This document shows positions 1-64,000 of a stretch of 64,000 nucleotides of DNA, in pieces. Made by a program: the position numbers and the translations under genes. Under the pieces are notes generated by a model. That model did no database searches. It was not told the origin of the DNA and saw only the letters and a program-made list of their open reading frames with translations. The number at the start of each line of letters is the position of its first letter. Positions within the stretch are counted from its first letter, which is position 1. The stretch comes from Escherichia coli (GTDB lineage: Bacteria; Pseudomonadota; Gammaproteobacteria; Enterobacterales; Enterobacteriaceae), in the NCBI RefSeq assembly GCF_044324875.1, contig NZ_CP172185.1; one strand, 5' to 3'.

Positions 1-4
1 GAAT

Positions 5-13
5 CATTGGCGG
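5..13. repeat. 9-bp target-site duplication CATTGGCGG flanking IS1 (second copy at 782..790)
   Basis: Identical 9-mer immediately outside both IS1 ends. Confidence 0.8.
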
Positions 14-68
14 GGTGATGCTGCCAACTTACTGATTTAGTGTATGATGGTGTTTTTGAGGTGCTCCA

Positions 69-344
69 GTGGCTTCTGTTTCTATCAGCTGTCCCTCCTG
101 TTCAGCTACTGACGGGGTGGTGCGTAACGGCAAAAGCACCGCCGGACATCAGCGCTATCTCTGCTCTCACTGCCGTAAAACATGGCAACTGCAGTTCACT
201 TACACCGCTTCTCAACCCGGTACGCACCAGAAAATCATTGATATGGCCATGAATGGCGTTGGATGCCGGGCAACTGCCCGCATTATGGGCGTTGGCCTCA
301 ACACGATTTTACGTCACTTAAAAAACTCAGGCCGCAGTCGGTAA
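69..344 (+). CDS. insA: IS1 InsA (transposition inhibitor / N-terminal part of InsAB' transposase)
   Basis: 91-aa ORF with Cys-rich N-terminus ([10 protein letters not shown]...CSHCRKTW) recognised as IS1 InsA. Confidence 0.9.
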
Positions 345-766
345 CCTCGCGCATACAGCCGGGCAGTGACGTCATCGTCTGCGCGGAAATGGACGAACAG
401 TGGGGCTATGTCGGGGCTAAATCGCGCCAGCGCTGGCTGTTTTACGCGTATGACAGGCTCCGGAAGACGGTTGTTGCGCACGTATTCGGTGAACGCACTA
501 TGGCGACGCTGGGGCGTCTTATGAGCCTGCTGTCACCCTTTGACGTGGTGATATGGATGACGGATGGCTGGCCACTGTATGAATCCCGCCTGAAGGGAAA
601 GCTGCACGTAATCAGCAAGCGATATACGCAGCGAATTGAGCGGCATAACCTGAATCTGAGGCAGCACCTGGCACGGCTGGGACGGAAGTCGCTGTCGTTC
701 TCAAAATCGGTGGAGCTGCATGACAAAGTCATCGGGCATTATCTGAACATAAAACACTATCAATAA
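263..766 (+). CDS. insB: IS1 InsB reading frame (expressed as InsAB' fusion by -1 frameshift)
   Basis: 167-aa ORF overlapping insA 3' end in a different frame, as in IS1. Confidence 0.85.
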
Positions 767-781
767 GTTGGAGTCATTACC

Positions 782-1609
782 CATTGGCGGTACGGCGGAA
801 ATTACCGCGCCGATATTGGGCACGTAGTTGAGCAAAAACGCCAGTACTGCCCACATCAGCGCAAACTGTACGCCCATTAGCGCCAGCCCCAGCCAGACGA
901 TTACGCCTGTCCATAAACTTAGCAGCGTCTTTAACGCCAGATAATGCGAAACACCTTTTAAGGCGCGGTGTAGTCCGGCGATGTGAATCTGTGGATTATT
1001 CAACGCAAAACGCATTTTGTAAGGGACGTGGCGCACTTCAAACAGCATGAAAACTACGGTCATCACCAGCAAAAGCACGCTCGCCATTGCCCCGGAAAGC
1101 CCGGTCATTAGCGCCGTGGTGAAGGTAACCACTTTTTCCGAGTCCATCCGCTGCAGCATTCGCTCCGGTGACATATGCAAATTAAGAAAAGGCAACATCT
1201 CCTGCAATTTAAAAAGTTTGCGCGTTAGCTCCTTATTAAACTTCGGCAGCATAGAGATAAATTCGTTAAACGATGCCGCCAGTACGCCAACCAGCGCGGT
1301 TAGTGCGATCAGCATCACCACCACCACAATCGTAATGGCAACGGGGCGTTGTACTCCCCGACGAATAAACCAGGTGACGAGCGGGTTGAGGACGATGGCA
1401 AAAAACAGCGCCAGTAACAGCTGCACAATGATATCTGCCGCTGCGTGAATTCCCGCGAGGATCACTACCAGCGAGGCCAGCTTGAGCAGAATGTGCATGC
1501 CCGTTTTATCGGGTTGAGGGGTTTCCATTGGGGCTTCCTTGTGACTTTTTGTATTAAGTGTAGCGGGAGTCACGCCAGCAATATTCTGATTCTTACTGCT
1601 GATTTTCAC
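782..1609 (-). pseudogene. yhhT: yhhT (PerM/AI-2E-family membrane protein) interrupted near its 3' end by IS1
   Basis: ORF 701..1609 encodes a multi-TM protein whose last ~27 codons are read from IS1 sequence; the native C-terminus must lie left of IS1, outside the window. Confidence 0.7.
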
Positions 1610-1659
1610 GTCAGCACGTGGTAAAAATGAAACACTGTTGTAAAAATGTGGTGATCCTC

Positions 1660-2865
1660 ATGCCCGAACCCGCGCTAAACGGATTGCGCCTGAATTTGCG
1701 CATTGTCTCCATTGTCATGTTTAACTTCGCCAGCTACCTCACCATCGGGTTGCCGCTCGCTGTATTACCGGGCTATGTCCATGATGTGATGGGCTTTAGC
1801 GCTTTCTGGGCAGGATTGGTTATCAGCCTGCAATATTTCGCCACCTTGCTGAGCCGCCCTCATGCCGGACGTTACGCCGATTTGCTGGGACCCAAAAAGA
1901 TTGTCGTCTTCGGTTTATGTGGCTGCTTTTTGAGCGGTCTGGGATATCTGACGGCAGGATTAACCGCCAGTCTGCCCGTCATCAGCCTGTTATTACTTTG
2001 CCTGGGACGCGTCATCCTTGGGATTGGGCAAAGTTTTGCCGGAACGGGATCGACCCTGTGGGGCGTTGGCGTGGTTGGCTCGCTGCATATCGGGCGGGTG
2101 ATTTCGTGGAACGGCATTGTCACTTACGGGGCGATGGCGATGGGTGCGCCGTTAGGTGTCGTGTTTTATCACTGGGGCGGCTTGCAGGCGTTAGCGTTAA
2201 TCATTATGGGCGTGGCGCTGGTGGCCATTTTGTTGGCGATCCCGCGTCCGACGGTAAAAGCCAGTAAAGGCAAACCGCTGCCGTTTCGCGCGGTGCTTGG
2301 GCGCGTCTGGCTGTACGGGATGGCGCTGGCACTGGCTTCCACCGGATTTGGCGTTATCGCCACCTTTATCACGCTGTTTTATGACGCTAAAGGTTGGGAC
2401 GGTGCGGCTTTCGCGCTGACGCTGTTTAGCTGTGCGTTTGTCGGTACGCGTTTGTTATTCCCTAATGGCATTAACCGTATCGGCGGCTTAAACGTGGCGA
2501 TGATTTGCTTTAGCGTTGAGATAATCGGCCTGCTACTGGTTGGCGTGGCGACTATGCCGTGGATGGCGAAAATCGGCGTCTTACTGGCGGGGGCAGGGTT
2601 TTCGCTGGTGTTCCCGGCATTGGGCGTAGTGGCGGTAAAAGCGGTTCCGCAGCAAAATCAGGGGGCGGCTCTGGCAACCTACACCGTATTTATGGATTTA
2701 TCGCTTGGCGTGACCGGACCACTGGCTGGGCTGGTGATGAGTTGGGCGGGCGTACCGGTGATTTATCTGGCGGCGGCGGGACTGGTCGCAATCGCGTTAT
2801 TACTGACGTGGCGATTAAAAAAACGGCCTCCGGAACACGTCCCTGAGGCCGCCTCATCATCTTAA
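1660..2865 (+). CDS. yhhS: MFS transporter YhhS
   Basis: 12-TM-like hydrophobic protein; start chosen at MPEPALNGL (ORF opens at 1618); conserved position. Confidence 0.8.
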   Translation: MPEPALNGLRLNLRIVSIVMFNFASYLTIGLPLAVLPGYVHDVMGFSAFWAGLVISLQYFATLLSRPHAGRYADLLGPKKIVVFGLCGCFLSGLGYLTAGLTASLPVISLLLLCLGRVILGIGQSFAGTGSTLWGVGVVGSLHIGRVISWNGIVTYGAMAMGAPLGVVFYHWGGLQALALIIMGVALVAILLAIPRPTVKASKGKPLPFRAVLGRVWLYGMALALASTGFGVIATFITLFYDAKGWDGAAFALTLFSCAFVGTRLLFPNGINRIGGLNVAMICFSVEIIGLLLVGVATMPWMAKIGVLLAGAGFSLVFPALGVVAVKAVPQQNQGAALATYTVFMDLSLGVTGPLAGLVMSWAGVPVIYLAAAGLVAIALLLTWRLKKRPPEHVPEAASSS

Positions 2866-2868
2866 AAC

Positions 2869-3426
2869 TTACTGAATAACCAGCGTATTAATGATGTTTT
2901 CTGCGGTGGTCTGCGCTTTTTGCTGATCGTCAGCGGGCAGCGTAATTTGCATGGTCAGCAGTTGATTACCCACGTTACCCAGAATAACGGAAGAGTACGC
3001 CGTCTGGCCTTTCGCGGAGATAATGCTGTCTAACTGCTGCATTTTGTGACCTTTCAGCTCAATGGCTTTATTGGTTACCACTTGCAGCTGCGGATCGCGG
3101 CTACGTTGCTGATCTTCCAGACGCTTCGCCAGCACCGCCAGATCTTCTTTCGGGTCATCGCCCATGATGACGATGACTGCTTTCTGCCCGGTGGCATCGG
3201 ACCAGACATGCATGTTATTGGCCTGCGTTCCCAGCTTACCGCTCTGGTCGGTCATATCCGCTGGCAGCGAGAAACTTAACTTGCCATCAAGCAGGTTGAC
3301 GGGATTCCCGGTAGCGTTACTTTCCGCGACCGAACCCTGCGCCGTAGCGTTAGTGTCTTTATCATCACAGGCCGCAAGCCCCATAACCAGCAGGCCAATT
3401 CCGACATATTTAACCAGATTGCGCAT
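2869..3426 (-). CDS. dcrB: periplasmic lipoprotein DcrB
   Basis: Lipoprotein signal [20 protein letters not shown]; internal start chosen within ORF 2869..3480. Confidence 0.8.
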
Positions 3427-3498
3427 TGACTTCTTCCTTTCGATAAACGGCCATAACGGCTCATTCATCCATCTTATCACAACTCTGATAACGAACCT

Positions 3499-4164
3499 TT
3501 AACTCGCCTGCAAAGCGTTGATTTCAGATTTATCTGCCAGTCTTTTCAACAGCATATTGAGTAATACGCCATACATTGGCAGGAAGAAAACGATACTGAT
3601 TAACACTTTGAAACAGTAATCGACCAGCGCGATTTCCATCCAGTGTTCAGCCATAAAGGCATCGGGGCTACGCCAGAAGGCAATGAAGAAGAAGGCCAGT
3701 GTGTCGCTGACGTTACCGAACAGTGTGGACGCTGTCGGTGCCAGCCACCAGCGGCGACTCTGACGCAGGCGGTTAAAAACGTGCACGTCGAGGATCTGGC
3801 CCAGCGCGTAGGCCATGAAACTGGCGGTGGCGATACGGGCGACAAACAGGTTGAAGTGAGCGAGTGCGCCGAATCCCTGCCAGGAGCCCATATAGAACAG
3901 CGACGAGATGACGTAGGAGATCAGCAACGCCGGGATCATCACCGCAAAGATGATACGACGGGCCAGCGGTGCGCCAAAAATACGCACAGTCAGGTCGGTA
4001 GCAAGGAAAATAAACGGAAAGCTAAACGCGCCCCATGTGGTATGGAAACCAAAAATGGAGACGGGAAGCTGAACCAGATAGTTACTGGAGGTGATCACCA
4101 GAAGATGAAATAACGATAACCAGAACAACGCCTTATAGCGTTGCGTTTGCGAGAAAACGTTCAT
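3499..4164 (-). CDS. yhhQ: queuosine-precursor transporter YhhQ family membrane protein
   Basis: 221-aa hydrophobic ORF, conserved neighbour of tusA. Confidence 0.8.
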   Translation of the reverse strand: MNVFSQTQRYKALFWLSLFHLLVITSSNYLVQLPVSIFGFHTTWGAFSFPFIFLATDLTVRIFGAPLARRIIFAVMIPALLISYVISSLFYMGSWQGFGALAHFNLFVARIATASFMAYALGQILDVHVFNRLRQSRRWWLAPTASTLFGNVSDTLAFFFIAFWRSPDAFMAEHWMEIALVDYCFKVLISIVFFLPMYGVLLNMLLKRLADKSEINALQAS

Positions 4165-4385
4165 ATTGTACCTTTTTGATTAACCATTGGGGTGAGGGAA
4201 CCCAATACGTACGACACGCTATTTTACCTTGATTAAATAACGTTCTTACCCTTTTTTCGAGCCGCCGCATGATACTGCTTTACGTTGACAATGCAATGGT
4301 TAATTTTCACGCAATCGTTAACCTGGTTTGCTTACGGACTCACAGGGCGTAAACTAGCGCCGTTTTTTTAAGTGATGAGAAGAAA

Positions 4386-4631
4386 ATGACCGATCTCTTT
4401 TCCAGCCCTGACCACACACTCGACGCGCTTGGCCTGCGCTGCCCGGAACCGGTGATGATGGTGCGCAAAACCGTGCGCAATATGCAGCCTGGCGAAACGT
4501 TGCTGATTATCGCCGACGATCCGGCCACTACCCGCGATATTCCTGGGTTTTGTACCTTTATGGAACACGAACTGGTTGCTAAAGAGACGGATGGATTGCC
4601 TTATCGTTATTTGATTCGCAAAGGCGGTTGA
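4386..4631 (+). CDS. tusA: sulfur carrier protein TusA
   Basis: 81 aa with CPEP motif ([12 protein letters not shown]). Confidence 0.9.
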
Positions 4632-4732
4632 TGGGGAAAGATTGGCTTCGATGCCGCCTTTTCCCCTCACCCTAACCCTCTCCCCAGAGGAGCGAGGGGA
4701 CCGATCGCGCTCAATGTTGCGATCGGTTTGCC

Positions 4733-6931
4733 TTATCTCCTGCGCAACAGCCTTAACGCATTCGCCGTCACCAGCACCGTCGCACCGGTATCTGCCAGCA
4801 CTGCCAGCCACAGTCCGGTCATCCCTAACAGCGTCGTGACGAGGAAAACGCCTTTCAGCCCCAGCGCAATAGTGATGTTCTGGCGGATATTGGCGTGAGT
4901 GGCGCGTGCCAGTTCAATCATTTGCACCAGGCCGCGCAGGTGGTTATGGGTTAATGCTGCATCGGCGGTTTCCAGCGCCACGTCTGTGCCACTGCCCATT
5001 GCAATCCCGATGGCGGCGGCTTTCATCGCTGGCGCGTCGTTAATACCGTCACCGACCATCGCCAGCGGCGCATGTTGATTCAGTTCGGTTACCGCTTTGA
5101 CTTTATCTTCCGGCAATAGGCCCGCTTTAAACTCCAGCCCCAGTTCCCCGGCAATTGCCGCCGCTGCGCGTGGATTATCGCCGGTGAGGATCACCCCTTT
5201 GACGCCCAGCGCGTTCAGTTCACTGATAGCAGTTGCAGCATCGGCGCGCAGGGTATCCTGCAACGCAATGACACCAAGCACGTCATCATTACGTACTACC
5301 AGCACTACCGTTTGCCCGGCGCTTTCCAGTTCATTAATCAAACCAGCAAATGCAACAGCGGGATGTTTCCCTGCAGCGCATATCAACACGCGCTCACCGT
5401 TAACCTGCGCTTCAATGCCAGACCCAACCAGCGCCCGCTGTGATTGGGCGGCGGGAATGGCGAGTTCAGCAACCTGTGCTTCTCGCACGATGGCTTGCGC
5501 CAGTGGATGCGTCGCGCCTTGCTCGACCGCCGCTGCCAGTGTCAGCAGTTCAGATTCACTAATACCCGTTGCCGGATGAATCGCGGTAACGCGCGGTTTA
5601 CCGACGGTCAGCGTACCGGTTTTATCAAACGCCACCTGGGTAACACGACCTAGTTGTTCCAGCGCCGCACCGCCTTTAATCAACGCCCCACGACGCGCTG
5701 CTGCTGCCAGCCCGGAGGTTATCGCCGCAGGCGTTGAGATAACTAACGCACACGGGCAACCAATCAGCAGCAGCGTCAGCCCTTTATAAATCCACTCTTG
5801 CCAGCTGGCGGCAAACAGCAGCGGCGGCACCAGCGTTACCAGCAGGGCGACGGCCATAATCGCGGGCGTGTAGATACGGCTGAAACGGTCGATAAACCGC
5901 TCAATGGGGGCGCGACGCTCTTCGGCTTCTTCGATCAGTTTCAGAATCCGGTCAATGGCGCTGGCACCCGGTTCTGACAGCACTTCCAGCGTTACCAGAC
6001 GGTCTACGCTGGTGGCTCCAGCAGGGACTTTATTGCCCGTTGCGCGCTCCACCGGAATAGATTCGCCGGTCAGGGCGCTTTCATCAAAACTGGCAAACGG
6101 TGAGAGCAGTTTACCGTCGGCAGGCAAACGTCCACCTGCGGCGACTTCAATCACATCGCCAGGGCGTAGGCTGTTAATCGCCACCTCTTCCCGCTCACCG
6201 TTACGCAGGCGCGTGGCGGTTTCTGGTTTCAGCGCCATTAACGCGCTAACGCCCTGACGCGCGCGGCTGGCGGCCCAGCCTTCCAGTCGTTCACCAATCA
6301 AAAACAGCAGCAACACCATCGCAGCTTCAGCCGTTGCGCCAATAAACAGCGCACCAATAGCGGCTACGCTCATTAACGTTTCAATGGCGAAGTAGCTGCC
6401 GGATTTGATCAGCCGTAATGCCTGACGAGCAATCGGGTACAGCCCAACCAGCGTGGTCGCGATAAACGCCAGTTGCCCGAACGGATGATTAAACTGCTCC
6501 AGACCCCAGCTGATTGCCATCATCACGATTAGCGTAATCAGCGGCAAATTCTCTTTCAGGCGTGATGTTTGCGGTTCGTCGGCGGCCTGTTCATCGCGCA
6601 GGGAATAGCCCGCTTTTTGCACCGCAGATTCAACCTGGGCACGGATGTCATTGTCGGCATCGACCACCAGTTTTTCGGTGGCGAACAACACCTGCACCTG
6701 ATTCACGCCTGCAAGCTGGCGCACGGCATTTTCTACCTTGCGCGCACAGGCGGCGCAGTCCATGCCGCTGACTTTCCAGCTATAGCGGGTGCCGGAGACG
6801 TTTTCAGAGAGAGTTGGCGTGCTGGAACATGCGCCGTCGCAGCAACAGTCGTTGGCGTTCTGTACCGTGGTTAGCGGTTTGAACGCAGCAAATTGAGGGG
6901 CTTTCTTGCCGTGATTGTCAGGAGTCGACAT
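4733..6931 (-). CDS. zntA: Zn/Cd/Pb-exporting P-type ATPase ZntA
   Basis: 732 aa; N-terminal metal-binding GMDCAAC, CPC in TM region, DKTGT phosphorylation motif, GDGINDAP. Confidence 0.95.
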   Translation of the reverse strand: MSTPDNHGKKAPQFAAFKPLTTVQNANDCCCDGACSSTPTLSENVSGTRYSWKVSGMDCAACARKVENAVRQLAGVNQVQVLFATEKLVVDADNDIRAQVESAVQKAGYSLRDEQAADEPQTSRLKENLPLITLIVMMAISWGLEQFNHPFGQLAFIATTLVGLYPIARQALRLIKSGSYFAIETLMSVAAIGALFIGATAEAAMVLLLFLIGERLEGWAASRARQGVSALMALKPETATRLRNGEREEVAINSLRPGDVIEVAAGGRLPADGKLLSPFASFDESALTGESIPVERATGNKVPAGATSVDRLVTLEVLSEPGASAIDRILKLIEEAEERRAPIERFIDRFSRIYTPAIMAVALLVTLVPPLLFAASWQEWIYKGLTLLLIGCPCALVISTPAAITSGLAAAARRGALIKGGAALEQLGRVTQVAFDKTGTLTVGKPRVTAIHPATGISESELLTLAAAVEQGATHPLAQAIVREAQVAELAIPAAQSQRALVGSGIEAQVNGERVLICAAGKHPAVAFAGLINELESAGQTVVLVVRNDDVLGVIALQDTLRADAATAISELNALGVKGVILTGDNPRAAAAIAGELGLEFKAGLLPEDKVKAVTELNQHAPLAMVGDGINDAPAMKAAAIGIAMGSGTDVALETADAALTHNHLRGLVQMIELARATHANIRQNITIALGLKGVFLVTTLLGMTGLWLAVLADTGATVLVTANALRLLRRR

Positions 6932-6973
6932 GGCATCCTCCGGTTAAGTTTTTTCTCATTAACCGAAGGATAC

Positions 6974-6995
6974 ACTCTGGAGTCGACTCCAGAGT
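6974..6995 (-). promoter_or_regulatory. ZntR (MerR-type) operator palindrome in zntA promoter
   Basis: Perfect 22-bp palindrome ACTCTGGAGTCGACTCCAGAGT immediately upstream of zntA, adjacent TTGACT -35. Confidence 0.7.
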
Positions 6996-7004
6996 CAAGT
7001 TTTA

Positions 7005-7631
7005 TCAGAGATACAGCGAGCGGACGATGAGGAAATGACCGGCAAAGTAGCAGGCCGCAGCAATCGCGTTGTCCGCACGGAAGCGTCGGCGATAGTGACT
7101 ACCCAGCCAGACAAAGTTACTGATAAATAGCAACGAAGCGCCGACAAACGCAGAGAGCGCCGGAGCGGTCGGACGGAAGAACCACAGTTCACCTGCCAGC
7201 CACACCATCACCAGCGTCATGCCGATAAACGTGCAGATAGGCCAACGATACTCTTCCAGACGCGTCCAGATAATCGCCAGTAACAGCGCGCCCAGAACCA
7301 GCAACACCAGTGGCAGAGGCCAGAAGAAAGAGAGCGTCATCTGACTGGCGAAATAGATGGTGTACAGCAGGTGCGAGAGGAAAAACGCGCCGATGGCGTA
7401 CATCAGACGTTGACGTGGCAACAGGGTTAGCGCATCGCCCAGCAGTGAGGCGCACAGCCCCGCCAGCACCAGATAGCTAATGGCGTCGAACATTGGCGCT
7501 TGCCAGGCCAGTAACAGCAGGAGAAGAAGGGTTAACGGTTTAAACACCCAGCGTTGCCAGGTTGGCCCACGATACGATGCATCCACAGATAGCCATGCGG
7601 AAAGACAGACAGCGATAAACGACCAAAGCAT
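7005..7631 (-). CDS. yhhN: YhhN family membrane protein
   Basis: 208-aa hydrophobic ORF, conserved synteny. Confidence 0.75.
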
Positions 7632-7771
7632 CTTAGTTCCTTGAATTCGTTATTTTTTCGTAAGCGGAATGCCTACGGTCTTGCTTCCAGTTTAGTGGCG
7701 AGGGTGGACGGATGACAACACCATAACTGGCAGGGTATGCTTATTTCCGCATTTTCCGATGAGGGATAAAG

Positions 7772-8131
7772 ATGAGCAAACCACCTCTTTTCTTTATTGT
7801 TATCATTGGCTTAATCATCGTCGCCGCATCGTTTCGTTTTATGCAACAGCGACGGGAAAAAGCTGATAATGATATGGCACCACTCCAGCAAAAGCTGGTG
7901 GTGGTGAGCAACAAGCGGGAAAAACCGATTAACGATCGCCGTTCGCGCCAGCAGGAAGTGACTCCGGCAGGCACCAGTATGCGCTATGAGGCAAGCTTCA
8001 AACCGCAAAGCGGAGGAATGGAGCAGACGTTTCGCCTCGACGCCCAGCAATACCACGCCCTGACAGTGGGTGATAAAGGTACGCTGAGCTATAAAGGAAC
8101 GCGCTTTGTCAGCTTTCTAGGCGAACAATAA
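7772..8131 (+). CDS. yhhM: DUF2500 protein YhhM
   Basis: 119-aa ORF with N-terminal TM segment. Confidence 0.7.
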   Translation: MSKPPLFFIVIIGLIIVAASFRFMQQRREKADNDMAPLQQKLVVVSNKREKPINDRRSRQQEVTPAGTSMRYEASFKPQSGGMEQTFRLDAQQYHALTVGDKGTLSYKGTRFVSFLGEQ

Positions 8132-8133
8132 GG

Positions 8134-8406
8134 TTATTTTTTAACTTTAAATTTCTTCTGCCAGACCAGTAGTTCAAACACGCCGAAAAGGAAAATCCGC
8201 ACCTTTTCGGCGGTGGTCATCTGCGGGCCATCATTCGGTAAAGTGGATTTCAATAGCGCCAGCTGCATACCATGCATCAGCACGGTAAAAATCAGCGCCA
8301 CGTTAACAAAAATATTCAGCGGGCGTGGGAAGGGATGCACCAGGTTGAGGATTAAAAATCCCCAAACGCAGAGCATTAACAAACGACCAATATTAATCAG
8401 CATCAC
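8134..8406 (-). CDS. yhhL: small membrane protein YhhL (DUF1145)
   Basis: 90-aa hydrophobic ORF overlapping rsmD start. Confidence 0.7.
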   Translation of the reverse strand: MMLINIGRLLMLCVWGFLILNLVHPFPRPLNIFVNVALIFTVLMHGMQLALLKSTLPNDGPQMTTAEKVRIFLFGVFELLVWQKKFKVKK

Positions 8407-8989
8407 TTTCTCCTTGTGCTTCGCGTTGATACAGCCGATAAGCCACCTGACCCGCCACTTTTTCCCGATGTAATGACCAGTTTGCCGGAACAGTGGGCAG
8501 ACCGTTTTCTACTTCGCTTTCGACATAAATCAGGGCTTCGTCAGCCAGCCAGCCGTTATCTTCCAGTAAATTTATCGTCTCTTCTAACAATCCACGGCGG
8601 AACGGTGGATCGACAAACACGATATTATGCGGTGTGCCTTTTTGCGCCAGGAATGACATCGCGTTGCTGTTCACCACGCGTGCATTGCCTGCTTTTAGTG
8701 TCGCCAGGTTCTTAATTAACTGCTGAGAAACCGCGCGATCCATCTCAATCAACGTGGCCCCCGCAGCGTAGCGCGATAACGCTTCCAGCCCCAGCGCGCC
8801 GCTTCCGGCGAAGCAATCCAGACATTGGGCGTCAACAATGACCGGAGCCAGCCAGTTAAACAACGTTTCGCGTACGCGGTCGGTGGTGGGGCGCAGACCC
8901 GGGCTATCAGGAACCGGGAGTTTACGGCCTCGCCACTGCCCGCCAATAATGCGGATTTGGCCGCTGCCGGAATGATTCGGTTTTTTCAT
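8393..8989 (-). CDS. rsmD: 16S rRNA m2G966 methyltransferase RsmD
   Basis: 198 aa; SAM-MTase motifs (LDCFAGSGALGLEALSR, VDPPF). Confidence 0.9.
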   Translation of the reverse strand: MKKPNHSGSGQIRIIGGQWRGRKLPVPDSPGLRPTTDRVRETLFNWLAPVIVDAQCLDCFAGSGALGLEALSRYAAGATLIEMDRAVSQQLIKNLATLKAGNARVVNSNAMSFLAQKGTPHNIVFVDPPFRRGLLEETINLLEDNGWLADEALIYVESEVENGLPTVPANWSLHREKVAGQVAYRLYQREAQGESDAD

Positions 8990-9138
8990 GATAAATTGCT
9001 CAATCCGCCAGATAACACATACTTGCAGGCGGTGATGTGAATTAAGTTAAGTGATAGACTATTTCATCATTTTTTTAGCTGCTATGTACATAGCGTTAAC
9101 GCTGTGCCGTGAAGCAACAGCGAGGAGTGTAGTCGCAA

Positions 9139-10635
9139 ATGGCGAAAGAAAAAAAACGTGGCTTTTTTTCCTGGCTGGGCTTTGGTCAAAAAGAGCAGAC
9201 CCCGGAAAAAGAGACAGAAGTTCAGAATGAACAACCGGTTGTAGAAGAAATCGTTCCGGCGCAAGAGCCTGCGAAGGCTTCTGAACAAGCCGTTGAAGAG
9301 CAGCCGCAGGCGCATACTGAGGCCGAGGCGGAAACTTTTGCTGCCGACGTTGTGGAAGTCACTGAACAGGTTGCTGAAAGTGAAAAAGCGCAGCCTGAAG
9401 CGGAAGTCGTTGCACAGCCGGAACCGGTCGTAGAAGAAACGCCGGAGCCAGTGGCTATCGAGCGTGAAGAGCTGCCGTTGCCGGAAGACGTCAACGCCGA
9501 AGAGGTTTCGCCAGAAGAGTGGCAGGCCGAAGCGGAAACCGTAGAGATTGTCGAAGCGGCGGAAGAAGAAGCGGCTAAAGAAGAAATCACCGATGAAGAG
9601 CTGGAAGCACAGGCGCTGGCTGCCGAAGCAGCAGAAGAGGCGGTGATGGTGGTTCCTCCGGCAGAAGAAGAGCAGCCGGTGGAAGAAATCGCTCAGGAGC
9701 AGGAAAAACCGACCAAAGAAGGTTTCTTCGCGCGCCTGAAACGCAGCCTGTTAAAAACCAAAGAAAATCTCGGTTCCGGATTTATCAGCCTGTTCCGCGG
9801 TAAAAAAATCGACGATGATCTGTTTGAGGAGCTGGAAGAGCAGCTGTTGATCGCCGATGTGGGCGTGGAAACCACACGTAAAATTATCACCAATCTGACG
9901 GAAGGCGCATCCCGCAAGCAGCTTCGTGATGCCGAGGCGCTCTATGGCCTGCTGAAAGAAGAGATGGGTGAGATTCTGGCGAAAGTCGATGAGCCGCTGA
10001 ATGTTGAAGGTAAAACGCCGTTTGTGATCCTGATGGTGGGCGTCAACGGTGTGGGTAAAACCACGACGATTGGTAAGCTGGCACGTCAGTTTGAGCAGCA
10101 GGGTAAATCGGTGATGCTGGCGGCGGGCGATACTTTCCGTGCAGCAGCGGTTGAGCAGCTTCAGGTCTGGGGTCAGCGCAACAATATTCCGGTGATTGCA
10201 CAGCATACCGGGGCGGATTCCGCCTCTGTTATCTTCGACGCCATTCAGGCAGCTAAAGCGCGTAATATCGACGTCCTGATTGCCGATACCGCCGGACGCC
10301 TGCAGAACAAATCGCACCTGATGGAAGAGTTGAAGAAAATCGTCCGCGTGATGAAGAAACTCGACGTTGAAGCGCCGCATGAAGTTATGCTGACTATTGA
10401 TGCCAGCACCGGGCAGAACGCGGTAAGCCAGGCCAAACTGTTCCACGAAGCCGTTGGCTTAACCGGCATCACGCTAACGAAACTGGACGGCACGGCGAAA
10501 GGCGGGGTAATTTTCTCGGTGGCTGACCAGTTTGGTATCCCTATCCGCTACATTGGTGTCGGCGAACGTATTGAGGATTTGCGTCCGTTTAAGGCGGACG
10601 ACTTTATAGAGGCACTTTTTGCCCGAGAGGATTAA
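9139..10635 (+). CDS. ftsY: signal recognition particle receptor FtsY
   Basis: Acidic E/A-rich N-domain followed by SRP GTPase domain (GVNGVGKTT, DTAGR, TKLD). Confidence 0.95.
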   Translation: MAKEKKRGFFSWLGFGQKEQTPEKETEVQNEQPVVEEIVPAQEPAKASEQAVEEQPQAHTEAEAETFAADVVEVTEQVAESEKAQPEAEVVAQPEPVVEETPEPVAIEREELPLPEDVNAEEVSPEEWQAEAETVEIVEAAEEEAAKEEITDEELEAQALAAEAAEEAVMVVPPAEEEQPVEEIAQEQEKPTKEGFFARLKRSLLKTKENLGSGFISLFRGKKIDDDLFEELEEQLLIADVGVETTRKIITNLTEGASRKQLRDAEALYGLLKEEMGEILAKVDEPLNVEGKTPFVILMVGVNGVGKTTTIGKLARQFEQQGKSVMLAAGDTFRAAAVEQLQVWGQRNNIPVIAQHTGADSASVIFDAIQAAKARNIDVLIADTAGRLQNKSHLMEELKKIVRVMKKLDVEAPHEVMLTIDASTGQNAVSQAKLFHEAVGLTGITLTKLDGTAKGGVIFSVADQFGIPIRYIGVGERIEDLRPFKADDFIEALFARED

Positions 10636-10637
10636 CA

Positions 10638-11306
10638 ATGATTCGCTTTGAACATGTCAGCAAGGCTTATCTCGGTGGGAGACAGGCGCTGCAGGGCGTT
10701 ACGTTCCATATGCAGCCGGGTGAGATGGCGTTTCTGACCGGTCATTCCGGCGCAGGGAAAAGTACCCTCCTGAAGCTGATCTGTGGGATTGAGCGGCCCA
10801 GCGCCGGGAAAATCTGGTTTAGCGGCCATGACATCACGCGTCTGAAAAACCGTGAAGTTCCGTTTCTGCGCCGCCAGATTGGCATGATTTTCCAGGATCA
10901 CCATCTACTGATGGACCGTACTGTCTACGATAACGTGGCGATCCCGCTGATTATCGCTGGTGCCAGCGGTGACGATATTCGTCGCCGGGTGTCGGCGGCA
11001 CTGGATAAAGTCGGGCTACTGGACAAAGCGAAGAACTTCCCTATTCAGCTTTCGGGCGGTGAACAACAGCGTGTTGGCATTGCCCGCGCGGTGGTGAATA
11101 AGCCCGCGGTACTGCTGGCGGACGAACCGACTGGTAACCTGGACGACGCGTTGTCAGAAGGGATTTTACGTCTGTTTGAAGAGTTTAACCGCGTTGGGGT
11201 AACCGTATTGATGGCAACGCACGACATCAACCTGATTTCGCGGCGTTCCTATCGCATGCTCACCCTGAGCGATGGTCACTTGCATGGAGGCGTGGGCCAT
11301 GAATAA
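10638..11306 (+). CDS. ftsE: cell-division ABC ATPase FtsE
   Basis: Walker [10 protein letters not shown], signature LSGGEQQR, Walker [12 protein letters not shown]. Confidence 0.95.
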
Positions 11307-12357
11307 GCGCGATGCAATCAATCATATTCGGCAGTTTGGCGGGCGTCTGGATCGCTTCCGTAAATCGGTCGGCGGCTCTGGCGACGGCGGTCGTAACGCG
11401 CCGAAACGCGCGAAATCCTCGCCAAAACCGGTAAATCGCAAAACCAACGTTTTCAACGAACAGGTACGCTATGCCTTCCACGGCGCATTGCAGGATCTGA
11501 AAAGTAAACCGTTCGCCACGTTTTTAACGGTGATGGTTATCGCCATCTCCCTGACGCTGCCCAGCGTCTGTTATATGGTGTACAAAAACGTTAACCAGGC
11601 GGCGACGCAATATTATCCGTCACCGCAAATCACTGTTTACTTGCAAAAAACGCTGGACGATGACGCCGCTGCGGGTGTGGTGGCACAGTTGCAGGCCGAG
11701 CAAGGCGTGGAGAAAGTGAACTATCTTTCTCGTGAAGACGCACTGGGCGAGTTCCGTAACTGGTCTGGTTTTGGTGGTGCGCTGGATATGCTGGAAGAAA
11801 ACCCGCTTCCGGCAGTGGCGGTGGTGATCCCGAAACTCGATTTTCAGGGGACAGAATCACTGAATACGCTGCGTGATCGTATCACCCAGATCAACGGCAT
11901 TGACGAAGTGCGGATGGATGACAGCTGGTTTGCCCGTCTGGCGGCGTTAACCGGGCTGGTCGGGCGCGTTTCCGCGATGATCGGCGTGTTGATGGTGGCA
12001 GCAGTGTTTCTCGTCATCGGCAACAGTGTGCGTCTGAGCATCTTTGCTCGCCGTGACTCCATTAACGTGCAGAAACTGATTGGTGCGACGGATGGTTTCA
12101 TCCTGCGCCCGTTCCTGTACGGTGGCGCACTGCTGGGATTTTCTGGCGCATTGCTGTCATTAATTTTGTCAGAAATTCTGGTACTGCGTTTGTCATCGGC
12201 GGTTGCGGAAGTGGCACAGGTTTTCGGAACAAAGTTTGATATCAATGGCTTATCGTTCGATGAATGCCTGCTGTTGCTGCTGGTATGCTCGATGATTGGC
12301 TGGGTGGCAGCGTGGCTTGCCACGGTACAACATTTACGCCACTTTACGCCTGAATAA
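11299..12357 (+). CDS. ftsX: cell-division ABC permease-like protein FtsX
   Basis: Start chosen at [12 protein letters not shown] inside ORF 11272..12357; overlaps ftsE stop. Confidence 0.9.
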
Positions 12358-12481
12358 TAAAAGCGTGTTATACTCTTTCCCTGCAATGGGTTCCGTAGCA
12401 GGGAAAGAGACCCCGTTGTCTCTTCCCGGTATTTCATCTCTATGTCACATTTTGTGCGTAATTTATTCACAGCGTTGCATT

Positions 12482-12508
12482 GAACTTGTGGATAAAATCA
12501 CTGTCTGA
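12482..12508 (+). promoter_or_regulatory. sigma-E-type promoter in rpoH leader (GAACTT -35 / TCTGA -10)
   Basis: Sequence TTGAACTTGTGGATAAAATCACTGTCTGATAAAACAG matches the known rpoH P3 architecture from memory. Confidence 0.6.
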
Positions 12509-12601
12509 TAAAACAGTGAATGATAACCTCGTTGCTCTTAAGCTCTGGCACAGTTGTTGCTACCACTGAAGCGCCAGAAGATATCGATTGAGAGGATTTG
12601 A

Positions 12602-13456
12602 ATGACTGACAAAATGCAAAGTTTAGCTTTAGCCCCAGTTGGCAACCTGGATTCCTACATCCGGGCAGCTAACGCGTGGCCGATGTTGTCGGCTGACGAG
12701 GAGCGGGCGCTGGCTGAAAAGCTGCATTACCATGGCGATCTGGAAGCAGCTAAAACGCTGATCCTGTCTCACCTGCGGTTTGTTGTTCATATTGCTCGTA
12801 ATTATGCGGGCTATGGCCTGCCACAGGCGGATTTGATTCAGGAAGGTAACATCGGCCTGATGAAAGCAGTGCGCCGTTTTAACCCGGAAGTGGGTGTGCG
12901 CCTGGTCTCCTTCGCCGTCCACTGGATCAAAGCAGAGATCCACGAATACGTTCTGCGTAACTGGCGTATCGTCAAAGTTGCGACCACCAAAGCGCAGCGC
13001 AAACTGTTCTTCAACCTGCGTAAAACCAAGCAGCGTCTGGGCTGGTTTAACCAGGATGAAGTTGAAATGGTGGCCCGTGAACTGGGCGTAACCAGCAAAG
13101 ACGTACGTGAGATGGAGTCGCGTATGGCGGCACAGGACATGACCTTTGACCTGTCTTCCGACGACGATTCGGATAGCCAGCCGATGGCTCCGGTGCTCTA
13201 TCTGCAGGATAAATCATCTAACTTTGCTGACGGCATCGAAGATGATAACTGGGAAGAGCAGGCGGCAAACCGTCTGACCGACGCGATGCAAGGTCTGGAC
13301 GAGCGTAGCCAGGATATCATCCGCGCGCGCTGGCTGGACGAAGACAACAAGTCCACGTTGCAGGAGCTGGCTGACCGTTACGGTGTTTCCGCTGAGCGTG
13401 TGCGCCAGCTGGAAAAGAACGCGATGAAAAAACTTCGCGCTGCCATTGAAGCGTAA
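12602..13456 (+). CDS. rpoH: RNA polymerase sigma-32 (heat-shock sigma factor)
   Basis: 284 aa, sigma-70 family regions incl. RpoH box-like [17 protein letters not shown]. Confidence 0.95.
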
Positions 13457-13476
13457 TTTCCGCTACTCAGCAGAGA

Positions 13477-13509
13477 ACCCTGGATGAGAATCCGGGGTTT
13501 TTGTTTTTT
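13477..13509 (+). terminator. rho-independent terminator after rpoH
   Basis: GC stem AACCCTGGATGAGAATCCGGGGTT followed by T-run. Confidence 0.6.
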
Positions 13510-13727
13510 GGACCTCTGCAATAATCAGTTTCCCCCTCCGGCAAAACGCCAATCCCCACGCAGATTGTTAATAAACTGTCAAAATAGCTATTCCAATATC
13601 ATAAAAATGGGGTATGTTTTAGCAGAGTATGCTGATAAAGCACGGGCAGTCATGCATAAAACGAAATAAAGTGCTGAATCACAACACCACAACACACGTA
13701 ATAACCAGAAGAATGGGGAACCTCAGG

Positions 13728-14831
13728 ATGAACATGAAGGGTAAAGCGTTACTGGCAGGATGTATCGCGCTGGCATTCAGCAATATGGCTCTGGCAGAAG
13801 ATATTAAAGTCGCGGTCGTGGGCGCAATGTCCGGTCCGGTGGCCCAGTACGGTGACCAGGAGTTTACTGGTGCTGAGCAGGCGGTTGCGGATATCAATGC
13901 TAAAGGTGGTATCAAAGGCAACAAACTGCAAATCGTGAAATATGACGATGCCTGTGACCCGAAACAGGCGGTTGCGGTGGCGAACAAAGTCGTTAACGAC
14001 GGCATTAAATATGTGATTGGTCACCTCTGTTCTTCATCAACGCAGCCAGCGTCAGACATCTATGAAGATGAAGGCATTTTAATGATCACCCCAGCGGCAA
14101 CCGCGCCAGAGCTGACCGCTCGTGGCTATCAGCTGATCCTGCGCACTACCGGCCTGGACTCCGACCAGGGGCCGACGGCGGCGAAATATATTCTTGATAA
14201 AGTGAAACCGCAGCGTATTGCTATCGTCCACGACAAACAGCAATACGGCGAAGGTCTGGCGCGTGCGGTGCAGGACGGCCTGAAGAAAGGCAATGCTAAC
14301 GTGGTGTTCTTTGATGGCATCACCGCCGGGGAAAAAGATTTCTCTACGCTGGTGGCGCGTCTGAAAAAAGAGAATATCGACTTCGTTTACTACGGCGGTT
14401 ATCACCCGGAAATGGGGCAAATCCTGCGTCAGGCACGCGCGGCGGGGCTGAAAACTCAGTTTATGGGGCCGGAAGGCGTGGCTAACGTCTCGCTGTCTAA
14501 CATTGCGGGCGAATCAGCGGAAGGGCTGCTGGTGACCAAGCCGAAGAACTACGATCAGGTTCCGGCGAACAAACCAATTGTTGACGCGATCAAAGCGAAG
14601 AAACAGGACCCAAGCGGCGCGTTCGTCTGGACCACCTACGCCGCGCTGCAATCTTTGCAGGCGGGTCTGAATCAGTCTGACGATCCGGCTGAAATCGCCA
14701 AATACCTGAAAGCGAACTCCGTGGATACGGTGATGGGGCCGCTGACCTGGGATGAGAAAGGCGATCTGAAAGGCTTTGAGTTCGGCGTATTTGACTGGCA
14801 CGCCAACGGCACGGCGACCGATGCGAAGTAA
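13728..14831 (+). CDS. livJ: Leu/Ile/Val-binding periplasmic protein LivJ
   Basis: Start at [16 protein letters not shown] signal peptide within ORF 13629..14831; paralogue of livK. Confidence 0.9.
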
Positions 14832-14889
14832 TCATTAATCGGCAACTTGGAGTTGCCGCCAAATTGCTAATATCGAGTACGTTGCTTCA

Positions 14890-14989
14890 TGCCGGATGCG
14901 GCGTATACGCCTTATCCGGCCTACAAGATCCAAAGAAATCAGTAAATTGCAGCACACATTGTAGGCCTGATAAGCGTAGCGCATCAGGC
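14890..14989. repeat. pair of REP (repetitive extragenic palindrome) elements
   Basis: GCCGGATGCGGCGTATACGCCTTATCCGGCCTAC and inverted GTAGGCCTGATAAGCGTAGCGCATCAGGC. Confidence 0.85.
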
Positions 14990-15030
14990 AATTTCTCGTT
15001 GGTCGTCACTTTTGAAATCAAACTTGACGA

Positions 15031-15414
15031 TTAACGCTTCTCCCAGCCGCCCTGTTGTGCCGTAAATCCCAGAGCCTGCATAAACGCTGTCATCACACCG
15101 CGATCTTCCACGCCAGCATCCGCCATCCACCAGCCTAAAACGCCAGGATTGGTACGCAAAACCTCTTCCAGCAGATATTGCCCCACACCGCGACGGCGGG
15201 TGACTTCCCGCACACGTAGAGAATCCAGTGCCCCCTCGGTGCCGCTTAAGGTTACCCGCACGGCCGCTAGGAGGCGCTCGTTAAAACGCGCGGCGTAGAT
15301 ACGGTGGTTATCGTCAACCTGTAAAGAGGAAGGGGAATACTCCGGCCAGATCTTTTGCAGGTCAATCCGGTCCTGGTCGCTAAAGTTTTCTAATCGAATG
15401 ATGGTCAGCTTCAT
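15031..15414 (-). CDS. panM: PanD maturation factor PanM/PanZ (GNAT fold)
   Basis: 127-aa ORF, conserved between livJ and livK. Confidence 0.8.
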   Translation of the reverse strand: MKLTIIRLENFSDQDRIDLQKIWPEYSPSSLQVDDNHRIYAARFNERLLAAVRVTLSGTEGALDSLRVREVTRRRGVGQYLLEEVLRTNPGVLGWWMADAGVEDRGVMTAFMQALGFTAQQGGWEKR

Positions 15415-15837
15415 GGGTAACCCGTGTAAATCACAAAAGAGGAACCAGTGTAGCGAAATAATTTAATCGGAGGCTTTCTCTTTTTTATTTCTTTTGGCAG
15501 GTGATTAATTTTTTTTCAGCAATAATTACAAAGTTAAAACATTAGAGAATGAAAAATGTCCAGCATAATCCCCTGAATGGTAGTGAATTATTCTGCCCTT
15601 TGTTCCGTTATTTTATGCTGACAACGGTGCTTTTTTCTGTTTATCTATCAATTAATTCAGAATATTATCTGTTCTTAATCGACTGAAAAATAGGGATTTT
15701 AATCGCTATTATCACAAAATACTGCGCTAAACCCTTAATCAGACAGGTAAAAACAGCGCAGTATAAAAAAAGAACAGCCTGATTTGTTAACACATAAAAA
15801 CAAAGCAACACAACATTACGAGTGGGGATTTTTGACT

Positions 15838-16947
15838 ATGAAACGGAATGCGAAAACTATCATCGCAGGGATGATTGCACTGGCAATTTCACACACCGCT
15901 TTAGCCGACGATATTAAAGTTGCCGTTGTCGGCGCGATGTCCGGTCCGATTGCTCAGTGGGGCGATATGGAATTTAACGGCGCGCGTCAGGCCATTAAAG
16001 ACATTAATGCCAAAGGGGGAATTAAGGGCGATAAGCTGGTGGGCGTGGAATATGACGACGCCTGCGATCCGAAACAAGCCGTTGCGGTCGCCAACAAAAT
16101 CGTTAACGACGGCATTAAATACGTCATCGGCCATCTGTGTTCCTCCTCTACCCAGCCTGCTTCAGATATCTACGAAGACGAAGGTATTCTGATGATCTCG
16201 CCGGGAGCGACCAACCCGGAGCTGACCCAACGCGGTTATCAACACATCATGCGCACTGCCGGGCTGGACTCTTCCCAGGGGCCAACGGCGGCAAAATACA
16301 TTCTTGAGACGGTGAAGCCCCAGCGCATCGCGATCATTCACGACAAACAACAGTATGGTGAAGGGCTGGCGCGTTCGGTGCAGGACGGATTGAAAGCAGC
16401 CAATGCCAACGTCGTTTTCTTCGACGGTATTACCGCCGGGGAGAAAGATTTCTCCGCGCTGATCGCCCGCCTGAAAAAAGAAAACATCGACTTCGTTTAC
16501 TACGGCGGTTACTACCCGGAAATGGGGCAGATGCTGCGCCAGGCCCGTTCCGTTGGCCTGAAAACTCAGTTTATGGGGCCGGAAGGTGTGGGTAATGCGT
16601 CGTTGTCGAATATTGCTGGCGATGCTGCCGAAGGCATGTTGGTCACTATGCCAAAACGCTATGACCAGGATCCGGCAAACCAGGGCATTGTTGATGCGTT
16701 GAAAGCAGACAAGAAAGATCCGTCCGGGCCTTATGTCTGGATCACTTACGCGGCGGTGCAATCTCTGGCGACTGCCCTTGAGCGTACCGGCAGCGATGAG
16801 CCGCTGGCACTGGTGAAAGATTTAAAAGCTAACGGTGCGAACACCGTGATTGGGCCGCTGAACTGGGATGAAAAAGGCGATCTTAAGGGATTTGATTTTG
16901 GTGTCTTCCAGTGGCACGCCGACGGTTCATCCACGGCAGCCAAGTGA
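15838..16947 (+). CDS. livK: leucine-specific binding protein LivK
   Basis: Start at [11 protein letters not shown] signal peptide; ~80% identical to LivJ by eye. Confidence 0.9.
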
Positions 16948-16994
16948 TCATCCCACCGCCCGTGAAAAACGGGCGGGTTTAGAAAGGTTACCTT

Positions 16995-17921
16995 ATGTCT
17001 GAGCAGTTTTTGTATTTCTTGCAGCAGATGTTTAACGGCGTCACGCTGGGCAGTACCTACGCGCTGATAGCCATCGGCTACACCATGGTTTACGGCATTA
17101 TCGGCATGATCAACTTCGCCCACGGCGAGGTTTATATGATTGGTAGCTATGTCTCCTTTATGATCATCGCCGCACTGATGATGCTGGGCATTGATACCGG
17201 CTGGCTACTGGTGGCGTCGGGATTCGTCGGCGCAATCGTCATTGCCAGCGCCTACGGCTGGAGTATCGAACGGGTGGCCTATCGCCCGGTGCGTAACTCT
17301 AAGCGCCTGATTGCGCTCATTTCCGCAATCGGCATGTCCATCTTCCTGCAAAACTATGTCAGTCTGACCGAAGGTTCGCGCGACGTGGCGCTGCCCAGTC
17401 TGTTTAACGGTCAGTGGGTGGTGGGCCATAGCGAAAACTTCTCTGCCTCTATTACCACCATGCAGGCGGTGATATGGATTGTTACTTTCCTCGCCATGCT
17501 GGCGCTGACGATTTTCATTCGCTATTCCCGTATGGGGCGCGCCTGCCGTGCCTGCGCGGAAGATCTGAAAATGGCGAGCCTGCTTGGCATCAACACCGAT
17601 CGGGTGATTGCGCTGACCTTTGTGATTGGCGCGGCGATGGCGGCGGTGGCGGGTGTGCTACTCGGTCAGTTCTACGGCGTCATTAACCCCTACATCGGCT
17701 TTATGGCCGGGATGAAAGCCTTTACCGCTGCGGTGCTCGGTGGGATTGGCAGCATTCCGGGAGCGATGATTGGCGGGCTGATCCTGGGGATTGCGGAGGC
17801 GCTCTCTTCTGCCTATCTGAGTACGGAATATAAAGATGTGGTCTCATTCGCCCTGCTGATTCTTGTGTTGCTGGTGATGCCGACCGGTATTCTGGGTCGC
17901 CCGGAGGTAGAGAAAGTATGA
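16995..17921 (+). CDS. livH: branched-chain amino acid ABC permease LivH
   Basis: 308-aa hydrophobic ORF, operon position. Confidence 0.9.
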
Positions 17922-19195
17922 AACCGATGCATATTGCAATGGCGTTGCTCTCTGCCGCGATGTTCTTTGTCCTCGCTGGCGTCTTTATGGGCGTGCAACT
18001 GGAGCTGGATGGCACCAAACTGGTGGTCGACACGGCTTCAGACATCCGTTGGCAGTGGGTGTTTATCGGCACGGCGGTGGTCTTTTTCTTCCAGCTTTTG
18101 CGACCGGCTTTCCAGAAAGGGCTGAAAAGCGTTTCCGGACCGAAGTTTATTCTGCCCGCGATTGATGGCTCCACGGTGAAACAGAAACTGTTCCTCGTGG
18201 CGCTGTTGGTGCTTGCGGTGGCGTGGCCGTTTATGGTTTCACGCGGGACGGTGGATATTGCCACCCTGACCATGATCTACATTATCCTTGGCCTCGGGCT
18301 GAACGTGGTGGTAGGTCTTTCTGGTCTGCTGGTGCTGGGGTACGGCGGCTTTTACGCCATCGGCGCTTACACTTTTGCGCTGCTCAATCACTATTACGGT
18401 CTGGGCTTCTGGACCTGTCTGCCGATTGCCGGGTTAATGGCGGCGGCGGCGGGCTTCCTGCTCGGCTTTCCGGTGCTGCGTCTGCGCGGTGACTATCTGG
18501 CGATCGTTACCCTCGGTTTCGGCGAAATTGTGCGCATATTGCTGCTCAATAACACTGAAATCACTGGTGGCCCGAACGGAATTAGTCAGATCCCGAAACC
18601 GACTTTCTTCGGCCTCGAGTTCAGCCGTACCGCCCGCGAAGGCGGCTGGGACACGTTCAGTAATTTCTTTGGCCTGAAATACGATCCCTCCGATCGCGTT
18701 ATCTTCCTGTACCTGGTGGCGTTGCTGCTGGTGGTATTAAGCCTGTTTGTCATTAACCGCCTGCTGCGGATGCCGCTGGGCCGTGCGTGGGAAGCGTTGC
18801 GTGAAGACGAGATCGCCTGCCGTTCGCTGGGCTTAAGCCCGCGTCGTATCAAGCTGACTGCCTTTACCATTAGCGCTGCGTTTGCCGGTTTTGCCGGAAC
18901 GCTGTTTGCTGCGCGTCAGGGCTTTGTCAGCCCGGAATCCTTCACCTTTGCCGAATCGGCGTTTGTGCTGGCGATAGTGGTGCTTGGCGGTATGGGCTCG
19001 CAATTTGCGGTAATTCTGGCGGCAATTTTGCTGGTGGTGTCGCGCGAATTGATGCGTGATTTCAACGAATACAGCATGTTAATGCTCGGTGGTTTGATGG
19101 TGCTGATGATGATCTGGCGTCCGCAGGGCTTGCTGCCCATGACGCGCCCGCAACTGAAGCTGAAAAACGGCGCAGCGAAAGGAGAGCAGGCATGA
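17918..19195 (+). CDS. livM: branched-chain amino acid ABC permease LivM
   Basis: 425-aa hydrophobic ORF, start overlaps livH stop. Confidence 0.9.
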
Positions 19196-19959
19196 GTCAG
19201 CCATTATTATCCGTTAACGGCCTGATGATGCGCTTCGGCGGCCTGCTGGCGGTGAACAACGTCAATCTTGAACTGTACCCGCAGGAGATCGTCTCGTTAA
19301 TCGGACCTAACGGTGCCGGAAAAACCACGGTCTTCAACTGCCTGACTGGATTCTATAAACCCACCGGCGGCACTATTTTACTGCGCGATCAGCATCTGGA
19401 AGGTTTACCGGGGCAGCAAATTGCCCGCATGGGCGTGGTGCGTACCTTCCAGCATGTGCGTCTGTTCCGTGAAATGACGGTAATTGAAAACCTGCTGGTG
19501 GCACAGCATCAGCAACTGAAAACCGGGCTGTTCTCCGGCCTGTTGAAAACGCCTTCTTTCCGTCGCGCCCAGAGCGAAGCGCTCGACCGCGCCGCTACCT
19601 GGCTTGAGCGCATTGGTTTGCTGGAACATGCCAACCGTCAGGCGAGTAACCTGGCCTATGGTGACCAGCGTCGTCTGGAGATTGCCCGCTGCATGGTGAC
19701 GCAGCCGGAGATTTTAATGCTCGACGAACCTGCGGCAGGTCTTAACCCGAAAGAGACGAAAGAGCTGGATGAGCTGATTGCCGAACTGCGCAATCATCAC
19801 AACACCACTATCTTGTTAATTGAACACGATATGAAGCTGGTGATGGGAATTTCGGACCGAATTTACGTGGTCAATCAGGGGACGCCACTGGCAAACGGTA
19901 CGCCGGAGCAAATCCGTAATAACCCGGACGTGATCCGTGCCTATTTAGGTGAGGCATAA
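19192..19959 (+). CDS. livG: branched-chain amino acid ABC ATPase LivG
   Basis: Walker [10 protein letters not shown], Walker [11 protein letters not shown]. Confidence 0.9.
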
Positions 19960-19960
19960 G

Positions 19961-20674
19961 ATGGAAAAAGTCATGTTGTCCTTTGACAAAGTCAGCGCCC
20001 ACTACGGCAAAATCCAGGCGCTGCATGAGGTGAGCCTGCATATCAATCAGGGCGAGATTGTCACCCTTATTGGCGCGAACGGGGCGGGGAAAACCACCTT
20101 GCTCGGCACATTATGCGGCGACCCGCGCGCCACCAGCGGGCGAATTGTGTTTGATGATAAAGACATTACCGACTGGCAGACGGCGAAAATCATGCGCGAA
20201 GCGGTGGCGATTGTCCCGGAAGGGCGTCGTGTTTTCTCGCGGATGACGGTGGAAGAGAACCTGGCGATGGGCGGTTTTTTTGCTGAACGTGACCAGTTCC
20301 AGGAACGCATAAAGTGGGTGTATGAACTGTTTCCGCGTCTCCATGAACGCCGTGTTCAGCGGGCGGGCACCATGTCCGGCGGTGAGCAGCAGATGCTGGC
20401 GATTGGTCGCGCGCTGATGAGCAACCCGCGTTTATTGTTGCTTGATGAGCCATCGCTCGGTCTTGCGCCGATTATCATCCAGCAAATTTTCGACACCATC
20501 GAGCAGCTGCGTGAGCAGGGGATGACCATCTTCCTCGTCGAGCAGAACGCCAACCAGGCGCTAAAGCTGGCGGATCGCGGCTACGTGCTGGAAAACGGTC
20601 ATGTAGTGCTCTCCGATACCGGCGACGCGCTGCTGGCGAATGAAGCGGTGAGAAGTGCGTATTTAGGCGGGTAA
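19961..20674 (+). CDS. livF: branched-chain amino acid ABC ATPase LivF
   Basis: Walker A GANGAGKTT, LSGGEQQM; start at MEKVMLSF. Confidence 0.9.
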   Translation: MEKVMLSFDKVSAHYGKIQALHEVSLHINQGEIVTLIGANGAGKTTLLGTLCGDPRATSGRIVFDDKDITDWQTAKIMREAVAIVPEGRRVFSRMTVEENLAMGGFFAERDQFQERIKWVYELFPRLHERRVQRAGTMSGGEQQMLAIGRALMSNPRLLLLDEPSLGLAPIIIQQIFDTIEQLREQGMTIFLVEQNANQALKLADRGYVLENGHVVLSDTGDALLANEAVRSAYLGG

Positions 20675-20735
20675 TAACACGTTGATTGATAAGGAGTCAA
20701 AAGACTCCTTTGAGACAGGTTACAAATGTAAAATT

Positions 20736-20835
<100 letters not shown>

Positions 20836-20934
20836 TGAAACGATGAGCAATCTGTAGAGTTTGATTCAGACCTTCTATTTTTCCCGCTTATCCGTGCCCC
20901 ATCTCCCATTTTCCCTCACCCGTACCGTCACCGC

Positions 20935-20990
20935 CTTGTCATCTTTCTGACACCTTACTATCTTACAAATGTAACAAAAAAGTTATTTTT
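20935..20990 (+). promoter_or_regulatory. Pho-box-like region of ugpB promoter
   Basis: CTTGTCATCTTTCTGACACC-type direct repeats ~80-130 bp upstream of ugpB start; matches recalled PhoB-regulated ugp promoter. Confidence 0.45.
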
Positions 20991-21071
20991 CTGTAATTCG
21001 AGCATGTCATGTTACCCCGCGAGCATAAAACGCGTGAATTCGCGCATTCGGTACAACAAGAGAGATAAACG

Positions 21072-22388
21072 ATGAAACCGTTACATTATACAGCTTCAGC
21101 ACTGGCGCTCGGACTGGCGTTAATGGGGAATGCACAGGCAGTGACGACCATTCCGTTCTGGCATTCTATGGAAGGGGAACTGGGTAAAGAGGTGGATTCT
21201 CTGGCCCAACGTTTTAACGCCGAAAACCCGGATTACAAAATTGTACCGACCTATAAAGGCAACTACGAACAGAATTTAAGCGCGGGGATTGCCGCATTTC
21301 GTACCGGCAACGCGCCTGCTATTTTGCAGGTTTATGAAGTTGGCACCGCCACCATGATGGCGTCGAAAGCCATTAAACCAGTATATGACGTGTTTAAAGA
21401 GGCGGGGATTCAGTTCGATGAGTCGCAGTTTGTGCCGACGGTTTCAGGTTACTACTCCGACAGCAAAACCGGCCACTTACTCTCCCAGCCGTTCAACAGC
21501 TCGACTCCCGTTCTCTATTACAACAAAGACGCCTTCAAGAAAGCCGGTTTAGACCCGGAACAGCCGCCGAAAACCTGGCAGGATCTGGCGGACTATGCCG
21601 CGAAACTGAAAGCCTCCGGTATGAAGTGCGGCTACGCCAGCGGCTGGCAGGGCTGGATCCAACTGGAAAACTTTAGCGCCTGGAACGGTCTGCCGTTTGC
21701 CAGCAAAAACAACGGCTTTGACGGCACAGACGCGGTGCTGGAGTTCAACAAGCCGGAGCAGGTGAAACACATCACTATGCTCGAAGAGATGAACAAGAAG
21801 GGCGATTTCAGCTACGTCGGGCGTAAGGATGAATCCACTGAGAAGTTCTATAACGGTGATTGCGCGATGACCACTGCCTCTTCCGGTTCTCTTGCCAACA
21901 TTCGCGAGTACGCCAAATTTAACTACGGCGTAGGCATGATGCCTTACGACGCCGATGCGAAAGATGCACCGCAAAATGCCATTATCGGTGGAGCCAGCCT
22001 GTGGGTAATGCAGGGTAAAGATAAAGAAACTTATACGGGTGTGGCGAAGTTCCTCGACTTCCTCGCGAAGCCAGAAAACGCTGCCGAGTGGCATCAGAAA
22101 ACTGGTTATCTGCCAATCACCAAAGCGGCGTATGACCTGACCCGTGAGCAGGGCTTTTATGAGAAAAACCCAGGGGCGGATACCGCGACGCGTCAGATGC
22201 TGAACAAGCCGCCGTTGCCGTTCACCAAAGGGTTGCGTCTGGGCAATATGCCGCAGATCCGCGTGATTGTGGATGAAGAGCTGGAGAGCGTGTGGACCGG
22301 TAAGAAGACGCCACAGCAGGCGCTGGATACTGCCGTTGAGCGTGGAAATCAGTTGCTGCGCCGTTTTGAGAAATCGACGAAGTCTTAA
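21072..22388 (+). CDS. ugpB: sn-glycerol-3-phosphate periplasmic binding protein UgpB
   Basis: 438 aa with signal peptide, operon position. Confidence 0.9.
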
Positions 22389-22400
22389 TCAGTGTAATGT

Positions 22401-22463
22401 CGGATGCGTTTCGCTTATCTGACCTGGCATCGCGTGTAGGCCGGATAAGCGAAGCGCATCCGG
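22401..22463. repeat. REP element(s) between ugpB and ugpA
   Basis: GTAGGCCGGATAAGCGAAGCGCATCCGGC plus degenerate partner. Confidence 0.8.
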
Positions 22464-22485
22464 CACAGTTCAGGAATTAACCGTA

Positions 22486-23373
22486 ATGTCATCATCCCGT
22501 CCGGTGTTCCGCTCGCGCTGGCTGCCTTATTTGCTGGTCGCGCCGCAGCTCATCATCACCGTTATCTTTTTTATCTGGCCTGCGGGCGAAGCGTTGTGGT
22601 ACTCGCTACAAAGCGTCGATCCGTTTGGTTTCTCCAGCCAGTTTGTCGGCCTGGATAACTTCGTCACGTTGTTTCATGACAGCTACTATCTCGACTCCTT
22701 CTGGACGACGATAAAATTCAGCACCTTTGTCACCGTCAGCGGTTTGCTGGTATCGCTGTTCTTCGCAGCGCTGGTGGAGTACATCGTGCGCGGCAGCCGT
22801 TTATATCAAACCTTAATGCTGCTGCCGTATGCCGTGGCTCCCGCCGTTGCCGCCGTATTATGGATCTTCCTGTTTAACCCCGGTCGCGGGCTGATCAACC
22901 ATTTTCTCGCTGAGTTCGGCTACGACTGGAACCACGCGCAAAACAGCGGTCAGGCGATGTTTCTGGTGGTGTTTGCCTCGGTGTGGAAGCAAATTAGCTA
23001 CAACTTCCTGTTCTTCTATGCCGCGCTGCAATCCATACCCCGTTCGTTGATCGAAGCCGCAGCCATCGACGGTGCAGGCCCGATTCGCCGCTTCTTTAAG
23101 ATTGCGCTGCCGCTTATCGCTCCGGTGAGTTTCTTCCTGCTGGTGGTGAACCTGGTATACGCCTTCTTCGACACCTTCCCGGTGATCGACGCCGCCACGT
23201 CCGGCGGGCCGGTTCAGGCCACCACGACGCTGATTTATAAGATTTACCGCGAAGGCTTTACCGGACTGGATCTGGCTTCGTCTGCCGCGCAGTCGGTGGT
23301 GTTGATGTTCCTCGTCATCGTGCTGACGGTGGTGCAGTTCCGCTATGTTGAAAGCAAGGTGCGTTACCAATGA
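22486..23373 (+). CDS. ugpA: G3P ABC permease UgpA
   Basis: 295-aa membrane protein. Confidence 0.9.
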
Positions 23374-24215
23374 TTGAGAACCGTCCGTGGCTGACAATAT
23401 TCAGCCATACCATGCTGATCCTCGGGATCGCGGTGATCCTCTTCCCGCTGTACGTGGCGTTTGTCGCGGCGACGCTGGATAAACAGGCCGTCTACGCCGC
23501 GCCGATGACGCTCATCCCCGGCACGCATCTGCTGGAAAATATCCACAACATCTGGGTAAACGGGGTAGGTACGAATAGCGCGCCGTTCTGGCGGATGTTG
23601 CTTAACAGCTTTGTGATGGCGTTCAGCATTACGCTCGGCAAAATTACCGTCTCGATGCTCTCGGCATTTGCCATTGTCTGGTTTCGTTTTCCGCTGCGTA
23701 ACCTCTTCTTCTGGATGATTTTTATCACTCTGATGTTGCCGGTTGAAGTGCGTATTTTCCCGACGGTGGAAGTCATCGCCAATCTGAAGATGCTCGACAG
23801 CTACGCCGGCTTAACGCTGCCGCTGATGGCCTCGGCGACCGCCACCTTCCTGTTCCGCCAGTTCTTTATGACGCTGCCGGATGAGCTGGTGGAAGCCGCG
23901 CGGATCGACGGCGCATCACCCATGCGTTTCTTTTGCGACATCGTTTTTCCGCTGTCCAAAACCAATCTGGCGGCGCTGTTTGTGATCACCTTTATCTACG
24001 GCTGGAACCAGTATTTGTGGCCGTTGTTGATTATTACCGATGTGGATCTCGGCACCACCGTGGCAGGGATTAAAGGGATGATCGCCACTGGCGAAGGCAC
24101 CACGGAATGGAACTCGGTGATGGCGGCGATGTTGTTAACGCTGATCCCTCCGGTGGTGATTGTTTTAGTGATGCAGCGTGCCTTCGTGCGCGGCCTGGTC
24201 GATAGTGAGAAATAA
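23370..24215 (+). CDS. ugpE: G3P ABC permease UgpE
   Basis: 281-aa membrane protein, start overlaps ugpA stop. Confidence 0.9.
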
Positions 24216-24216
24216 G

Positions 24217-25287
24217 ATGGCAGGACTGAAATTACAGGCAGTAACCAAAAGCTGGGATGGCAAAACCCAGGTCATTAAACCGCTGACCCTTGATGTGGCG
24301 GATGGCGAATTTATCGTGATGGTCGGGCCGTCTGGCTGCGGGAAATCGACGTTATTGCGAATGGTGGCCGGACTGGAGCGGGTAACGACGGGCGATATCT
24401 GGATCGACCGCAAGCGTGTCACCGAAATGGAGCCGAAAGATCGCGGGATTGCGATGGTGTTCCAGAACTACGCGCTCTATCCGCATATGAGCGTAGAGGA
24501 GAATATGGCGTGGGGGCTGAAAATTCGCGGCATGGGCAAGCAACAAATTGCCGAACGTGTTAAAGAAGCGGCGCGCATTCTGGAGCTGGACGGCCTGCTT
24601 AAGCGCCGCCCGCGTGAGCTATCTGGCGGTCAGCGTCAGCGTGTGGCGATGGGGCGTGCGATTGTGCGTGAGCCGGCAGTGTTCCTGTTTGATGAGCCGC
24701 TCTCTAACCTCGATGCCAAGTTGCGTGTGCAGATGCGTCTTGAACTGCAACAGCTGCACCGTCGCCTGAAAACGACTTCACTCTACGTTACCCACGATCA
24801 GGTTGAGGCGATGACGCTCGCCCAGCGAGTAATGGTGATGAACGGCGGCGTTGCCGAACAGATTGGCACGCCAGTTGAAGTGTACGAAAAGCCCGCCAGC
24901 CTGTTTGTGGCGAGTTTTATCGGCAGTCCGGCGATGAATCTGCTGGCAGGGCGTGTGAATAACGAAGGTACGCATTTCGAACTGGACGGCGGTATCGCGC
25001 TGCCGCTAAACGGTGGCTACCGTCAGTATGCCGGGCGTAAAATGACTCTCGGCATTCGCCCGGAACATATAGCGCTAAGCTCGCAGGCAGAAGGCGGCGT
25101 ACCGCTGGTGATGGACACGCTGGAGATCCTCGGCGCTGATAATCTGGCGCACGGACGCTGGGGCGAACAGAAGCTGGTGGTTCGGCTGGCGCATCAGGAG
25201 CGCCCGACAGCAGGCAGCACGCTGTGGCTGCATCTGCCAGAAAATCAGCTGCATCTTTTTGATGGTGAAACAGGACAACGAGTATGA
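24217..25287 (+). CDS. ugpC: G3P ABC ATPase UgpC
   Basis: Walker [18 protein letters not shown]; start at MAGLKLQAV. Confidence 0.9.
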
Positions 25288-26027
25288 GTAACTGGCCTTA
25301 TCCCCGCATCGTCGCCCATCGTGGCGGCGGTAAACTGGCCCCGGAGAACACCCTGGCAGCAATCGACGTCGGGGCAAAATACGGTCATAAGATGATCGAA
25401 TTTGACGCGAAGTTATCGAAAGATGGCGAGATCTTCCTGCTCCATGACGACAATCTTGAACGCACCAGCAACGGCTGGGGCGTCGCGGGCGATCTGAACT
25501 GGCAGGATTTACTGCGCGTGGATGCAGGCAGTTGGTACAGCAAAGCGTTTAAAGGTGAGCCGCTACCGTTGCTTTCGCAGGTGGCGGAACGCTGTCGCGA
25601 ACACGGGATGATGGCGAATATCGAAATCAAACCCACCACTGGCACCGGGCCATTAACGGGCAAAATGGTGGCGCTGGCGGCACGCGAACTGTGGGCCGAT
25701 ATGACGCCGCCGCTGCTGTCATCGTTTGAGATTGATGCTTTAGAAGCTGCACAACAGGCTGCACCGGAACTGCCGCGCGGTTTGTTGTTGGATGAGTGGC
25801 GCGACGACTGGCGAGAACTGACCGCGCGACTGGGCTGCGTCTCTATTCATCTCAATCATAAGTTGCTTGATAAAGCGCGAGTGATGCAGTTGAAAGACGC
25901 CGGATTACGGATTCTGGTTTATACCGTCAATAAACCCCAGCGCGCGGCAGAGTTGCTGCGCTGGGGCGTGGATTGCATCTGCACCGATGCGATTGACGTG
26001 ATTGGTCCGAACTTTACGGCCCAATAG
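25284..26027 (+). CDS. ugpQ: glycerophosphodiester phosphodiesterase UgpQ
   Basis: 247 aa, GDPD-family motifs ([14 protein letters not shown]). Confidence 0.9.
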
Positions 26028-26454
26028 TTTTCAACGGTATATCAGGCTGCGGCGTGCTGGGCTGATTCAGCATGTCGCCGTTTCTCCTCTCCGGCAACAT
26101 ATGCTGCTGATTCAACGAACTATCCGGATTACGGTTGCTGTTTAACATCCCGCCGTTGGTATTGGGCAGCATTTGCTGCCGGGCGGGATTTCGCTCCCCC
26201 GGCTGTGACTGCAACACCCGCTGAGAATTATTGTTTATCTGGTTTTCTAAATGCTGTTGTTGCAACTGAGTTTGCGTTTTCAGTTGCTGATTCAGCATCC
26301 CTTTTTGCTGGATTTGCTGCGTCTGCATTTGAGTCTGCATCCGCTGCTGACTGGGGATCTGATACCCCGGCTGGTTAGGGTTGTTCAGAGTATTAATGGG
26401 CTGTGCAAAGCCGACAAACGGCAGGAGTGCCGTAAGAATCAGAAGTCGTTTCAT
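26014..26454 (-). CDS. yhhA: Gln/Asn-rich secreted protein YhhA
   Basis: 146 aa, signal peptide then Q-rich low-complexity repeats. Confidence 0.75.
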
Positions 26455-26573
26455 CGCGTATCCTCCTCTGAAGATATTCTTTAAGTTTACTCCTTTCCTG
26501 CAATCATCAGGATTAATTCAGAGTTATATACCAGGCTTAGCTGGGGTCGCCCCTTAATCTCTGGAGAATAACG

Positions 26574-28316
26574 ATGATAAAACCGACGTTTTTACGCCGG
26601 GTGGCCATTGCTGCTCTGCTCTCAGGAAGTTGTTTTAGCGCCGCCGCCGCGCCTCCTCCGCCACCTGTTTCTTATGGCGTGGAGGACGATGTCTTTCATC
26701 CGGTACGCGCGAAACAGGGGATGGTGGCGTCTGTAGATGCTACTGCCACTCAGGTGGGGGTGGATATCCTCAAGGAGGGTGGGAATGCCGTTGATGCCGC
26801 CGTGGCGGTGGGCTACGCGCTGGCGGTAACGCATCCGCAGGCAGGGAATCTGGGCGGTGGTGGTTTTATGCTGATCCGCTCGAAAAATGGCAATACCACC
26901 GCTATCGATTTCCGCGAAATGGCACCCGCCAAAGCGACCCGCGATATGTTCCTCGATGACCAGGGCAACCCGGACAGCAAAAAATCACTCACTTCGCATC
27001 TGGCCTCCGGTACGCCAGGTACGGTCGCAGGTTTCTCGCTGGCGCTGGAGAAGTACGGCACCATGCCGTTAAATAAAGTGGTGCAGCCGGCGTTTAAACT
27101 GGCACGCGATGGTTTTATCGTTAATGACGCGCTGGCTGACGATCTCAAAACCTACGGTAGCGAAGTGTTGCCGAATCACGAAAACAGCAAGGCTATCTTC
27201 TGGAAAGAGGGCGCGCCGCTGAAAAAGGGCGACAAGCTGGTGCAGGCGAACCTGGCAAAGAGCCTGGAGATGATTGCCGAAAACGGCCCGGACGAATTCT
27301 ACAAAGGCACGATAGCGGAACAGATTGCCCAGGAGATGCAGAAAAACGGTGGCTTGATCACTAAAGAAGATTTAGCGGCGTATAAAGCGGTCGAACGTAC
27401 ACCGATTAGCGGCGATTATCGCGGGTATCAGGTTTACTCCATGCCACCGCCATCTTCCGGCGGGATCCATATCGTACAAATCCTCAATATTCTGGAAAAC
27501 TTCGATATGAAGAAATACGGCTTTGGCAGCGCCGACGCGATGCAAATCATGGCAGAAGCTGAGAAATATGCCTACGCCGACCGCTCGGAATATCTTGGCG
27601 ACCCGGATTTTGTCAAAGTTCCGTGGCAGGCGCTGACCAATAAAGCCTATGCCAAATCTATTGCCGATCAAATCGATATCAATAAAGCGAAGCCATCCAG
27701 CGAAATTCGCCCCGGCAAGCTTGCGCCTTATGAGAGTAATCAAACTACCCATTACTCAGTGGTGGATAAAGACGGCAACGCGGTAGCGGTGACCTATACG
27801 CTGAACACCACCTTCGGGACGGGCATTGTCGCGGGCGAGAGCGGTATTCTGCTTAATAACCAGATGGATGATTTCTCCGCCAAACCTGGCGTACCGAACG
27901 TTTACGGGCTGGTGGGTGGTGACGCCAACGCGGTCGGGCCGAATAAACGCCCGCTGTCGTCGATGTCCCCAACCATTGTGGTGAAAGACGGTAAAACCTG
28001 GTTAGTGACTGGTAGCCCAGGCGGTAGCCGGATCATCACTACCGTGCTGCAAATGGTGGTGAACAGCATCGATTATGGTATGAATGTCGCCGAAGCGACC
28101 AATGCACCGCGTTTCCACCATCAGTGGTTGCCGGACGAACTGCGCGTCGAGAAAGGATTTAGCCCGGATACGCTCAAGCTGCTGGAAGAAAAAGGTCAGA
28201 AAGTAGCGCTGAAAGAGGCGATGGGCAGCACACAAAGCATTATGGTTGGGCCGGACGGCGAGTTGTACGGCGCATCCGATCCGCGCTCGGTGGATGATTT
28301 AACGGCGGGGTATTAA
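26574..28316 (+). CDS. ggt: gamma-glutamyltranspeptidase
   Basis: 580 aa with signal peptide and catalytic Thr motif region (NNQMDDFS...TTHYSV). Confidence 0.9.
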   Translation: MIKPTFLRRVAIAALLSGSCFSAAAAPPPPPVSYGVEDDVFHPVRAKQGMVASVDATATQVGVDILKEGGNAVDAAVAVGYALAVTHPQAGNLGGGGFMLIRSKNGNTTAIDFREMAPAKATRDMFLDDQGNPDSKKSLTSHLASGTPGTVAGFSLALEKYGTMPLNKVVQPAFKLARDGFIVNDALADDLKTYGSEVLPNHENSKAIFWKEGAPLKKGDKLVQANLAKSLEMIAENGPDEFYKGTIAEQIAQEMQKNGGLITKEDLAAYKAVERTPISGDYRGYQVYSMPPPSSGGIHIVQILNILENFDMKKYGFGSADAMQIMAEAEKYAYADRSEYLGDPDFVKVPWQALTNKAYAKSIADQIDINKAKPSSEIRPGKLAPYESNQTTHYSVVDKDGNAVAVTYTLNTTFGTGIVAGESGILLNNQMDDFSAKPGVPNVYGLVGGDANAVGPNKRPLSSMSPTIVVKDGKTWLVTGSPGGSRIITTVLQMVVNSIDYGMNVAEATNAPRFHHQWLPDELRVEKGFSPDTLKLLEEKGQKVALKEAMGSTQSIMVGPDGELYGASDPRSVDDLTAGY

Positions 28317-28353
28317 GGTTAGCGGCCCTCTTCGTGGGAAGAGGGCCGTATTG

Positions 28354-28638
28354 TCAGGGCAAGCCGAAGGTAGCCTTTTTTATTTCATAATCCTGTAGAT
28401 ATTCTTCCAGCGGCTTTGCCGTTCCAAGGGAATGAATTTCACCACTGTCTTTATCAATAATAAAAGGTGCGTTACCGGCTAAGCGCGCGGCCTCATCACC
28501 AGATTCAAGAAATTCTTGTGATTCGAAACAGAAATACCAGCCCTGGCTAAAACGTCCATGCAGAGTGATGACGACAGGGAGATCTGCATCATCAAGGTAA
28601 TGGTTCGCTTTCGCGAATGCGTCGTGATAAGTAATCAT
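28354..28638 (-). CDS. yrhB: YrhB (94-aa protein reported as a small heat-stable chaperone)
   Basis: ORF MITYHDAFAKANHYLDD... recognised from memory as YrhB. Confidence 0.7.
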   Translation of the reverse strand: MITYHDAFAKANHYLDDADLPVVITLHGRFSQGWYFCFESQEFLESGDEAARLAGNAPFIIDKDSGEIHSLGTAKPLEEYLQDYEIKKATFGLP

Positions 28639-29087
28639 AATTATAATAAATATTATTGTTGAACGTTATATTATTATTCTTGCGTTATACTTTGAGAAAA
28701 GGCGTGTTCATCTTCGTCAAAGATATTATTAAATGCTGGTTTTGAAAAAAGTTCATCGGATAATATACAGTCACGAAATAAGTATCTGCTAATATTTTGT
28801 GATTTCTTTTTCAGAACGTCGAACGGGATTTTCTTATTTAAGATATCAGAATCTTATGATTCGGGTGAAATTCTAACTAAATCAACATGTCACTAAAATC
28901 ATCATAGCCATTAGCTATTTCGGCTAAAATAGAGATTACATGTCTTCGGTCCATCTCACTTAAGGAGTGTAGTTCCGTTGTAAGTTTTTCCATAGCTTGC
29001 ATTGCTAAGTTTCGAACAAGGAATTTTCTGCTGGTAATCTCTAAAAAGATGGCATGGTTTACAATGATTTTTGTTATCTTTTGATTA

Positions 29088-29582
29088 TTATGAACAACTG
29101 TCCATGATTTCGTTTAAGAATGAAGAGAAATCACTAAACGAACTGAATATATTTTCGGTGCCAATATTATCTCTAATTTCAAAAAAGTTATTTTTAATGT
29201 CATAAGTAAATATTGAAATGCTATCATCCCCGATCACTAACCGTTCTTGTAGATCAGGGTTTATGAAATCATCATTATTTCTATAAAATTCATTTACGGT
29301 AAAAAGGTTTTTAACTGAAGGTTCTGGAATCGAGAGGCTAAATAATCGTAATCCATTAACTTCGAATCCATCCATTGCTCTTAAAAAAGTAAGATAATCA
29401 GGTTGATTCTTAAAAAGAATACTAACTTCATTACATAACTTCTCCAGGCAATTAGTTGAATTAGAATTAAATTCTATTTGGATTATACTTTCAATAAATG
29501 ATTCCTTGAGCGGTGCTTCAAATGGATAGTCTAAATCATTCATCATTTTTTTTAATTTATTTATTTGGGTTTTAGTCATCAT
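29088..29582 (-). CDS. yrhA: YrhA, putative immunity protein for the YhhZ nuclease toxin (intact in this sequence)
   Basis: 164-aa ORF whose start overlaps the yhhZ stop (ATGA); AT-rich; toxin/immunity-type arrangement. Confidence 0.65.
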   Translation of the reverse strand: MMTKTQINKLKKMMNDLDYPFEAPLKESFIESIIQIEFNSNSTNCLEKLCNEVSILFKNQPDYLTFLRAMDGFEVNGLRLFSLSIPEPSVKNLFTVNEFYRNNDDFINPDLQERLVIGDDSISIFTYDIKNNFFEIRDNIGTENIFSSFSDFSSFLNEIMDSCS

Positions 29583-30757
29583 TTTGTGGGTTCCATAATA
29601 TTTTTCATGGGAGGATAAATTGAGCCAGATGGAATGGCCCAGGGAGTGATTTTGCTTTCACCTACTAATATTCCCTTAGCTATTCGTGATTGCATGTTAG
29701 TAAAAACTTTATGATATGGTTCGTTTTCGATTAATACTAAATTTTCGAAATCATTAGTACCACCATCATCTAGAGATAGTTTATGGTGAACATTATAATT
29801 TAGAGGAACATTGCCCTTTCTCATTCTTAAAAGGTCTTCGGCGTTGAATCTTCCAGATGCTTCGGAGGTTTTTGCAAGTTTGATAAGAAAATTTTTTCTT
29901 ACAGTTTTATTAAACTCCTTTCGTAAGTTAGCTAAGTCTTTTGAAGGTCTCTTAATGTATATTATTTCTATTATGTCTATACCATCAAGAAGTTTTTGTT
30001 GACCTCTAAGTTTGCCTAAATAACTATTTATTTCTGTATATGTATCAACATTAGAACGCTTTGTTAAAAGAATAGATGCTGTTGCTATCGCTATGCCCGC
30101 TGTTTTTTCATTTAGTATTTGATCATAGCCTTTTATTGCATCTCCACCCAGTTTTTCCGCAGTATCTCTGAATCCTTCAATGTTCCCATTGTATACGCCA
30201 CCAGCAGCAAGTAGCCTGCCAATAGCTTTGCTGTTTAACGTTTTGAAACGATTATTTGTTTGGTTTTTTGAATTTGGTAAAAACAAACGGTTATAATTTT
30301 CAGGGAGTGCCAAATAGCTGAACTCGGTATTTGCGATAAGATGTTGACAGAGGATAAATTCATAACTAACAGTTATTGTTTCTGTATCCAGTTGATTTTC
30401 AATGATCTGATGATGAATAGCCGATAAAAAAGCGCCTCTTAGTTGTATATAATAATACTTTTCCCATCTACCAAATCTATTGATTCTATAAAAGTCAAAT
30501 TCCATAAATAATTGCTCATTATTGTTAATGGAATTAATAAGTAATGGAGTGCTTTTATCAATTAATTTACAAAATGTCATACCCTGTAACTGTGAACCAA
30601 GTCCCGTATTAGTAATTCTATTTGCGAGTGAGAATGTAAATATTTCATCCTCATGCCCACTCTGCCAGCGATTACCTATAGATTCAGTAGTCCCACAACC
30701 TGCGGAGATGTTTCCTTGTTGTTCTCCCGTTACTGTCAGGTAAACAATATTACTCAT
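29579..30757 (-). CDS. yhhZ: YhhZ: Hcp-domain protein with C-terminal HNH nuclease motif (Hcp-ET-type putative T6SS effector)
   Basis: N-terminal Hcp-like region; C-terminal NVHHKLSLDDGGTNDFENLVLIENEPYHKV HNH motif; low GC. Confidence 0.75.
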   Translation of the reverse strand: MSNIVYLTVTGEQQGNISAGCGTTESIGNRWQSGHEDEIFTFSLANRITNTGLGSQLQGMTFCKLIDKSTPLLINSINNNEQLFMEFDFYRINRFGRWEKYYYIQLRGAFLSAIHHQIIENQLDTETITVSYEFILCQHLIANTEFSYLALPENYNRLFLPNSKNQTNNRFKTLNSKAIGRLLAAGGVYNGNIEGFRDTAEKLGGDAIKGYDQILNEKTAGIAIATASILLTKRSNVDTYTEINSYLGKLRGQQKLLDGIDIIEIIYIKRPSKDLANLRKEFNKTVRKNFLIKLAKTSEASGRFNAEDLLRMRKGNVPLNYNVHHKLSLDDGGTNDFENLVLIENEPYHKVFTNMQSRIAKGILVGESKITPWAIPSGSIYPPMKNIMEPTK

Positions 30758-30959
30758 CCCTGAAAAGTCCTTTTATGGCATGCTATTTTATTAATGGCAC
30801 TATTATGCTTGTTAATTGTTATTTATTTACTCTAGGAAATTGTAGGCGTATATATTAATAATAAAATATTACACTTTAGGACGTAATTATGAGGTAAATC
30901 TCAATATATTTATTGGGCAAATAAATACATTAAAGGAAGATATGCCGATTTTGAATGAC

Positions 30960-30986
30960 GCCCTTTTTCCATCTCAGAAAAAGGGC
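30960..30986 (-). terminator. hairpin terminator downstream of yhhY
   Basis: Inverted repeat GCCCTTTTT...AAAAAGGGC. Confidence 0.5.
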
Positions 30987-30992
30987 ACTATC

Positions 30993-31481
30993 TTACTTCA
31001 CCCGTGCCATATAATACGCATCGACATATTCACCATTACGTAATGCGTACTTTTTGCCAGTCCCTTCAATCTCAAAGCCGAATTTTTTATAGACCTTAAT
31101 TGCTGGCGCGTTATCGACGAACACCGTTAGCTCAATACGATCTACCCGCAACCAGTTGTCGCACATTTCAATCATCTCTCGCATCAGGGCGCTGGCGACG
31201 CCGTGATTCTTCCAGCGGGCGTCGACACAGATACCAAAATCGGCAACATGACTGCGGCGCGGGCGTTGTTGCACGTCAATGGTGAGATGTCCTACGACGA
31301 TTCCATCAATACAGGCGACTAACTGCTTGATGCCGGGACGATCGGCGAGTCGCTCCTGCCACATATGATCGGAAGGATGAGGCACCTGTAGTGTGTTGCA
31401 ATACACCTCCGGCTGGGCGTGAATCTGCCTGATGGCCTCGTAATCGCGCGTTTCAGCATGGCGTATCACTATCTCACTCAT
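30993..31481 (-). CDS. yhhY: GNAT-family N-acetyltransferase YhhY
   Basis: Start at MSEIVIRHAETRDYEA inside ORF 30993..31559; GNAT motifs. Confidence 0.85.
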   Translation of the reverse strand: MSEIVIRHAETRDYEAIRQIHAQPEVYCNTLQVPHPSDHMWQERLADRPGIKQLVACIDGIVVGHLTIDVQQRPRRSHVADFGICVDARWKNHGVASALMREMIEMCDNWLRVDRIELTVFVDNAPAIKVYKKFGFEIEGTGKKYALRNGEYVDAYYMARVK

Positions 31482-31577
31482 TCCTTTGTCCTCTTTGGGG
31501 TAAATGTCCCTTTCAACATCATTGACTTTCAAATGCGAGTCAAATGCATTTTTTTGCAAAAAGTGTTGGACAAGTGC

Positions 31578-31600
31578 GAATGAGAATGATTATTATTGTC
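31578..31600 (+). promoter_or_regulatory. Fur box overlapping ryhB promoter
   Basis: GAATGAGAATGATTATTATTGTC resembles Fur consensus GATAATGATAATCATTATC, immediately upstream of RyhB +1. Confidence 0.7.
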
Positions 31601-31602
31601 TC

Positions 31603-31692
31603 GCGATCAGGAAGACCCTCGCGGAGAACCTGAAAGCACGACATTGCTCACATTGCTTCCAGTATTACTTAGCCAGCCGGGTGCTGGCTTTT
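31603..31692 (+). ncRNA. ryhB: iron-responsive small RNA RyhB
   Basis: GCGATCAGGAAGACCCTCGCGGAGAACCTGAAAGCACGACATTGCTCACATTGCTTCCAGTATTACTTAGCCAGCCGGGTGCTGGCTTTT matches recalled RyhB sequence; terminator hairpin plus T-run. Confidence 0.9.
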
Positions 31693-31814
31693 TTTTTGAT
31701 CTTTCGTTTTCAATTTATCCACGGGAAGTGCTTGTGTTCGTTATGCGCACTCCAGTAGGAACCACGTCCGCTTTGCGCTAAGGTATAAATAACCACCTTA
31801 AAAAGGACGAAATC

Positions 31815-32852
31815 ATGGTCATCAACTGCGCCTTTATTGGCTTCGGCAAAAGCACCACCCGTTACCATCTGCCGTATGTACTTAACCGCAAGGATAGCTG
31901 GCATGTCGCGCATATTTTTCGCCGCCATGCGAAGCCGGAAGAACAGGCTCCCATTTACTCTCATATCCATTTCACCAGCGATCTCGACGAAGTGCTAAAC
32001 GATCCCGATGTTAAGCTGGTTGTCGTCTGCACCCACGCGGATAGTCATTTCGAATACGCGAAACGCGCGCTGGAAGCCGGGAAAAATGTGCTGGTCGAAA
32101 AACCGTTTACTCCGACAATTGCGCAGGCGAAAGAGCTGTTTGCGCTGGCGAAAAGCAAAGGGCTGACCGTCACGCCGTATCAGAATCGTCGCTTTGATTC
32201 CTGCTTCCTGACGGCGAAAAGAGCGATTGAAAGCGGTAAGCTGGGAGAGATTGTTGAAGTGGAAAGCCATTTTGACTATTACCGCCCGGTGGCAGAAACC
32301 AAACCTGGGTTGCCGCAGGATGGCGCGTTCTATGGCCTTGGTGTGCATACGATGGACCAGATTATTTCTCTGTTCGGTCGCCCGGATCACGTCGCTTATG
32401 ACATCCGCAGCCTGCGCAATAAAGCCAATCCTGACGACACCTTTGAAGCGCAACTGTTTTATGGCGACCTGAAAGCCATCGTCAAAACCAGCCATCTGGT
32501 GAAAATCGATTATCCGAAATTTATCGTTCACGGTAAGAAAGGTTCGTTTATTAAATACGGTATCGACCAGCAGGAAACCAGCCTCAAGGCTAATATTATG
32601 CCGGGCGAACCGGGATTCGCGGCGGATGATTCGGTCGGTGTGCTGGAGTATGTCAATGACGAGGGTGTGACGGTCAGAGAAGAGATGAAGCCGGAGATGG
32701 GCGATTACGGGCGCGTTTATGATGCGTTGTATCAAACCATCACCAACGGTGCGCCAAATTACGTCAAGGAATCTGAAGTTCTTACCAATCTGGAAATCCT
32801 TGAACGAGGATTTGAGCAAGCCTCTCCCTCCACAGTGACTCTCGCGAAGTAA
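31815..32852 (+). CDS. yhhX: Gfo/Idh/MocA-family NAD(P)-dependent oxidoreductase YhhX
   Basis: 345 aa with N-terminal Rossmann motif (INCAFIGFGKS). Confidence 0.85.
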   Translation: MVINCAFIGFGKSTTRYHLPYVLNRKDSWHVAHIFRRHAKPEEQAPIYSHIHFTSDLDEVLNDPDVKLVVVCTHADSHFEYAKRALEAGKNVLVEKPFTPTIAQAKELFALAKSKGLTVTPYQNRRFDSCFLTAKRAIESGKLGEIVEVESHFDYYRPVAETKPGLPQDGAFYGLGVHTMDQIISLFGRPDHVAYDIRSLRNKANPDDTFEAQLFYGDLKAIVKTSHLVKIDYPKFIVHGKKGSFIKYGIDQQETSLKANIMPGEPGFAADDSVGVLEYVNDEGVTVREEMKPEMGDYGRVYDALYQTITNGAPNYVKESEVLTNLEILERGFEQASPSTVTLAK

Positions 32853-32974
32853 GTTTGATGGCCCCTCGAATAGTTCAATTTTTTTGAACAGAGGGGGCAA
32901 TTTTCACCCTCTATCATCCCAGGCGGATCGGGTCCACACTAAGCCCATCGAAATCATTCAGGGGGCGAATAAAA

Positions 32975-33670
32975 ATGATCTACTTACGCAAAGCAAATGA
33001 ACGTGGTCATGCAAATCATGGCTGGCTGGACTCCTGGCATACTTTCTCTTTTGCCAACTATTACGATCCGAACTTTATGGGCTTCTCCGCGCTGCGCGTG
33101 ATTAACGACGACGTGATTGAAGCAGGGCAGGGCTTCGGCACTCACCCGCATAAAGATATGGAAATTTTGACCTACGTGCTGGAAGGTACTGTTGAGCATC
33201 AGGACAGCATGGGCAATAAAGAGCAGGTTCCGGCGGGTGAGTTCCAGATTATGAGTGCGGGTACGGGTATTCGTCACTCAGAGTACAACCCAAGCAGCAC
33301 CGAGCGTCTGCATCTGTATCAGATCTGGATCATGCCTGAAGAAAACGGTATTACGCCGCGTTATGAACAGCGTCGCTTCGATGCCGTACAGGGCAAACAG
33401 CTGGTGCTCTCGCCGGATGCGCGTGATGGTTCGCTGAAAGTGTATCAGGATATGGAACTGTACCGCTGGGCGCTGGTAAAAGATGAGCAGTCGGTGCATC
33501 AGATTGCCGCTGAACGCCGCGTCTGGATTCAGGTGGTGAAAGGCAATGTCACCATTAACGGCGTGAAAGCCTCGACCAGCGATGGTCTGGCAATCTGGGA
33601 TGAGCAGGCAATCTCCATTCATGCGGATAGCGACAGCGAAGTGTTACTGTTCGATCTGCCGCCGGTTTAA
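32975..33670 (+). CDS. yhhW: pirin-like protein / quercetin 2,3-dioxygenase YhhW
   Basis: 231 aa, cupin His motifs (HPHKDMEILTYVLEG). Confidence 0.85.
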   Translation: MIYLRKANERGHANHGWLDSWHTFSFANYYDPNFMGFSALRVINDDVIEAGQGFGTHPHKDMEILTYVLEGTVEHQDSMGNKEQVPAGEFQIMSAGTGIRHSEYNPSSTERLHLYQIWIMPEENGITPRYEQRRFDAVQGKQLVLSPDARDGSLKVYQDMELYRWALVKDEQSVHQIAAERRVWIQVVKGNVTINGVKASTSDGLAIWDEQAISIHADSDSEVLLFDLPPV

Positions 33671-33893
33671 AACTCAACGGCATCTTTGAAGCCTGCCTTT
33701 TTGCAGGCTTCCTCACTCGCTCCGGTCGCGTGCTGATGTACGCTTCCGGGGTTTTGCCGCGTCGTTAGCACAATGCGATGCAATTGATTTAGTGTATATC
33801 TAATAATTGTAAACAAGCACTGTTTTCCCCGGGAAGGTTCTGATGCGTCCGTGTTAAACTAAGAGAATCTATCTCTTTTGTACCTTCAGGACG

Positions 33894-34889
33894 ATGAAAA
33901 AGAAAAGACCCGTACTTCAGGATGTGGCTGACCGTGTAGGCGTGACCAAAATGACGGTCAGCCGTTTTTTACGCAACCCGGAGCAGGTTTCCGTCGCTCT
34001 ACGCGGCAAGATTGCCGCCGCTCTTGATGAACTGGGTTATATTCCCAATCGCGCGCCCGATATCCTCTCTAATGCCACCAGCCGGGCGATTGGCGTCCTG
34101 TTACCTTCTCTCACCAACCAGGTTTTCGCGGAAGTATTACGCGGAATCGAAAGCGTCACCGACGCGCACGGTTATCAAACTATGCTGGCGCACTACGGTT
34201 ATAAACCGGAAATGGAGCAAGAACGCCTCGAATCAATGCTCTCATGGAATATCGATGGACTGATCCTCACCGAACGTACCCACACGCCACGCACCTTAAA
34301 GATGATTGAAGTGGCGGGGATTCCGGTGGTGGAGTTGATGGACAGCAAGTCGCCGTGCCTCGATATTGCCGTCGGTTTTGATAACTTTGAAGCGGCACGC
34401 CAGATGACCACCGCCATTATTGCTCGCGGGCATCGCCACATTGCCTATCTCGGCGCACGTCTCGACGAACGTACTATCATCAAACAGAAGGGATACGAAC
34501 AGGCGATGCTGGATGCAGGCCTGGTGCCGTATAGCGTGATGGTTGAGCAATCTTCTTCTTACTCTTCCGGTATTGAACTGATTCGCCAGGCGAGGCGGGA
34601 ATATCCGCAGCTGGATGGCGTGTTCTGTACTAATGATGACCTGGCGGTCGGCGCGGCGTTTGAATGCCAGCGTCTGGGGTTGAAAGTTCCTGACGATATG
34701 GCGATTGCCGGTTTCCACGGTCATGATATTGGTCAGGTGATGGAGCCACGACTGGCGAGCGTGCTGACGCCGCGTGAGCGGATGGGCAGTATTGGCGCTG
34801 AACGCCTGCTGGCGCGTATTCGTGGCGAATCTGTGACACCGAAAATGTTAGATTTAGGTTTCACCTTGTCACCGGGCGGATCTATTTAA
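33894..34889 (+). CDS. gntR: LacI-family gluconate repressor GntR
   Basis: 331 aa, N-terminal HTH (VTKMTVSRFLRNP) and periplasmic-binding-like domain. Confidence 0.9.
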   Translation: MKKKRPVLQDVADRVGVTKMTVSRFLRNPEQVSVALRGKIAAALDELGYIPNRAPDILSNATSRAIGVLLPSLTNQVFAEVLRGIESVTDAHGYQTMLAHYGYKPEMEQERLESMLSWNIDGLILTERTHTPRTLKMIEVAGIPVVELMDSKSPCLDIAVGFDNFEAARQMTTAIIARGHRHIAYLGARLDERTIIKQKGYEQAMLDAGLVPYSVMVEQSSSYSSGIELIRQARREYPQLDGVFCTNDDLAVGAAFECQRLGLKVPDDMAIAGFHGHDIGQVMEPRLASVLTPRERMGSIGAERLLARIRGESVTPKMLDLGFTLSPGGSI

Positions 34890-34968
34890 GCCCACAAATT
34901 TGAAGTAGCTCACACTTATACACTTAAGGCACGGATGGATATTGCTTCTGATATTGTCCGGCCGGACA

Positions 34969-34997
34969 ATGTTACCGATAACAGTTACCCGTAACAT
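34969..34997 (+). promoter_or_regulatory. GntR operator-like palindrome upstream of gntK
   Basis: ATGTTACCGATAACAGTTACCCGTAACAT containing ATGTTAC...GTAACAT inverted repeat. Confidence 0.55.
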
Positions 34998-35027
34998 TTT
35001 TATTTCTTGTATTGTGGGGGCACCACT

Positions 35028-35555
35028 TTGAGCACGACTAACCATGATCACCACATTTACGTCTTGATGGGCGTATCGGGCAGCGGCAAATCTGCGGTCG
35101 CCAGTGAAGTGGCGCATCAACTTCATGCCGCGTTTCTTGATGGCGATTTCCTCCATCCGCGCTGCAATATCGAAAAAATGGCGTCTGGCGAACCGCTGAA
35201 TGACGACGATCGCAAACCGTGGTTGCAGGCGCTGAACGACGCCGCGTTTGCTATGCAGCGCACTAATAAAGTGTCGCTGATTGTCTGTTCTGCACTGAAA
35301 AAACACTATCGCGACCTGCTACGCGCGGGTAATCCGAATCTCTCTTTCATCTACCTGAAAGGCGATTTTGATGTGATTGAAAGCCGCCTGAAAGCGCGCA
35401 AAGGCCATTTCTTTAAAACCCAAATGTTGGTGACGCAGTTTGAAACGCTGCAGGAGCCGGGTGCGGACGAAACCGATGTACTGGTGGTAGATATCGATCA
35501 ACCGCTGGAAGGTGTTGTGGCAAGCACCATTGAGGTTATTAAAAAAGGCAAATAA
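35028..35555 (+). CDS. gntK: thermoresistant gluconokinase GntK
   Basis: Walker A GVSGSGKS; likely TTG start giving MSTTNHDHH; ORF opens at 35007. Confidence 0.85.
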   Translation: MSTTNHDHHIYVLMGVSGSGKSAVASEVAHQLHAAFLDGDFLHPRCNIEKMASGEPLNDDDRKPWLQALNDAAFAMQRTNKVSLIVCSALKKHYRDLLRAGNPNLSFIYLKGDFDVIESRLKARKGHFFKTQMLVTQFETLQEPGADETDVLVVDIDQPLEGVVASTIEVIKKGK

Positions 35556-35558
35556 GTA

Positions 35559-36899
35559 GTGACTACATTAACGCTTGTTTTAACAGCAGTAGGGTCTGTT
35601 TTACTGCTGCTGTTTTTAGTCATGAAGGCGCGTATGCACGCTTTCCTGGCTTTGATGGTGGTGTCCATGGGGGCTGGCCTTTTTTCCGGTATGCCGCTCG
35701 ATAAAATCGCAGCGACGATGGAAAAAGGGATGGGAGGCACCCTCGGCTTCCTGGCGGTGGTTGTCGCCCTGGGAGCTATGTTTGGCAAGATCTTACATGA
35801 AACTGGCGCAGTCGATCAGATTGCCGTCAAAATGCTCAAATCCTTCGGTCACAGCCGAGCACATTATGCCATCGGCCTTGCGGGGCTGGTTTGTGCGCTA
35901 CCGCTGTTCTTTGAAGTGGCGATTGTTCTGCTGATTAGCGTTGCTTTCTCAATGGCGCGCCACACCGGTACGAACCTGGTGAAACTGGTAATCCCATTAT
36001 TCGCAGGCGTGGCGGCCGCGGCTGCGTTCCTGGTACCGGGGCCAGCGCCAATGCTGCTGGCATCGCAGATGAACGCCGACTTTGGCTGGATGATCCTGAT
36101 TGGCCTGTGTGCGGCAATTCCGGGAATGATTATTGCCGGGCCGCTGTGGGGTAATTTCATCAGCCGCTACGTGGAGTTGCATATTCCTGACGACATCAGC
36201 GAACCGCATCTCGGCGAAGGCAAAATGCCATCTTTCGGATTCAGCCTGTCGCTGATCCTGTTGCCGCTGGTGCTGGTAGGGCTGAAAACCATTGCCGCGC
36301 GTTTTGTGCCAGAAGGCTCTACCGCTTACGAATGGTTCGAGTTTATTGGTCATCCGTTTACCGCGATTCTGGTTGCTTGTCTGGTAGCGATTTATGGCCT
36401 GGCAATGCGTCAGGGCATGCCAAAAGACAAAGTGATGGAGATTTGCGGTCACGCGCTGCAACCGGCGGGGATCATTCTGCTGGTGATTGGTGCAGGCGGC
36501 GTGTTCAAACAGGTGCTGGTTGACTCTGGCGTAGGTCCGGCACTGGGCGAAGCGTTAACCGGCATGGGCCTGCCGATTGCCATCACCTGCTTTGTGCTGG
36601 CTGCGGCGGTGCGTATCATTCAGGGTTCTGCCACCGTTGCCTGTTTAACGGCGGTGGGACTGGTGATGCCGGTTATTGAACAACTGAACTACTCCGGTGC
36701 GCAAATGGCGGCGCTGTCGATTTGTATCGCCGGTGGTTCGATTGTTGTCAGCCACGTTAACGACGCCGGTTTCTGGTTGTTCGGTAAATTTACCGGCGCG
36801 ACCGAAGCCGAAACGCTGAAAACCTGGACCATGATGGAAACCATCCTCGGCACTGTTGGTGCCATCGTTGGGATGATTGCTTTCCAGCTGTTGAGTTAA
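35559..36899 (+). CDS. gntU: low-affinity gluconate transporter GntU (GntP family)
   Basis: 446-aa membrane protein directly downstream of gntK. Confidence 0.9.
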   Translation: MTTLTLVLTAVGSVLLLLFLVMKARMHAFLALMVVSMGAGLFSGMPLDKIAATMEKGMGGTLGFLAVVVALGAMFGKILHETGAVDQIAVKMLKSFGHSRAHYAIGLAGLVCALPLFFEVAIVLLISVAFSMARHTGTNLVKLVIPLFAGVAAAAAFLVPGPAPMLLASQMNADFGWMILIGLCAAIPGMIIAGPLWGNFISRYVELHIPDDISEPHLGEGKMPSFGFSLSLILLPLVLVGLKTIAARFVPEGSTAYEWFEFIGHPFTAILVACLVAIYGLAMRQGMPKDKVMEICGHALQPAGIILLVIGAGGVFKQVLVDSGVGPALGEALTGMGLPIAITCFVLAAAVRIIQGSATVACLTAVGLVMPVIEQLNYSGAQMAALSICIAGGSIVVSHVNDAGFWLFGKFTGATEAETLKTWTMMETILGTVGAIVGMIAFQLLS

Positions 36900-36955
36900 G
36901 TTTGTTCGCCCGGTAGTTGTGACGCTACCGGGCTCTTTTCGAAAAACTCTCCTCG

Positions 36956-37549
36956 TTACCCCTTCATCCACATTCGAATGCCGTCGAGGAACATCTGAGT
37001 TGCCATCATCACCAGAATCAATCCCATCAGGCGTTCAAGTGCGTTCACCCCTTTCTCGCCCAGCAGACGTAAAAATAGCGAAGACTGTAGCAGGATGACA
37101 AAGGTGCCGCCCCAGGCCAGTAGCAGAGCAATTACCAGATGTCCCATCTGATTCGGGTACTGATGAGACAACAACATCAGCGTGGCGAGAATAGTCGGCC
37201 CGGCGACTAACGGAATTGCCAACGGCACGATAAACGGCTCTTCACCTGCCGGAAGCCCGCTGCTATTTCCTGAAGCACTGGGGAAAATCATCTTAATGGC
37301 GATCAGAAACAGAATGATGCCGCCAGAAATGGAGACGGTTTCTGCCCGCAGGCTAAGAAATGCCAGAATTTTCTCACCCGCAAACAGGAACACCAGCATC
37401 ACCAGGAGAGCAATAAGCAACTCTCGCACCATGATTGCCCGCCGTCTTTTCGGTTCAGTATGTTTCAGTACGGACATGAAAATAGGTAGGTTTCCGAGCG
37501 GATCCATAATCAGGATCAATAAAACTGCTGCAGAAATGATTTCATTCAT
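36956..37549 (-). CDS. yhgN: MarC-family membrane protein YhgN
   Basis: 197-aa hydrophobic ORF. Confidence 0.8.
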   Translation of the reverse strand: MNEIISAAVLLILIMDPLGNLPIFMSVLKHTEPKRRRAIMVRELLIALLVMLVFLFAGEKILAFLSLRAETVSISGGIILFLIAIKMIFPSASGNSSGLPAGEEPFIVPLAIPLVAGPTILATLMLLSHQYPNQMGHLVIALLLAWGGTFVILLQSSLFLRLLGEKGVNALERLMGLILVMMATQMFLDGIRMWMKG

Positions 37550-37740
37550 AACTCAAATTCCCTGATAATTGCCGCGGACTTTCTGCGTGCTAACAAAGCA
37601 GGATAAGTCGCATTACTGATGGCTTCGCTATCATTGATTAATTTCACTTGCGACTTTGGCTGCTTTTTGTATGGTGAAAGATGTGCCAAGAGGAGACCGG
37701 CACATTTATACAGCACACATCTTTGCAGGAAAAAACGCTT

Positions 37741-38844
37741 ATGAAAAATGTTGGTTTTATCGGCTGGCGCGGTATGGTCGGCTCCGTTCTCATGCAACGC
37801 ATGGTTGAAGAGCGCGACTTCGACGCCATTCGCCCTGTCTTCTTTTCTACTTCTCAGCTTGGTCAGGCTGCGCCGTCTTTTGGCGGAACCACTGGCACAC
37901 TTCAGGATGCCTTTGATCTGGAGGCGCTAAAGGCCCTCGATATCATTGTGACCTGTCAGGGCGGCGATTATACCAACGAAATCTATCCAAAGCTTCGTGA
38001 AAGCGGATGGCAAGGTTACTGGATTGACGCAGCATCGTCTCTGCGCATGAAAGATGACGCCATCATCATTCTTGACCCCGTCAATCAGGACGTCATTACC
38101 GACGGATTAAATAATGGCATCAGGACTTTTGTTGGCGGTAACTGTACCGTAAGCCTGATGTTGATGTCGTTGGGTGGTTTATTCGCCAATGATCTTGTTG
38201 ATTGGGTGTCCGTTGCCACCTACCAGGCCGCTTCCGGCGGTGGTGCGCGACATATGCGTGAGTTATTAACCCAGATGGGCCATCTGTATGGCCATGTGGC
38301 AGATGAACTCGCGACCCCGTCCTCTGCTATTCTCGATATCGAACGCAAAGTCACAACTTTAACCCGTAGCGGTGAGCTGCCGGTGGATAACTTTGGCGTG
38401 CCGCTGGCGGGTAGCCTGATTCCGTGGATCGACAAACAGCTCGATAACGGTCAGAGCCGCGAAGAATGGAAAGGGCAGGCGGAAACCAACAAGATCCTCA
38501 ACACATCTTCCGTAATTCCGGTAGATGGTTTATGTGTGCGTGTCGGGGCATTGCGCTGCCACAGCCAGGCATTCACTATTAAATTGAAAAAAGATGTGTC
38601 TATTCCGACCGTGGAAGAACTGCTGGCTGCGCACAATCCGTGGGCGAAAGTCGTTCCGAACGATCGGGAAATCACTATGCGTGAGCTAACCCCAGCTGCC
38701 GTTACCGGCACGCTGACCACGCCGGTAGGCCGCCTGCGTAAGCTGAATATGGGACCAGAGTTCCTGTCAGCCTTTACCGTGGGCGACCAGCTGCTGTGGG
38801 GGGCCGCGGAGCCGCTGCGTCGGATGCTTCGTCAACTGGCGTAA
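37741..38844 (+). CDS. asd: aspartate-semialdehyde dehydrogenase
   Basis: Start at [15 protein letters not shown]; active-site Cys region (GGNCTVS). Confidence 0.9.
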
Positions 38845-39115
38845 TCTTTATTCATTAAATCTGGGGCGCGATGCCGCCCTGTTAGTGCGTAATACAGGAG
38901 TAAGCGCAGATGTTTCATGATTTACCGGGAGTTAAATAGAGCATTGGCTATTCTTTAAGGGTGGCGGAATACATGAGTATTCACAGCCTTACCTGAAGTG
39001 AGGACGACGCAGAGAGGATGCACAGAGTGCTGCGCCGTTCAGGTCAAAAAAATGTCACAACCAGAAGTCAAAAATCCAGTTGGATGGGGTGACACAATAA
39101 AACAGGAAGACAAGC

Positions 39116-41302
39116 ATGTCCGATCGTATCGATAGAGACGTGATTAACGCGCTAATTGCAGGCCATTTTGCGGATCCTTTTTCCGTACTGGGGATGCATA
39201 AAACCACCGCGGGACTGGAAGTCCGTGCCCTTTTACCCGACGCTACCGATGTGTGGGTGATTGAACCGAAAACCGGGCGCAAACTCGCAAAACTGGAGTG
39301 TCTCGACTCCCGTGGATTCTTTAGCGGTGTCATTCCGCGACGTAAGAATTTTTTCCGCTATCAGTTGGCTGTTGTCTGGCATGGTCAGCAAAACCTGATA
39401 GATGATCCTTACCGTTTTGGTCCGCTAATCCAGGAAATGGATGCCTGGCTATTATCTGAAGGTACTCACCTGCGCCCGTATGAAACCTTAGGCGCGCATG
39501 CAGATACTATGGATGGCGTCACAGGTACGCGTTTTTCTGTCTGGGCTCCAAACGCCCGTCGGGTCTCGGTGGTTGGGCAATTCAACTACTGGGACGGTCG
39601 CCGTCATCCGATGCGCCTGCGTAAAGAGAGCGGCATCTGGGAACTGTTTATCCCTGGGGCGCATAACGGTCAGCTCTATAAATACGAGATGATTGATGCC
39701 AATGGCAACTTGCGTCTGAAGTCCGACCCTTATGCCTTCGAAGCGCAAATGCGCCCGGAAACCGCGTCTCTTATTTGCGGGCTACCGGAAAAGGTTGTGC
39801 AGACTGAAGAGCGCAAAAAAGCGAATCAGTTTGATGCGCCAATCTCTATTTATGAAGTTCACCTGGGCTCCTGGCGTCGCCACACCGACAACAATTTCTG
39901 GTTAAGCTACCGCGAGCTGGCCGATCAACTGGTGCCTTATGCTAAATGGATGGGCTTTACCCACCTCGAACTGCTGCCCATTAACGAGCATCCGTTCGAT
40001 GGCAGTTGGGGTTATCAGCCAACCGGCCTGTATGCACCGACCCGCCGTTTTGGTACCCGCGACGACTTCCGTTATTTCATTGATGCCGCACACGCAGCTG
40101 GTCTGAACGTGATTCTCGACTGGGTGCCAGGCCACTTCCCGACCGATGACTTTGCGCTTGCCGAATTTGATGGCACGAACTTGTATGAACACAGCGATCC
40201 GCGCGAAGGCTATCATCAGGACTGGAATACGCTGATCTACAACTATGGTCGCCGTGAAGTCAGTAACTTCCTTGTCGGTAACGCGCTTTACTGGATCGAA
40301 CGTTTTGGTATTGATGCGCTGCGCGTCGATGCGGTGGCGTCAATGATTTATCGCGACTACAGCCGTAAAGAGGGGGAGTGGATCCCGAACGAATTTGGCG
40401 GGCGCGAGAATCTTGAAGCGATTGAATTCTTGCGTAATACCAACCGTATTCTTGGTGAGCAGGTTTCCGGTGCGGTGACAATGGCGGAGGAGTCTACCGA
40501 TTTCCCTGGCGTTTCTCGTCCGCAGGACATGGGCGGTCTGGGCTTCTGGTACAAGTGGAACCTAGGCTGGATGCATGACACCCTGGACTACATGAAGCTC
40601 GACCCGGTTTATCGTCAGTATCATCACGATAAACTGACCTTCGGGATGCTCTACAACTACACTGAAAACTTCGTCCTGCCGTTGTCGCATGATGAAGTGG
40701 TCCACGGTAAAAAATCGATTCTCGACCGGATGCCGGGCGACGCATGGCAGAAATTCGCTAACCTGCGCGCCTACTACGGCTGGATGTGGGCATTCCCGGG
40801 CAAGAAACTGCTGTTCATGGGGAACGAATTTGCCCAGGGCCGCGAGTGGAACCATGACGCCAGCCTCGACTGGCATCTGTTGGAAGGCGGCGATAACTGG
40901 CACCACGGTGTCCAGCGTCTGGTGCGCGATCTGAACCTCACCTACCGCCACCATAAAGCGATGCATGAACTGGATTTTGACCCGTACGGTTTTGAATGGC
41001 TGGTAGTGGATGACAAAGAACGCTCGGTGCTGATCTTTGTGCGTCGCGATAAAGAGGGTAACGAAATCATCGTTGCCAGTAACTTTACTCCGGTGCCGCG
41101 TCATGATTATCGCTTCGGCATTAACCAGCCGGGCAAATGGCGTGAAATCCTCAATACCGATTCCATGCACTATCACGGCAGTAATGCCGGCAATGGCGGC
41201 ACGGTACACAGCGATGAGATTGCCAGCCACGGTCGTCAGCATTCATTAAGCCTGACACTACCACCGCTGGCCACTATCTGGCTGGTTCGGGAGGCAGAAT
41301 GA
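39116..41302 (+). CDS. glgB: 1,4-alpha-glucan branching enzyme GlgB
   Basis: 728 aa GH13 protein, first gene of glg operon. Confidence 0.95.
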
Positions 41303-43272
41303 CACAACTCGCCATTGGCAAACCCGCACCCCTCGGCGCGCATTACGACGGTCAGGGCGTCAACTTCACACTTTTCTCCGCTCATGCCGAGCGGGTAGAA
41401 CTGTGTATCTTTGACGCCAATGGCCAGGAACATCGCTATGACTTGCCAGGGCACAGTGGCGACATTTGGCACGGTTATCTGCCGGATGCGCGTCCGGGTT
41501 TGCGTTATGGTTATCGCGTTCATGGCCCCTGGCAACCCGCCGAGGGGCATCGCTTTAACCCGGCGAAGTTGTTGATTGATCCTTGCGCGCGGCAAATTGA
41601 CGGGGAATTTAAAGATAACCCGCTGCTGCACGCCGGTCATAATGAACCTGACTATCGCGACAACGCCGCCATTGCGCCGAAATGCGTAGTGGTGGTTGAT
41701 CACTATGACTGGGAAGATGATGCCCCGCCGCGCACGCCGTGGGGCAGCACCATCATTTATGAAGCCCATGTCAAAGGATTAACGTACCTGCATCCGGAGA
41801 TCCCGGTCGAGATCCGTGGCACTTATAAAGCCCTGGGGCATCCGGTGATGATCAACTATTTGAAACAGTTGGGCATTACCGCGCTGGAACTGCTGCCGGT
41901 GGCGCAGTTTGCCAGCGAACCACGCCTGCAACGTATGGGTCTAAGTAACTACTGGGGTTATAACCCGGTGGCGATGTTTGCGCTGCATCCGGCGTATGCC
42001 TGCTCCCCAGAAACGGCGCTGGATGAGTTTCGCGATGCAATCAAAGCACTGCATAAAGCGGGTATCGAAGTCATTCTTGATATCGTGCTCAACCATAGTG
42101 CGGAACTGGACCTCGACGGCCCGTTATTCTCTCTGCGTGGGATCGACAACCGTAGCTATTATTGGATAAGAGAAGACGGCGATTATCACAACTGGACCGG
42201 TTGTGGCAACACGCTCAATTTGAGTCATCCGGCGGTAGTGGATTATGCCAGCGCTTGCCTGCGTTATTGGGTAGAAACCTGCCACGTCGATGGTTTCCGC
42301 TTTGATCTGGCGGCAGTCATGGGCCGTACGCCAGAGTTCCGTCAGGATGCGCCGTTGTTTACCGCTATCCAGAACTGCCCGGTGCTCTCGCAGGTGAAGT
42401 TAATTGCTGAACCGTGGGATATTGCTCCTGGTGGTTATCAGGTGGGAAATTTCCCGCCGCTGTTTGCCGAGTGGAACGATCATTTCCGCGATGCTGCCCG
42501 TCGTTTCTGGCTTCATTATGATTTGCCTCTGGGGGCGTTTGCCGGGCGTTTTGCTGCCTCCAGCGATGTTTTTAAACGTAATGGTCGTCTGCCGAGTGCC
42601 GCGATTAATCTCGTCACCGCGCATGACGGTTTTACGCTTCGCGACTGCGTTTGCTTCAACCATAAACATAATGAAGCAAACGGAGAAGAAAATCGCGACG
42701 GGACCAACAACAATTACAGTAACAATCATGGTAAAGAAGGGTTAGGCGGTACTCTTGACCTGGTTGAACGGCGTCGCGACAGCATTCACGCCCTGTTAAC
42801 AACGTTGTTGCTCTCCCAGGGTACGCCGATGTTACTGGCCGGTGACGAACATGGTCACAGCCAGCATGGCAATAACAATGCCTACTGTCAGGATAACCAA
42901 TTAACCTGGTTGGACTGGTCGCAGGCAAGCAGTGGTTTAACCGCATTTACCGCCGCGTTAATCCATCTGCGCAAGCGCATTCCCGCTTTGGTGGAGAATC
43001 GCTGGTGGGAAGAAGGCGACGGCAATGTCCGTTGGCTAAATCGATATGCTCAACCTTTAAGCACGGATGAGTGGCAAAACGGGCCGAAACAGCTGCAAAT
43101 TCTGCTCTCGGATCGCTTTTTGATCGCAATTAACGCCACGCTTGAGGTAACAGAGATTGTTTTACCTGCTGGGGAGTGGCACGCCATTCCCCCATTCGCT
43201 GGAGAGGATAACCCAGTGATTACGGCTGTCTGGCAGGGACCTGCACACGGATTGTGTGTGTTCCAGAGATGA
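41299..43272 (+). CDS. glgX: glycogen debranching enzyme GlgX
   Basis: 657 aa GH13; start overlaps glgB stop. Confidence 0.95.
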
Positions 43273-43289
43273 TAAAAAAGGAGTTAGTC

Positions 43290-44585
43290 ATGGTTAGTTT
43301 AGAGAAGAACGATCACTTAATGTTGGCGCGCCAGCTGCCATTGAAATCTGTTGCCCTGATACTGGCGGGAGGACGTGGTACCCGCCTGAAGGATTTAACC
43401 AATAAGCGAGCAAAACCGGCCGTACACTTCGGCGGTAAGTTCCGCATTATCGACTTTGCGCTGTCTAACTGCATCAACTCCGGGATCCGTCGTATGGGCG
43501 TAATCACCCAGTACCAGTCCCACACTCTGGTGCAGCACATTCAGCGCGGCTGGTCATTCTTCAATGAAGAAATGAACGAGTTTGTCGATCTGCTGCCAGC
43601 ACAGCAGAGAATGAAAGGGGAAAACTGGTATCGCGGCACCGCAGATGCAGTTACCCAAAACCTCGACATTATCCGCCGTTATAAAGCGGAATACGTGGTG
43701 ATCCTGGCGGGCGACCATATCTACAAGCAAGACTACTCGCGTATGCTTATTGACCACGTCGAAAAAGGCGCACGTTGCACCGTTGCTTGTATGCCAGTAC
43801 CGATTGAAGAAGCCTCCGCATTTGGCGTTATGGCGGTTGATGAGAACGATAAAATTATCGAATTCGTTGAAAAACCTGCTAACCCACCGTCAATGCCGAA
43901 CGATCCGAGCAAATCTCTGGCGAGTATGGGTATCTACGTCTTTGACGCCGACTATCTGTATGAACTGCTGGAAGAAGACGATCGCGATGAGAACTCCAGC
44001 CACGACTTTGGCAAAGATTTGATTCCCAAGATCACCGAAGCCGGTCTGGCCTATGCACACCCATTCCCGCTCTCTTGCGTACAATCCGACCCGGATGCCG
44101 AGCCGTACTGGCGCGATGTGGGTACGCTGGAAGCTTACTGGAAAGCGAACCTCGATCTGGCCTCTGTGGTGCCGGAACTGGATATGTACGATCGCAATTG
44201 GCCAATTCGCACCTACAATGAATCATTACCGCCAGCGAAATTCGTGCAGGATCGCTCCGGTAGCCACGGGATGACCCTTAACTCACTGGTATCCGGCGGT
44301 TGTGTGATCTCCGGTTCGGTGGTGGTGCAGTCCGTTCTGTTCTCGCGCGTTCGCGTGAATTCATTCTGCAACATTGATTCCGCCGTATTGTTACCGGAAG
44401 TATGGGTAGGTCGCTCGTGCCGTCTGCGCCGCTGCGTCATCGATCGTGCTTGTGTTATTCCGGAAGGCATGGTGATTGGTGAAAACGCAGAGGAAGATGC
44501 ACGTCGTTTCTATCGTTCAGAAGAAGGCATCGTGCTGGTAACGCGCGAAATGCTACGGAAGTTAGGGCATAAACAGGAGCGATAA
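43290..44585 (+). CDS. glgC: glucose-1-phosphate adenylyltransferase GlgC
   Basis: Start at [17 protein letters not shown]; motif LAGGRGTRL. Confidence 0.95.
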
Positions 44586-46018
44586 TGCAGGTTTTACATG
44601 TATGTTCAGAGATGTTCCCGCTGCTTAAAACCGGCGGTCTGGCTGATGTTATTGGGGCATTACCCGCAGCACAAATCGCAGATGGCGTTGACGCTCGCGT
44701 ACTGTTGCCTGCATTTCCCGATATTCGCCGTGGCGTGACCGATGCGCAGGTAGTATCCCGACGTGATACCTTCGCCGGACATATCACGCTGTTGTTCGGT
44801 CATTACAACGGGGTTGGCATTTACCTGATTGACGCGCCGCATCTCTATGATCGTCCGGGAAGCCCGTATCACGATACCAACTTATTTGCCTATACCGACA
44901 ACGTATTGCGTTTTGCGCTGCTGGGGTGGGTTGGGGCAGAAATGGCCAGCGGGCTTGACCCATTCTGGCGTCCTGATGTGGTGCATGCGCACGACTGGCA
45001 TGCAGGCCTTGCGCCTGCGTATCTGGCGGCGCGCGGGCGTCCGGCGAAGTCGGTGTTTACTGTGCACAACCTGGCCTATCAAGGCATGTTTTATGCACAT
45101 CACATGAATGACATCCAATTGCCATGGTCATTCTTTAATATTCATGGGCTGGAATTCAACGGACAAATCTCTTTTCTGAAGGCCGGTCTGTACTATGCCG
45201 ATCACATTACGGCAGTCAGTCCAACCTACGCTCGCGAGATCACCGAACCGCAGTTTGCCTACGGTATGGAAGGTCTGTTGCAACAGCGTCACCGTGAAGG
45301 GCGTCTTTCCGGCGTACTGAACGGCGTGGACGAGAAAATCTGGAGTCCAGAGACGGACTTACTGTTGGCCTCGCGTTACACCCGCGATACGTTGGAAGAT
45401 AAAGCGGAAAATAAGCGCCAGTTACAAATCGCAATGGGGCTTAAGGTTGACGATAAAGTGCCGCTTTTTGCAGTGGTGAGCCGTCTGACCAGCCAGAAAG
45501 GTCTCGACCTGGTGCTGGAGGCCTTACCGGGTCTTCTGGAGCAGGGCGGGCAACTGGCGCTACTCGGCGCGGGCGATCCTGTGCTGCAGGAAGGTTTCCT
45601 TGCGGCGGCAGCGGAATACCCCGGCCAGGTGGGCGTTCAGATTGGCTATCACGAAGCATTTTCGCATCGCATTATGGGCGGCGCGGACGTCATTCTGGTG
45701 CCCAGCCGTTTTGAACCGTGCGGCTTAACGCAACTTTATGGATTGAAGTACGGTACGCTGCCGTTAGTGCGGCGCACCGGTGGGCTTGCTGATACGGTTT
45801 CTGATTGTTCTCTTGAGAACCTTGCAGATGGCGTCGCCAGTGGGTTTGTCTTTGAAGATAGTAATGCCTGGTCGCTGTTACGGGCTATTCGACGTGCTTT
45901 TGTACTGTGGTCCCGTCCTTCACTGTGGCGGTTTGTGCAACGTCAGGCTATGGCAATGGATTTTAGCTGGCAGGTCGCGGCGAAGTCGTACCGTGAGCTT
46001 TACTATCGCTTGAAATAG
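44585..46018 (+). CDS. glgA: glycogen synthase GlgA
   Basis: 477 aa; N-terminal KTGGLADV motif. Confidence 0.95.
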
Positions 46019-48484
<2,466 letters not shown>

Positions 48485-48966
48485 GTTCGCAAAGTGGTAA
48501 CTGCCGTGTGTTCTCTTAAAGCTATCGTTAATGGGCACACGGCATTTTTATATCAGATAAACGATATGTCATGACAATTTACAGACAGTATCGATATATA
48601 ATTCATATTTATTAATTTTTAATAATGATTCTCATCTGAGTATGTATCATACAATAAGCATTATAAATAACTAATAAATTATTTATTATATTTATATATT
48701 GCCCCACTCTTCAGTTATCCTGTCTAAAATAAATCTCTTTGTTTTCAAATGACTGTATTTTTATATAAAGTCAATCATTGCGAGCATGGATTCTTTTAGT
48801 TATATTACCAAGCAGCTCATATAATATTTTCAAGCCATTCTATCTCTTATTTTTTCTGTGGTTAACTACACCAGCTTTATTCATTTAAATAATTTGACTT
48901 ATTAAAGCTGAATGTAAAAATAATCGCCAATATTGCTTGGATTTTTTAACAAAAGGAAAGGTATAA

Positions 48967-49671
48967 ATGAAATTCAATCTATCTAATTTATCCGCAGTTT
49001 TACTCGCATCAGGTATGCTGATGTCAACTGTAGTAACCGCTGCGCCAGGCGATGCATCACAATTTGGTGGTGCGGATACAGACTGGAGCACCGTTGATTA
49101 TCCAAAACTCACCGATATGGATAACAACACCGATGCGATGGGCGGAAACATCCGCTTTACTGGTCGTGTGGTTAAAGCGACGTGTAAGGTTGCTACAGAA
49201 TCGAAACAGATTGAAGTGGTACTGCCAGTCGTACCTTCTAACGCTTTCACGGGCATTGATACCGAAGCAACGGGTGCCAGTAACCAGACTGACTTCAACA
49301 TTAAACTGACTGATTGTAGCAATACGGACAGTCAAAATATTGAATTTCGTTTTACTGGCGTAGCAGACGGTGCCAACCAGACGCTTGCCAATGAAGTGGA
49401 AGGAGCTGCTGATGCTGATGGTACTGGCGAAGCGGGAGCTACGGGTGTAGGGATTCGTATTTATTCTAAAAACACGACAACTGATGGCCTGATTAAGCTG
49501 AACACACAAACTCCCCAGGGGAGTAGTTCTTCCGCAGCCTACGTGATTCCTGGCGATGCTGCCACTCATGATTTTACTGCGGCATTTACCGCGGGCTATG
49601 CTCAGAACGGTAGTACCGTTGCACCAGGTCTGGTGAAATCGACGGCAAGTTTCGTCGTGCTGTACGAATAA
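48967..49671 (+). CDS. fimbrial major-subunit-like protein (chaperone-usher pilin), unusually long
   Basis: Signal peptide, Cys pair, C-terminal donor-strand-like FVVLYE; first gene of cluster with RBS AAGGAAAGG. Confidence 0.7.
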   Translation: MKFNLSNLSAVLLASGMLMSTVVTAAPGDASQFGGADTDWSTVDYPKLTDMDNNTDAMGGNIRFTGRVVKATCKVATESKQIEVVLPVVPSNAFTGIDTEATGASNQTDFNIKLTDCSNTDSQNIEFRFTGVADGANQTLANEVEGAADADGTGEAGATGVGIRIYSKNTTTDGLIKLNTQTPQGSSSSAAYVIPGDAATHDFTAAFTAGYAQNGSTVAPGLVKSTASFVVLYE

Positions 49672-49791
49672 TTACAGCAAGATAATTTCAGGTTACAGTT
49701 ACTTGTAACCTGAAATTAATATTACATGTTTATTGTAATAAATAGACACGTATCAGTAATTAAAAATTAGTTTCATCTACAAGGATGCAGT

Positions 49792-50544
49792 ATGAGATGG
49801 ATTTCAAAAAATAAATGTTTTTCGAATAGAAACATTAATTCTTTGCTGAAGACCCAATATGTCATAAGGGCCGGTGCTCTATTTTTACTATCCGCCATAT
49901 CTATCAATGCTATTGCTGCGGGTGGCTTCGGTCTTGGTTCTACGCGTCTGGTTTATCCATCTGACAGTCAGCAAATTACGCTAAGTGTACAGAATGGTGG
50001 GGCTAACACCAGCTATTTAATCCAGTCATGGATTGATGACAATCAAAGCAGTAAAAAAAGTCAGGATTTTGTGGTTACGCCTCCTTTATTTATGTTACCA
50101 ACGCGAAAAGAAGCCTCATTGAGGATAATGTTTATTGGTAAATCACAGTTACCGACTGATCGCGAAACATTATTCTGGATGAATGTGAAAGCGATTCCGC
50201 CAACGGATGAGAAGAATACCCAGAAAAACACGTTACAACTGGCGTTACAAAACAGAATTAAATTATTTTACCGTCCGACTAATTTACCCGTTCAAGCTGG
50301 TAAAGCACGGGATATGCTGCGATTTAAATACGAAGGTAAACAGCTGAGAGTCATTAACCCTTCTCCCTATTATCTGACGGTGACTGGAATCAGGGTGCAA
50401 GGGGCAAAATTACCTAATGCGTTTGTTCCACCGAAAAGTGACGTAACAGTGTCTTCACCAGTGACGTTAGCCGGTGAAATTACTTATCAAACTATCAATG
50501 ATTACGGTGCCACAACGGCCAGGCAAAAGGGAACGTTGCAATAA
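49792..50544 (+). CDS. periplasmic fimbrial chaperone (PapD-like)
   Basis: Motifs TRLVYP, FVVTPPLF, LFWMNVKAIPP, NRIKLFYRP. Confidence 0.85.
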   Translation: MRWISKNKCFSNRNINSLLKTQYVIRAGALFLLSAISINAIAAGGFGLGSTRLVYPSDSQQITLSVQNGGANTSYLIQSWIDDNQSSKKSQDFVVTPPLFMLPTRKEASLRIMFIGKSQLPTDRETLFWMNVKAIPPTDEKNTQKNTLQLALQNRIKLFYRPTNLPVQAGKARDMLRFKYEGKQLRVINPSPYYLTVTGIRVQGAKLPNAFVPPKSDVTVSSPVTLAGEITYQTINDYGATTARQKGTLQ

Positions 50545-50585
50545 ACCTGGAAGATTAGAACGTTAAAGCAACTCAGGTCAGGGAT

Positions 50586-53177
50586 ATGAACCTAAAGCTC
50601 AAAAAACTCGAACACTGGATAGCAAGGCACAAGCAGATGGGACGGAGTATACCGCTCCTGCTCACACTTTTGCCTGCGTGTTCAGTGGCGGGTATGCGCT
50701 TTAACCCTGCATTCCTGTCGGGTGATACAGAAGCTGTTGCTGATTTATCTCGTTTTGAGAAAGGGATGACATATCTACCTGGTAGTTATGAGGTTGAAAT
50801 ATGGGTCAATGATTCGCCTTTGACATCACGTAAGGTTACTTTCAAAGCTGATGAGCAGAATCAGTTGATCCCCTGTTTTTCGCTCGATGAGTTAGTTACT
50901 TTAGGAATTAACAAAAGTGCATTGCCGGAACAGGCGCAAGCAGAGGGAAATAATTGTCTCGATTTACGTATATGGTTCGCAGAAGTTCAATACACTCCTG
51001 AACTGGATGCGCAACGACTCAAACTGACCTTTCCGCAGGCAATATTAAAGCATGAAGCCCGTGGTTATATTCCACCTGAGGAATGGGATAATGGTATCCC
51101 GGCCATTCTTATTAATTATGATTTTTCTGGCAACAGTGATCGTGGAGACTATGCGTCTGATAGTTATTATTTAAATCTCCGTTCAGGTTTAAATTTAGGG
51201 GCGTGGCGTTTTCGCGATTATTCTACATGGAGTCGTTCAGGTAATTCACCGGGTAAAATTGCACATGTGAGTAGTACGTTACAACGAGTAATTATTCCTT
51301 TTAAAAGTGAATTAACACTAGGTGATACCTGGTCTTCATCGGATGTTTTCGACAGTGTGAGTATTCGTGGTGCTAAACTTGAATCCGATGAAAACATGCT
51401 ACCCGATAGCCAAAGTGGTTTTGCCCCCACTGTGCGCGGTATTGCTAAAAGCAATGCTCAGGTAACGATCAAACAAAATGGCTATGTTATTTATCAGACA
51501 TATACTCCACCGGGACCCTTTGAAATCAACGATCTGAACCCTACGTCTTCCGCTGGGGATTTGGAAGTTACGATCAAAGAGTCTGATAATTCCGAAACTA
51601 TCTATACCATTCCTTACGCCGCTGTTCCCATTCTTCAACGCGAAGGGCATATTAAATATTCGGCAACTGCCGGTAAATATCGTAGCAATAGCTATAATCA
51701 AAACAGTCCGAATGTCTTTCAAGGAGATTTGATTTGGGGGTTACCCTGGGATATTACCGCCTACGGAGGGATGCAATACTCAAATAATTATCGGGCAATA
51801 GCACTCGGGCTTGGGTTCAACCTTGGTATGTTTGGTGCGACGTCATTTGATTTAACGCAAGCCAATAGCACGCTTGCCGATGGCAGTAAACATCAAGGGC
51901 AATTGTACCGTTTCCTATATTCAAAATCGTTAGTGCAGACAGGTACGGCTTTTCAGATTATTGGTTATCGCTATTCGACGGAGGGATTTTATTCGTTGAG
52001 TGATACCACATACAAACAAATGTCGGGTACGGTTATCGATCCAGATACCCTTAATGAAAAAGACTATGTTTATAACTGGAATGATTTTTATAATTTACGT
52101 TATAACAAAAGAGGAAAGTTTCAGGCAAATATATCGCAACCATTGGGCGAATATGGCTCTATGTATTTGGCGGCAAGTCAACAAACTTACTGGAATACGA
52201 ATAATAAAGATACCTTGTATCAGGTCGGCTATAATACGAGTGTACATGGGATTTATTTAAATATTGCTTATAATTATAGTAAGTCACCAGGTTCAGATGC
52301 GGACAGAATCTTATCCGTAAATGTCTCATTGCCGATCAGCAATTGGTTATCACTAGCTGTCGATGGGCGTACTGCGACAAATTCTATGACAGCAACTTAT
52401 GGTTATAGTCAGGATAATAGCGGTCATGTAAATCAGTATGCCGGAGTATCTGGATCGCTGCTGGAACAACATAATCTCAACTATAATATTCAACAAAATT
52501 TTGCCAACCAGAATAATGGCGAAAATGGCTCGGTAGGGATAAATTACCGTGGTACATATGGTTCACTAAATTCTGGATACAGCTACGATAATAATGGTAA
52601 CCAGCAATTTAACTATGGTTTAAGTGGTGCCCTGGTTATTCACGAAAATGGTCTCACGTTAAGCCAGCCGTTAGGAGAAACAAATATACTGATAAAAGCA
52701 CCTGGGGCAAACAATGTAAATGTGGAACGCGGAACGGGGGTTAAAACAGACTGGCGTGGCTATGCTGTCGTACCTTATGCCACGGAATATCGGCGTAATA
52801 ATATCTCTTTAGACCCTATGTCTATGAGTATGCATACAGAATTAGATGCTACTACTATGGAAGTGATACCCAGCAAAGGTGCTTTAGTTCGTGCTGAGTT
52901 TAATGCACATGTCGGTATTCGAGGTTTATTTAATGTTCACTATCGTAATAAACCAGTTCCATTTGGTGCGACGGTCAGTGTACCCACTGAGGGGACAACT
53001 CAGATTACAGGAATAGTGGGTGACAGTGGGCAGGTTTATCTCTCCGGTTTGCCTTTACAAGGCATAATAAATATACAGTGGGGAGAAAGTGCTTATCAGC
53101 AATGTCGGGCAAGTTATCAATTACCGAAAAGCGAACTGGATAATGCCATTAGCTATGCAAATCTGGAGTGCCGCTAA
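50586..53177 (+). CDS. outer-membrane fimbrial usher
   Basis: 863 aa, usher-typical size and beta-rich N/Y/S/G content; located after the chaperone gene. Confidence 0.85.
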   Translation: MNLKLKKLEHWIARHKQMGRSIPLLLTLLPACSVAGMRFNPAFLSGDTEAVADLSRFEKGMTYLPGSYEVEIWVNDSPLTSRKVTFKADEQNQLIPCFSLDELVTLGINKSALPEQAQAEGNNCLDLRIWFAEVQYTPELDAQRLKLTFPQAILKHEARGYIPPEEWDNGIPAILINYDFSGNSDRGDYASDSYYLNLRSGLNLGAWRFRDYSTWSRSGNSPGKIAHVSSTLQRVIIPFKSELTLGDTWSSSDVFDSVSIRGAKLESDENMLPDSQSGFAPTVRGIAKSNAQVTIKQNGYVIYQTYTPPGPFEINDLNPTSSAGDLEVTIKESDNSETIYTIPYAAVPILQREGHIKYSATAGKYRSNSYNQNSPNVFQGDLIWGLPWDITAYGGMQYSNNYRAIALGLGFNLGMFGATSFDLTQANSTLADGSKHQGQLYRFLYSKSLVQTGTAFQIIGYRYSTEGFYSLSDTTYKQMSGTVIDPDTLNEKDYVYNWNDFYNLRYNKRGKFQANISQPLGEYGSMYLAASQQTYWNTNNKDTLYQVGYNTSVHGIYLNIAYNYSKSPGSDADRILSVNVSLPISNWLSLAVDGRTATNSMTATYGYSQDNSGHVNQYAGVSGSLLEQHNLNYNIQQNFANQNNGENGSVGINYRGTYGSLNSGYSYDNNGNQQFNYGLSGALVIHENGLTLSQPLGETNILIKAPGANNVNVERGTGVKTDWRGYAVVPYATEYRRNNISLDPMSMSMHTELDATTMEVIPSKGALVRAEFNAHVGIRGLFNVHYRNKPVPFGATVSVPTEGTTQITGIVGDSGQVYLSGLPLQGIINIQWGESAYQQCRASYQLPKSELDNAISYANLECR

Positions 53178-53740
53178 TGAATATATTACAAAAATTTATT
53201 CTATTAATGTTTAGATCATTGTTCATGATGGTGATTTCATATAACGCACTGGCTAACGATACTGTAGTGGTCACATTTACAGGACAATTATTAGCAAAAA
53301 CGTGTGATATTACAACTGGAAGTAAAGACCAGCCAGTAAACATGGGAACTTATGACGTCAATGATTTTTTGAATGTAGGGGATGTTTCTGGCAGCCATAC
53401 ATTTACGATCAATCTGGAAGGATGTCCTACAACAACCAGTACTGTTTATAGTTCAGGAGTAAGTGCTAATGTGCAGTTTACCGGGGATGCTGATGCTATA
53501 AATACCACTTTATTACGCCTTACTTCCAGCGCGGATAGTGCAACTGGAGTGGGCATCGAAATTTTAGACAGTAATGATAAAATTATAGCAATTAATAGTG
53601 AGTCAGGATTCAAAGAGTTAATTTTAAATAATAATGGCGATGCCAGTTTAACCTTTAAACTCCGCTATAAGTCAACTCAGCAAAACGTACATGCGGGACA
53701 GGCGAACGCACTATTGTACTTTGATATAGACTATCAGTGA
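53168..53740 (+). CDS. fimbrial minor subunit
   Basis: ~185 aa, Cys pair (CDIT...CPTT), C-terminal YFDIDYQ. Confidence 0.75.
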   Translation: MPLMNILQKFILLMFRSLFMMVISYNALANDTVVVTFTGQLLAKTCDITTGSKDQPVNMGTYDVNDFLNVGDVSGSHTFTINLEGCPTTTSTVYSSGVSANVQFTGDADAINTTLLRLTSSADSATGVGIEILDSNDKIIAINSESGFKELILNNNGDASLTFKLRYKSTQQNVHAGQANALLYFDIDYQ

Positions 53741-53747
53741 GGTTAAT

Positions 53748-54272
53748 ATGACACGATATTGGAATTTAATTGCCCTATTATTCTCTGTGATATCTATGTC
53801 ATCCATTGCTGATGATACAACACATACAGGTGTTGTACGTATAGAAGGAATCATAACGGCAAAGACTTGTATTGTTGCCGATGAATCTAAAAATTTCACA
53901 GTTAACATGCCTGATGTTCCCAGCTATATGGTGAGAAATTCAGGGAGTGTTACTGAAAAAATTGGTTTCTCTGTAAAGTTAACCCGTTGTGGCAGTGATG
54001 TCAGTCATGCCAATGTCACGTTTGATGGAATACCAGTTAGTGAAGACGCAGCCCTATATAAACTGGAAGAGGGCTCAGTCGATGGGTTAGCACTGGCTAT
54101 TTTTGATAACAACAGACAAAGTATTAGTAATGGTATAAAGAGTACAAGTTATGCCCTTACACCATTGGTAGATAATACATTGCATTTCTCTGCTGCTTAT
54201 AAAGCTATAAAAAATGATGTACAACCAGGAGATGCGAATGCATCAGTTTCCTTTATCGTCACTTATGATTAA
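53748..54272 (+). CDS. fimbrial minor subunit
   Basis: 174 aa, signal peptide, Cys pair, C-terminal SFIVTYD. Confidence 0.75.
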   Translation: MTRYWNLIALLFSVISMSSIADDTTHTGVVRIEGIITAKTCIVADESKNFTVNMPDVPSYMVRNSGSVTEKIGFSVKLTRCGSDVSHANVTFDGIPVSEDAALYKLEEGSVDGLALAIFDNNRQSISNGIKSTSYALTPLVDNTLHFSAAYKAIKNDVQPGDANASVSFIVTYD

Positions 54273-55014
54273 CGTGCTGATATGCATTTTAATATGTTGC
54301 ACAAATGCGCAGGCAGGAGTTGTTGTTGGCGGTACTCGTTTTGTTTACCCAGAAAAGCAGTCATCAATTTCGGTCGAGCTTAAAAATACTGCCAGTAAAG
54401 ATATGCTGGTTAAAATTTCCGTGACACCTGATGATGGACGTCAGTTAAAAGGGACACTGGAATCCCAGCCTTTACTTCCAGATAAGGCGTTTATTGCCAC
54501 ACCACCATTATTGGTACTTAAACAAGATAAAAATACCAAAATAAGAATCAATCGCGTGGGGGGGCAGTTACCTATAGATCGTGAGAGTTTATTTATACTG
54601 AATATTGCAGCGTTACCTGCTCAGGAACAAAACTCACAGCTTAAGAATGAAAATCAACTCCAGGTGGCTGTACGTAATAGGATGAAAATATTTTACCGCC
54701 CAGAGACGTTATCAGGTAATCCACTTGACGCTTATCAACAGTTACGCTGGTCGCGAAAGAATGAAGCTGTCACCGTTTTTAACCCTACGCCCTGGTATGT
54801 GACACTCTATAATTTATCTATTGATGGTAAAAGCATAAATGGTGGCATGGTTGCACCGTTTAGTCATCGCCAACAGGATTGGTGTCAGCGGCAAGGATAT
54901 TGTGAGATTAACTGGCAAACACTAGATCTTTACAATAATGCCTTACCCGTATGGAGCGTAAAATTAAATGTTTTACAAAATAATGTGATGAGTGCAGTAG
55001 CGATACATGGATAA
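54238..55014 (+). CDS. second periplasmic fimbrial chaperone
   Basis: Motifs TRFVYP, FIATPPLL, LFILNIAALPA, NRMKIFYRP; start uncertain (ORF opens at 54214). Confidence 0.8.
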   Translation: MHQFPLSSLMINVLICILICCTNAQAGVVVGGTRFVYPEKQSSISVELKNTASKDMLVKISVTPDDGRQLKGTLESQPLLPDKAFIATPPLLVLKQDKNTKIRINRVGGQLPIDRESLFILNIAALPAQEQNSQLKNENQLQVAVRNRMKIFYRPETLSGNPLDAYQQLRWSRKNEAVTVFNPTPWYVTLYNLSIDGKSINGGMVAPFSHRQQDWCQRQGYCEINWQTLDLYNNALPVWSVKLNVLQNNVMSAVAIHG

Positions 55015-56158
55015 CTGGAGAAGCATGATGCTTACTTATTTTTGGGGAAATATAAAAGCAATTTGTATATTGTTTGTTCTTTTAGTCAGTAGCTGCTATA
55101 ACATAGTATATGCTGAAGATATGGGACGGGATCGCGCCTTTTGTTATCCTGGTGCACCAGGTAATAATACTACTCCTGCGACATTTTCTTATAATTTTGG
55201 TACGGTAATTGTCTCAGATGTTAATAATAATTCGCCTGGGACAGTATTACCCTCGCAGGACTGGAAAATAGGGCATTATAAGGCTTATTGTAATTCTCTG
55301 GATGATTATGAGGTTTATTTTTCTGGTGTTTCTGGGATTGATCCGTCAGGAGCGTCTGGTGATCATCAGGGGAGCGATATATTTATTCCTTTGACTCATG
55401 AAATATCTGTCTCGACACATGTAAAGCTCTATAATAAAAATGGCACAATGACAGATAAGGCAGTACCTTTTGACAACTATAGCACCAATTATCCAGCAGA
55501 CAGAAGTAAACCATCAAGTTGGGCCTCAGGAACAGAAGGTTATATAAAAATCAGACTTGATAAAAAAATAATATCCGATATATCAATAAATAACGTATTG
55601 CTGGTTTCTTTGTATGTCAGCCAGTTTCCAACAGAGCACGGACCAATTCCAGTATTTAATGCTTATATTGGCAACTTAAATATTGAAGTTCCACAAGGTT
55701 GCACAATTAATGAGGGAACTAGTTTTACCGTTAATATGCCGGATGTCTGGGCCAGCGAATTAAGTCGGGCTGGTGCTGGAGTGAAGCCCACGGGCGTTTC
55801 TCCAGTGGCAACCACTATTCCGATAAACTGTACGAACAAAGATATTGATGCCGTAATGACGCTGGTTTTTGATGGCAATATTTCATCAACGAGAGATGTT
55901 AATGGTCGGCAAAGCATTATTCAGGCGGAGGATAACCCCGACGTTGGTATTATGATTATGGATAGCCAACAGGAATCCGTAGACTTGAACGCTCTTGCTG
56001 CGCATGTTGGTGTGCCATTTAAGTTAGTTGAAAACCGGGCTGAGTCAGCTCAGACGGCAGATGTGACTTTTCTGTCTCTCCCTGTAAGTACCACAGGGCG
56101 ACGCCCTGCTGCGGGTCGTTATAATGCCCTGGCTGTTTTGCGGGTGGAATACCAGTGA
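55007..56158 (+). CDS. putative fimbrial tip adhesin (two-domain pilin-like protein)
   Basis: 383 aa, signal peptide, C-terminal pilin-like domain ending VLRVEYQ; last gene of cluster. Confidence 0.65.
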   Translation: MDNWRSMMLTYFWGNIKAICILFVLLVSSCYNIVYAEDMGRDRAFCYPGAPGNNTTPATFSYNFGTVIVSDVNNNSPGTVLPSQDWKIGHYKAYCNSLDDYEVYFSGVSGIDPSGASGDHQGSDIFIPLTHEISVSTHVKLYNKNGTMTDKAVPFDNYSTNYPADRSKPSSWASGTEGYIKIRLDKKIISDISINNVLLVSLYVSQFPTEHGPIPVFNAYIGNLNIEVPQGCTINEGTSFTVNMPDVWASELSRAGAGVKPTGVSPVATTIPINCTNKDIDAVMTLVFDGNISSTRDVNGRQSIIQAEDNPDVGIMIMDSQQESVDLNALAAHVGVPFKLVENRAESAQTADVTFLSLPVSTTGRRPAAGRYNALAVLRVEYQ

Positions 56159-56571
56159 TGTGTGAGTCAGTGCAGAATCGGATTAGCCCGTTTTTAGCCA
56201 TCGGTAGGGTAAAGTTTGATGGAAAATATGGGTTATGTGCCGATGTATCCCACAATGAAATAACCCTCGAGGGAAAGGAATCAGCGCGATGAACAAATTC
56301 ACGGTGTTTTGCTGCTAGGTGTGGTATTTCTCGGCTTTATTATTGTACCGTTCTTGATATGGCCGACGGTGGTTGCGCTGGCTGCTTGTATTATTACGCT
56401 GAGTTTTCTGGGGAGATACTGTTCTCTATCCCGCTCATGATCAGGCGTATTTCACTTCTGGAATTACAACTTTGGTTATCGGTTGTATATGCGCTTTGTC
56501 CATGCCGGATGCGACGTGAACGTCTTATTGGTCTACAAAATCATGCAAATTCAATATATTGCATAAACCAC

Positions 56572-57565
<994 letters not shown>

Positions 57566-57643
57566 TCACGGATTGGCATCGAAGTCCGATCAGCGATTCG
57601 CATCCATTCGATCAACCGGGAACTTAACTTTTTCTACCGCTTT

Positions 57644-58399
57644 TTAACGCGTTTTTTCGCTGCTTTCCACTACCGGGGGATTTTTCCTCAGTGACTCTCC
57701 CTGAAGGACCACTCGGTGTGAGTTATGTACCAGTCTGTCCAGGATGGCATCTGCTGTTGTTGGGTTCTCCATCAGACCATGCCATTTATCTACCGGGAAC
57801 TGGCTTACCACTATCGTGCTGCTTTGTCCGTAACGATCCTCTATGAGCTCCAGAAGGTCATTACACTGGGCGTTACTTAACTGTTCCAGCCCCAGATCGT
57901 CCAGGATTAGAACCTGTATTTTTTGCAACTGTTTCAGATATTTCAGCCAGCTGCCATCAACACGTCCCTGAGCCAGTTGTTCCAGTAATCGCCCGGTTCT
58001 ACAGTACCGGACGCTGTGTTTCTGTCGACATGCCTGTTCGCCCAGCGCATTGGCTATCCAGCTCTTGCCACATCCTGTCGGACCGGTTATCAGCAGGTTT
58101 TTCCTGTGGGTTATGTAGTGGCCGTTCAGCAGTTCTCTCATCTGTTCAGCCCGCAGACCTCTTGAGGCCGGATAGCGCAGCCCTTCCGGTGTTGCCTGGT
58201 ATTTCAGGCCGGCATTTTTTCTCAACCGTGCCACACGGCTGTTTTCCCTGCTCAGAAGCTCGTCATCAACCAGCAGCGTCAGCCTTTCCTCGAACGACAG
58301 TTCGTCGTAGGTCTGAGGCGTTTCCCGCTGCCGTATCAGGCTCCCGGCCATCGCCGGGAGTTTCAGTTGGGTCAGTTTGTTTAACAGGTTATCACTCAT
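57644..58399 (-). CDS. istB: IS21-family helper ATPase IstB
   Basis: Start at MSDNLLNKL; Walker A GPTGCGKS, Walker B VLILDDLG. Confidence 0.85.
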   Translation of the reverse strand: MSDNLLNKLTQLKLPAMAGSLIRQRETPQTYDELSFEERLTLLVDDELLSRENSRVARLRKNAGLKYQATPEGLRYPASRGLRAEQMRELLNGHYITHRKNLLITGPTGCGKSWIANALGEQACRQKHSVRYCRTGRLLEQLAQGRVDGSWLKYLKQLQKIQVLILDDLGLEQLSNAQCNDLLELIEDRYGQSSTIVVSQFPVDKWHGLMENPTTADAILDRLVHNSHRVVLQGESLRKNPPVVESSEKTR

Positions 58400-58415
58400 A
58401 CTGTTGTTCCTTCTG

Positions 58416-59951
58416 TCAGTGGTAGTAGCCCGGACCACGCAGGTTTTCATGCTCTGAAGCATATGCCGGATGTTGTTCGCCCTGGCGGGATAATGGAAGC
58501 TCCAGGTTCTCCCGATGGTGACGCAGCAGATTGTCGATAAAGCGTCTGTCAGGGGCGTTATAGTGCAGGGCAACGTAACAGGCCTTTTCCAGCCGTTCCG
58601 GGCCGTATTTTTTCTGAAGTGCCAGCAGCCCCAGAACTGCACGATAAGCCAGTTCCGGATGGGGTTTTGCCTTCAGCATGGATTCAACCACCCGGCCTGT
58701 GGACGGGCCCGTACGTTTTCCCTGCTCGATCAGGCGTTCCGGTGTCCATGTCCCGTGCTGCCGGTGGCGCTCTGGCATGTGAAGCGGATTGGTTGTGTGT
58801 TTATATTCATGTGTGCTGCGCGGATGTTGCGCCACACACTGCCCCTTGTGCCAGAGCTGTACCACCGACTGCCCCGCCTTCAGTGACAGACGCTGACCGA
58901 CCAGTTCGTGTGGAACGGAGTACCAGTGACGGGCATATTCAACGTGGTAGTCAGGGCCAACCTTCACAGCTTTGTATTCCGTGTATTCATAAGGTGCCAG
59001 AGGCAGCGGAGAGAGTGCTGGCGCATCCAGTATGCGGAAGCGTTCTGCACGGGTTTGATTGCCGTACCCCTTCATTGGCCGGTTATTCATGTCTGTCAGT
59101 AACTCCCTAAGGCGCGCATTCAGCGCCCTGAGCGTGTGGAAGGTTTCATTACGGATGCGGGCAAGAAGCCATCGTTCAACGATGAGGACGCCGTTTTCTG
59201 CTTTTGGTTTATCTTTAGGTTTGCGTGGTCGGGCCGGGATGATAACCGTGCCATAGTGCTCAGCCAGTGCCTGATAACTGTCGTTGATGACAGGCTCATA
59301 TCGATCGGCCTTTTTCACTGCGCTTCTGAGGTTATCGGGGATGAGCAGCTTCGGTACGCCGCCCAGGAAGGTCAGGCAACGGCTGTGGGCATTTAACCAT
59401 GACATCATGTCCTGACCTTCGCACGCTTCAACGTAGGTATAGTTGGACGCCCCCATTACGGCCACGAAGATTGCCACGCGGCGTATCTCACCGGTGTCCG
59501 GATTAATAACAGGAACCGTAGGACCACAGAAGTCGATAAAAAGCTTTTCGCCGGCACGATGCTCCTGGCGCATGGAGAGACGTCGCGTTTTTTTCCACTC
59601 CCGGTAGCAACGGCAGAAGTGCGAGTATCCCATCGCTTTGTTACCCGCCTGTGCCTTGTATTCCATCCACAACAGTTGCCGCGTCACACCTGGTTTTCTC
59701 ATTTCCGTATCGAAGTACAACATGTCAGGCATTACAAGCTCTGATGCAAAGGTGTCTTTGGGCGGAAAAATGAGTTTCTCCAGCGTGTCATGGGATATAT
59801 CAGCAGGTAATGGCCATGACAGAGAAGAGGCTTTGAAGCGGGCAAGAACCTCAAAAACGGTTGAGGCGCTGATGTGTAACGTCAGTCCGATACAACGGTT
59901 AGTCAGCTTCTTGTCGAACTTGAGCTGAAGGATCTTAAAACAGGTTTCCAT
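58416..59951 (-). CDS. istA: IS21-family transposase IstA
   Basis: N-terminal HTH then DDE integrase core; start uncertain (ORF opens at 60062). Confidence 0.8.
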   Translation of the reverse strand: METCFKILQLKFDKKLTNRCIGLTLHISASTVFEVLARFKASSLSWPLPADISHDTLEKLIFPPKDTFASELVMPDMLYFDTEMRKPGVTRQLLWMEYKAQAGNKAMGYSHFCRCYREWKKTRRLSMRQEHRAGEKLFIDFCGPTVPVINPDTGEIRRVAIFVAVMGASNYTYVEACEGQDMMSWLNAHSRCLTFLGGVPKLLIPDNLRSAVKKADRYEPVINDSYQALAEHYGTVIIPARPRKPKDKPKAENGVLIVERWLLARIRNETFHTLRALNARLRELLTDMNNRPMKGYGNQTRAERFRILDAPALSPLPLAPYEYTEYKAVKVGPDYHVEYARHWYSVPHELVGQRLSLKAGQSVVQLWHKGQCVAQHPRSTHEYKHTTNPLHMPERHRQHGTWTPERLIEQGKRTGPSTGRVVESMLKAKPHPELAYRAVLGLLALQKKYGPERLEKACYVALHYNAPDRRFIDNLLRHHRENLELPLSRQGEQHPAYASEHENLRGPGYYH

Positions 59952-60169
59952 AGTGCTCCTGGATTTTCTCTTTCTGGACATTGACGTCTCCACTGGTTTA
60001 AACACGGCAATGGAGACTGTGGTGAAAAGAGTTAATTCCCGGAGTGACTGGCAGGATGCCAATCAATGATCGGAAGCATGCCAAATCGTGATCGATTGTG
60101 ATGCCAAACTGTGATCGGAGATGGATGCCAAATCATGATCGATTCGAATGCCAAACTGCGATCGATTCA

Positions 60170-60522
<353 letters not shown>

Positions 60523-60590
60523 AGGCAGTTTTTTTGTTTATCATCAGTCTCAGGTCAGATTGAAATCTGACCTGACCACCTTACGTTAAA

Positions 60591-62096
60591 TCACGAAGCC
60601 AGCGATAACCTCTGCTGCGTATACTCCACTAGCCACTGACTCACACGAGATTGTTGATCCGCATTCAGCCACATGCCTTGTTTTGTGCGACGCCACAGGG
60701 CATCGTCGGCGCGACGGACCCATTCGTGATCCACCAGGTATTTCAGTTCCGCTTCGTAGAACTCATGACCGAAATCCTCCCCGAGGTCGCTTATCGCTCC
60801 CGCATTGCAGAGCAGCAGCTCGCTGTTGCTGCCGTAAGTGCGCGCGTAGTGACGTGCCAGCGATTCGGTCAGGAATGGGTAACGACGGCGCAGACGAGCT
60901 GCGTAATCGTCGCGGTCGCCTTCAATGGCACCACCCGGCAGCACGCTCTCTTTCGTCCATGCCGGGCCAATGCCCTGATAATACGGCGTCAGTTTTTCCA
61001 GCGCATGTTCCGCCAGTTTGCGGTAGGTGGTCAACTTACCGCCGAATACCGACAGCAGCGGCGCTTTGCCGTTTTCATCATGGATATCAAGGGTGTAATC
61101 ACGAGTGATAGCCTGCGGCGAATCGGACTCATCATCACACAGCGGACGCACGCCGGAGTAGGTCCAGACGATATCGTCCCGGCTTAACTGCTTTTTAAAG
61201 TGCGTGTTATACACTTTCAGCAGGTAATTGATTTCACTCTCTTCAATTTTTACTGCTTTTGGATCACCTTTGTATTCCACATCGGTGGTGCCGATGATGG
61301 AAAACTCGTCCATCCACGGGATCACGAAGACAATACGTTTATCTTCGTTTTGCAGAATGTAGGCCTGCTTTTGTGTATGCACACGCGGCACCACAATATG
61401 GCTGCCTTTGATCAGGCGAATGCCATAAGGTGAGGGTAGATGCATCCCGTCGTCGAAGAACTGCTTCACCCACGGGCCGGTGGCGTTCACGAGGCCGCGC
61501 GCTTGCCAGCTATATTTTTTGCCGGTATCGATATCTTCCGCTTCCACAATCCACAGGCCGTTTTCGCGGCGAGCAGAAGTGGCACGAGTACGGGTAAGCA
61601 CTTCACCGCCTTTACGCACCACCATCTGGGCGTTGGCGAGTACCAGACGGGCGTCGTCTACCCAACAGTCGGAATATTCGAATCCGCGCTTAATTTCCGG
61701 TTTTAACACTGAATTTGCGCCAAAACGCAAACCGGTTGATCCCGGTAGGCTGGTGCGTTTACCCAGATGATCGTACATAAACAGACCAATCCGAATCATC
61801 CACGCCGGGCGCAGATGCGGACGATGCGGCAGGCGAAAACGCATCGGGAAGGCGATATGCGGGGCCATTTTCAGTAGCACTTCACGTTCAGCCAGCGCCT
61901 CGCTGACCAGGCGGAATTCATAGTGCTCAAGGTAGCGCAGGCCACCGTGAATGAGTTTTGAACTGGCGGAAGAGGTCGCGCAAGCGAGATCCTGCGCCTC
62001 CAGCATCAGCACGGATAAACCGCGTCCAGCGGCGTCTGCCGCGATACCAGCACCATTGATGCCGCCACCTATCACAATCAGATCTTTGGTTTCCAT
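60591..62096 (-). CDS. glpD: aerobic glycerol-3-phosphate dehydrogenase GlpD
   Basis: Start at METKDLIVIGGGINGAGIA (FAD motif); ORF opens at 62111. Confidence 0.95.
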   Translation of the reverse strand: METKDLIVIGGGINGAGIAADAAGRGLSVLMLEAQDLACATSSASSKLIHGGLRYLEHYEFRLVSEALAEREVLLKMAPHIAFPMRFRLPHRPHLRPAWMIRIGLFMYDHLGKRTSLPGSTGLRFGANSVLKPEIKRGFEYSDCWVDDARLVLANAQMVVRKGGEVLTRTRATSARRENGLWIVEAEDIDTGKKYSWQARGLVNATGPWVKQFFDDGMHLPSPYGIRLIKGSHIVVPRVHTQKQAYILQNEDKRIVFVIPWMDEFSIIGTTDVEYKGDPKAVKIEESEINYLLKVYNTHFKKQLSRDDIVWTYSGVRPLCDDESDSPQAITRDYTLDIHDENGKAPLLSVFGGKLTTYRKLAEHALEKLTPYYQGIGPAWTKESVLPGGAIEGDRDDYAARLRRRYPFLTESLARHYARTYGSNSELLLCNAGAISDLGEDFGHEFYEAELKYLVDHEWVRRADDALWRRTKQGMWLNADQQSRVSQWLVEYTQQRLSLAS

Positions 62097-62207
62097 GCTG
62101 CCCTCATTCACTTTCGTTAAAGCTCATAAATGTTCGTTATCGAACATATTAGCAAAGAATCGCGCTTTAGGTAACATTGAAAAAACATTTTAGAGTGATA
62201 TGTATAA

Positions 62208-62612
<405 letters not shown>

Positions 62613-62644
62613 CGCTTTATACTGTCCCCTTTTGTGTGGAATAA

Positions 62645-63487
<843 letters not shown>

Positions 63488-63503
63488 TTCCAGGGATTTA
63501 TAA

Positions 63504-64000
63504 ATGAAACAAACACAACGTCACAACGGTATAATCGAACTGGTTAAACAGCAGGGTTATGTCAGTACCGAGGAACTGGTGGAGCACTTCTCCGTCAGCC
63601 CGCAGACTATTCGCCGCGACCTCAACGAACTGGCGGAGCAAAACCTGATCCTGCGCCATCATGGCGGCGCGGCGCTGCCTTCCAGTTCGGTTAACACGCC
63701 GTGGCACGATCGCAAGGCCACCCAGACCGAAGAAAAAGAGCGCATCGCCCGCAAAGTGGCGGAGCAAATCCCCAACGGCTCGACGCTGTTTATCGATATC
63801 GGCACCACCCCGGAAGCGGTGGCGCACGCGCTGCTTAATCACAGCAATTTGCGCATTGTGACTAACAATCTCAACGTTGCTAACACGCTGATGGTAAAAG
63901 AGGATTTCCGTATTATTCTCGCCGGTGGCGAATTACGCAGCCGCGATGGCGGGATCATAGGCGAAGCGACGCTCGATTTTATCTCCCAGTTCCGCCTTGA
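63504..64000 (+). CDS. glpR: DeoR-family glycerol-3-phosphate repressor GlpR (3' end beyond window)
   Basis: Starts MKQTQRHNGIIELVKQQGYVSTEELVEHF (HTH); runs to window end. Confidence 0.85.
   Translation, partial: MKQTQRHNGIIELVKQQGYVSTEELVEHFSVSPQTIRRDLNELAEQNLILRHHGGAALPSSSVNTPWHDRKATQTEEKERIARKVAEQIPNGSTLFIDIGTTPEAVAHALLNHSNLRIVTNNLNVANTLMVKEDFRIILAGGELRSRDGGIIGEATLDFISQFRL

Follow-up and report, generated by a model that had tools for sequence, protein, structure and literature searches.

The ggt-yhhY islet of Escherichia coli: a very probable toxin-immunity locus with an Hcp-DNase effector (YhhZ), its immunity protein (YrhA) and a decayed immunity-gene array

The AT-rich islet between ggt and yhhY in Escherichia coli raises the question of whether its genes yhhZ and yrhA are a secreted toxin and its immunity gene, and what the short sequences downstream of them represent. 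The window analysed is the whole 64,000 nt stretch of contig NZ_CP172185.1. An earlier note, made from the sequence of the window, placed the islet at positions 28320–30992, which is exactly the stretch bounded by the stops of ggt (28316) and yhhY (30993). This 2.7-kb interval has a G+C content of 0.318 compared with 0.507 for the whole window. The G+C profile, 0.29–0.35 across approximately 28600–31000 and 0.50–0.59 in ggt and yhhY, bears out the AT-richness relative to the flanking genes that had been described. The two genes named in the note, yhhZ (392 aa) and yrhA (164 aa), are present in the ORF list (Table 1). The note did not mention two other features of the islet, yrhB and a truncated yrhD.

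Table 1. Features of the ggt-yhhY islet, with positions in the window
Feature	Position	Strand	Description and basis
yhhZ	29579..30757	(-)	392 aa, putative specialised Hcp effector (Hcp-ET1 type); ORF and identity to the O104:H4 allele
Hcp (TssD) domain of yhhZ, aa 1–147	30317..30757	(-)	NCBIfam, Pfam and solved Hcp chains
Linker/pre-toxin region of yhhZ, aa 148–243	30029..30316	(-)	Family alignment and model confidence
Predicted HNH/His-Me-finger DNase toxin core of yhhZ, aa 244–383	29609..30028	(-)	pLDDT and Foldseek
Predicted catalytic beta-beta-alpha-metal motif, aa 322–356 (H324, H325, N335, N339, H349, Q356)	29690..29794	(-)	44-sequence alignment
yrhA	29088..29582	(-)	164 aa, putative cognate immunity protein (ETI1 type), predicted SUKH fold
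yrhD region	28898..29080	(-)	Apparent remnant of a ~84-aa immunity-type gene; tblastn
Unannotated remnant	28677..28835	(-)	Apparently what is left of another immunity-type gene, of ~85 aa; tblastn
yrhB	28354..28638	(-)	94 aa, intact, putative orphan Imm35 immunity gene; Pfam
AT-rich intergenic region upstream of yhhZ	30758..30992	(-)	Presumed promoter region; G+C ~0.34
Perfect 10-bp G+C-rich inverted repeat between convergent ggt and yrhB	28324..28347	.	Read from sequence

The inverted repeat between ggt and yrhB is a possible bidirectional terminator. A terminator scan of the islet reported no useful terminator, and the repeat went unreported because no T-run follows it. No outstanding sigma-70 site was found in a consensus scan upstream of yhhZ, and sigma-70-like sites in the islet are fewer than in shuffled sequence (10 vs 13.2). 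The K-12 promoters yhhZp5 and yhhZp7 are cited in PMC12428005.

YhhZ has an N-terminal domain of the Hcp/TssD family. The curated Hcp1 model, NCBIfam TIGR03344, matches residues 1–147 over its full length and well above its cut-off (E 2.6e-36, 125 bits, cut-off 58.9). Pfam T6SS_HCP (PF05638) matches residues 18–139 (E 2e-12), and the solved Hcp chains 3he1 (Hcp3, E 1.7e-12), 6a2v and 5mxn match the N-terminus with E values of 1e-11 to 1e-12. The Hcp-like domain had been proposed in the earlier note, along with HMM searches as a check, and TIGR03344, PF05638 and 3he1 all agree with it. The linker that follows is modelled with low confidence (pLDDT 36–72). Its part from approximately residue 172 onwards is shared with Hcp-fused and DUF8093-fused relatives but is not conserved in LXG, Rhs and PAAR carriers. 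The breakpoint between alternative Citrobacter alleles, at approximately residue 225, is inside this linker region. DUF8093 was considered as a divergent Hcp and was ruled out by an hhalign probability of 0.2% with clean sequence sets. The exact YhhZ sequence of the window is found on 368 public contigs.

The motif VHHKLSLDDGGTNDFENLVLIENEPYH, on which the C-terminal HNH nuclease had originally been proposed, represents YhhZ residues 323–349 (nt 29711–29791, minus strand). The six catalytic-motif residues listed in Table 1 are invariant in a 44-sequence family alignment with 35–65% identity. The core at residues 244–383 is predicted at pLDDT 88–98, and the model displays strands at residues 321–325 and 340–344 followed by a helix at 345–360, all with pLDDT > 95. 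The top Foldseek matches of the core are the DNases of pyocin S2, pyocin AP41 and colicin E7/E9, and Rhs2-CT, with a probability of ~1.0; 4qko, 4uhp, 1mz8 and 3fbd are among the entries matched. By its predicted beta-beta-alpha-metal fold with HH...N...H residues the domain belongs to the HNH/His-Me-finger nucleases. The invariant residues, the confident model and the bacteriocin matches all support the nuclease proposal, and they support a predicted HNH/His-Me DNase of the colicin/pyocin type. The Pfam matches are weak, with HNH PF01844 at residues 322–343 (E 0.013) and PF21431 (Col-Pyo_DNase) at E 1.9; among relatives, Pfam HNH is found in 10 of 60 at E ≤ 0.001 and in 56 of 60 at E ≤ 0.1.

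The toxin core has relatives in 646 representative clusters at E ≤ 1e-3. In all 62 representatives examined (178–1,261 aa in length) the core ends 19 residues or fewer from the protein C-terminus. N-terminal partners among 60 full-length carriers are LXG (5), PT-TG (6), PAAR-like (2) and Hcp (3), with DUF4280, RHS and MuF also present. A C-terminal toxin, varied trafficking modules and a downstream immunity gene are characteristic of polymorphic toxin systems (Zhang et al. 2012), and all three are found here.

Within ...ACA AAA TGA TGA CT..., the TGA that ends yhhZ overlaps the ATG that begins yrhA, giving ATGA, exactly as had been read from the sequence before. YrhA matches the NCBIfam 'YrhA family' NF038335 (E 3.9e-37), and its AF2 model has a pLDDT of 87.6 and a pTM of 0.85. 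The top five Foldseek matches are all SUKH/SMI1-KNR4 proteins, including YobK (2prv), SMI1/KNR4 (3d5p), Knr4 (6qbp) and 2icg. The Pfam SUKH and SMI1_KNR4 models did not match YrhA even at E ≤ 10, and no PDB sequence was picked up by a profile search, so that its assignment to SUKH relies on the fold together with the names that its relatives have in UniRef. Among the immunity proteins of HNH toxins, SUKH is the most frequent type (PMC3482391).

Gene order provides additional support. A YrhA homologue is located 16–19 bp downstream of the toxin gene in C. koseri, Enterobacter and Franconibacter, and with Escherichia included the order of toxin followed by YrhA-type gene is conserved in four genera. 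Identities to the window toxin are 70, 67 and 58% in C. koseri, Enterobacter and Franconibacter, and those to the immunity protein are 69, 61 and 47%, i.e., the two fall together. The putative immunity function given to yrhA at the outset gains support from the predicted fold and from this conserved downstream position, and YrhA is best described as a predicted SUKH-fold immunity protein cognate to the YhhZ toxin.

The pair is not new. By sequence and locus, yhhZ/yrhA is the published effector-immunity pair Hcp-ET1/ETI1, already known, here under its K-12 names, and the Hcp-ET effector architecture assigned in the earlier note is this architecture. The O104:H4 alleles at ggt-yhhY share 95.9% (YhhZ) and 97.6% (YrhA) of their residues with those of the window, and they are the exact sequences named 'Hcp protein' (A0A1C9CJD7) and 'HNHc DNase immunity protein'; orthology follows from the same locus and near-identical sequence. 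YhhZ differs from its O104:H4 counterpart by 16 aa, 13 of which are in the Hcp domain (aa 16–130). Past the Hcp domain, and with residues 389–390 set aside, it is the same as K-12 and differs from O104:H4 only at residue 300. The pair of STEC004 and O104:H4 was reportedly described by Ma et al. 2017 (Virulence 8:1189). For O104:H4 C227-11 and 55989, a preprint describes Hcp-ET1 as an orphan Hcp whose C-terminus is of the HNH/colicin-DNase type, with ETI1 following it (bioRxiv 10.1101/2024.03.05.583533). DNase-based killing, protection by ETI1 and dependence on T6SS2 are reported in two reviews (PMC6730261, PMC6099711), and hexameric rings and T6SS secretion of Hcp-ET1 are reported second-hand.

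Of 5,426 complete E. coli genomes, 3,767 (~70%) have the pair at this site, counted where 80% or more of its DNA lies together; the count concerns DNA presence and not open reading frames. It is nearly always a single chromosomal copy. In MG1655, IS1E (768 bp) splits yrhA after nt 390, so the IS1 that the earlier note gave for K-12 is correct, as is its statement that yrhA of the window is uninterrupted (164 aa). The uninterrupted gene is the normal E. coli state; the K-12 insertion is the exception, and the window strain is unremarkable in this respect. Among nine sampled alleles, with K-12 counted after removal of the IS1, yrhA is intact in all nine and yhhZ is a pseudogene in three. Decay of the toxin with retention of the immunity gene is the usual pattern for toxin-immunity pairs. 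Divergence within the islet is lowest in the toxin-linker-yrhA segment, where pi is 1.6–1.7% compared with 3–5% in the flanks. A recent transfer of this segment was considered and set aside: the low divergence is real, but nine alleles cannot separate recombination from purifying selection.

K-12 has an intact yhhZ, a split yrhA and no T6SS, and B strains also have no T6SS. It follows that the toxin is not lethal in K-12 at native expression. Either yhhZ may be silenced there, or the 130-aa YrhA fragment may still be protective. The K-12 reference labels yhhZ a 'putative endonuclease', yrhA a pseudogene of unknown function, yrhB a 'putative heat shock chaperone' and yrhD 'uncharacterized'.

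The earlier note regarded the pair as an orphan effector module. This holds for the locus, as no T6SS structural genes are found among the ORFs of the 25000–34000 stretch, but it need not hold genome-wide. Strain 135, whose sequence is 100.0% identical to the window along 25 kb, with 2 mismatches in the 8,001 bases around the islet, has a T6SS cluster at tRNA-Asp (aspV). It carries tssA, B, C, E, F, G, H, J, K and M, the TssL homologue icmH/dotU, tagH, vasI, vasL and two hcp genes; vgrG is an annotated pseudogene beside IS and intron debris. The position and gene order are those of the O104:H4 cluster, termed 'T6SS2' in the STEC literature, with strong divergence between the two (identities of 55% for TssB, 76% for TssC and 57% for Hcp). 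This variant is present in only 552 of 5,426 complete E. coli genomes, compared with ~70% for the pair. A co-adaptation of the Hcp domain, with its 13 substitutions, to the T6SS of the lineage was considered; identities to the cluster Hcps differ by 1–2 points between alleles and the idea was dropped. By analogy with Hcp-ET1, YhhZ would be delivered by the T6SS in the window lineage. In an O157:H7 strain, a preprint reports a T6SS2 without antibacterial activity, and the ggt-yhhY islet is absent from an O157:H7 genome that was examined.

Downstream of yrhA the islet appears to carry the traces of other immunity genes. The yrhD ORF is shortened to 38–41 aa by a TAG at 28877–28879, and yrhD is carried as an annotated pseudogene in strain 135. 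By tblastn the yrhD region is 41% identical over 61 aa (E 7e-13) to a gene of L019, a syntenic Citrobacter-like locus, where it is immediately downstream of an alternative Hcp-toxin, P0320. The second remnant has 43–46% identity over 46–53 aa (E ~1e-10) to 85/86-aa genes of L019 and a further locus, L020, and in L020 the homologue is immediately downstream of the Hcp-toxin P0368. Counterparts of both are intact at the same locus in Citrobacter, where alternative toxins are found on the same Hcp. The Citrobacter comparison resolves the yrhA-yrhB spacer into two separate small-gene remnants. A single larger ancestral gene across the spacer (a conceptual 111-aa product in two frames) was also sought; the search gave short E. 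coli fragments only, and the idea was rejected. NCBIfam gave no informative family for the small Citrobacter genes or the alternative toxins.

yrhB matches Pfam Imm35 (PF15567) at model positions 1–85 of 85 (E 1.4e-22) and is 72–73% identical to Imm35 genes of the Citrobacter arrays. In some E. coli it alone is kept at the ggt-yhhY site. Imm35 is associated with an adjacent papain-like Tox-PL1 toxin (PMC3482391). No such toxin is found beside yrhB in the islet, and no recognisable papain-like domain is found beside the Imm35 gene in the Citrobacter arrays; yrhB is classed as an orphan immunity gene because no Tox-PL1 toxin is adjacent. Judged from these homologies, yrhD and the unnamed fragment are remnants of immunity genes and yrhB is an orphan Imm35 gene.

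Taken together, the islet is very probably a polymorphic-toxin locus on the chromosome, of the 'specialised Hcp' type, with YhhZ as an Hcp-DNase effector, YrhA as its immunity protein and a decayed immunity array. YhhZ would be an Hcp tube subunit with a flexible linker leading to a colicin/pyocin-type HNH DNase. As suggested by STEC Hcp-ET1, a few YhhZ subunits would join the T6SS Hcp tube and be fired into neighbouring bacteria, and the delivered nuclease would degrade DNA in the struck cells. Translation of yrhA would be coupled to that of yhhZ via the ATGA overlap, and YrhA would bind and block the nuclease in producer and kin cells. Earlier toxin cassettes would have left the array downstream of yrhA, i.e., two remnants and the intact orphan yrhB. 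The domain identities, folds, catalytic-residue conservation, toxin-immunity pairing and Hcp-ET1/ETI1 correspondence are computed here; the literature on Hcp-ET1 supplies the toxicity of the DNase, its neutralisation by ETI1 and its delivery by T6SS2, all of which would apply to YhhZ by analogy. The pair is presumably active in this particular strain.

The locus could instead be a silenced, decaying relic in this strain, its genes intact by descent and neither expressed nor deliverable, with only the immunity from yrhA and yrhB of use against other enterobacteria. The islet is very AT-rich, as xenogeneically silenced DNA of E. coli usually is. The relic is also consistent with the yhhZ pseudogenes beside intact yrhA in three of the nine lineages, the two immunity genes already reduced to remnants, the vgrG pseudogene of strain 135 and the tolerance of yrhA loss by K-12. 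It is nevertheless unlikely: yhhZ of the window is full-length with every catalytic residue present, the toxin-linker-yrhA segment has the lowest divergence, the 96%-identical O104/STEC allele is reported to be active, and PMC2907695 cites an earlier report of induction in biofilms.

Less likely still is a role without T6SS, either addiction of a toxin-antitoxin-like type or anti-phage defence, which would explain persistence in T6SS-negative E. coli such as K-12. The ~70% prevalence, set against the K-12 and B strains without T6SS, is in line with such a role, and the early comparative study PMC2907695 terms YhhZ an 'evolved Hcp not linked to T6SS function'. The full-length, high-scoring Hcp domain argues otherwise, as do the fusion of the toxin family elsewhere to secretion and trafficking modules (LXG, PAAR, Rhs), the T6SS2-dependent delivery reported for the O104/STEC allele, and the survival of K-12 with a disrupted 'antitoxin'. 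Anti-phage defence in particular was rejected, as no PADLOC defence model is matched by YhhZ, YrhA or YrhB. That YhhZ is merely a structural or chaperone Hcp variant with a degenerate, inactive HNH domain is hardly credible. All invariant family residues are present, the very confident predicted fold matches active DNases, a dedicated immunity gene is conserved alongside in four genera, and DNase-dependent killing is reported for Hcp-ET1 in the reviews; on the other side are the weak Pfam HNH match, Ser328 of E. coli YhhZ in place of a near-invariant Pro (present in at least 90% of the toxin family) and the description of the HNH domain as degenerate in PMC2907695. An Hcp-borne DNase with its own immunity gene is the preferred reading.

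The YhhZ/YrhA feature is already explained, and the practical value of the analysis is in annotation. Tying the K-12 names to a toxin-immunity locus, and seeing an apparent trail of immunity genes in yrhB, yrhD and the unnamed remnant, corrects the present labels. One genomic-island paper gives the yhhZ/yrhA cluster a methionine-to-cysteine role, apparently through a mix-up with same-named Bacillus genes. A broader proposal, offered tentatively and about which doubt slightly prevails, is that ggt-yhhY is an old Hcp-toxin recombination hotspot in Escherichia and Citrobacter where toxin-plus-immunity cassettes are swapped at the conserved linker. The islet would then record earlier cassettes in yrhD, the second remnant and yrhB, and yrhD and yrhB of K-12 would really be immunity genes, relict or orphan. 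That the pair is so widely kept in T6SS-poor E. coli would reflect defence against Hcp toxins of Citrobacter and E. coli, and not attack. The site may also serve as a simple model locus in which to study how cassettes of Hcp-borne toxins are replaced.

Among known systems, Hcp-ET1/ETI1 shares chromosomal locus, architecture and gene order with the pair of the window; one difference is that the genome near-identical to the window has a T6SS whose cluster is a diverged version of that in O104:H4. The DNases of colicins E7/E9 and pyocins S2/AP41 share the predicted HNH beta-beta-alpha-metal core with YhhZ, at 17–28% identity over ~80 residues, and also the logic of a non-specific DNase bacteriocin with a tightly linked immunity gene. 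They have receptor and translocation domains, whereas YhhZ has an Hcp fusion that would act through T6SS, and the colicins have a four-helix Im7/Im9 immunity fold in place of the SUKH fold predicted for YrhA. The second metal-binding His of the colicins (H-x3-H) is missing in YhhZ, where KVFTN follows H349. Within the SUKH superfamily, YrhA resembles B. subtilis YobK (2prv) and BF1740 (3d5p) in predicted fold (TM ~0.5, probability 1.0) and in its position directly downstream of a nuclease toxin, as in PMC3482391; it differs in having an NCBIfam family to itself, NF038335, and nearly all the homologues that were found come from Enterobacterales. The displaced 'orphan' modules of Rhs and CdiA differ in that the carrier at ggt-yhhY is Hcp and the E. 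coli islet shows immunity remnants only, no orphan toxin fragments having been seen in it. The likeness to them is in a conserved N-terminal delivery part with alternative C-terminal toxins at one locus, and in immunity genes and fragments that trail downstream.

The islet lies on the E. coli chromosome, in the gap between ggt and yhhY. The gene order is ugpQ-yhhA-ggt on the plus strand, then yrhB, a truncated yrhD, yrhA and yhhZ, all on the minus strand, and then yhhY, RyhB and yhhX. The earlier note's observation on the islet is confirmed in every detail. G+C content is 0.29–0.35 inside the islet and 0.50–0.59 on both sides, and an ATGA read in the sequence is common to the yhhZ stop and the yrhA start. 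The IS1 interruption that the earlier note gives for K-12 is IS1E in MG1655, which splits yrhA after nucleotide 390; in the window yrhA is uninterrupted. The RyhB small RNA gene sits just beyond the islet edge. Positions 28324–28347, between the convergent ggt and yrhB stops, represent a perfect 10-bp G+C-rich inverted repeat, with no T-run after it. Judged from sequence, this repeat may be a candidate bidirectional terminator.

Features of the ggt-yhhY islet and of related cassettes (window positions unless a locus prefix is given)
Feature	Position	Strand	Remarks
Islet	28320-30992	.	exact gap, ggt stop codon to yhhY stop codon
yhhZ	29579..30757	-	ORF, 392 aa
yrhA	29088..29582	-	ORF, 164 aa
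yrhB	28354-28638	-	Imm35 family
yrhD remnant	28898-29080	-	tblastn vs Citrobacter-like gene; cut short by TAG
Unannotated small-gene remnant	28677-28835	-	tblastn vs Citrobacter-like gene
RyhB small RNA	31632-31696	+	Rfam RF00057, 83 bits; between yhhY and yhhX
DUF8093-fused cassettes	L015:4001-5663, L017:4001-5648		DUF8093 = PF26362, ~168-aa N-terminal domain

The proposed Hcp-like N-terminus of YhhZ is borne out: the first 147 residues match the NCBI Hcp1 model with 125 bits (cut-off 58.9), and the N-terminus also matches Pfam T6SS_HCP (E 2e-12) and the solved Hcp structures 3he1, 6a2v and 5mxn. The HNH nuclease motif noted at the C-terminus likewise holds, in that the catalytic residues are kept and both the model and Foldseek point to colicin/pyocin DNases. 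An older remark labels this HNH domain 'degenerate' (PMC2907695), and the match to the generic Pfam HNH model is weak, in line with that label. H324, H325, N335, N339, H349 and Q356 are invariant in an alignment of 44 sequences, where no loss of YhhZ catalytic residues is seen. The AlphaFold model of the core (pLDDT 88–98) has strands at aa 321–325 and 340–344 followed by a helix at aa 345–360; the linker (aa 152–240) has low model confidence. The top Foldseek matches of the core are the DNase domains of pyocin S2, pyocin AP41 and colicin E7/E9, and the Serratia Rhs2-CT endonuclease. Residue 328 (positions 29774–29776, minus strand) is Ser in HHKL-S-LDD, here as in the K-12 and O104:H4 alleles, and Pro in at least 90% of the toxin family.

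An exhaustive search with YhhZ residues 152–392 gave 646 representative clusters, with a common core at residues 244–383. The 62 representatives examined, 178 to 1,261 aa long, all have the core ending 19 or fewer residues from the C-terminus. In 60 full-length carriers, Pfam finds LXG, PT-TG, PAAR-like, DUF4280, RHS, MuF and Hcp as N-terminal modules; such variety is what marks out a polymorphic toxin domain. DUF8093 replaces Hcp as the fusion partner of the linker-toxin-immunity cassette in Enterobacter, Leclercia, Franconibacter and others. There is no profile similarity between DUF8093 and Hcp, and no T6SS genes are found near the two DUF8093-HNH-YrhA-type loci in the table.

YrhA has no match in Pfam but is a member of NCBIfam NF038335. 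Its model (pLDDT 87.6) matches B. subtilis YobK, Bacteroides BF1740 (SMI1/KNR4), yeast Knr4 and Listeria 2icg by Foldseek; the modeled fold is SUKH. SUKH proteins are the commonest immunity proteins for HNH toxins (PMC3482391). The reading of yhhZ-yrhA as a toxin-immunity pair gains from this predicted fold and from the presence of a YrhA homologue directly after the toxin in three other genera, where its gene is 16–19 bp downstream. In Citrobacter koseri, Enterobacter and Franconibacter, respectively, YrhA identity is 69%, 61% and 47% and toxin identity 70%, 67% and 58%. The C. koseri pair occupies the same yhhY-ggt site.

YrhB is an Imm35 family protein by Pfam match, with no adjoining cognate toxin in the islet; its K-12 label is 'putative heat shock chaperone'. 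At the yhhY-ggt site of two Citrobacter-like stretches (L019:1369–4011 and L020:877–2992), other C-terminal toxins follow the same Hcp and linker. These proteins are P0320 on L019 (370 aa, with a candidate PD-(D/E)xK-like motif seen by eye) and P0368 on L020 (417 aa), and neither toxin domain has a match among Pfam or NCBIfam families. Downstream of each toxin gene come several 84–86-aa genes and an Imm35 gene, to which yrhB is 72–73% identical. The yrhD region has 41% identity over 61 aa to the gene directly downstream of P0320, and the unannotated remnant has 43–46% identity to the gene directly downstream of P0368. The yrhA-yrhB 'spacer' contains what is left of two small genes, both of which Citrobacter has in intact form at the syntenic locus. 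L020 and C. koseri, which has the HNH allele, share 92–96% nucleotide identity in the flanks and Hcp domain; beyond about residue 225, a point within the linker, the two are no longer similar. The simplest reading of these comparisons is cassette replacement at the linker: an HNH-yrhA cassette would have been placed ahead of older immunity genes, which, yrhB excepted, would have decayed since.

The intact state is the norm for E. coli. In 3,767 of 5,426 complete genomes a single place contains 80% or more of the pair, a count of DNA presence and not of open reading frames. The ggt-yhhY site is polymorphic between strains: some have yrhB alone, others are empty, e.g., strain E2 with ~60 bp from ggt to yhhY, and in an O157:H7 genome one DUF4225-domain gene replaces the islet (L004:2351–3262). 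Among nine sampled alleles yrhA is open in all, K-12 being scored after IS1 removal, and three of the yhhZ copies (O145 RM12275-C1, APEC O2:K1 E19019 and AHB22) are disrupted by a frameshift or stop. K-12 is the reverse of these three, with the toxin gene intact and IS1 in the immunity gene. The window differs from O104:H4 by ~5% in the flanks and Hcp domain but by <1% over the toxin domain and yrhA. Against O104:H4 and K-12 alike the pattern of divergence is a mosaic, low at 29100–30370 and high at 28200–29080 (yrhB side) and 30370–31100; 13 of the 16 YhhZ amino acid differences are within aa 16–130. Over the nine alleles, pi is 1.6–1.7% in the linker, toxin and yrhA and 3–5% elsewhere.

The description of the pair as an orphan effector module stands in part. 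No T6SS structural gene is seen at 25000–34000, but strain 135 (chicken faeces, Guangdong) has a T6SS cluster elsewhere in its genome. This strain matches 25 kb of the window at 100.0% identity, with 2 mismatches in the 8,001 bases around the islet. The cluster is at tRNA-Asp (L007:7850–34346, record 1,327,849–1,354,345) and has tssB, C, E, F, G, J, K, H, A and M, icmH/dotU (a TssL homologue), tagH, vasI, vasL and two hcp genes. Its vgrG is annotated as a pseudogene/truncated; ISAs1 fragments and a group II intron lie downstream of it. Because strain 135 is near-identical, the source genome probably carries a T6SS also; delivery of this YhhZ allele by it is putative. The O104:H4 cluster has the same site and gene order, and it is this O104:H4 cluster that goes by T6SS2 in the STEC literature. 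The proteins of the two clusters have 55–91% identity (TssB 55%, TssC 76%, Hcp 57%), and the strain-135 variant is in only 552 of 5,426 genomes.

According to a preprint (bioRxiv 10.1101/2024.03.05.583533), Hcp-ET1 of O104:H4 C227-11 and 55989 is an orphan Hcp whose C-terminus is of the HNH/colicin-DNase type, with ETI1 next in order. Reviews state that it kills via DNase activity, is neutralised by its own immunity protein and requires T6SS2 (PMC6730261, PMC6099711). The O104:H4 alleles of the ggt-yhhY locus are residue-for-residue A0A1C9CJD7 ('Hcp protein') and A0A1C9CJE0 ('HNHc DNase immunity protein'), and YhhZ and YrhA of the window are 95.9% and 97.6% identical to them. The pair DNA is at 3,827 places in 3,812 E. 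coli genomes, all chromosomal; since it is essentially single-copy, Hcp-ET1 is the yhhZ orthologue. Among 20 listed papers naming yhhZ, none appears by title and abstract to be a T6SS-effector study, and the three bearing on its function do not use the name Hcp-ET1. A genomic-island paper gives yhhZ-yrhAB a role in methionine-to-cysteine conversion (PMC3309015), apparently a mix-up with same-named Bacillus subtilis genes. In MG1655, a spontaneous delta-yhhZ-yrhA deletion is reported from work on topA mutants (bioRxiv 10.1101/2024.10.07.617030). The earlier interpretation of YhhZ and YrhA is supported, and we infer that the pair is active in this strain. What the islet carries was known before: a T6SS-type Hcp-HNH effector with a SUKH immunity gene, intact, as is usual, and at the usual site.

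Follow-up and report, generated by a model that had tools for sequence, protein, structure and literature searches.

The segment from 28354 to 29087 of the DNA analysed here is very probably the tail of a polymorphic T6SS effector locus, whose effector, yhhZ, is Hcp-ET1, and it carries orphan immunity genes stranded by the exchange of toxin tips. This DNA, called the window below, is a stretch of 64,000 nucleotides from Escherichia coli (contig NZ_CP172185.1). In it, ugpC, ugpQ, yhhA and ggt (26574-28316, plus strand) are followed by a minus-strand series made of yrhB, a spacer, yrhA, yhhZ (tssD) and yhhY. The genome NZ_AP022298 is 100% identical to the window over the region, and there the annotated genes are ggt, yrhB, yrhD (a pseudogene), yrhA, tssD/yhhZ and yhhY. 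The features of the locus are the following.

28324..28347, no strand: G+C-rich hairpin between the convergent ggt and yrhB genes, read from the sequence
28354..28638, minus: yrhB, intact orphan Imm35 immunity gene, 94 aa
28639..28676, minus: yrhB leader and recombination joint, 38 nt, from blastn breakpoints against the E. fergusonii L020 and E. coli L042 alleles and sequence comparison
28677..28838, minus: pseudogene remnant of an 85-aa gene, codons 1-54, from tblastn and a family profile
28841..29101, minus: remnant of a 78/84-aa immunity-type gene, which includes yrhD, from BLASTP and a profile; the 3' end of yrhA covers its first codons
28877..29002, minus: 41-codon ATG ORF, a yrhD allele truncated by TAG at 28877-28879 (TAT in K-12)
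29088..29582, minus: yrhA, ETi1, YrhA/SMI1-KNR4-like, the cognate immunity gene of the present HNH tip
29146..29175, minus: promoter-like site TAGAGA-18-TATATT within the 3' end of yrhA, from a sequence scan
29579..30100, minus: variable C-terminal toxin domain of yhhZ, aa 220-392, Hcp-ET1, HNH/His-Me finger
30101..30757, minus: constant part of yhhZ, Hcp domain and linker, aa 1-219, shared with the Hcp-Gln_amidase allele

The hairpin probably acts as a terminator in both directions and would form the outer limit of the variable region. The O157-type allele departs from the window sequence at 28353; in strains of this type, the site holds 1.8 kb of unrelated DNA that includes a DUF4225 gene, and yrhB is absent. 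Other E. coli alleles have yrhB alone at the site, 95 bp from yhhY. Across Escherichia and Citrobacter, at least four toxin tips with their immunity genes are found between yhhY and ggt.

The toxin and immunity pair now resident in the window belongs to a known class. According to secondary accounts of Ma et al. 2017 (PMC6730261, PMC6099711, bioRxiv 10.1101/2024.03.05.583533), the Hcp-ET effectors of Enterobacteriaceae run from Hcp-ET1, an HNH-DNase with its immunity protein ETi1, to Hcp-ET5, a papain-like effector with ETi5. The N-terminus of YhhZ matches PF05638 (E 1.3e-12). Its tip matches the Pfam HNH family at E 0.005 and 17.3 bits, which is below the gathering cutoff of 21.4, and YhhZ has been placed in group 32 of the His-Me fingers. 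The yrhA gene, which overlaps yhhZ by 4 nt, matches NCBIfam NF038335 (E 3.9e-37). In nine other genera, the HNH tip is always paired with a YrhA homolog, sometimes on another N-terminal carrier. An Hcp domain, an HNH tip and an immunity gene directly downstream are thus all present, as in Hcp-ET1/ETi1. As far as the secondary accounts describe it, the orphan position of the hcp gene is also shared with that system. The same locus is present in O104:H4.

Comparison with other alleles indicates where the tip was exchanged. Two of them, one from E. fergusonii and one from a draft genome with an E. coli backbone (L042, with flanks 95 to 97% identical to the window), are 96.5 to 97% identical to the window at the DNA level from the yhhZ promoter to position 30101 (codon 219). 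Homology to these Hcp-Gln_amidase alleles returns at 28642, 4 nt before the yrhB ATG, and continues at 87 to 95% identity. The sequence in between, 28643-30100, is unrelated to them, and the 30101/30100 breakpoint found by blastn is common to both. It follows from these breakpoints that 1458 bp of the window, comprising the HNH tip, yrhA and the spacer, stand in place of a 490-bp Gln_amidase tip, and that this tip left its partner yrhB stranded. Three other Citrobacter Hcp fusions also share the constant Hcp domain and linker, at 71 to 77% protein identity, the similarity extending to about aa 229-251. The locus therefore shows the three marks of displacement, namely a conserved 5' region, a conserved 3' immunity gene and sharp breakpoints between them.

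The product of yrhB, a protein of 94 aa encoded at 28354-28638, had been suspected in the original prediction of being a displaced immunity-type protein, and both its family and the company its orthologs keep bear this out. It matches Pfam PF15567 (Imm35) over profile positions 1-85 of 85, with 80.2 bits for a cutoff of 27.5 (E 1.2e-22). For Imm35, Zhang et al. 2012 (PMC3482391) predicted that it inhibits Tox-PL1, a toxin with a papain fold. Among 20 homologs, W34 is nearly invariant and T73 invariant, and the AF2 model (pLDDT 86) has a helix, then a beta-sheet and a C-terminal helix, so that the protein has the conserved W and S/T described for Imm35 and, as modelled, its alpha+beta fold.

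Homologs with 60 to 80% identity to YrhB occur across Enterobacterales. Between yhhY and ggt, the site studied here, E. fergusonii and Citrobacter portucalensis carry an Hcp-Gln_amidase fusion of 383/386 aa whose stop codon is overlapped by the yrhB ortholog, and the L042 genome has this arrangement too. In Pectobacterium and Yersinia kristensenii, there is a similar overlap between the yrhB homolog and the stop codon of a CdiA with a C-terminal PF15644 Gln_amidase ('papain fold toxin 1') domain. Coupling to Gln_amidase toxins is thus seen in five genera and with two delivery systems. In the window, yrhB is not placed directly downstream of a Tox-PL1/Gln_amidase (or Ntox40) toxin, as its orthologs are, and a toxin of the cognate type (Hcp or CdiA with a C-terminal Gln_amidase, Tox-PL1) is absent from the genome region around it. 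Since the DNA upstream consists of two remnants and yrhA, with no cognate toxin, we call the gene an orphan.

The question is then why such an orphan should be kept. Full-length yrhB DNA is present in 4048 of the 5426 complete E. coli genomes, while a DNA-level search found the E. fergusonii-type Gln_amidase tip in none of the 5426. The gene persists even in strains that lack the entire hcp islet, and it is under purifying selection (pN/pS of 0.21 over nine alleles in about three haplogroups). Such selection fits retention for protection from neighbours that would still bear the old toxin type. In the preferred explanation, YrhB would still protect E. coli against the glutamine-deamidase (Tox-PL1) tips that neighbours deliver by T6SS or CDI, probably by binding and blocking the papain-fold enzyme. 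Going further, we tentatively propose, giving it somewhat less than an even chance, that YrhB is a species-wide standing defence against such tips, acting as a cystatin/PepSY-like inhibitor of papain-fold enzymes. Its targets would be tips delivered by T6SS from E. fergusonii, Citrobacter and rare E. coli, and those delivered by CDI on CdiA proteins of the Yersinia/Pectobacterium type.

The only published activity of YrhB, as cited in PMC10723866, is a chaperone-like one observed in BL21(DE3) (Ahn et al. 2012). In the defence proposal, the chaperone-like effect would arise incidentally from the high stability of a binding protein. One may argue instead that YrhB is mainly a heat-stable cytoplasmic chaperone serving housekeeping or stress, and that its Imm35 ancestry is now irrelevant. 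Besides the activity itself, the noted induction of yrhB by cold shock, its purifying selection where no cognate toxin resides, and its retention where the whole hcp islet is missing would all be in keeping with such a role. However, about 25% of complete E. coli genomes, O157-type ones included, are devoid of full-length yrhB, which is odd for a housekeeping chaperone, and the close homologs that we examined all lie in toxin-immunity loci or polyimmunity-like arrays, except in Enterobacter, where the gene is alone with no toxin in view. The two roles are moreover compatible, and we regard a mainly chaperone function as unlikely.

Orphan status is not limited to yrhB. The spacer between yrhA and yrhB had been described as AT-rich, about 450 bp long and, apart from one small ORF, non-coding. 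Its length (449 bp, 28639-29087) and composition (30.7% G+C, versus 44.9% for yrhB and 54.6% for ggt) agree with this description, but its content does not: homologies at the protein level indicate that it is made up of two gene remnants. The proposal that orphan immunity genes accumulate here downstream of a toxin-immunity pair is thereby supported, effector displacement being a known process.

The first remnant contains the small ORF. The 41-codon minus-strand ORF at 28877-29002, starting with ATG, is present and its translation is exactly the predicted one. It lies in a stop-free minus-strand stretch of 78 codons, from 29113 to 28880, that overlaps the last 26 nt of yrhA. Its length by itself is not beyond chance, as in 5000 dinucleotide-preserving shuffles of the spacer the longest stop-free run averages 60 codons, and 11% of the shuffles reach 78. 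Contrary to what had been thought, the ORF is not unannotated, for it corresponds to yrhD, which encodes 51 aa in K-12 (WP_001307436, Swiss-Prot P58037). The K-12 yrhD start is the second ATG, at window position 28993; relative to K-12, codon 39 is changed in the window from TAT to TAG, and in the genome identical to the window, RefSeq labels 28880-28993 as a yrhD pseudogene 'missing C-terminus'.

When the reading frame is extended beyond the annotated start, it aligns with a 78-aa protein of Citrobacter koseri, with 42% identity over 59 aa, no gap and E 1e-14 (BLASTP). A profile built from four members of this 78/84-aa family, all from outside E. coli, was searched against the 1838 six-frame fragments of the window: the sole match is the fragment 29113..28880 on the minus strand (E 3.6e-15), the next best having E 1. 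Alignments with the Rahnella and Pantoea homologs span nearly the full length of the remnant. No Pfam family exists for these proteins, which follow toxin domains in several settings. At this site between yhhY and ggt, C. koseri has an Hcp-toxin fusion of 366 aa, and the 78-aa gene begins 2 nt past its stop codon. In Ralstonia solanacearum, a family member comes directly after an ORF that is 71% identical over 121 aa to the tip of this 366-aa fusion, and the two are located near an FHA gene. In Rahnella, a 17-aa toxin-end fragment is found upstream of the family member, and in Pantoea dispersa orphan VENN/CdiA-CT fragments and immunity genes form an array that includes the member. The family apparently occurs in Streptomyces as well. 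Adjacency to one toxin domain is therefore observed across delivery contexts and taxa, as expected for an immunity gene, and we infer that the 78-aa protein neutralises the Hcp toxin that it follows in Citrobacter. Together, the two homology results and this placement after toxin domains support the view that the small ORF is what is left of a gene of immunity type.

Earlier large searches with yrhD were false negatives, because the query began at the annotated methionine and did not include the conserved N-terminal motif. Searches of phage and plasmid collections with the yrhD peptide or DNA as query returned only mislabelled E. coli chromosomes and noise. A 686-aa protein (P0123, E 2.4e-4) was discarded as a repetitive cohesin-like protein whose score was summed over four repeats. 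We also rejected the idea that yrhD and the stop-free frame downstream form one frameshifted gene of about 110 aa: by homology they are two different genes, and searches with the fused peptide gave matches in E. coli alone.

The second remnant, which the original prediction had missed, occupies 28838-28677 on the minus strand. It is similar to codons 1-54 of an 85-aa ORF, with 41.5% identity over 53 aa (tblastn E 2e-10, or 1e-6 when the search space is 7.3 Gb), and with a profile of the 85-aa family the sole match among the 1838 six-frame fragments of the window is 28853..28677 on the minus strand (E 1.7e-10). C. koseri has a 417-aa Hcp fusion whose tip is unclassified, and the 85-aa gene begins 2 nt past its stop codon. 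Since this is the position of a cognate immunity gene, we presume that the gene encodes an immunity protein, which would neutralise the 417-aa fusion, on the basis of a position observed in Citrobacter alone. In C. youngae, the gene is an orphan after yrhA. No relation to Pfam, PDB or the Imm35 profile was detected for the 85-aa protein, and its single-sequence AF2 model has a pLDDT of 43 and is unusable. In E. coli the remnant is clearly decayed: in nine out of nine alleles its start codon is AAT and its last 31 codons are missing, and K-12 has an additional in-frame stop at codon 13.

In K-12, the yrhD stop (28840-28838) and the first codon of the 85-aa remnant overlap, which leaves only 34 nt of the spacer (28643-28676) without an assigned origin. 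All three orphans, yrhB, the yrhD remnant and the 85-aa remnant, are homologous to genes that follow toxins or effectors in relatives. Toxin-tip fragments, which had also been expected downstream, were not found beside any of the three in E. coli. Compared with the CdiA and Hcp Gln_amidase domains, the spacer gave only matches with E > 1, so that no remnant of the displaced tip was detected, and no remnant of the Hcp-X or Hcp-Y tips was found either. Paralogy of the spacer to YrhA, YrhB or YhhZ was not detected (best E 0.1).

Is yrhD nevertheless a genuine small-protein gene with its own function, the Citrobacter family match pointing to a working short paralog? The 51-codon ORF, annotated as yrhD (PMC3575317), is intact and nearly invariant in about 2800 genomes, an ORF starting with ATG is present in the window, and the promoter-like site at 29146..29175 matches an RpoD site, with H-NS, that genomic SELEX is reported to have placed upstream of K-12 yrhD (PMC3946193). 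However, inspection of the sequence upstream of both ATGs revealed no Shine-Dalgarno-like motif. The best-conserved motif of the family, KIIxxxAIFLEF, is located upstream of the annotated start, and no ATG, GTG or TTG precedes it in E. coli. At best, yrhD encodes the C-terminal two thirds of a protein, the conserved N-terminus being no longer translatable.

Variation within the species points in the same direction. The nine E. coli alleles of yrhD fall into three types: the intact K-12 type, the window type with TAG at codon 39, and a third type devoid of either ATG and with a stop at codon 24. Among the 3802 complete genomes that have the sequence, approximately 2798 carry the first, 520 the second and 484 the third, as assigned by band of identity to the K-12 allele. 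About a quarter of the carrier genomes, some 1000 in number, therefore have one of two independent disruptions of the gene, and the K-12 allele owes its invariance to being a single haplotype. Pairwise nucleotide diversity is 0.049 in yrhD, equal to that of the flanking DNA (0.053 to 0.062 in the flanking spacer), versus 0.018 in yrhA. The pN/pS ratio is 2.5 for the 51 codons of yrhD and 1.1 for the whole 249-nt segment in the yrhD frame, compared to 0.31 for yrhA and 0.21 for yrhB, all of these ratios resting on few independent events given nine alleles in about three haplogroups. Together with the disruptions, these values indicate that there is no constraint on the yrhD reading frame.

In summary for yrhD, the conserved frame, start, ribosome-binding site and purifying selection expected of a functional small-protein gene are lacking, and we found no report of YrhD expression or function in the literature searched. 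The intact 51-codon ORF and the reported RNA polymerase binding site upstream mean that K-12 yrhD may have some expression. It is most likely that yrhD itself is without function, and we consider a genuine small-protein gene quite improbable.

The least probable scenario by far, in which the spacer is non-coding DNA of high A+T content acquired horizontally (an H-NS-bound 'promoter island') that provides yrhB with a promoter and has ORFs by chance, could draw on the 30.7% G+C and the non-significant stop-free run, on the listing of the yhhZ/yrhA region among promoter islands with H-NS binding and on the absence of Rfam or repeat features in the spacer, but it is at odds with two colinear protein homologies (E 3.6e-15 and 1.7e-10), each the sole match in the 64-kb window, that cover nearly the whole spacer, and with the intact relatives of both remnants that hold the same position in Citrobacter, while a present-day role as yrhB promoter is in any case compatible with an origin as remnants. 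In the region, our search for RNA elements and repeats returned only a sub-threshold snoRNA match within yrhA and short chance repeats, and in the promoter and terminator scan the counts, those of promoter-like sites included, were not above those in shuffles.

Returning to stranded immunity genes as the preferred explanation, we infer that the array behind these homologies, breakpoints and decayed remnants arose by successive displacement. The Hcp domain and linker (aa 1-219) would stay constant, while the toxic C-terminal tip and its immunity gene would be swapped by recombination. Recombination within the conserved Hcp/linker region would import a new tip together with its immunity gene, and each exchange would strand the earlier immunity gene downstream. 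Such a process would result in the minus-strand order found here, that is Hcp-HNH (yhhZ), yrhA, the 78/84-aa remnant of which yrhD is a part, the 85-aa remnant and yrhB, two of the orphans having decayed and yrhB having stayed intact and conserved. Alternatively, the array could have arrived as one block.

A comparable situation is described in the auxiliary T6SS clusters of Vibrio cholerae, where sequential displacement of effectors forms arrays of orphan immunity genes (Kirchberger et al. 2017, PMC5361080). In both cases the 5' part is conserved, an incoming module replaces the effector, the old immunity gene stays on the 3' side in the same orientation, and intact pairs in relatives contain immunity genes homologous to the orphans. 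In contrast to V. cholerae, the E. coli locus is not beside a T6SS cluster, and two of its three orphans are decayed. Moreover, the exchange takes place within one ORF (codon 219/220), as in CdiA-CT or Rhs-CT, since the effector is a C-terminal tip fused to Hcp. The arrays of displaced cassettes formed by orphan cdiA-CT/cdiI and rhs-CT/rhsI modules are also similar, and the 78-aa family is itself part of such an array in Pantoea dispersa. Unlike these, E. coli keeps no toxin-tip fragment beside its three orphans, whereas Rahnella keeps one of 17 aa.

With respect to the Imm35 family of polymorphic toxin systems (PMC3482391), YrhB conforms by its score, by its W and S/T residues and by the location of its orthologs after Tox-PL1/Gln_amidase toxins, as predicted. 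It differs from typical members by having no adjacent cognate toxin, here and in about 75% of complete E. coli genomes, and by being regarded as a chaperone in published work on E. coli. The Hcp-Gln_amidase/YrhB allele fits the 'papain-like peptidase' clan of Hcp-ET effectors as outlined in the secondary accounts of Ma et al. 2017; those accounts, namely the reviews and the preprint on Hcp-ET, make no mention of orphan immunity genes behind Hcp-ET1, of yrhB or of yrhD.

The membership of YrhB in Imm35 (Pfam), the annotation of yrhD and the existence of orphan immunity arrays are already known. In the literature searched, where Hcp-ET is covered through secondary accounts, we did not find yrhB described as the displaced partner of an Hcp-glutamine-deamidase between yhhY and ggt, nor yrhD as a remnant of an immunity-type gene paired with a defined toxin tip, nor any trace of the second remnant. 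Our analysis thus offers an evolutionary and mechanistic reading for two 'y-genes' of K-12, useful for the E. coli y-ome. In particular, yrhD is better treated as an immunity-gene remnant than as a small-protein gene, which affects small-protein catalogues and annotation. For its part, yrhB can be tested as an orphan immunity gene whose target is a defined toxin type, and since donor toxins are available in E. fergusonii and Citrobacter, its annotation as a chaperone is directly checkable. Two small immunity-type families without a Pfam model (78/84 aa and 85 aa) also emerge, the first of which reaches Ralstonia and apparently Streptomyces. More generally, the interval between yhhY and ggt preserves in a short space a natural record of how Hcp-fused T6SS effectors exchange their tips.

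The interval between ggt and yhhY in E. coli (28353-30994 in the window; compared loci L005, L006 and L042) occurs in four allelic forms:

Allele a: hcp-HNH/yrhA/yrhD/yrhB, found in 3743 of 5426 complete E. coli genomes
Allele b: yrhB only, with yhhY 95 bp away
Allele c: O157-type, a 1819-bp segment in which a DUF4225 gene is present and yrhB is absent
Allele d: hcp-Gln_amidase/yrhB, in draft genomes only

On the far side of yrhB, a perfect 10-bp G+C-rich hairpin (GGCCCTCTTC-GTGG-GAAGAGGGCC, window 28324-28347) separates this gene from the convergent ggt; it was missed by the scan because it lacks a T-run.

In K-12, yrhA is split by an IS1 element with a 9-bp target duplication (L002 3918-4615), a known feature of this strain. 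As a consequence, K-12 has no intact immunity gene against the HNH tip of its own yhhZ product. In some sequences from E. coli or metagenomes, YrhA and YrhD are fused into a single protein (P0119, of 246 aa, and also P0125, P0130 and P0155), because a one-nucleotide change at the end of yrhA links it to the stop-free yrhD frame. Such fusions could reflect genuine variation or sequencing error.

The pair formed by the HNH tip and YrhA is also borne by a different N-terminal carrier, DUF8093 (PF26362), at other chromosomal sites in Leclercia, Dryocola, Kluyvera, Atlantibacter, Enterobacter and Lelliottia (L028, L030, L033-L039). The HNH tips on this carrier retain a linker equivalent to YhhZ residues ~152-220, which may be a recombination or 'pre-toxin' module of HNH-tip effectors.

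Copies of Imm35 are found in other settings as well. Limnobaculum xujianqingii carries two of them in a run of small same-strand ORFs of about 5 kb (L012 8001-12956), together with DUF596 and DUF6896/MafI2-like proteins; with no toxin in view, the run looks like a polyimmunity locus. In two Enterobacter loci (L022 and L023, 6001-6273), a lone Imm35/YrhB homolog has a nitrate-reductase chaperone-like gene on one side and a gene for an epimerase on the other. No toxin was found nearby, and this homolog is a further orphan, at an unrelated location.

At the yhhY|ggt site of Citrobacter koseri (L046 2746-6847), two complete Hcp-toxin modules, with fusions of 417 and 366 aa, stand in tandem, and an orphan Imm35 gene lies between them. 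One sister strain (L045) has a truncated version of this Imm35 gene, of 75 aa, and in two others (L043 and L044) the gene is uncalled. Citrobacter arrays are closed, beside ggt or behind each module, by a conserved ORF of 81 to 87 aa:

L018 6302-6553
L025 2581-2826
L026 5807-6070
L046 4601-4846 and 6593-6847

Its sole match is weak and EarA-like (E 0.12). The product may be a winged-helix protein, and the ORF is absent from E. coli.

The toxin tip of the 366-aa fusion (L046 5191-6291) is unclassified. Its D...IDRK sequence pattern is reminiscent of PD-(D/E)xK nucleases, a putative assignment. Over 121 aa, this tip shares 71% identity with an ORF of Ralstonia solanacearum (L049 3622-3984), which is located on the megaplasmid, adjoins IS5 and has an FHA-type gene close by. 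For a tip that belongs to no Pfam family, a range of hosts from Citrobacter to Ralstonia is wide.

Follow-up and report, generated by a model that had tools for sequence, protein, structure and literature searches.

The small RNA RyhB of Escherichia coli K-12 (formerly SraI) is the closest described system to the locus analyzed here. Its gene, ryhB, is repressed by Fur-Fe2+, and upon iron starvation the RNA accumulates and pairs with about 20 mRNAs of iron-using proteins (sodB and sdhC among them), which leads to a translation block and to degradosome-dependent decay (PMC8544716). Hfq binding and the RNase E-dependent decay of targets are known for this RNA (PMC8544716, PMC4509938), whose Hfq-binding module consists of the terminator hairpin, with a reported free energy of –10.7, together with a tail of nine U and a U-rich stretch located 5' of the hairpin (PMC4509938). 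The gene was placed between yhhX and yhhY in a study that also described its Fur site as a 25.2-bit cluster centered at –15 and confirmed by gel shift (PMC2189734). In unstressed cells, approximately 20% of the polymerases continue past the ryhB terminator, termination becomes more efficient under inducing stress, and the co-transcription of ryhB with yhhX has been suspected but never demonstrated (PMC4509938).

The RyhB homologues and paralogues of other gamma-proteobacteria have the same exact pairing core, upstream Fur box, and downstream Rho-independent terminator as the locus described below, and differ from it in their 5' parts, in the lengths of their linkers, and in their terminator stems (GCCAGC, GCCGGC, GCCCGC, and GGGCCAG types). 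Functional analogues of RyhB exist in Pseudomonas aeruginosa, where PrrF1 and PrrF2, encoded by tandem genes, are Fur-repressed small RNAs that, upon iron starvation, lower the mRNAs of sodB, sdh, and further genes for iron proteins; they belong to a separate sequence family with its own Rfam model, and no homology with RyhB is claimed.

Here we analyzed a locus situated in a 64-kb stretch of E. coli DNA (hereafter the window, with all coordinates referring to it). The identity to K-12, the Rfam match, the anatomy of promoter, Fur box, and terminator, the conservation and covariation patterns, and the seed complementarity to sodB were computed for the window, and the statements about the binding of Fur, the dependence on Hfq, the decay by RNase E, and the range of targets were taken from the literature on the identical K-12 sequence.

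Results

Identity of the locus and its genomic context

The first-pass annotation had recognized a RyhB small RNA gene on the plus strand between yhhY and yhhX. When all 4,227 Rfam families were scanned against the window, RF00057 (RyhB) was the sole match that reached gathering level, with 83.1 bits (gathering cut-off, 55; E = 3.6e-14), on the plus strand at 31632–31696 and over model positions 1–67 of 67. Alignment and direct string comparison both gave 95 of 95 identical bases between positions 31603–31697 (+) and ryhB of K-12 MG1655 (b4451; NC_000913.3 3580922–3581016), which is found between yhhX and yhhY on the minus strand of the K-12 numbering, the orientation of the window being the opposite one. 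Mismatches in the conserved pairing core were sought and none were present. The alignment was free of differences (100% identity) from the start codon of yhhY through the promoter, the Fur box, the small RNA, and the terminator, and the sole differences from K-12, two substitutions and one 1-nt indel, fell in the spacer between ryhB and yhhX. The sequence of the expected 90-nt form with a terminator hairpin and a poly-T tail is present as well, 31603–31692 being identical to K-12 and the hairpin and T-run occupying 31671–31697, and the RefSeq annotations of K-12 and of the nearest genome (E. coli strain BEC1-S17-ESBL-09, which shows 100% identity over 501 bp) agree on the location between yhhY and yhhX. 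The coordinates of all features are collected in Table 1.

We consider it practically certain that this locus is the chromosomal ryhB of E. coli, encoding a Fur-repressed, Hfq-dependent, trans-acting small RNA, and no substantive evidence to the contrary emerged. Gene, promoter, Fur box, the neighbors yhhY and yhhX, and Rfam family are all shared with K-12 and, as judged from its sequence, the ryhB of the window is the already known K-12 RyhB itself and no variant, in line with the earlier remark that the locus is not novel.

Table 1 Features of the ryhB locus and its neighbors in the window
Feature	Position	Strand	Remarks
yhhY, GNAT N-acetyltransferase, divergent upstream neighbor	30993..31481	-	RefSeq; Pfam Acetyltransf_1, E = 8e-18
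–35 hexamer TGGACA, ryhB promoter	31567..31572	+	Consensus scan; same in K-12
Fur box GAGAATGATTATTATTGTC	31582..31600	.	Overlaps the –10 hexamer; extends to –3 relative to the start site
–10 hexamer TATTAT, ryhB promoter	31591..31596	+	Ends 7 nt 5' of the K-12 annotated 5' end (31603)
ryhB small RNA gene	31603..31697	+	95 nt per K-12 annotation; 90-nt form = 31603–31692
5' stem-loop (predicted), RyhB nt 1–20	31603..31622	+	Minimum-free-energy fold alone; outside the Rfam model
Invariant 27-nt core GCACGACATTGCTCACATTGCTTCCAG	31636..31662	+	Holds the target-pairing seed
9-nt seed GACAUUGCU, RyhB nt 38–46	31640..31648	+	Complementary to sodB –4 to +5
A/U-rich single-stranded linker UAUUACUU	31663..31670	+	Before the terminator; unpaired in both fold and Rfam consensus
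Rho-independent terminator	31671..31697	+	7-bp GC-rich hairpin 31671–31689; nine T 31689–31697 (terminator scan)
yhhX, Gfo/Idh/MocA oxidoreductase, downstream neighbor	31815..32852	+	RefSeq; Pfam GFO_IDH_MocA N- and C-terminal domains

The window corresponds to the yhhT to rtcA region of E. coli, inverted with respect to the K-12 numbering, and is collinear with BEC1-S17-ESBL-09 at > 99% identity over most of its length. Two stretches near its beginning are not collinear with that genome (1–781, with a 465-base offset near yhhT, and 4622–4738, with a gap of roughly 115 bases close to tusA/zntA), and approximately 3.9 kb (56575–60500, between a fimbrial operon and glpD) are absent from it. This last segment carries an IS21-family pair, composed of an IstA-like ORF with rve and Mu-transposase C-terminal domains (58416–60062, minus strand) and IstB (57644–58642, minus strand), together with an IS110-family transposase ORF (56681–57532, minus strand) that shows a partial match to the DEDD_Tnp_IS110 profile and may be truncated. 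The fimbrial operon itself, a seven-gene chaperone-usher system in the glgP-glpD interval (around 48967–56161), is collinear with the nearest genome and annotated there (17350–24544 of its segment). A livJ/livK paralogue pair (13755–14809 and 15865–16925, about 75% DNA identity) is expected and ordinary. At 29088–30757, adjoining yhhY, yhhZ (annotated as tssD) encodes a protein of 392 aa, in which an Hcp domain is extended by a long C-terminal part, and is followed by an uninterrupted yrhA, a gene that is split by IS1E in K-12 and intact in the window; the two look like an orphan Hcp-effector and immunity pair.

Promoter, Fur box, and anatomy of the RNA

The ryhB promoter (31567–31596) is sigma-70-like, with 10 of 12 consensus matches and an 18-nt spacer, and it was the only promoter-like site that the consensus scan returned on either strand within 31300–31950. 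A minus-strand yhhY promoter that would share the Fur box was looked for in the same interval and none was found at the scan thresholds. The AT-rich palindrome over the promoter, previously noted as resembling a Fur box, proved to be a 19-bp site (GAGAATGATTATTATTGTC) that overlaps the –10 hexamer and has 16 of its 19 positions in agreement with the consensus GATAATGATAATCATTATC. It is unique in the 64-kb window as a site with ≤ 3 mismatches, 0.01 such sites being expected by chance (shuffles). The K-12 site, for which Fur binding was shown by gel shift (PMC2189734), has the identical sequence.

The transcript region starts at 31603 (GCGATCAGG...), and its 27-nt core has zero mismatches to the Rfam consensus. 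The terminator is formed by AGCCAGCCGGGTGCTGGCT followed by the T-run. By analogy with the Hfq module described in PMC4509938, the linker that precedes the terminator is presumed to be the internal part of the Hfq-binding module. The fold of the whole molecule was no more stable than that of shuffled sequences (z = –0.67), which is to be expected for a small RNA with a single-stranded seed; structure by itself would therefore not have flagged the locus, and fold stability was not used as evidence.

Complementarity to sodB

The seed GACAUUGCU is the exact Watson-Crick complement of AGCAAUGUC in sodB of K-12, across the start codon; the target sequence was taken from K-12, the sodB of the source strain lying outside the window. 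Among 5,000 shuffled versions of RyhB, only 28 contained a 9-nt complement to the region from –25 to +15 of sodB. A full-length comparison with RNAduplex (RyhB vs. sodB –60 to +30) was discarded, as it returned an over-extended duplex of 69 nt that is biologically meaningless and whose energy was reached by 13 of 1,000 shuffles. The over-extension arises because the method ignores intramolecular structure, and the exact-seed test was used instead.

An altered seed was encountered in E. coli 23AR0151 (sputum, clinical, New Zealand; NZ_CP195448.1 310630–311078), where a 9-nt tandem expansion inside RyhB results in three copies of ACATTGCTC vs. the normal imperfect two, in the part that corresponds to window positions 31636–31662. 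The expansion suggests replication slippage on an internal direct repeat.

Conservation within E. coli and annotation of the locus

A 141-bp segment containing the locus was present in all but two of the 5,426 complete E. coli genomes and was ≥ 99% identical in 5,394 of these 5,424, while a 501-bp segment extending into yhhY and yhhX reached ≥ 99% identity in just 587 genomes. The difference between the two counts indicates that the RNA gene is more tightly constrained than the neighboring sequence, and ryhB appears to be more strongly conserved than its flanks.

The first-pass annotation had also pointed out that an RNA gene of this kind would be missed by ORF-only annotation, and the public records bear this out. 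In 12 RefSeq records taken from different ranks of the genome list, the PGAP annotation leaves the 141-bp locus without any feature, as it does in the nearest genome, the one record that was inspected in full, and K-12 MG1655 was the only inspected record that carries an ncRNA feature at ryhB.

Homologous loci in other gamma-proteobacteria

Other species have at least 120 loci in which the 27-nt core is unchanged, and the taxa that bear it among the matches listed are Enterobacterales, Aeromonas, Photobacterium, Aliivibrio, Zobellella, and Salinivibrio. For the analysis of flanking signals we considered 116 instances, i.e., the window and 115 loci of other species that had enough flanking sequence among the matches listed. 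Within 50 nt upstream of the expected start, 92% of these instances had a Fur-box match of ≥ 14/19, vs. 0.26% of shuffles, and a T-run of ≥ 5 followed the core in 111 of the 116.

Across 44 distinct sequences, the middle pair of the terminator stem was A-U in 31, C-G in nine, and G-C in four, with no broken pairs, and two further terminator pairs also showed double changes. The terminator stem is maintained via compensatory changes. Since the set was chosen by an exact core match, the stem-loop of the core cannot vary in it, and the terminator result alone is informative. In some Photobacterium and Salinivibrio, the first T-run that follows the core does not mark a terminator, and so these RyhB copies are evidently longer.

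Homologues of yhhX or yhhY were located at 51 of the 120 other-species loci among the matches listed, most of these 51 having a divergent yhhY as neighbor (e.g., in Yersinia, Serratia, Pantoea, Hafnia, and Rahnella), and a downstream yhhX was limited, among the matches listed, to closer relatives. Many homologous loci lack yhhX or yhhY, unlike E. coli.

Multiple copies were seen in several genera. Salinivibrio costicola has two RyhB cores in tandem on the same strand, about 300 nt apart (record coordinates 10920–11253), and two unlinked copies occur in Yersinia, Photorhabdus, Serratia, Pantoea, Pectobacterium, Hafnia, Mixta, and Acerihabitans. In the two-copy genera usually one copy alone adjoins yhhY.

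Relation to yhhX and overlapping reading frames

The same strand carries yhhX 117 nt past the T-run, and no second sigma-70-like promoter was found in 31300–31950. Together with the documented read-through of the terminator (PMC4509938), this arrangement would also fit a stretch that is mainly a Fur-controlled 5' leader of yhhX, in which read-through expresses yhhX and the terminator acts as an attenuator. However, the core, the Fur box, and the terminator are kept in many species that have no downstream yhhX, and among Enterobacteriaceae where yhhX is present the spacer measures anything between 39 and 1,429 nt, which means that the coupling is not conserved. Moreover, inducing stress is reported to enhance termination, and 3'-extended forms of the RNA lose Hfq binding (PMC4509938). 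We regard the leader as an improbable account of the locus and, given the variable spacer and the many homologous loci without yhhX, rejected it as the main explanation; a leader role would at most be additional to the function as a small RNA, not a replacement for it. In the window, the spacer (31698–31814) contains a second, weak terminator-like hairpin at 31720–31736 with a poor T-tail.

The mechanical list of reading frames contains two that overlap ryhB, one of 61 aa with a TTG start (31596–31781) and another of 84 aa (31504–31758), and the conserved sequence could accordingly be suspected of encoding a small protein. Both of them, however, cross the terminator hairpin and the T-run into a spacer whose sequence and length both differ among species, and the longer one begins upstream of the ryhB promoter. 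The pattern of conservation, an invariant 27-nt block with co-varying stem arms and length-variable linkers, is not codon-periodic, and no CDS is annotated over ryhB in K-12 or in the nearest genome. A coding role is thus highly improbable, and it was ruled out on the grounds that the frames run through the terminator into non-conserved spacer. That the locus is a chance resemblance, or a decayed and non-functional remnant of ryhB, is more improbable still. Nothing was found in favor of this reading, and it is refuted by the Rfam match (E = 3.6e-14), by a sequence that agrees fully (100%) with the functional K-12 gene and its promoter, Fur box, and terminator, and by a Fur box expected 0.01 times by chance.

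Discussion

With ryhB as by far the best reading of the locus, we infer from the identity of its sequence that the gene is probably expressed and regulated in the source strain as it is in K-12, and on the same grounds Fur binding, Hfq binding, and the decay of targets would be expected to take place there. When iron is plentiful, Fe2+-Fur would occupy the Fur box over the –10 hexamer and block the transcription of ryhB. When iron becomes scarce, Fur would leave the site and RNA polymerase would make an RNA of about 90 nt that ends at the hairpin/U-tail terminator. Hfq would be bound by the U-tail together with the hairpin and the U-rich stretch before it. The single-stranded core would then pair with mRNAs of non-essential iron proteins (e.g., sodB and sdhC) at their ribosome-binding regions, and the pairing would lead to a translation block and to decay by the RNase E degradosome, by which iron would be spared.

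The reach of the Fur-controlled region may go beyond the small RNA, as it could also place yhhX (by read-through of the terminator) and the divergent yhhY under iron control. We put this forward as a tentative idea that is, on balance, rather unlikely. The Fur cluster lies approximately 100 nt upstream of yhhY, which is divergent and widely syntenic, and a literature search returned no paper addressing yhhY. If the idea were true, two poorly characterized enzymes would be tied to the iron-starvation response.

The significance of the locus as such is confined to annotation hygiene and to the orientation of the region. As ryhB is unannotated in the complete non-K-12 E. coli genomes that were inspected, surveys based on ORFs or on RefSeq features miss this regulator. 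For the source strain, an intact and canonical ryhB implies that it should have a normal iron-sparing response.

Follow-up and report, generated by a model that had tools for sequence, protein, structure and literature searches.

The auf operon and its surroundings

We analyzed a window of 64,000 nt of Escherichia coli DNA (NZ_CP172185.1), in which seven co-oriented open reading frames occupy positions 48967 to 56158 of the + strand, between glgP (ending at 48484) and glpD (60591–62096, − strand). According to the list of open reading frames, the seven frames as sequenced contain neither internal stops nor the frameshifts that the sequence-only reading had named as a counter-indication. The gene models match the PGAP annotation of strain 135, to which the window is 99.98% identical across positions 39300 to 56575. 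NCBIfam models assign the products, in order, to a pilin, a PapD-like chaperone, an usher, two further pilins, a second chaperone and a FimH/LpfD-like adhesin, which bears out the order proposed from the letters alone (major pilin, chaperone, usher, two minor subunits, chaperone, adhesin). As the genes correspond to an annotated homologous set, chance is not at issue. We read this region, with a probability of about 0.9, as an intact aufABCDEFG operon for the Auf chaperone-usher fimbria, present as a divergent allele typified by strain 042 and found where auf usually resides, in the glgP–glpD interval (Table 1).

Table 1. Genes and other features of the auf locus, in window coordinates
Feature	Position	Strand	Description
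AT-rich leader	48485–48966	+	Regulatory region 5' of aufA; 482 bp, 27.4% GC
glgP terminator hairpin	48502–48544, then T-run		In leader; fold −20.6 kcal/mol, z = −2.8
5'UTR/RBS block	about 48925–48966	+	Kept across lineages (sequence comparison)
aufA	48967–49671	+	Major pilin, 234 aa
RNA hairpin	49683–49718	+	Perfect 16-bp stem in aufA–aufB spacer (folding and conservation)
aufB	49792–50544	+	First periplasmic chaperone, FimC-like, short F1–G1 loop
aufC	50586–53177	+	Outer-membrane usher, 863 aa
aufD	53177–53740	+	Minor pilin; possible starts 53168/53177/53207
aufE	53748–54272	+	Minor pilin, 174 aa
aufF	54238–55014	+	Second periplasmic chaperone, 258 aa; alternative start 54214
aufG	55028–56158	+	Two-domain tip adhesin, 376 aa; alternative start 55007
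Pseudogene remnant	56297–56511	+	3' of aufG; leftover of the three extra hypothetical genes of B2-type loci
IS block	56576–60499	−	Secondary insertion outside the operon; IS621 (IS110 family) inserted in REP element
IS21-family element	57538–60192		ISSso4-like, splitting IS621 (annotation in other genomes)

The AT-rich leader of about 480 bp described in the sequence-only reading lies directly after glgP; position 48485, which had been given as the start of the cluster, marks the start of this leader, while the first gene begins only at aufA. The proposed placement between glgP and glpD likewise stood on the glgP side, but glpD is not adjacent, since a 3.9-kb IS block lies in between. The GC content of the cluster is 41.2%, compared to 52.4% for glgC–glgP. 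The leader is probably a promoter and silencing region. It contains promoter-like hexamers at 48778–48806 and 48894–48921, and the count of promoter-like matches in the leader was not above shuffle expectation. The last ~45 nt upstream of the aufA ATG are near-identical in the window, in CFT073 and in a distant auf-like locus. A search of the leader for a fimS-type invertible switch returned only AT-rich low-complexity inverted repeats, and a recombinase gene is absent; judged by inverted repeats around the promoter together with a recombinase, the operon does not belong to the phase-variable fimS type. In the aufA–aufB spacer we observed a fold of −35.6 kcal/mol (z = −6.07), equalled by none of 200 shuffles. 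The stem of this hairpin is kept in CFT073 and LI60C3, whereas its loop and flanks diverge, and by analogy to further fimbrial operons we consider it a likely partial terminator or mRNA stabilizer that would set an excess of AufA over the other products. For aufD, the ATG at 53177 is the probable start codon; it shares 1 nt with the stop of aufC, and the resulting protein has 187 aa, as in CFT073. In strains 135 and 042, PGAP opts for position 53207 instead.

Fimbrial proteins and related families

AufC is the usher of the system: its residues 31–863 align to residues 41–878 of FimD, i.e. over the full length (E = 4e-255), NCBIfam usher models likewise cover the full length, with FimD, LpfC and NF011740 as the closest named models, and the protein shows the N-terminal domain, the barrel with plug and the C-terminal domains of this class. 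We liken it by sequence similarity to the FimD-like usher group, which we take to be gamma-1 in the scheme of Nuccio and Baumler. The pilins fit such a group as well, with Pfam Fimbrial (PF00419) found in AufA and AufG and NCBIfam pilin models matching AufA, AufD and AufE. In AufA the PF00419 domain covers residues 62–233 (E = 1.9e-21) and is preceded by ~28 additional mature N-terminal residues before the donor-strand segment, residue 54 aligning to residue 5 of mature FimI/FimA; its sequence includes a Cys73/Cys117 pair and a C-terminal ...VLYE. The top NCBIfam match of AufD is FimF (E = 5.5e-30), and AufE matches FimF/FimI-type pilin models (E = 1e-22 to 1e-25). Cysteine pairs of the pilin domain are present, and the C-terminal endings contain a tyrosine (..LYE, ..DYQ, ..TYD and ..EYQ).

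Both chaperones preserve the PapD-like cleft, with the patterns TR..YP and R(I/M)K(L/I).YRP. Aligned to FimC structures (E = 2e-62 for AufB and 8e-29 for AufF), both retain the Arg and the Lys to which the C-terminus of the subunit is anchored, AufB in ..GSTRLVYP.. and ..NRIKLFYRP.. and AufF in ..GGTRFVYP.. and ..NRMKIFYRP..; from what is known of PapD and FimC, these residues are the equivalents of FimC Arg8 and Lys112. AufF is only 32–33% identical to AufB, carries a C-terminal Cys216/Cys222 pair and is matched best by the NCBIfam models NF011739 (E = 2e-51) and NF008483 (E = 1e-50), with NF011708-type second-chaperone models also matching and FimC ranking behind. The 5' end of its gene overlaps the 3' end of aufE by 35 nt. 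The sequence-only reading had regarded two chaperones in one operon as uncommon; two are indeed present, but this is the standard arrangement of the subfamily, found as AufB/AufF in CFT073 and as ElfD/YcbF in K-12. Judged by sequence comparison, AufB/ElfD and AufF/YcbF are orthologous pairs and the two chaperones ancient paralogues, and it is plausible that AufB and AufF act in a subunit-specific manner.

The Pfam Fimbrial domain of AufG is confined to residues 217–376, which form the C-terminal pilin domain, and is preceded by a predicted receptor-binding domain (~residues 30–215). Among solved structures, LpfD (5AFO, E = 6e-18) is the nearest in sequence, and a search with the AlphaFold model (pLDDT 89.3) returned LpfD as the top fold match (E = 6e-22), ahead of CupB6, FimH and CsuE. 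Pfam extent, model and fold search agree on a two-domain tip adhesin; the predicted receptor domain is only ~22% identical to LpfD. Taken as a whole, Auf resembles the Fim and Lpf systems in its FimD-like usher, FimC-like chaperone, FimA/FimF/FimI-like pilins and LpfD-like two-domain tip adhesin, and differs from them in its second chaperone and in the leader, where the search revealed neither a recombinase nor an invertible switch.

From the homologous type 1 (Fim) and Lpf systems we infer the following assembly. All seven products, each of which has an N-terminal signal peptide, would be exported by Sec, and the PapD-like AufB and AufF would cap the incomplete pilin Ig fold via donor-strand complementation. 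The FimD-like AufC would then recruit the chaperone–subunit complexes and polymerize them through donor-strand exchange, with the LpfD-like AufG entering first and thus reaching the tip, the adaptors AufD and AufE following and the AufA rod coming last. The conserved hairpin downstream of aufA probably raises the ratio of AufA to accessory subunits. Most likely AufB and AufF each handle some of the subunits, AufG being a possible client of AufF.

The system itself has already been described, and the cluster in the window is a real feature of an ordinary kind. Auf fimbriae of uropathogenic E. coli CFT073 were reportedly the subject of a 2004 study by Buckles et al. in Infect Immun, and we take CFT073 aufABCDEFG to be c4214–c4207. 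In CFT073 the genes C_RS19945 to C_RS19915 are flanked by glgP and glpD and show the seven-gene order of the window, and each product of the window cluster finds its best match in the corresponding CFT073 Auf protein. Identities are 84% for AufA, 77% for AufB, 81% for AufC, 77–81% for AufD, 68–70% for AufE, 65–67% for AufF and 83–84% for AufG. The likeness to aufABCDEFG-type clusters suspected in the sequence-only reading is therefore that of the auf locus itself. Six of the CFT073 locus tags are named aufA–aufF in Table 1 of PMC5956150, and roles of individual Auf genes are described in PMC12928451.

We also compared the cluster with the Elf/Ycb family of K-12 (elfADCG-ycbUVF), which has seven genes and two chaperones, ElfD and YcbF, like Auf. 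This likeness, together with a score of AufC against NF011740 (1073 bits) that exceeds the model cut-off of 995 bits, might suggest that the cluster is a member of Elf/Ycb or of the Salmonella Bcf family instead of Auf; NF011740 is perhaps a Bcf-type usher model, as we guess from the consecutive numbering of Bcf models. We give this assignment next to no credence. Identities to Elf/Ycb proteins amount to 25–49% (the closest pairs being AufC–ElfC with 49%, AufB–ElfD with 44% and AufF–YcbF with 38%; AufE–YcbV reaches 32%), compared to 65–84% for CFT073 Auf. Moreover, elf/ycb lies between ssuE and pyrD, its adhesin-like elfG directly follows the usher gene and its second chaperone gene comes last, whereas the window cluster lies between glgP and glpD and ends with the adhesin gene. 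ElfA of K-12 (179 aa) also lacks the N-terminal extension of AufA. Membership in Elf/Ycb is thus refuted by identity, site and order, and the two are sister families. Auf was placed next to Ycb in PMC3559732, where the two are reported to be closely related and mutually exclusive; strain 042 has no elf/ycb between ssuE and pyrD, which is in line with this exclusion.

Alleles, distribution and history of the site

The CFT073 locus, which is of the B2 type, agrees with the window in its site, in the content and order of its seven genes, in the hairpin 3' of aufA, in the 5'UTR block and in an AufA of 234 aa that unusually carries an N-terminal extension, but its DNA identity is only ~75% and the distal ~280 bp of the window leader cannot be aligned to it by megablast. 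In B2-type loci, aufG and glpD are furthermore separated by three additional hypothetical genes; all that the window keeps of these is a 215-bp remnant, which is 75% identical to LI60C3 L002 14532–14706 and which the PGAP annotation of strains 135 and 042 lists as incomplete and frameshifted. The cluster of 042, an EAEC strain of phylogroup D (EC042_RS19665–19635), represents the same allele as the window, with 98.9% DNA identity over 8.1 kb, the same flanks and the same downstream pseudogene remnant. At the protein level AufD (in its 177-aa version) and AufG are 100% identical, AufA 99%, AufC 98.6%, AufF 98.5% and AufE 97%. The two loci differ in aufB, which is frameshifted in 042 and intact in the window, and in the IS621/IS21 block before glpD, which 042 lacks. 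Carriage of aufA by strain 042 and by phylogroup D lineage 2 EAEC is reported in PMC7500659.

The auf cluster was found in 786 of 5,426 complete E. coli genomes, 228 with the window type (at least 95% identity) and 558 with the B2 type (~75%). In K-12 MG1655 the glgP–glpD spacer measures 615 bp and contains the yzgL pseudogene but lacks fimbrial genes, in agreement with the short spacer given in the sequence-only reading, which on this ground rightly regarded the cluster as accessory DNA. Its absence from K-12 and from ~85% of complete genomes, its GC content below that of the flanks and the IS621 and IS21-family elements immediately downstream could be taken as signs that auf arrived recently as a mobile genomic island, brought in by the adjacent IS elements. 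We consider this highly improbable. Neither an integrase nor a tRNA gene nor flanking direct repeats are present at the auf locus, and between glgP and glpD no genes of a mobile island were found except for the secondary IS block. In comparison with K-12 the junctions show a replacement of ~436 bp and not a repeat-flanked insertion. The IS block, whose sequences are annotated elsewhere as an IS621-family transposase and IS21 istA/istB, is missing from the site in strains 135 and 042, whose loci are otherwise near-identical, and the REP sequence that it targets is uninterrupted in K-12, from which we conclude that it is a later insertion. All 787 auf copies in complete E. coli genomes are chromosomal, with none on a plasmid, and every inspected locus is at the same site. 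Two alleles ~25% apart at one site rather indicate that auf has long resided there and was lost in some lineages, or that alleles were replaced by homologous recombination via the glgP and glpD flanks. The sequence-only reading was silent on the IS elements before glpD and on the allele being of the 042 and not of the CFT073 type.

Expression and selection

The low GC content of the leader (27%) and of the cluster (41%) is a composition typical of xenogeneically silenced DNA. It raises the question whether the operon, although intact in structure, is cryptic, i.e. silenced at its leader (for example by H-NS), drifting towards pseudogenes and phenotypically silent under most conditions. To our knowledge, TosR, which belongs to the PapB family, is the only known regulator of auf in CFT073. 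TosR upregulates auf, and in vitro expression is poor unless TosR is overproduced (PMC5956150); an auf deletion reportedly left fitness unimpaired in co-challenge experiments in the mouse UTI model (as cited in PMC5956150). Damaged copies recur in other strains, with a frameshift of aufB in 042, an internal stop of aufG in the CFT073 RefSeq record and a frameshift of aufE in AH21G053, which suggests weak purifying selection. We nevertheless consider a cryptic operon rather unlikely. All seven genes are intact in the window and in strain 135, and both alleles keep the seven frames and their order despite ~25% DNA divergence, which implies long-term purifying selection. In addition, in vivo expression of auf during mouse UTI has been described (PMC5956150), and CFT073 auf transcripts were detected in vivo (PMC5956150, PMC12928451).

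Gene content and identity of the fimbrial cluster

From the glgP stop codon at 48484 onward to 56158, the plus strand holds a 482-bp leader followed by seven tightly packed or overlapping ORFs, all in the same orientation, and the glycogen genes glgC, glgA and glgP directly adjoin the leader upstream. The GC content was 27.4% in the leader and 41.2% in the cluster, compared to 52.4% in the glg genes and 50.7% in the whole window. All seven ORFs are free of frameshifts and internal stops. The ORF set, the NCBIfam assignments and the GC values confirm the gene content, the gene order and the AT-rich leader that the sequence-only reading had described: major subunit, chaperone, usher, two minor subunits, second chaperone and putative adhesin.

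Coordinates of the cluster genes (NCBIfam assignments) and of the elements on their 3' side
Feature	Position	Strand	Assignment or remark
Gene A	48967-49671	+	FimA/LpfA-type pilin
Gene B	49792-50544	+	FimC/BcfB-type chaperone, E 7e-68
Gene C	50586-53177	+	usher; NF011740 1073 bits (cut-off 995 bits, exceeded); FimD model E 7e-287
Gene D	53177/53207-53740	+	FimF-like pilin
Gene E	53748-54272	+	FimF-like pilin
Gene F	54238-55014	+	second chaperone; top models NF011739 and NF008483
Gene G	55028-56158	+	FimH/LpfD-like adhesin
IS621 (IS110-family) copy	56576-60499, including the nested element	-	within a REP element; K-12 has this element without interruption
IS21-family (ISSso4-like) element	57538-60192		interrupts the IS621 transposase gene after about codon 41
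glpD	60591-62096	-	

CFT073, too, has seven fimbrial genes (C_RS19945 to C_RS19915) clustered between glgP and glpD. C_RS19945, 19940, 19935, 19930, 19925 and 19920 correspond to aufA, aufB, aufC, aufD, aufE and aufF (c4214-c4208) (PMC5956150 Table 1), and the operon name aufABCDEFG is given in the same paper. When comparing the proteins, we observed that every window protein has its best CFT073 match in the corresponding Auf protein, with identities of 84% for A, 77% for B, 81% for C, 77-81% for D, 68-70% for E, 65-67% for F and 83-84% for G. The next-best family was K-12 Elf/Ycb, with 49% for the usher, 44% for ElfD, 38% for YcbF and 25% for ElfG. Judged by these one-to-one matches and the lower identity to Elf/Ycb, the cluster is the auf operon, though not the CFT073 allele; the auf-type architecture suspected beforehand therefore holds at the protein level (65-84% identity to the CFT073 counterparts). 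Site, gene order and identity all spoke against membership in Elf/Ycb or Bcf, which was rejected.

Two diverged auf alleles and their variation

Among 5,426 complete E. coli genomes, 786 matched a search with the cluster alone, and each of these had auf on its chromosome. At least 95% DNA identity was observed for 228 of these carriers and about 75% for the other 558, the latter including the B2-type strains Nissle, NC101 and ATCC 25922. The prototype enteroaggregative strain 042, which belongs to phylogroup D (PMC3559732 Table 1), has the window allele, with 98.9% DNA identity over 8.1 kb and 100% identity in AufD and AufG. Strain 042 and EAEC of phylogroup D lineage 2 have been described as aufA carriers (PMC7500659), and the chromosomal chaperone-usher operons of 042 were catalogued with a note on their sequence divergence from other strains (PMC2808357). 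Since 042 carries the allele and its auf genes have been treated in these papers, the window allele is already on record, both in annotated reference genomes and in published work, and the locus is a known one, namely an intact 042-type aufABCDEFG at its canonical site. Its genes are labeled in RefSeq only as 'fimbrial protein', 'chaperone' and 'usher'; aufABCDEFG (042/phylogroup-D-type allele) is the correct label in place of 'fimbrial protein'. The cluster singled out by the sequence-only reading is real and its interpretation was essentially right, while the significance beyond correct annotation is small and the remaining questions are ordinary ones within a well-understood class.

Auf and Ycb were described as closely related, mutually exclusive types, with phylogroup D being associated with Ycb (PMC3559732). 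In the ssuE-pyrD region of 042 (L009, 2426-4248) ssuE is directly followed by pyrD without an elf/ycb operon; the absence of elf/ycb from this auf carrier fits the mutual exclusivity, which thereby also covers a strain of phylogroup D.

In E. coli, one and the same site is occupied by auf alleles of two or more deeply split types, which differ by about 25% in DNA, and aufG shows additional mosaicism. As a consequence of this divergence, typing by PCR or BLAST with CFT073 aufA as the reference may give too low a count of auf carriers. Between the B2-type strains CFT073 and AH21G053 the proteins AufA-D are 99-100% identical, AufF is 94% and AufG 80% identical (AH21G053 locus L010, 10443-12358, compared to CFT073 locus L005), and the difference in AufG lies mostly in the receptor-binding domain. 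Near-identical AufA-D next to such a divergent AufG indicates that the adhesin end of B2-type auf is an allelic mosaic with recombination at this end.

Inactivating mutations recur in auf, in a different gene in each of three strains: 042 aufB is frameshifted (L007, the 042 auf locus, 35963-36714), AH21G053 aufE is frameshifted (L010, 9963-10477) and CFT073 aufG has an internal stop at codon 337 in the RefSeq record (L005, 2460-3590). Owing to this stop, the adhesin may have been truncated in the operon behind the published CFT073 Auf phenotypes. A 9.3-kb contig of Logan run ERR11042405 (L011, 880-9184) holds an auf-like cluster that is more distant, with proteins 53-78% identical to those of the window; it contains two tandem aufG-like adhesin genes, mutually 81% identical, and glgP is not located upstream. 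This locus gave no clue to the origin of the window cluster.

Predicted assembly machinery, chaperone pair and adhesin

The usher AufC aligns over its whole length to FimD (residues 31-863 to 41-878, E 4e-255), and both chaperones align to FimC (AufB E 2e-62, AufF E 8e-29). In PapD and FimC, an arginine and a lysine anchor the subunit C-terminus; AufB and AufF both keep the equivalent Arg in ..TR.(V/I)YP.. and Lys in ..R(I/M)K(L/I).YRP... In AufA, D, E and G a Cys pair is conserved and the C-terminal strand contains a Tyr, and the Pfam pilin domain of AufG is confined to residues 217-376. By sequence, the nearest solved structure to AufG is LpfD (5AFO, E 6e-18). The AlphaFold model of AufG (63 sequences, pLDDT 89.3, pTM 0.75) likewise matched LpfD best (E 6e-22), followed by the tip adhesins CupB6, FimH and CsuE. 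This likeness to FimD, FimC, pilins and LpfD supports the standard chaperone-usher picture. By homology, the Auf subunits would be exported by Sec, capped by the chaperones through donor-strand complementation and polymerised by the usher via donor-strand exchange, presumably into a pilus whose rod consists of AufA and whose tip is AufG, AufD and AufE being adaptors. Mature AufA carries about 28 extra acidic N-terminal residues (residues 26-53), APGDASQFGGADTDWSTVDYPKLTDMDN, which precede the segment aligned with the donor strand of FimA/FimI; CFT073 AufA has the same length as the window protein.

The sequence-only reading had called two chaperones in one operon uncommon. This applies to chaperone-usher operons in general, but not to the Auf/Elf subfamily, where two are normal (CFT073 auf, K-12 elf/ycb). 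AufB and AufF share only 32-33% identity, while AufB resembles ElfD (44%) more than YcbF (29%) and AufF, conversely, resembles YcbF (38%) more than ElfD (31%). According to these pairwise identities the chaperone duplication is older than the Auf/Elf split, with both copies retained since, and such long retention argues for non-redundant roles of AufB and AufF. As the two are old paralogues (33% mutual identity vs 44% to ElfD and 38% to YcbF), AufF may be dedicated to a subset of the subunits, most plausibly the adjacent LpfD-like AufG, with the FimC-like AufB serving the rod and adaptor pilins, a division that would be ancestral to the Auf/Elf(Ycb)/Bcf group; we give this reading roughly one chance in three. 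The 987P fimbriae are a precedent for subunit-specific chaperones. Our literature search for experiments on second chaperones (987P FasB/FasC, ycbF, bcfG) yielded nothing usable. AufF is the most diverged gene product between the two auf alleles (65-67%) and AufG is among the least diverged (83-84%), so there is no simple allele-level co-variation of the two. The conserved pairing of paralogous chaperones in Auf and Elf/Ycb is a putative case for subunit-specific chaperoning in FimD-like systems.

AufG constitutes a narrow family, with a single full-length 50%-identity cluster among 1.84 billion representatives and the next relatives beyond it at about 30% identity. Clustering at the 90% level separates no fewer than four full-length alleles, each with many members. 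The receptor domain of 042-type AufG shares 85% identity with its CFT073 counterpart and 78% with the domain of another B2 allele, so it might bind a different receptor.

Regulatory features, insertion site and flanking elements

A hairpin followed by a T-run at 48502-48544 is likely the glgP terminator. The final 45 nt or so ahead of the aufA start codon are nearly invariant between the window, CFT073 and the distant auf-like locus. Promoter-like hexamers show no excess in the leader region (29 matches vs 25.5 +/- 6.7 expected from shuffled sequence). An invertible fimS-like promoter switch was considered for the leader and rejected, as only low-complexity AT-rich inverted repeats were found there, without a recombinase. 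Between aufA and aufB, at 49683-49718, the spacer forms a perfect 16-bp hairpin (z = -6.07), whose stem is kept in the B2 allele while loop and flanks differ; as hairpins of other fimbrial operons suggest, its probable effect is to attenuate read-through or to stabilise the aufA mRNA. No convincing intrinsic terminator was found after aufG, where 56155-56300 folds at z = -1.2. TosR is the only reported auf regulator in CFT073, and its overexpression raises auf transcripts by log2 2.6-6.6 (PMC5956150).

In K-12 MG1655 the glgP-glpD spacer measures 615 bp and contains the yzgL pseudogene, in line with the short spacer given in the sequence-only reading, and a comparison of the junctions shows about 8.0 kb in the window in place of about 436 bp in K-12. 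Strain 135 from chicken faeces (NZ_CP080260) is 99.98% identical to the window at 39300-56575 and 60500-64000, and in this strain a short pseudogene remnant comes after the cluster, with glpD next. The 3,924 bp in between are extra DNA of the window, annotated in other genomes as an IS621-family (IS110-like) transposase and an IS21-like ISSso4-family istA/istB pair. The placement between glgP and glpD is therefore correct for the cluster, but the nested IS insertion parts it from glpD here. The 5' non-coding end of the IS621 copy (about 60310-60499) is presumably where this element, as reported, encodes its bridge RNA. Such a nested arrangement at the glgP-glpD site was seen in none of the complete genomes of the collection. 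By sequence comparison the nested insertion is secondary to the auf cluster, and because the IS block arrived later, we rejected a mobile island as an explanation of the locus; flanking repeats, an integrase and a tRNA gene were sought at the junctions and not found.

In B2-type loci the interval from aufG to glpD holds three additional hypothetical genes (LI60C3 locus L002, 13019-15107; L005, 198-2286). In the window, a 215-bp frameshifted remnant at 56297-56511 is 75% identical to part of the third of these genes, and strain 135 and 042 likewise have only this remnant.

Elsewhere, the window lacks the IS1397 copy that strain 135 has in the ugpB-livF interval (about 20819-20822) and differs from it in a short stretch near zntA/tusA (4622-4738); apart from these differences both are collinear, with 97-99.9% identity. 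Repeats of REP/BIME type, akin to the one upstream of glpD, are found in several intergenic regions of the window, at 14886-15008, 20711-20839, 22436-22465, 56490-56575 and 60500-60527.

Follow-up and report, generated by a model that had tools for sequence, protein, structure and literature searches.

What controls the expression of a fimbrial operon that directly follows glgP in the 64,000-nucleotide stretch of Escherichia coli DNA analysed here (the window): a dedicated on-off switch, a general silencing mechanism, or nothing in particular? The gap between the two spans 482 bp (48485-48966), and the first-pass annotation, which had described about 480 bp of very AT-rich DNA at this place, was right in the coordinates, the flanking genes, and the composition. 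The GC fraction of the gap is 0.274 vs 0.507 for the whole window, a difference far beyond chance; 482-bp windows that are equally AT-rich amount to 0.13% of the 64 kb, and the lowest value in the entire window, 0.255, is reached inside the gap. The description of the entire gap as a leader was correct in so far as it is a regulatory region upstream of a fimbrial operon, but its first ~65 nt are the rho-independent terminator of glgP and are not part of the leader. Without the terminator (after the first 68 nt), the GC fraction of the gap is 0.249. Four parts can be distinguished, namely the terminator, ~210 bp of unconserved DNA, a conserved block of ~70 bp, and a putative 5'UTR of ~135 nt (Table 1). 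Apart from the gap, a single stretch of the window is strongly AT-rich (GC<0.33 in 482-bp windows); it lies at about 28350-30750 and corresponds to yrhB-yrhD-yrhA-tssD(yhhZ) as assigned by presumed collinearity with strain Ecol_316.

Table 1. Features of the region between glgP and the end of the fimbrial operon (positions in the window; a dot marks features given without a strand)
Feature	Position	Strand	Description
glgP (glycogen phosphorylase)	46037-48484	+	Last core gene before the island; Pfam Phosphorylase PF00343, E=0; named glgP in identical RefSeq loci
Rho-independent glgP terminator (predicted)	48502-48549	+	12-bp stem 48502-48513/48533-48544, inner helix, U5 at 48545-48549
Distal AT-rich stretch	48550-48764	.	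~25% GC (0.22-0.25), sequence not conserved; proposed site of H-NS nucleation and silencing
Counterpart of 29-nt AT-rich motif (proposed TosR site)	48578-48606	+	Mapped by alignment with the CFT073 leader
Palindrome TAATAAATTATTTATTA	48672-48688	.	17 nt with 8-nt arms and 1-nt centre; judged a chance feature
Conserved block, putative core promoter	48765-48834	+	73-83% identity to the B2 allele vs ~50% in the flanks
Candidate P1	-35 TTGCGA 48778-48783; -10 TATATT 48801-48806	+	17-bp spacer; consensus scan
Candidate P2	-10 TATAAT 48820-48825	+	Perfect -10, weak -35; the same in 12 leaders drawn from both alleles
T-tract (T6 in the window)	48850-48855	+	In putative 5'UTR; length varies among same-allele genomes
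Translation-initiation block	48931-48990	+	93-97% identity to B2; Shine-Dalgarno (SD) AAGGAAAGG 48953-48961, ATG 48967
Degraded NsrR-like 11-1-11 repeat	48958-48980		Overlaps aufA SD and start codon; B2 counterpart at L002 about 9195-9217
aufABCDEFG-type operon	48967-56158	+	Pfam Fimbrial, PapD, and Usher; gene order and glgP-glpD site match auf

The first fimbrial gene encodes a 234-residue protein with the Pfam Fimbrial domain. According to the Pfam assignments, this major subunit is followed by a chaperone, an 863-residue usher, two minor subunits, a second chaperone, and a 383-residue adhesin-like subunit, which is the seven-gene order subunit-chaperone-usher-subunit-subunit-chaperone-adhesin of auf. 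The roles of the auf genes are given in PMC5956150, and aufABCDEFG of strain CFT073 corresponds to c4214-c4207 (Buckles et al. 2004, cited in PMC5956150). Many RefSeq genomes of E. coli match the 701 bp around the gap at 100% identity, and in an identical RefSeq locus the operon sits between glgP and glpD, the insertion site at which an operon named auf has been placed (glpD..glgP, PMC12928451). A database entry 97% identical to the AufA of the window carries the name 'Auf fimbriae major fimbrial subunit AufA'. Judged by its domain order, insertion site, and similarity, the operon in the window is auf, present as a divergent, non-B2 allele with a nucleotide identity of ~74-77% to the operon of UTI89. 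The locus itself is thus already known, and its leader is of a familiar kind.

Homology to K-12 stops at 48488, placing the left edge of an island 4 bp past the glgP stop codon, and restarts at 56490, so that the island is ~8 kb long; at the same position, K-12 has a different glgP terminator and yzgL. The island, which is horizontally acquired, was found in 786 of 5426 complete E. coli genomes and is missing from K-12. In a search for the leader, two alleles were distinguished. A match of at least 95% across the whole leader was found in 227 of the 5426 genomes, while in another 558, including UTI89, Nissle, NC101, and clone D i14, the match is limited to the promoter-proximal ~200 bp, at ~74% identity. 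The enteroaggregative strain 042 carries the auf allele of the window. The coding genes share about 69-77% of their nucleotides with those of UTI89, and the amino acid identity is 83% for AufA, 77% for AufB, 80% for AufC, 73% for AufD, 68% for AufE, and 64% for AufF.

The two alleles, that of the window and that of CFT073 and UTI89 (B2), have in common the glgP-glpD site, the seven-gene order, a leader of similar length (482 bp in the window vs 493 bp), the architecture of the terminator hairpin, the block with the invariant TATAAT, and an almost identical ribosome-binding block. They differ in the distal part of the leader (280 bp), which is essentially unalignable, in the placement of a T-tract, in an NsrR-like site that is weakened in the allele of the window, and in the region downstream of aufG. 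There, B2 strains have three hypothetical genes, absent or present as remnants in the window, at the place where K-12 has yzgL; between aufG and the restart of K-12 homology (56159-56489), the window holds gene remnants only, annotated as a frameshifted hypothetical gene in an identical RefSeq locus. A search for a regulator among the B2 genes downstream of aufG found no Pfam domains in the two that were scanned. Pseudogenes of auf are frequent in RefSeq genomes: ETEC6333 has a truncated aufA (L004 709-1008), SCU-485 a frameshifted one (L013 706-1205), and the UTI89 record examined a frameshifted aufG (L002 15238-16358).

Within the operon, the aufA-aufB intergenic region (49672-49791) contains, just past the aufA stop codon, a perfect 16-bp stem with a 4-nt loop (49683-49718). 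The z-score of its predicted fold is -4.6, and the hairpin is also present in the UTI89 allele (z=-5.6). Since no U-run follows the stem, the hairpin is likely to stabilise the mRNA or to attenuate transcription, and in this way would set the ratio of the major subunit to the assembly proteins. A hairpin with such a role occurs in other fimbrial operons.

The hairpin at the beginning of the gap is of a different kind. The RNA folds with a predicted energy of -20.6 kcal/mol (z=-2.8), and its counterpart in the B2 allele adopts the same fold (-26.1 kcal/mol, z=-5.0) with a compensatory change from G:C to A:U. The modelled fold and the covariation show a structure that would end the transcription of glgP and that is supplied by the island. 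Such a terminator would insulate the auf promoter from glgP read-through.

Farther downstream, conservation between the two alleles is concentrated in the promoter and ribosome-binding blocks. The region 48835-48890 is poorly conserved, and it is followed by a conserved block (48891-48990) with identity rising to 97% around the SD and the start codon. We infer that the block at 48765-48834 is a sigma-70 core promoter, with P1 or P2 as the candidates; the choice between them, as well as the length of the UTR, are guesses, and promoter-like consensus matches number five in the gap vs 4.2 in shuffles. The putative 5'UTR would end in the conserved purine-rich SD block. Two GGA motifs lie ~17 nt apart in this block, and a role for CsrA is only a thought.

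Two distant relatives, obtained by protein search followed by look-up of the contigs, extend this comparison. In Citrobacter freundii, an auf-like operon (AufA 77% identical) follows an ABC-transporter cluster and has a ~1-kb, partly AT-rich leader (L014 2951-4001), while in the metagenome contig L018 (1-1601; AufA 71% identical) an auf-like operon lies directly after glgP and a terminator of its own, which suggests that the same insertion site was used in another lineage. The motif ACAAAAGGAAAGGTA is invariant in both, and GCTTGGATTTT, located just upstream of it, is conserved in C. freundii too; together with the first codons, these are the only parts of the leader that are conserved at such distance. 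The exact pattern of the ribosome-binding block had no match in GTDB species genomes, and a peptide scan of the same genomes based on AufA gave 107 pattern matches, none of which was confirmed.

The distal stretch, in turn, retains composition but not sequence. Its identity to the B2 allele is ~45-60%, near random for unrelated AT-rich DNA, and in the auf-like leader of C. freundii a GC content of 22-27% is kept while sequence similarity is lost. This is the pattern that would be expected of nucleoid-protein binding rather than of specific operators, and the leader is AT-rich, horizontally acquired DNA over several hundred base pairs, as is typical of targets of xenogeneic silencing. We consider it probable that an ordinary sigma-70 promoter is here subject to silencing and anti-silencing of the H-NS type, with no dedicated phase-variation device. 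H-NS, with StpA and related proteins, would nucleate on the ~210 bp of distal DNA and spread across the promoter, and such coverage would keep auf almost silent in standard culture. Antagonists that bind AT tracts, such as TosR of the PapB family, as well as a higher temperature, might then relieve the silencing, as the literature on the B2 allele suggests. Nucleoid-protein silencing had been proposed for this leader in the first-pass annotation, and the proposal fits the composition, the island origin, and the behaviour of auf in B2 strains, although the high-affinity motif of H-NS is not enriched: with up to two mismatches, TCGATAAATT has two matches (48576-48585 and 48591-48600) vs 1.73 ± 1.31 in shuffles. 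We found no published H-NS ChIP or hns-mutant results on auf for any strain.

All results on auf expression come from the B2 allele, the distal leader of which is essentially unrelated in sequence to that of the window. When TosR is overproduced, aufA rises by a log2 of 5.3 and is among the most strongly induced genes (PMC5956150). The authors describe TosR as the first regulator linked to auf, leave it unclear whether the effect is direct, and propose that TosR counteracts H-NS/Lrp (PMC5956150). A TosR motif, TTAATATATACCATTAATATATATTAAAT, was predicted 360 bp upstream of aufA in CFT073 (Table S2 in PMC5956150); its counterpart in the window reads TTTACAGACAGTATCGATATATAATTCAT and is partly conserved. 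Expression of auf in vitro is poor: it rises from 23 °C to 37 °C, and is very low at both temperatures (PMC12890032). In human serum, auf was the sole fimbrial system described as downregulated in the ExPEC strains CFT073 and EC958 (PMC13245861).

Cryptic chaperone-usher operons of E. coli are generally repressed by H-NS (PMC3559732), among them those behind the silenced fimbrial promoters of K-12 (Korea et al. 2010, ref. 35 in PMC3559732). The auf locus shares with the latter a long and very AT-rich leader, a poorly expressed operon, and a cluster that lacks a regulator gene. It differs in that, for auf, we infer the dependence on H-NS from the AT-rich composition, the island origin, and the expression behaviour of the B2 allele. 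The leader of the sister operon elfA (ycb) of K-12 was tried as a relative and rejected, as it shows no similarity; ElfA is 31% identical to AufA.

The leader might instead be a neutral AT-rich spacer left by the insertion of the island, with a weak constitutive promoter and no special regulation. Such a spacer would agree with the lack of conservation in the distal 210 bp, with the auf pseudogenes present in several genomes, and with the scans for transcription factors, in which no consensus is enriched in the gap. Matches to the consensus sequences of H-NS, Lrp, IHF, CRP, Fis, Fur, RcsB, CpxR, and OmpR, as well as to the Pap GATC box and GATC pairs of the OxyR type, are all within the expectation from shuffles. 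A search of Rfam with 48300-49200 at E≤1 returned no matches, and none of the small open reading frames within the gap exceeds 36 residues or is supported. A spacer free of function, however, would not be expected to remain AT-rich in lineages in which its sequence has fully diverged, and the expression of the B2 allele clearly depends on conditions, so that we regard this explanation as unlikely.

A more specific alternative places the control at the other end of the leader, where NsrR, the NO-sensing repressor, would bind a repeat over the SD and the start codon and repress auf until NO is present. A ChIP-seq peak of NsrR in CFT073 is centred 3 bp from the start of c4214, where the 11-1-11 repeat predicted in that study corresponds to AAGGTATAAATGAAATTCAATTT in reverse complement (PMC5320621), and this position coincides with the most conserved part of the leader. 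The gene c4214 is aufA, a link from the peak to auf that PMC5320621 itself does not draw. We scored both sites with a position weight matrix derived from the remaining ChIP-positive sites of that paper. The B2 site reaches 14.5 bits and falls among the verified sites (12.2-30.9), whereas the site in the window scores 8.8 bits, below every ChIP-verified site and at a level reached by 42% of shuffles. The drop is due to a synonymous change of TTA to CTA. Moreover, c4214 is absent from the nitrate/NO-responsive genes named in PMC5320621, and the SD together with the signal-peptide codons would suffice to explain the conservation of the block. Control by NsrR appears weakened at best in this allele, and as an account of the leader it is somewhat less probable still than a neutral spacer.

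The T-tract offers another possible mechanism, in which slippage between T6, T7, and T8 would alter expression heritably, either through pairing of the UTR with the SD or through the spacing of a promoter on the minus strand. Three length classes are found by exact matches among the 227 genomes with this allele, T6 in 49, T7 in 139, and T8 in 33. By comparison, a control block of 62 bp with a further T6 as well as an A5 had 227 exact matches, equal to the number of same-allele genomes and consistent with its being invariant in this allele; the variation of the T-tract is therefore not generic homopolymer noise. T7 and T8 each recur on at least two haplotype backgrounds, one genome differs from the 407-bp leader query of the window by T7 alone, and a separate tract, T8/T9, is polymorphic in the B2 allele ~30 nt downstream. 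Fold predictions for the 5'UTR have the T6/T7/T8 tract paired with the SD. Yet it is short for a phase-variable homopolymer, and its position ~25 nt downstream of the conserved -10 places it outside the spacer of the plus-strand promoter. The only spacer in which it falls belongs to a promoter-like match on the minus strand (TTAACC-17-TAGAAT, 48865-48837), which is not conserved in B2; the 17 nt of this spacer with T6 would become 18 or 19 with T7 or T8. The predicted fold of the 5'UTR is no better than that of shuffles (z=-0.6), and the predicted accessibility of the SD (0.17-0.29) changes little and non-monotonically with tract length. The length is also largely tied to flanking SNPs, T6 being linked mostly to three of them, so that the variation is mostly structured by lineage. 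Regulation by slippage is accordingly very unlikely in our estimate, and we would give even less credence to the full form of the idea, in which the T-tract acts as a slipped-strand 'rheostat' that tunes the output of Auf fimbriae heritably between lineages.

An invertible promoter of the fimS type would need a recombinase from another part of the genome to invert it, since the domains found on the island are only fimbrial, chaperone, and usher, with glgP and glpD as the flanking genes. The locus resembles fimS in having a promoter upstream of the major-subunit gene between short inverted repeats: a perfect 10-nt repeat (48676-48685 and 48886-48895) encloses 200 bp in which the conserved promoter block lies, and the repeats of fimS itself are only 9 bp. 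An inverted repeat of at least 10 nt at that spacing is nevertheless present in 29% of dinucleotide shuffles (P=0.29), both arms lack conservation in the B2 allele, and the leader is collinear over at least 80% of the query, in a single orientation, in all 227 same-allele assemblies. The first-pass annotation, which had seen neither a recombinase nor long inverted repeats and had regarded an invertible switch as unsupported, is borne out by the absence of a recombinase from the island, by a best flanking repeat of 10 nt at chance level, and by this comparison of orientation. We regard inversion as highly improbable.

The palindromes in the leader had also been pointed out in that annotation as possible motifs. 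The quoted AATAAATTATTTATT is present, at 48673-48687, but a functional role for it finds no support, as it is at chance level and not conserved in B2. There are three perfect palindromes with arms of at least 6 nt, vs 1.46 ± 1.37 in 1000 dinucleotide shuffles (P=0.20), and an arm of at least 8 nt appears in 13% of the shuffles (P=0.13). A 39-bp imperfect palindrome (48872-48910) was rejected as a candidate, being weakened by two SNPs within the allele and absent from the B2 allele.

The methylation-based control that had been judged plausible at first reading, in the form of a Pap-like epigenetic switch with Lrp and Dam competing at two GATC sites upstream of the promoter, can practically be dismissed: while such switches are widespread among pap/sfa/foc/clp-type fimbrial operons, and the leader resembles the pap region in its ~400 bp of AT-rich DNA upstream of the major-subunit gene and in the effect of the PapB-family TosR on B2 auf, it lacks any GATC from 48471 to 50157 (~1.7 kb), so that a Dam/Lrp switch cannot operate, as well as papI/papB-like open reading frames (the largest in the gap has 36 residues) and any enrichment of Lrp motifs (three consensus matches, below the 4.3 expected from shuffles).

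The leader in the window is of the AT-rich kind typically located upstream of horizontally acquired fimbrial operons, and silencing and anti-silencing of an ordinary promoter remains the reading that we favour for it. The regulation of auf is nearly uncharacterised, with TosR as its sole published regulator, and in this respect the results are of modest value. The conserved promoter and ribosome-binding blocks have been mapped, switches based on Dam and on inversion are removed from consideration for the auf leader, and an NsrR ChIP peak at c4214 that had gone unremarked is now tied to auf. The difference between the alleles, as well as the polymorphic T-tract, are brought out as leads on the regulation of auf; if the T-tract did act as a rheostat, it would represent a mode of fimbrial variation undescribed for the chaperone-usher operons of E. 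coli.

Follow-up and report, generated by a model that had tools for sequence, protein, structure and literature searches.

A lineage-specific acidic tail before the donor strand of AufA, the major subunit of Escherichia coli Auf fimbriae

The auf Locus

The window, by which we mean the whole 64,000-nucleotide stretch of Escherichia coli chromosome that was analyzed, contains an open reading frame on the plus strand (48967–49671) that was confirmed, from the ORF list and by reading the sequence, to encode a protein of 234 aa. This is aufA, the gene for the already described major subunit of the Auf chaperone–usher fimbriae, and it is gene 1 of the seven-gene fimbrial operon aufABCDEFG. A preliminary description of this DNA had taken it for a first fimbrial gene of 234 aa, and both the ORF and the Pfam assignments of the seven ORFs bear this out. 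The genes, and one element between them, are as follows:

48967–49671, plus strand: aufA coding sequence, 234 aa plus stop (ORF, Pfam PF00419, match to CFT073 AufA)
49683–49718, plus strand: perfect 16-bp hairpin between aufA and aufB (RNA folding)
49792–50544, plus strand: aufB, PapD-like periplasmic chaperone (Pfam PapD_N and PapD_C; annotation of the same-allele genome H1)
50586–53177, plus strand: aufC, outer-membrane usher (Pfam Usher, PapC_N and PapC_C)
53168–56158, plus strand, one joint span: aufD and aufE (minor pilins), aufF (second chaperone) and aufG (Pfam Fimbrial/PapD; gene order as in CFT073 and C. freundii)

By Pfam, the order of the seven ORFs is pilin, chaperone, usher, pilin, pilin, chaperone and adhesin-like pilin (the 383-aa product of aufG), which matches the annotation of CFT073. 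In that uropathogenic strain, the operon aufABCDEFG corresponds to c4207–c4214, with AufA, the major subunit of the Auf fimbriae, as c4214 (Buckles et al. 2004, as cited in PMC5956150); Luterbach et al. also worked on this operon (PMC5956150). The AufA proteins of the window and of CFT073 are 84% identical over 234 of 234 residues, with equal length and a gapless alignment, and database entries in AufA's 90% cluster bear the name 'Auf fimbriae major subunit AufA'.

The genes upstream of auf in the 64-kb window are glgA and glgP, and the downstream neighbor is glpD (glgP 46037–48484, auf 48967–56158, glpD 60591–62111), a glgP–auf–glpD placement that is common to CFT073 and strain BEC1-S17-ESBL-09. 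CFT073 thus agrees with the window in its chromosomal locus, its seven-gene order, the AufA length, and the tail and donor strand described below. On the other hand, three hypothetical genes that lie 3' of aufG in CFT073 are absent from the window strain, where nested IS elements are found instead. The G+C content of the operon is 38–44%, compared with 51–55% in the flanks, as expected for an acquired island.

When a 1301-bp query (aufA and its flanks) was compared by megablast with 5426 complete E. coli genomes, 784 were matched, 228 of them at at least 95% identity (the allele type of the window) and 556 at 60–80%; CFT073 is among the matches listed in the latter band. The window therefore carries a non-CFT073 allele type, with ~77% nucleotide identity to the CFT073 allele, and this type is present also in Escherichia marmotae and in unclassified Escherichia isolates. 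The CFT073 allele is divergent: dS has reached saturation along most of aufA, and the differences are concentrated in aa 143–158 and 177–205.

The hairpin between aufA and aufB has a folding energy of −19.9 kcal/mol (z = −5.6), and none of 200 shuffled sequences was equally stable. In the AT-rich stretch of 482 bp upstream of aufA, scanning for promoters gave a site count not above that of shuffled sequence.

Start Codon and Signal Peptide

Two features bear on where translation of aufA begins and on how the product is exported:

48955–48961, plus strand: ribosome-binding site GGAAAGG, 5 nt 5' of the aufA ATG (read from the sequence)
48967–49041, plus strand: Sec signal peptide, aa 1–25 MKFNLSNLSAVLLASGMLMSTVVTA, with predicted cleavage between VTA and AP (rule-based)

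Could the unusual length of AufA be an annotation artifact, the real start being a downstream Met, so that the extension would be untranslated or part of a longer leader? The preliminary description had raised a mis-called start, and some database entries for AufA do begin at M17 or M19 (218 and 216 aa, respectively). However, both of these starts keep the entire tail and truncate the signal peptide instead, and the shorter versions are probably truncated starts. No signal peptide follows the internal M51 or M58, a strong ribosome-binding site stands at the annotated ATG, and reading of the sequence found no further in-frame start 5' of it. By rule-based inspection, the predicted signal peptide has a basic n-region with K2, a hydrophobic core at aa 7–24, residues in keeping with the −3/−1 rule and a Pro at +2.

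Nor do the orthologues start at a downstream Met: those of CFT073, Citrobacter and L003 share both the start and the length of aufA. The Citrobacter freundii orthologue (233 aa, 77% identity) belongs to a seven-gene operon that is identical but lies elsewhere on the chromosome, and a contig from a sequencing run carries the orthologue of a third lineage, with 234 aa and 71% identity. The start and length are therefore kept across four lineages and, as shown below, the codons of the tail are under purifying selection. With the ribosome-binding site, the signal peptide, the conserved start and this selection all against it, we rejected a mis-called start, which we regard as hardly conceivable. 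The 234-aa annotation of AufA is correct.

The Pilin Core

To collect relatives of AufA, we ran the whole protein in HMMER against the full set of 1.84 billion representatives; 105 relatives recovered in this way were aligned, giving 106 sequences together with AufA. Three features define the core of the protein:

49141–49179, plus strand: donor strand (classical Nte), aa 59–71 GGNIRFTGRVVKA, motif GGNIRFTGRVV
49183–49317, plus strand: span of the disulfide cysteines C73–C117, the sole two columns without variation among the 106 aligned sequences
49627–49668, plus strand: C-terminal F-strand region, aa 221–234 GLVKSTASFVVLYE, with a penultimate Tyr

The Pfam Fimbrial domain (PF00419) was matched over aa 62–233 with 77.7 bits, compared with a cut-off of 25.6. 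In the donor strand, AufA and FimA agree at G60, F64, G66, V68 and V69, two of these residues (G60 and G66) reach at least 90% conservation among the 106 pilins, and dN between E. coli and Citrobacter is ~0. At the other end, G221 and Y233 are likewise at least 90% conserved in the 106 pilins, the Gly standing ~13 residues before the penultimate Tyr, and aa 221–234 are 90–97% identical across the Auf lineages. None of the sequence features that define a classical chaperone–usher major pilin is missing from AufA.

The predicted structure points in the same direction. An AlphaFold2 (AF2) monomer model of mature AufA, built with the 106-sequence alignment, had a mean pLDDT of 84.4, with core blocks mostly at 84–96. 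In a Foldseek comparison with the PDB, the best match was FimA from the rod of type 1 pili (8psv_A, E = 3.9e-10), and the FimA matches reached target-normalized TM-scores of up to 0.88 over ~166 columns. After FimA came FimI, FimG, FimF and PapA, with a probability of 1.00 for FimA, FimI, FimG and PapA. The model thus predicts a FimA-like incomplete Ig fold for the core.

FimA (8psv, 5oh0, 6c53) has in common with AufA the Pfam family, the motif GG-x-[IV]-x-F-x-G-x-VV, the disulfide and the C-terminal Tyr, although the two proteins are only ~25–30% identical. They differ clearly in front of the donor strand, where mature FimA has ~6–8 residues before the donor-strand Gly and AufA has 34.

By its usher, the closest E. 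coli type is that of ElfA/YcbQ (the Elf/Ycb fimbriae of E. coli K-12), AufC being 49% identical to ElfC. The Auf and Ycb types are closely related and mutually exclusive according to Wurpel et al. (PMC3559732). Nevertheless, the gene order of the Elf operon differs from that of auf, and ElfA, with 179 aa and 31% identity to AufA, is without the tail: AufA 50–60 pairs with ADDNAITDG at the mature N-terminus of ElfA, which leaves ~25 AufA residues unmatched.

Location of the Extra Length

The segments in which AufA departs from its relatives, or varies between alleles, are the following:

49042–49131, plus strand: AufA-specific acidic tail, aa 26–55 APGDASQFGGADTDWSTVDYPKLTDMDNNT, net charge about −5
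49393–49440, plus strand: acidic Gly/Ala/Asp loop, aa 143–158 EVEGAADADGTGEAGA, preceding the conserved ATGVGI strand
49495–49581, plus strand: most variable region, aa 177–205, inside the A158–G221 segment

The AufA precursor has 234 aa, whereas the median of 102 relatives is 182 aa, and this difference of ~52 aa agrees with an early estimate that the pilin is 50–60 residues longer than typical. The longest precursor among the 102 relatives has 226 aa and is itself a mis-called start; this protein (P0028), considered as a second pilin with a long N-terminus, was rejected because an ordinary signal peptide begins at its residue 51.

To locate the extra length, we took as landmarks the positions of the 106-sequence alignment that show no variation or at least 90% conservation, and measured the segments between them. 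The donor-strand Gly is residue 60 in AufA and residue 29 in the median of the 102 relatives, which amounts to ~31 extra residues, and the AufA family has the longest genuine pre-donor segment among the 105 aligned relatives, the one greater value being that of the mis-called P0028. The N-terminal extension of ~60 residues in the preliminary description is actually a 25-residue signal peptide followed by a tail of ~30 residues. Its view of the protein as a chaperone–usher major pilin with extra acidic sequence past the signal peptide was right, and we located that segment at aa 28–61.

The remaining length lies in three places. The C73–F110 segment is 4 residues longer than the median of the relatives; the F129–A158 segment, which holds the acidic stretch, has 29 residues compared with a median of 21 (+8), with 3 of 76 relatives equally long; and the A158–G221 segment has 63 residues compared with a median of 51 (+12). 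The tail and these three loop expansions account for the difference between 234 aa and the median of 182. Three loops of AufA are somewhat longer than usual, and the tail is the largest part of the extra length. The expansions of +12 (aa 158–221) and +4 (aa 73–110) had no place in the preliminary description.

What had been reported there was an acidic Gly/Ala/Asp-rich insertion. Such a stretch does exist (aa 143–162), but it is only ~8 residues over the median and forms part of a normal loop; aa 143–158 are modeled confidently inside the fold (pLDDT ~88–91, AF2). Between the window and CFT073 alleles, identity is 69% in aa 143–158 and 62% in aa 177–205, compared with 84% overall. Across the lineages, aa 177–205 have 52–69% amino acid identity and a dN of 0.25–0.49. 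The internal acidic loop and aa 177–205 are probably ordinary surface loops bearing allelic variation. The suggestion of a surface-exposed variable loop is plausible for the internal acidic loop (69% vs. 84%), which is a normal loop that has been lengthened slightly.

Conservation and Distribution of the Tail

In the HMMER scan, relatives outside the AufA cluster all begin aligning at AufA ~51–60, just past their own signal peptide. The same start (~51–60) was seen for 17 of 17 sub-threshold NCBIfam models, and the best PDB sequence matches, FimI and FimA, start at query residues 54–57. The whole-protein scan of the 1.84 billion representatives revealed no relative of the tail outside the AufA lineage. 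Similarly, the tail had no match in the NCBIfam models or, when searched alone, in the PDB. When a 40-aa query from the tail was compared with 5.8 billion proteins, nothing outside AufA and its fragments came back, in a search of low sensitivity that yielded only 4 word-index candidates.

Within the AufA lineage, the tail is conserved in C. freundii and in the third lineage. Six pairwise comparisons among the four lineages gave a tail dN of 0.075–0.305 and a dS of 0.59–3.35, with a dN/dS of 0.06–0.28. Synonymous sites are near or past saturation across these lineages, and yet the length of the tail and much of its sequence are kept. The AufA tail is under purifying selection. The positions F33-G34, W40, Y45-P46, T49-D50, D52 and N54 are invariant across the lineages, and the tail is 87% identical between the window and CFT073 alleles, which is above the loops at aa 143–158 and 177–205.

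We rejected the possibility that the tail arose when the donor strand, or another part of aufA, was duplicated within the gene, since the gene holds short chance DNA repeats only; the AufA protein likewise showed no self-similarity (BLASTP E = 0.26 over 5 residues).

Non-homologous pre-donor tails of 20–27 residues were observed on three other major pilins (P0074, P0096/P0157 and P0088), and in these tails Gly, Ser, Thr and/or acidic residues are abundant. In the case of P0074 and P0096/P0157, the pilin is gene 1 of an unrelated chaperone–usher operon on metagenomic or sequencing-run contigs. Pilin tails are thus rare but recurrent, and that of AufA is the longest among the aligned relatives. 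A search of the accessible literature, which excluded the original 2004 description of Auf, found no discussion of the AufA tail. The gene and the system are already known, and the tail is apparently an unremarked, minor feature of them.

Predicted State of the Tail

In the AF2 monomer, mature residues 1–30, which make up the tail, had a pLDDT of 51–54, and residues 31–40 had a pLDDT of 65. To imitate donor-strand exchange, a head-to-tail tandem trimer was also modeled, in which the donor segments formed beta-strands. This model was poor (mean pLDDT 58.5, pTM 0.37), and the lack of secondary structure in three of its three tails (pLDDT 27–39) is weak evidence for that reason. The notion that the extension is part of the canonical fold is at odds with the AF2 monomer, which puts the tail outside it (pLDDT ~51–54). 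The models suggest that the tail lies outside the canonical pilin fold and is probably flexible. The low pLDDT of the tail may, however, merely reflect the very shallow alignment over this region, to which four lineages contribute.

Could the tail be a pro-region, as the preliminary description had suggested, that is removed before or after polymerization? With the signal peptide on one side and the donor strand on the other, it has the site expected for a pro-peptide, and a periplasmic or surface protease that cleaved it off would leave a mature AufA starting near the donor strand. On the other hand, Pfam detects no protease gene in the operon, and the pilins with 20–27-residue tails in unrelated operons are likewise without one. 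Classical chaperone–usher pilins are not known to be processed past the removal of their signal peptide. We consider such a pro-region improbable. For a mature protein that retains the tail and begins with APGDAS, the computed mass is 21,498 Da.

A conserved binding site for metal is another conceivable role. The segment T-D-[MI]-D-[ND]-N-x-[DS] might bind Ca2+ and become ordered only with the metal, thereby linking subunits or tuning stiffness. D50, D52 and N54 have the 1-3-5 spacing of EF-hand/DxDxDG-type loops and are conserved in the four lineages. However, loop position 6 is T, V or D and not Gly, position 12 is N61 (K in CFT073) in place of the canonical Glu/Asp, the only domain that Pfam finds in AufA is the Fimbrial domain, and no PDB sequence matches the tail. 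An EF-hand/DxDxDG calcium loop as a class was rejected, given its incomplete ligand pattern and the lack of a Ca-binding Pfam domain, and a metal-binding tail appears very improbable.

Proposed Placement on the Fiber

How would a tail in this position be displayed? According to the established mechanism of donor-strand exchange, AufB would cap AufA in the periplasm and aid its folding. At the AufC usher, the donor strand of an incoming AufA would then enter the groove of the previously assembled subunit. As the tail is directly N-terminal of the donor strand, it should emerge between the subunits, on the exterior of the fiber. This placement assumes a FimA-like helical rod form for Auf. In type 1 pili, the N-terminus of FimA is disordered, variable and exterior (PMC5798934), and in P pili the staple of PapA points away from the complemented groove, toward other subunits and the outside of the rod (PMC4715182, PMC5719983). 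By analogy, the AufA tail should be exposed on the exterior of the Auf fiber.

One flexible tail per subunit, with a net charge of about −5, would form a coat over the fiber. Such a coat would likely affect the surface charge, hydration and steric behavior of the fiber, for example by counteracting aggregation or by shielding the shaft and neighboring adhesins. Furthermore, the invariant residues F33-G34, W40, Y45-P46, T49-D50, D52 and N54 may provide staple-like contacts with adjacent subunits. We therefore favor, with a probability of roughly 60%, the joint explanation that AufA is the major Auf subunit and retains a flexible, acidic, exterior tail, for which staple-like contacts are possible.

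Could the tail instead act as a clamp or as a staple of greater length? It might, above all in its conserved proximal half (W40...Y45-P46...TDMDNN), become ordered upon assembly and pack on neighboring subunits, acting as a longer PapA-like staple that stabilizes or reshapes the quaternary structure and mechanics of the pilus; this possibility overlaps with the explanation that we favor. The PapA staple (residues 1–5), which is a precedent for residues directly N-terminal of the donor strand, touches four other subunits (−1, −2, −4 and −5) (PMC4715182). The AufA tail shows no variation across the four lineages at its aromatic, Pro and Asp positions, and between E. coli alleles the tail is better conserved than the surface loops. 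From the sequence, the invariant aromatics and this degree of conservation would fit specific binding or packing better than a featureless brush.

Several observations are less favorable to an ordered staple. The tail had no confident structure in AF2, either alone or in the tandem trimer, and its acidic, Gly/Thr/Asn-rich composition is typical of disorder. The PapA staple consists of five ordered residues and the AufA tail of ~30 acidic ones that are predicted to be disordered, so that the two share their position directly N-terminal of the donor strand and no sequence relationship. Moreover, a PapA T3R mutant kept native-like pili, and its authors concluded that the staple is perhaps not absolutely essential for the rod (PMC4715182). 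Taken together, a tail that becomes ordered as a staple seems rather unlikely to us, and we continue with the flexible exterior tail as the preferred explanation.

Significance for Auf Fimbriae

Buckles et al. 2004 reportedly observed amorphous, AufA-reactive material on the cell surface and no haemagglutination or adherence phenotype. Uropathogenic E. coli have Auf fimbriae more often than faecal E. coli do, and in murine UTI the fimbriae are made in vivo, although an auf deletion mutant had no fitness defect in this infection (PMC5956150). TosR is the sole regulator so far tied to the operon; when it is overproduced, Auf expression reduces adherence to bladder cells, and Auf expression also disturbs the RDAR (rough, Congo-red-binding) colony morphotype (PMC5956150). 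It has been speculated that Auf fimbriae sterically inhibit other adhesins (PMC5956150). This speculation was made without the tail in mind, and an acidic tail would fit it.

A lineage-specific acidic tail on every shaft subunit might explain both the lowered adherence and the interference with the RDAR morphotype. It is possible, though on present evidence doubtful, that the tail is a functional module, either as an ordered, extended staple that alters fiber architecture or mechanics or as a dense acidic brush. In the case of a brush, there would be one tail per ~8 Å of fiber, given a rise like that of type 1 pili, and Auf would be an anti-adhesive or shielding fiber. This could explain why a receptor or adherence phenotype has so far escaped detection as well as the interference with other adhesins.

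The AufA tail, a small feature that can be tested, belongs to a known system and does not make a new kind of system. Nevertheless, it would extend the idea derived from the PapA staple that residues before the donor strand tune the properties of the pilus. If the tail is a functional module, then the tails of P0074, P0096 and P0088 would mark a recurrent, unrecognized class of 'tailed' chaperone–usher pilins.

Allelic Structure of aufA

We compared the aufA allele of the window (48967–49671) with that of CFT073 (9205–9909 of its locus, L002). At the 5′ end of the gene, which encodes the signal peptide and the acidic tail, dS was 0.4–0.6, whereas across the whole gene it was 1.4 overall, with two segments saturated and their dS not computable. 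Because synonymous divergence is far lower at the 5′ end than across the remaining gene, the sequence comparison suggests that the aufA alleles are mosaic or recombinant in structure. In two public entries, the AufA of the window's allele begins further downstream: at M19 in P0159 (216 aa) and at M17 in P0163 (218 aa). Both starts shorten the signal peptide, and the two entries are probably inconsistent database start calls.

Sequences Flanking aufA and the Operon

Two noncoding features adjoin aufA:

48485–48966, intergenic region 5′ of aufA, 482 bp, very AT-rich
49683–49718, perfect 16-bp hairpin, starting 12 nt past the aufA stop codon

The block that covers the upstream region (48000–48999) has a G+C content of 38%, and shuffled sequence held sigma-70-like sites at least as often as 48485–48966 did. 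TosR-dependent induction is likely controlled from this upstream region. The hairpin (−19.9 kcal/mol, z = −5.6) is not followed by a T-run. In other fimbrial operons, such hairpins have been reported as intercistronic stabilisers or attenuators that favour the major-subunit mRNA, and this one probably serves as an intercistronic mRNA stabiliser or attenuator favouring the major-subunit transcript.

At the other end of the operon, the aufG–glpD interval holds nested insertion sequences (~56500–60500). An IS621 copy (IS110 family), whose 283-aa transposase ORF lacks the start of the DEDD domain, adjoins, or is split by, an ISSso4-like element of the IS21 family:

57644–58642, minus strand, istB
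58416–60062, minus strand, istA

The reference genome H1 (100% identity to the window across 48500–49800) lacks these insertion sequences and has an aufG–glpD gap of ~0.5 kb, and at least 80% of the stretch was matched in only 2 of the 5426 complete E. coli genomes. In the CFT073 assembly examined (L002 15240–18632), three hypothetical genes that are missing in both the window and strain BEC1-S17-ESBL-09 separate aufG from glpD; aufG itself carries an internal stop there and is labelled a pseudogene in the annotation.

Tailed Pilins and Operon Mobility

Tails are not confined to AufA. Non-homologous tails of 20–27 residues run from the signal peptide to the donor strand in other major pilins, namely those encoded at 6001–6663 of contig L007 and 200–859 of contig L009, where the pilin gene in each case heads an unrelated chaperone-usher operon, and the protein P0088. 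The "tailed pilin" may thus be a recurrent variant. Furthermore, a complete auf-like operon was found in Citrobacter freundii CP057863.1:

L004 10001–17105, seven-gene auf-like operon

Its AufA is also tailed (77% identity). Unlike in E. coli, this operon adjoins the cob genes, and its different chromosomal site indicates that the entire auf operon is horizontally mobile.
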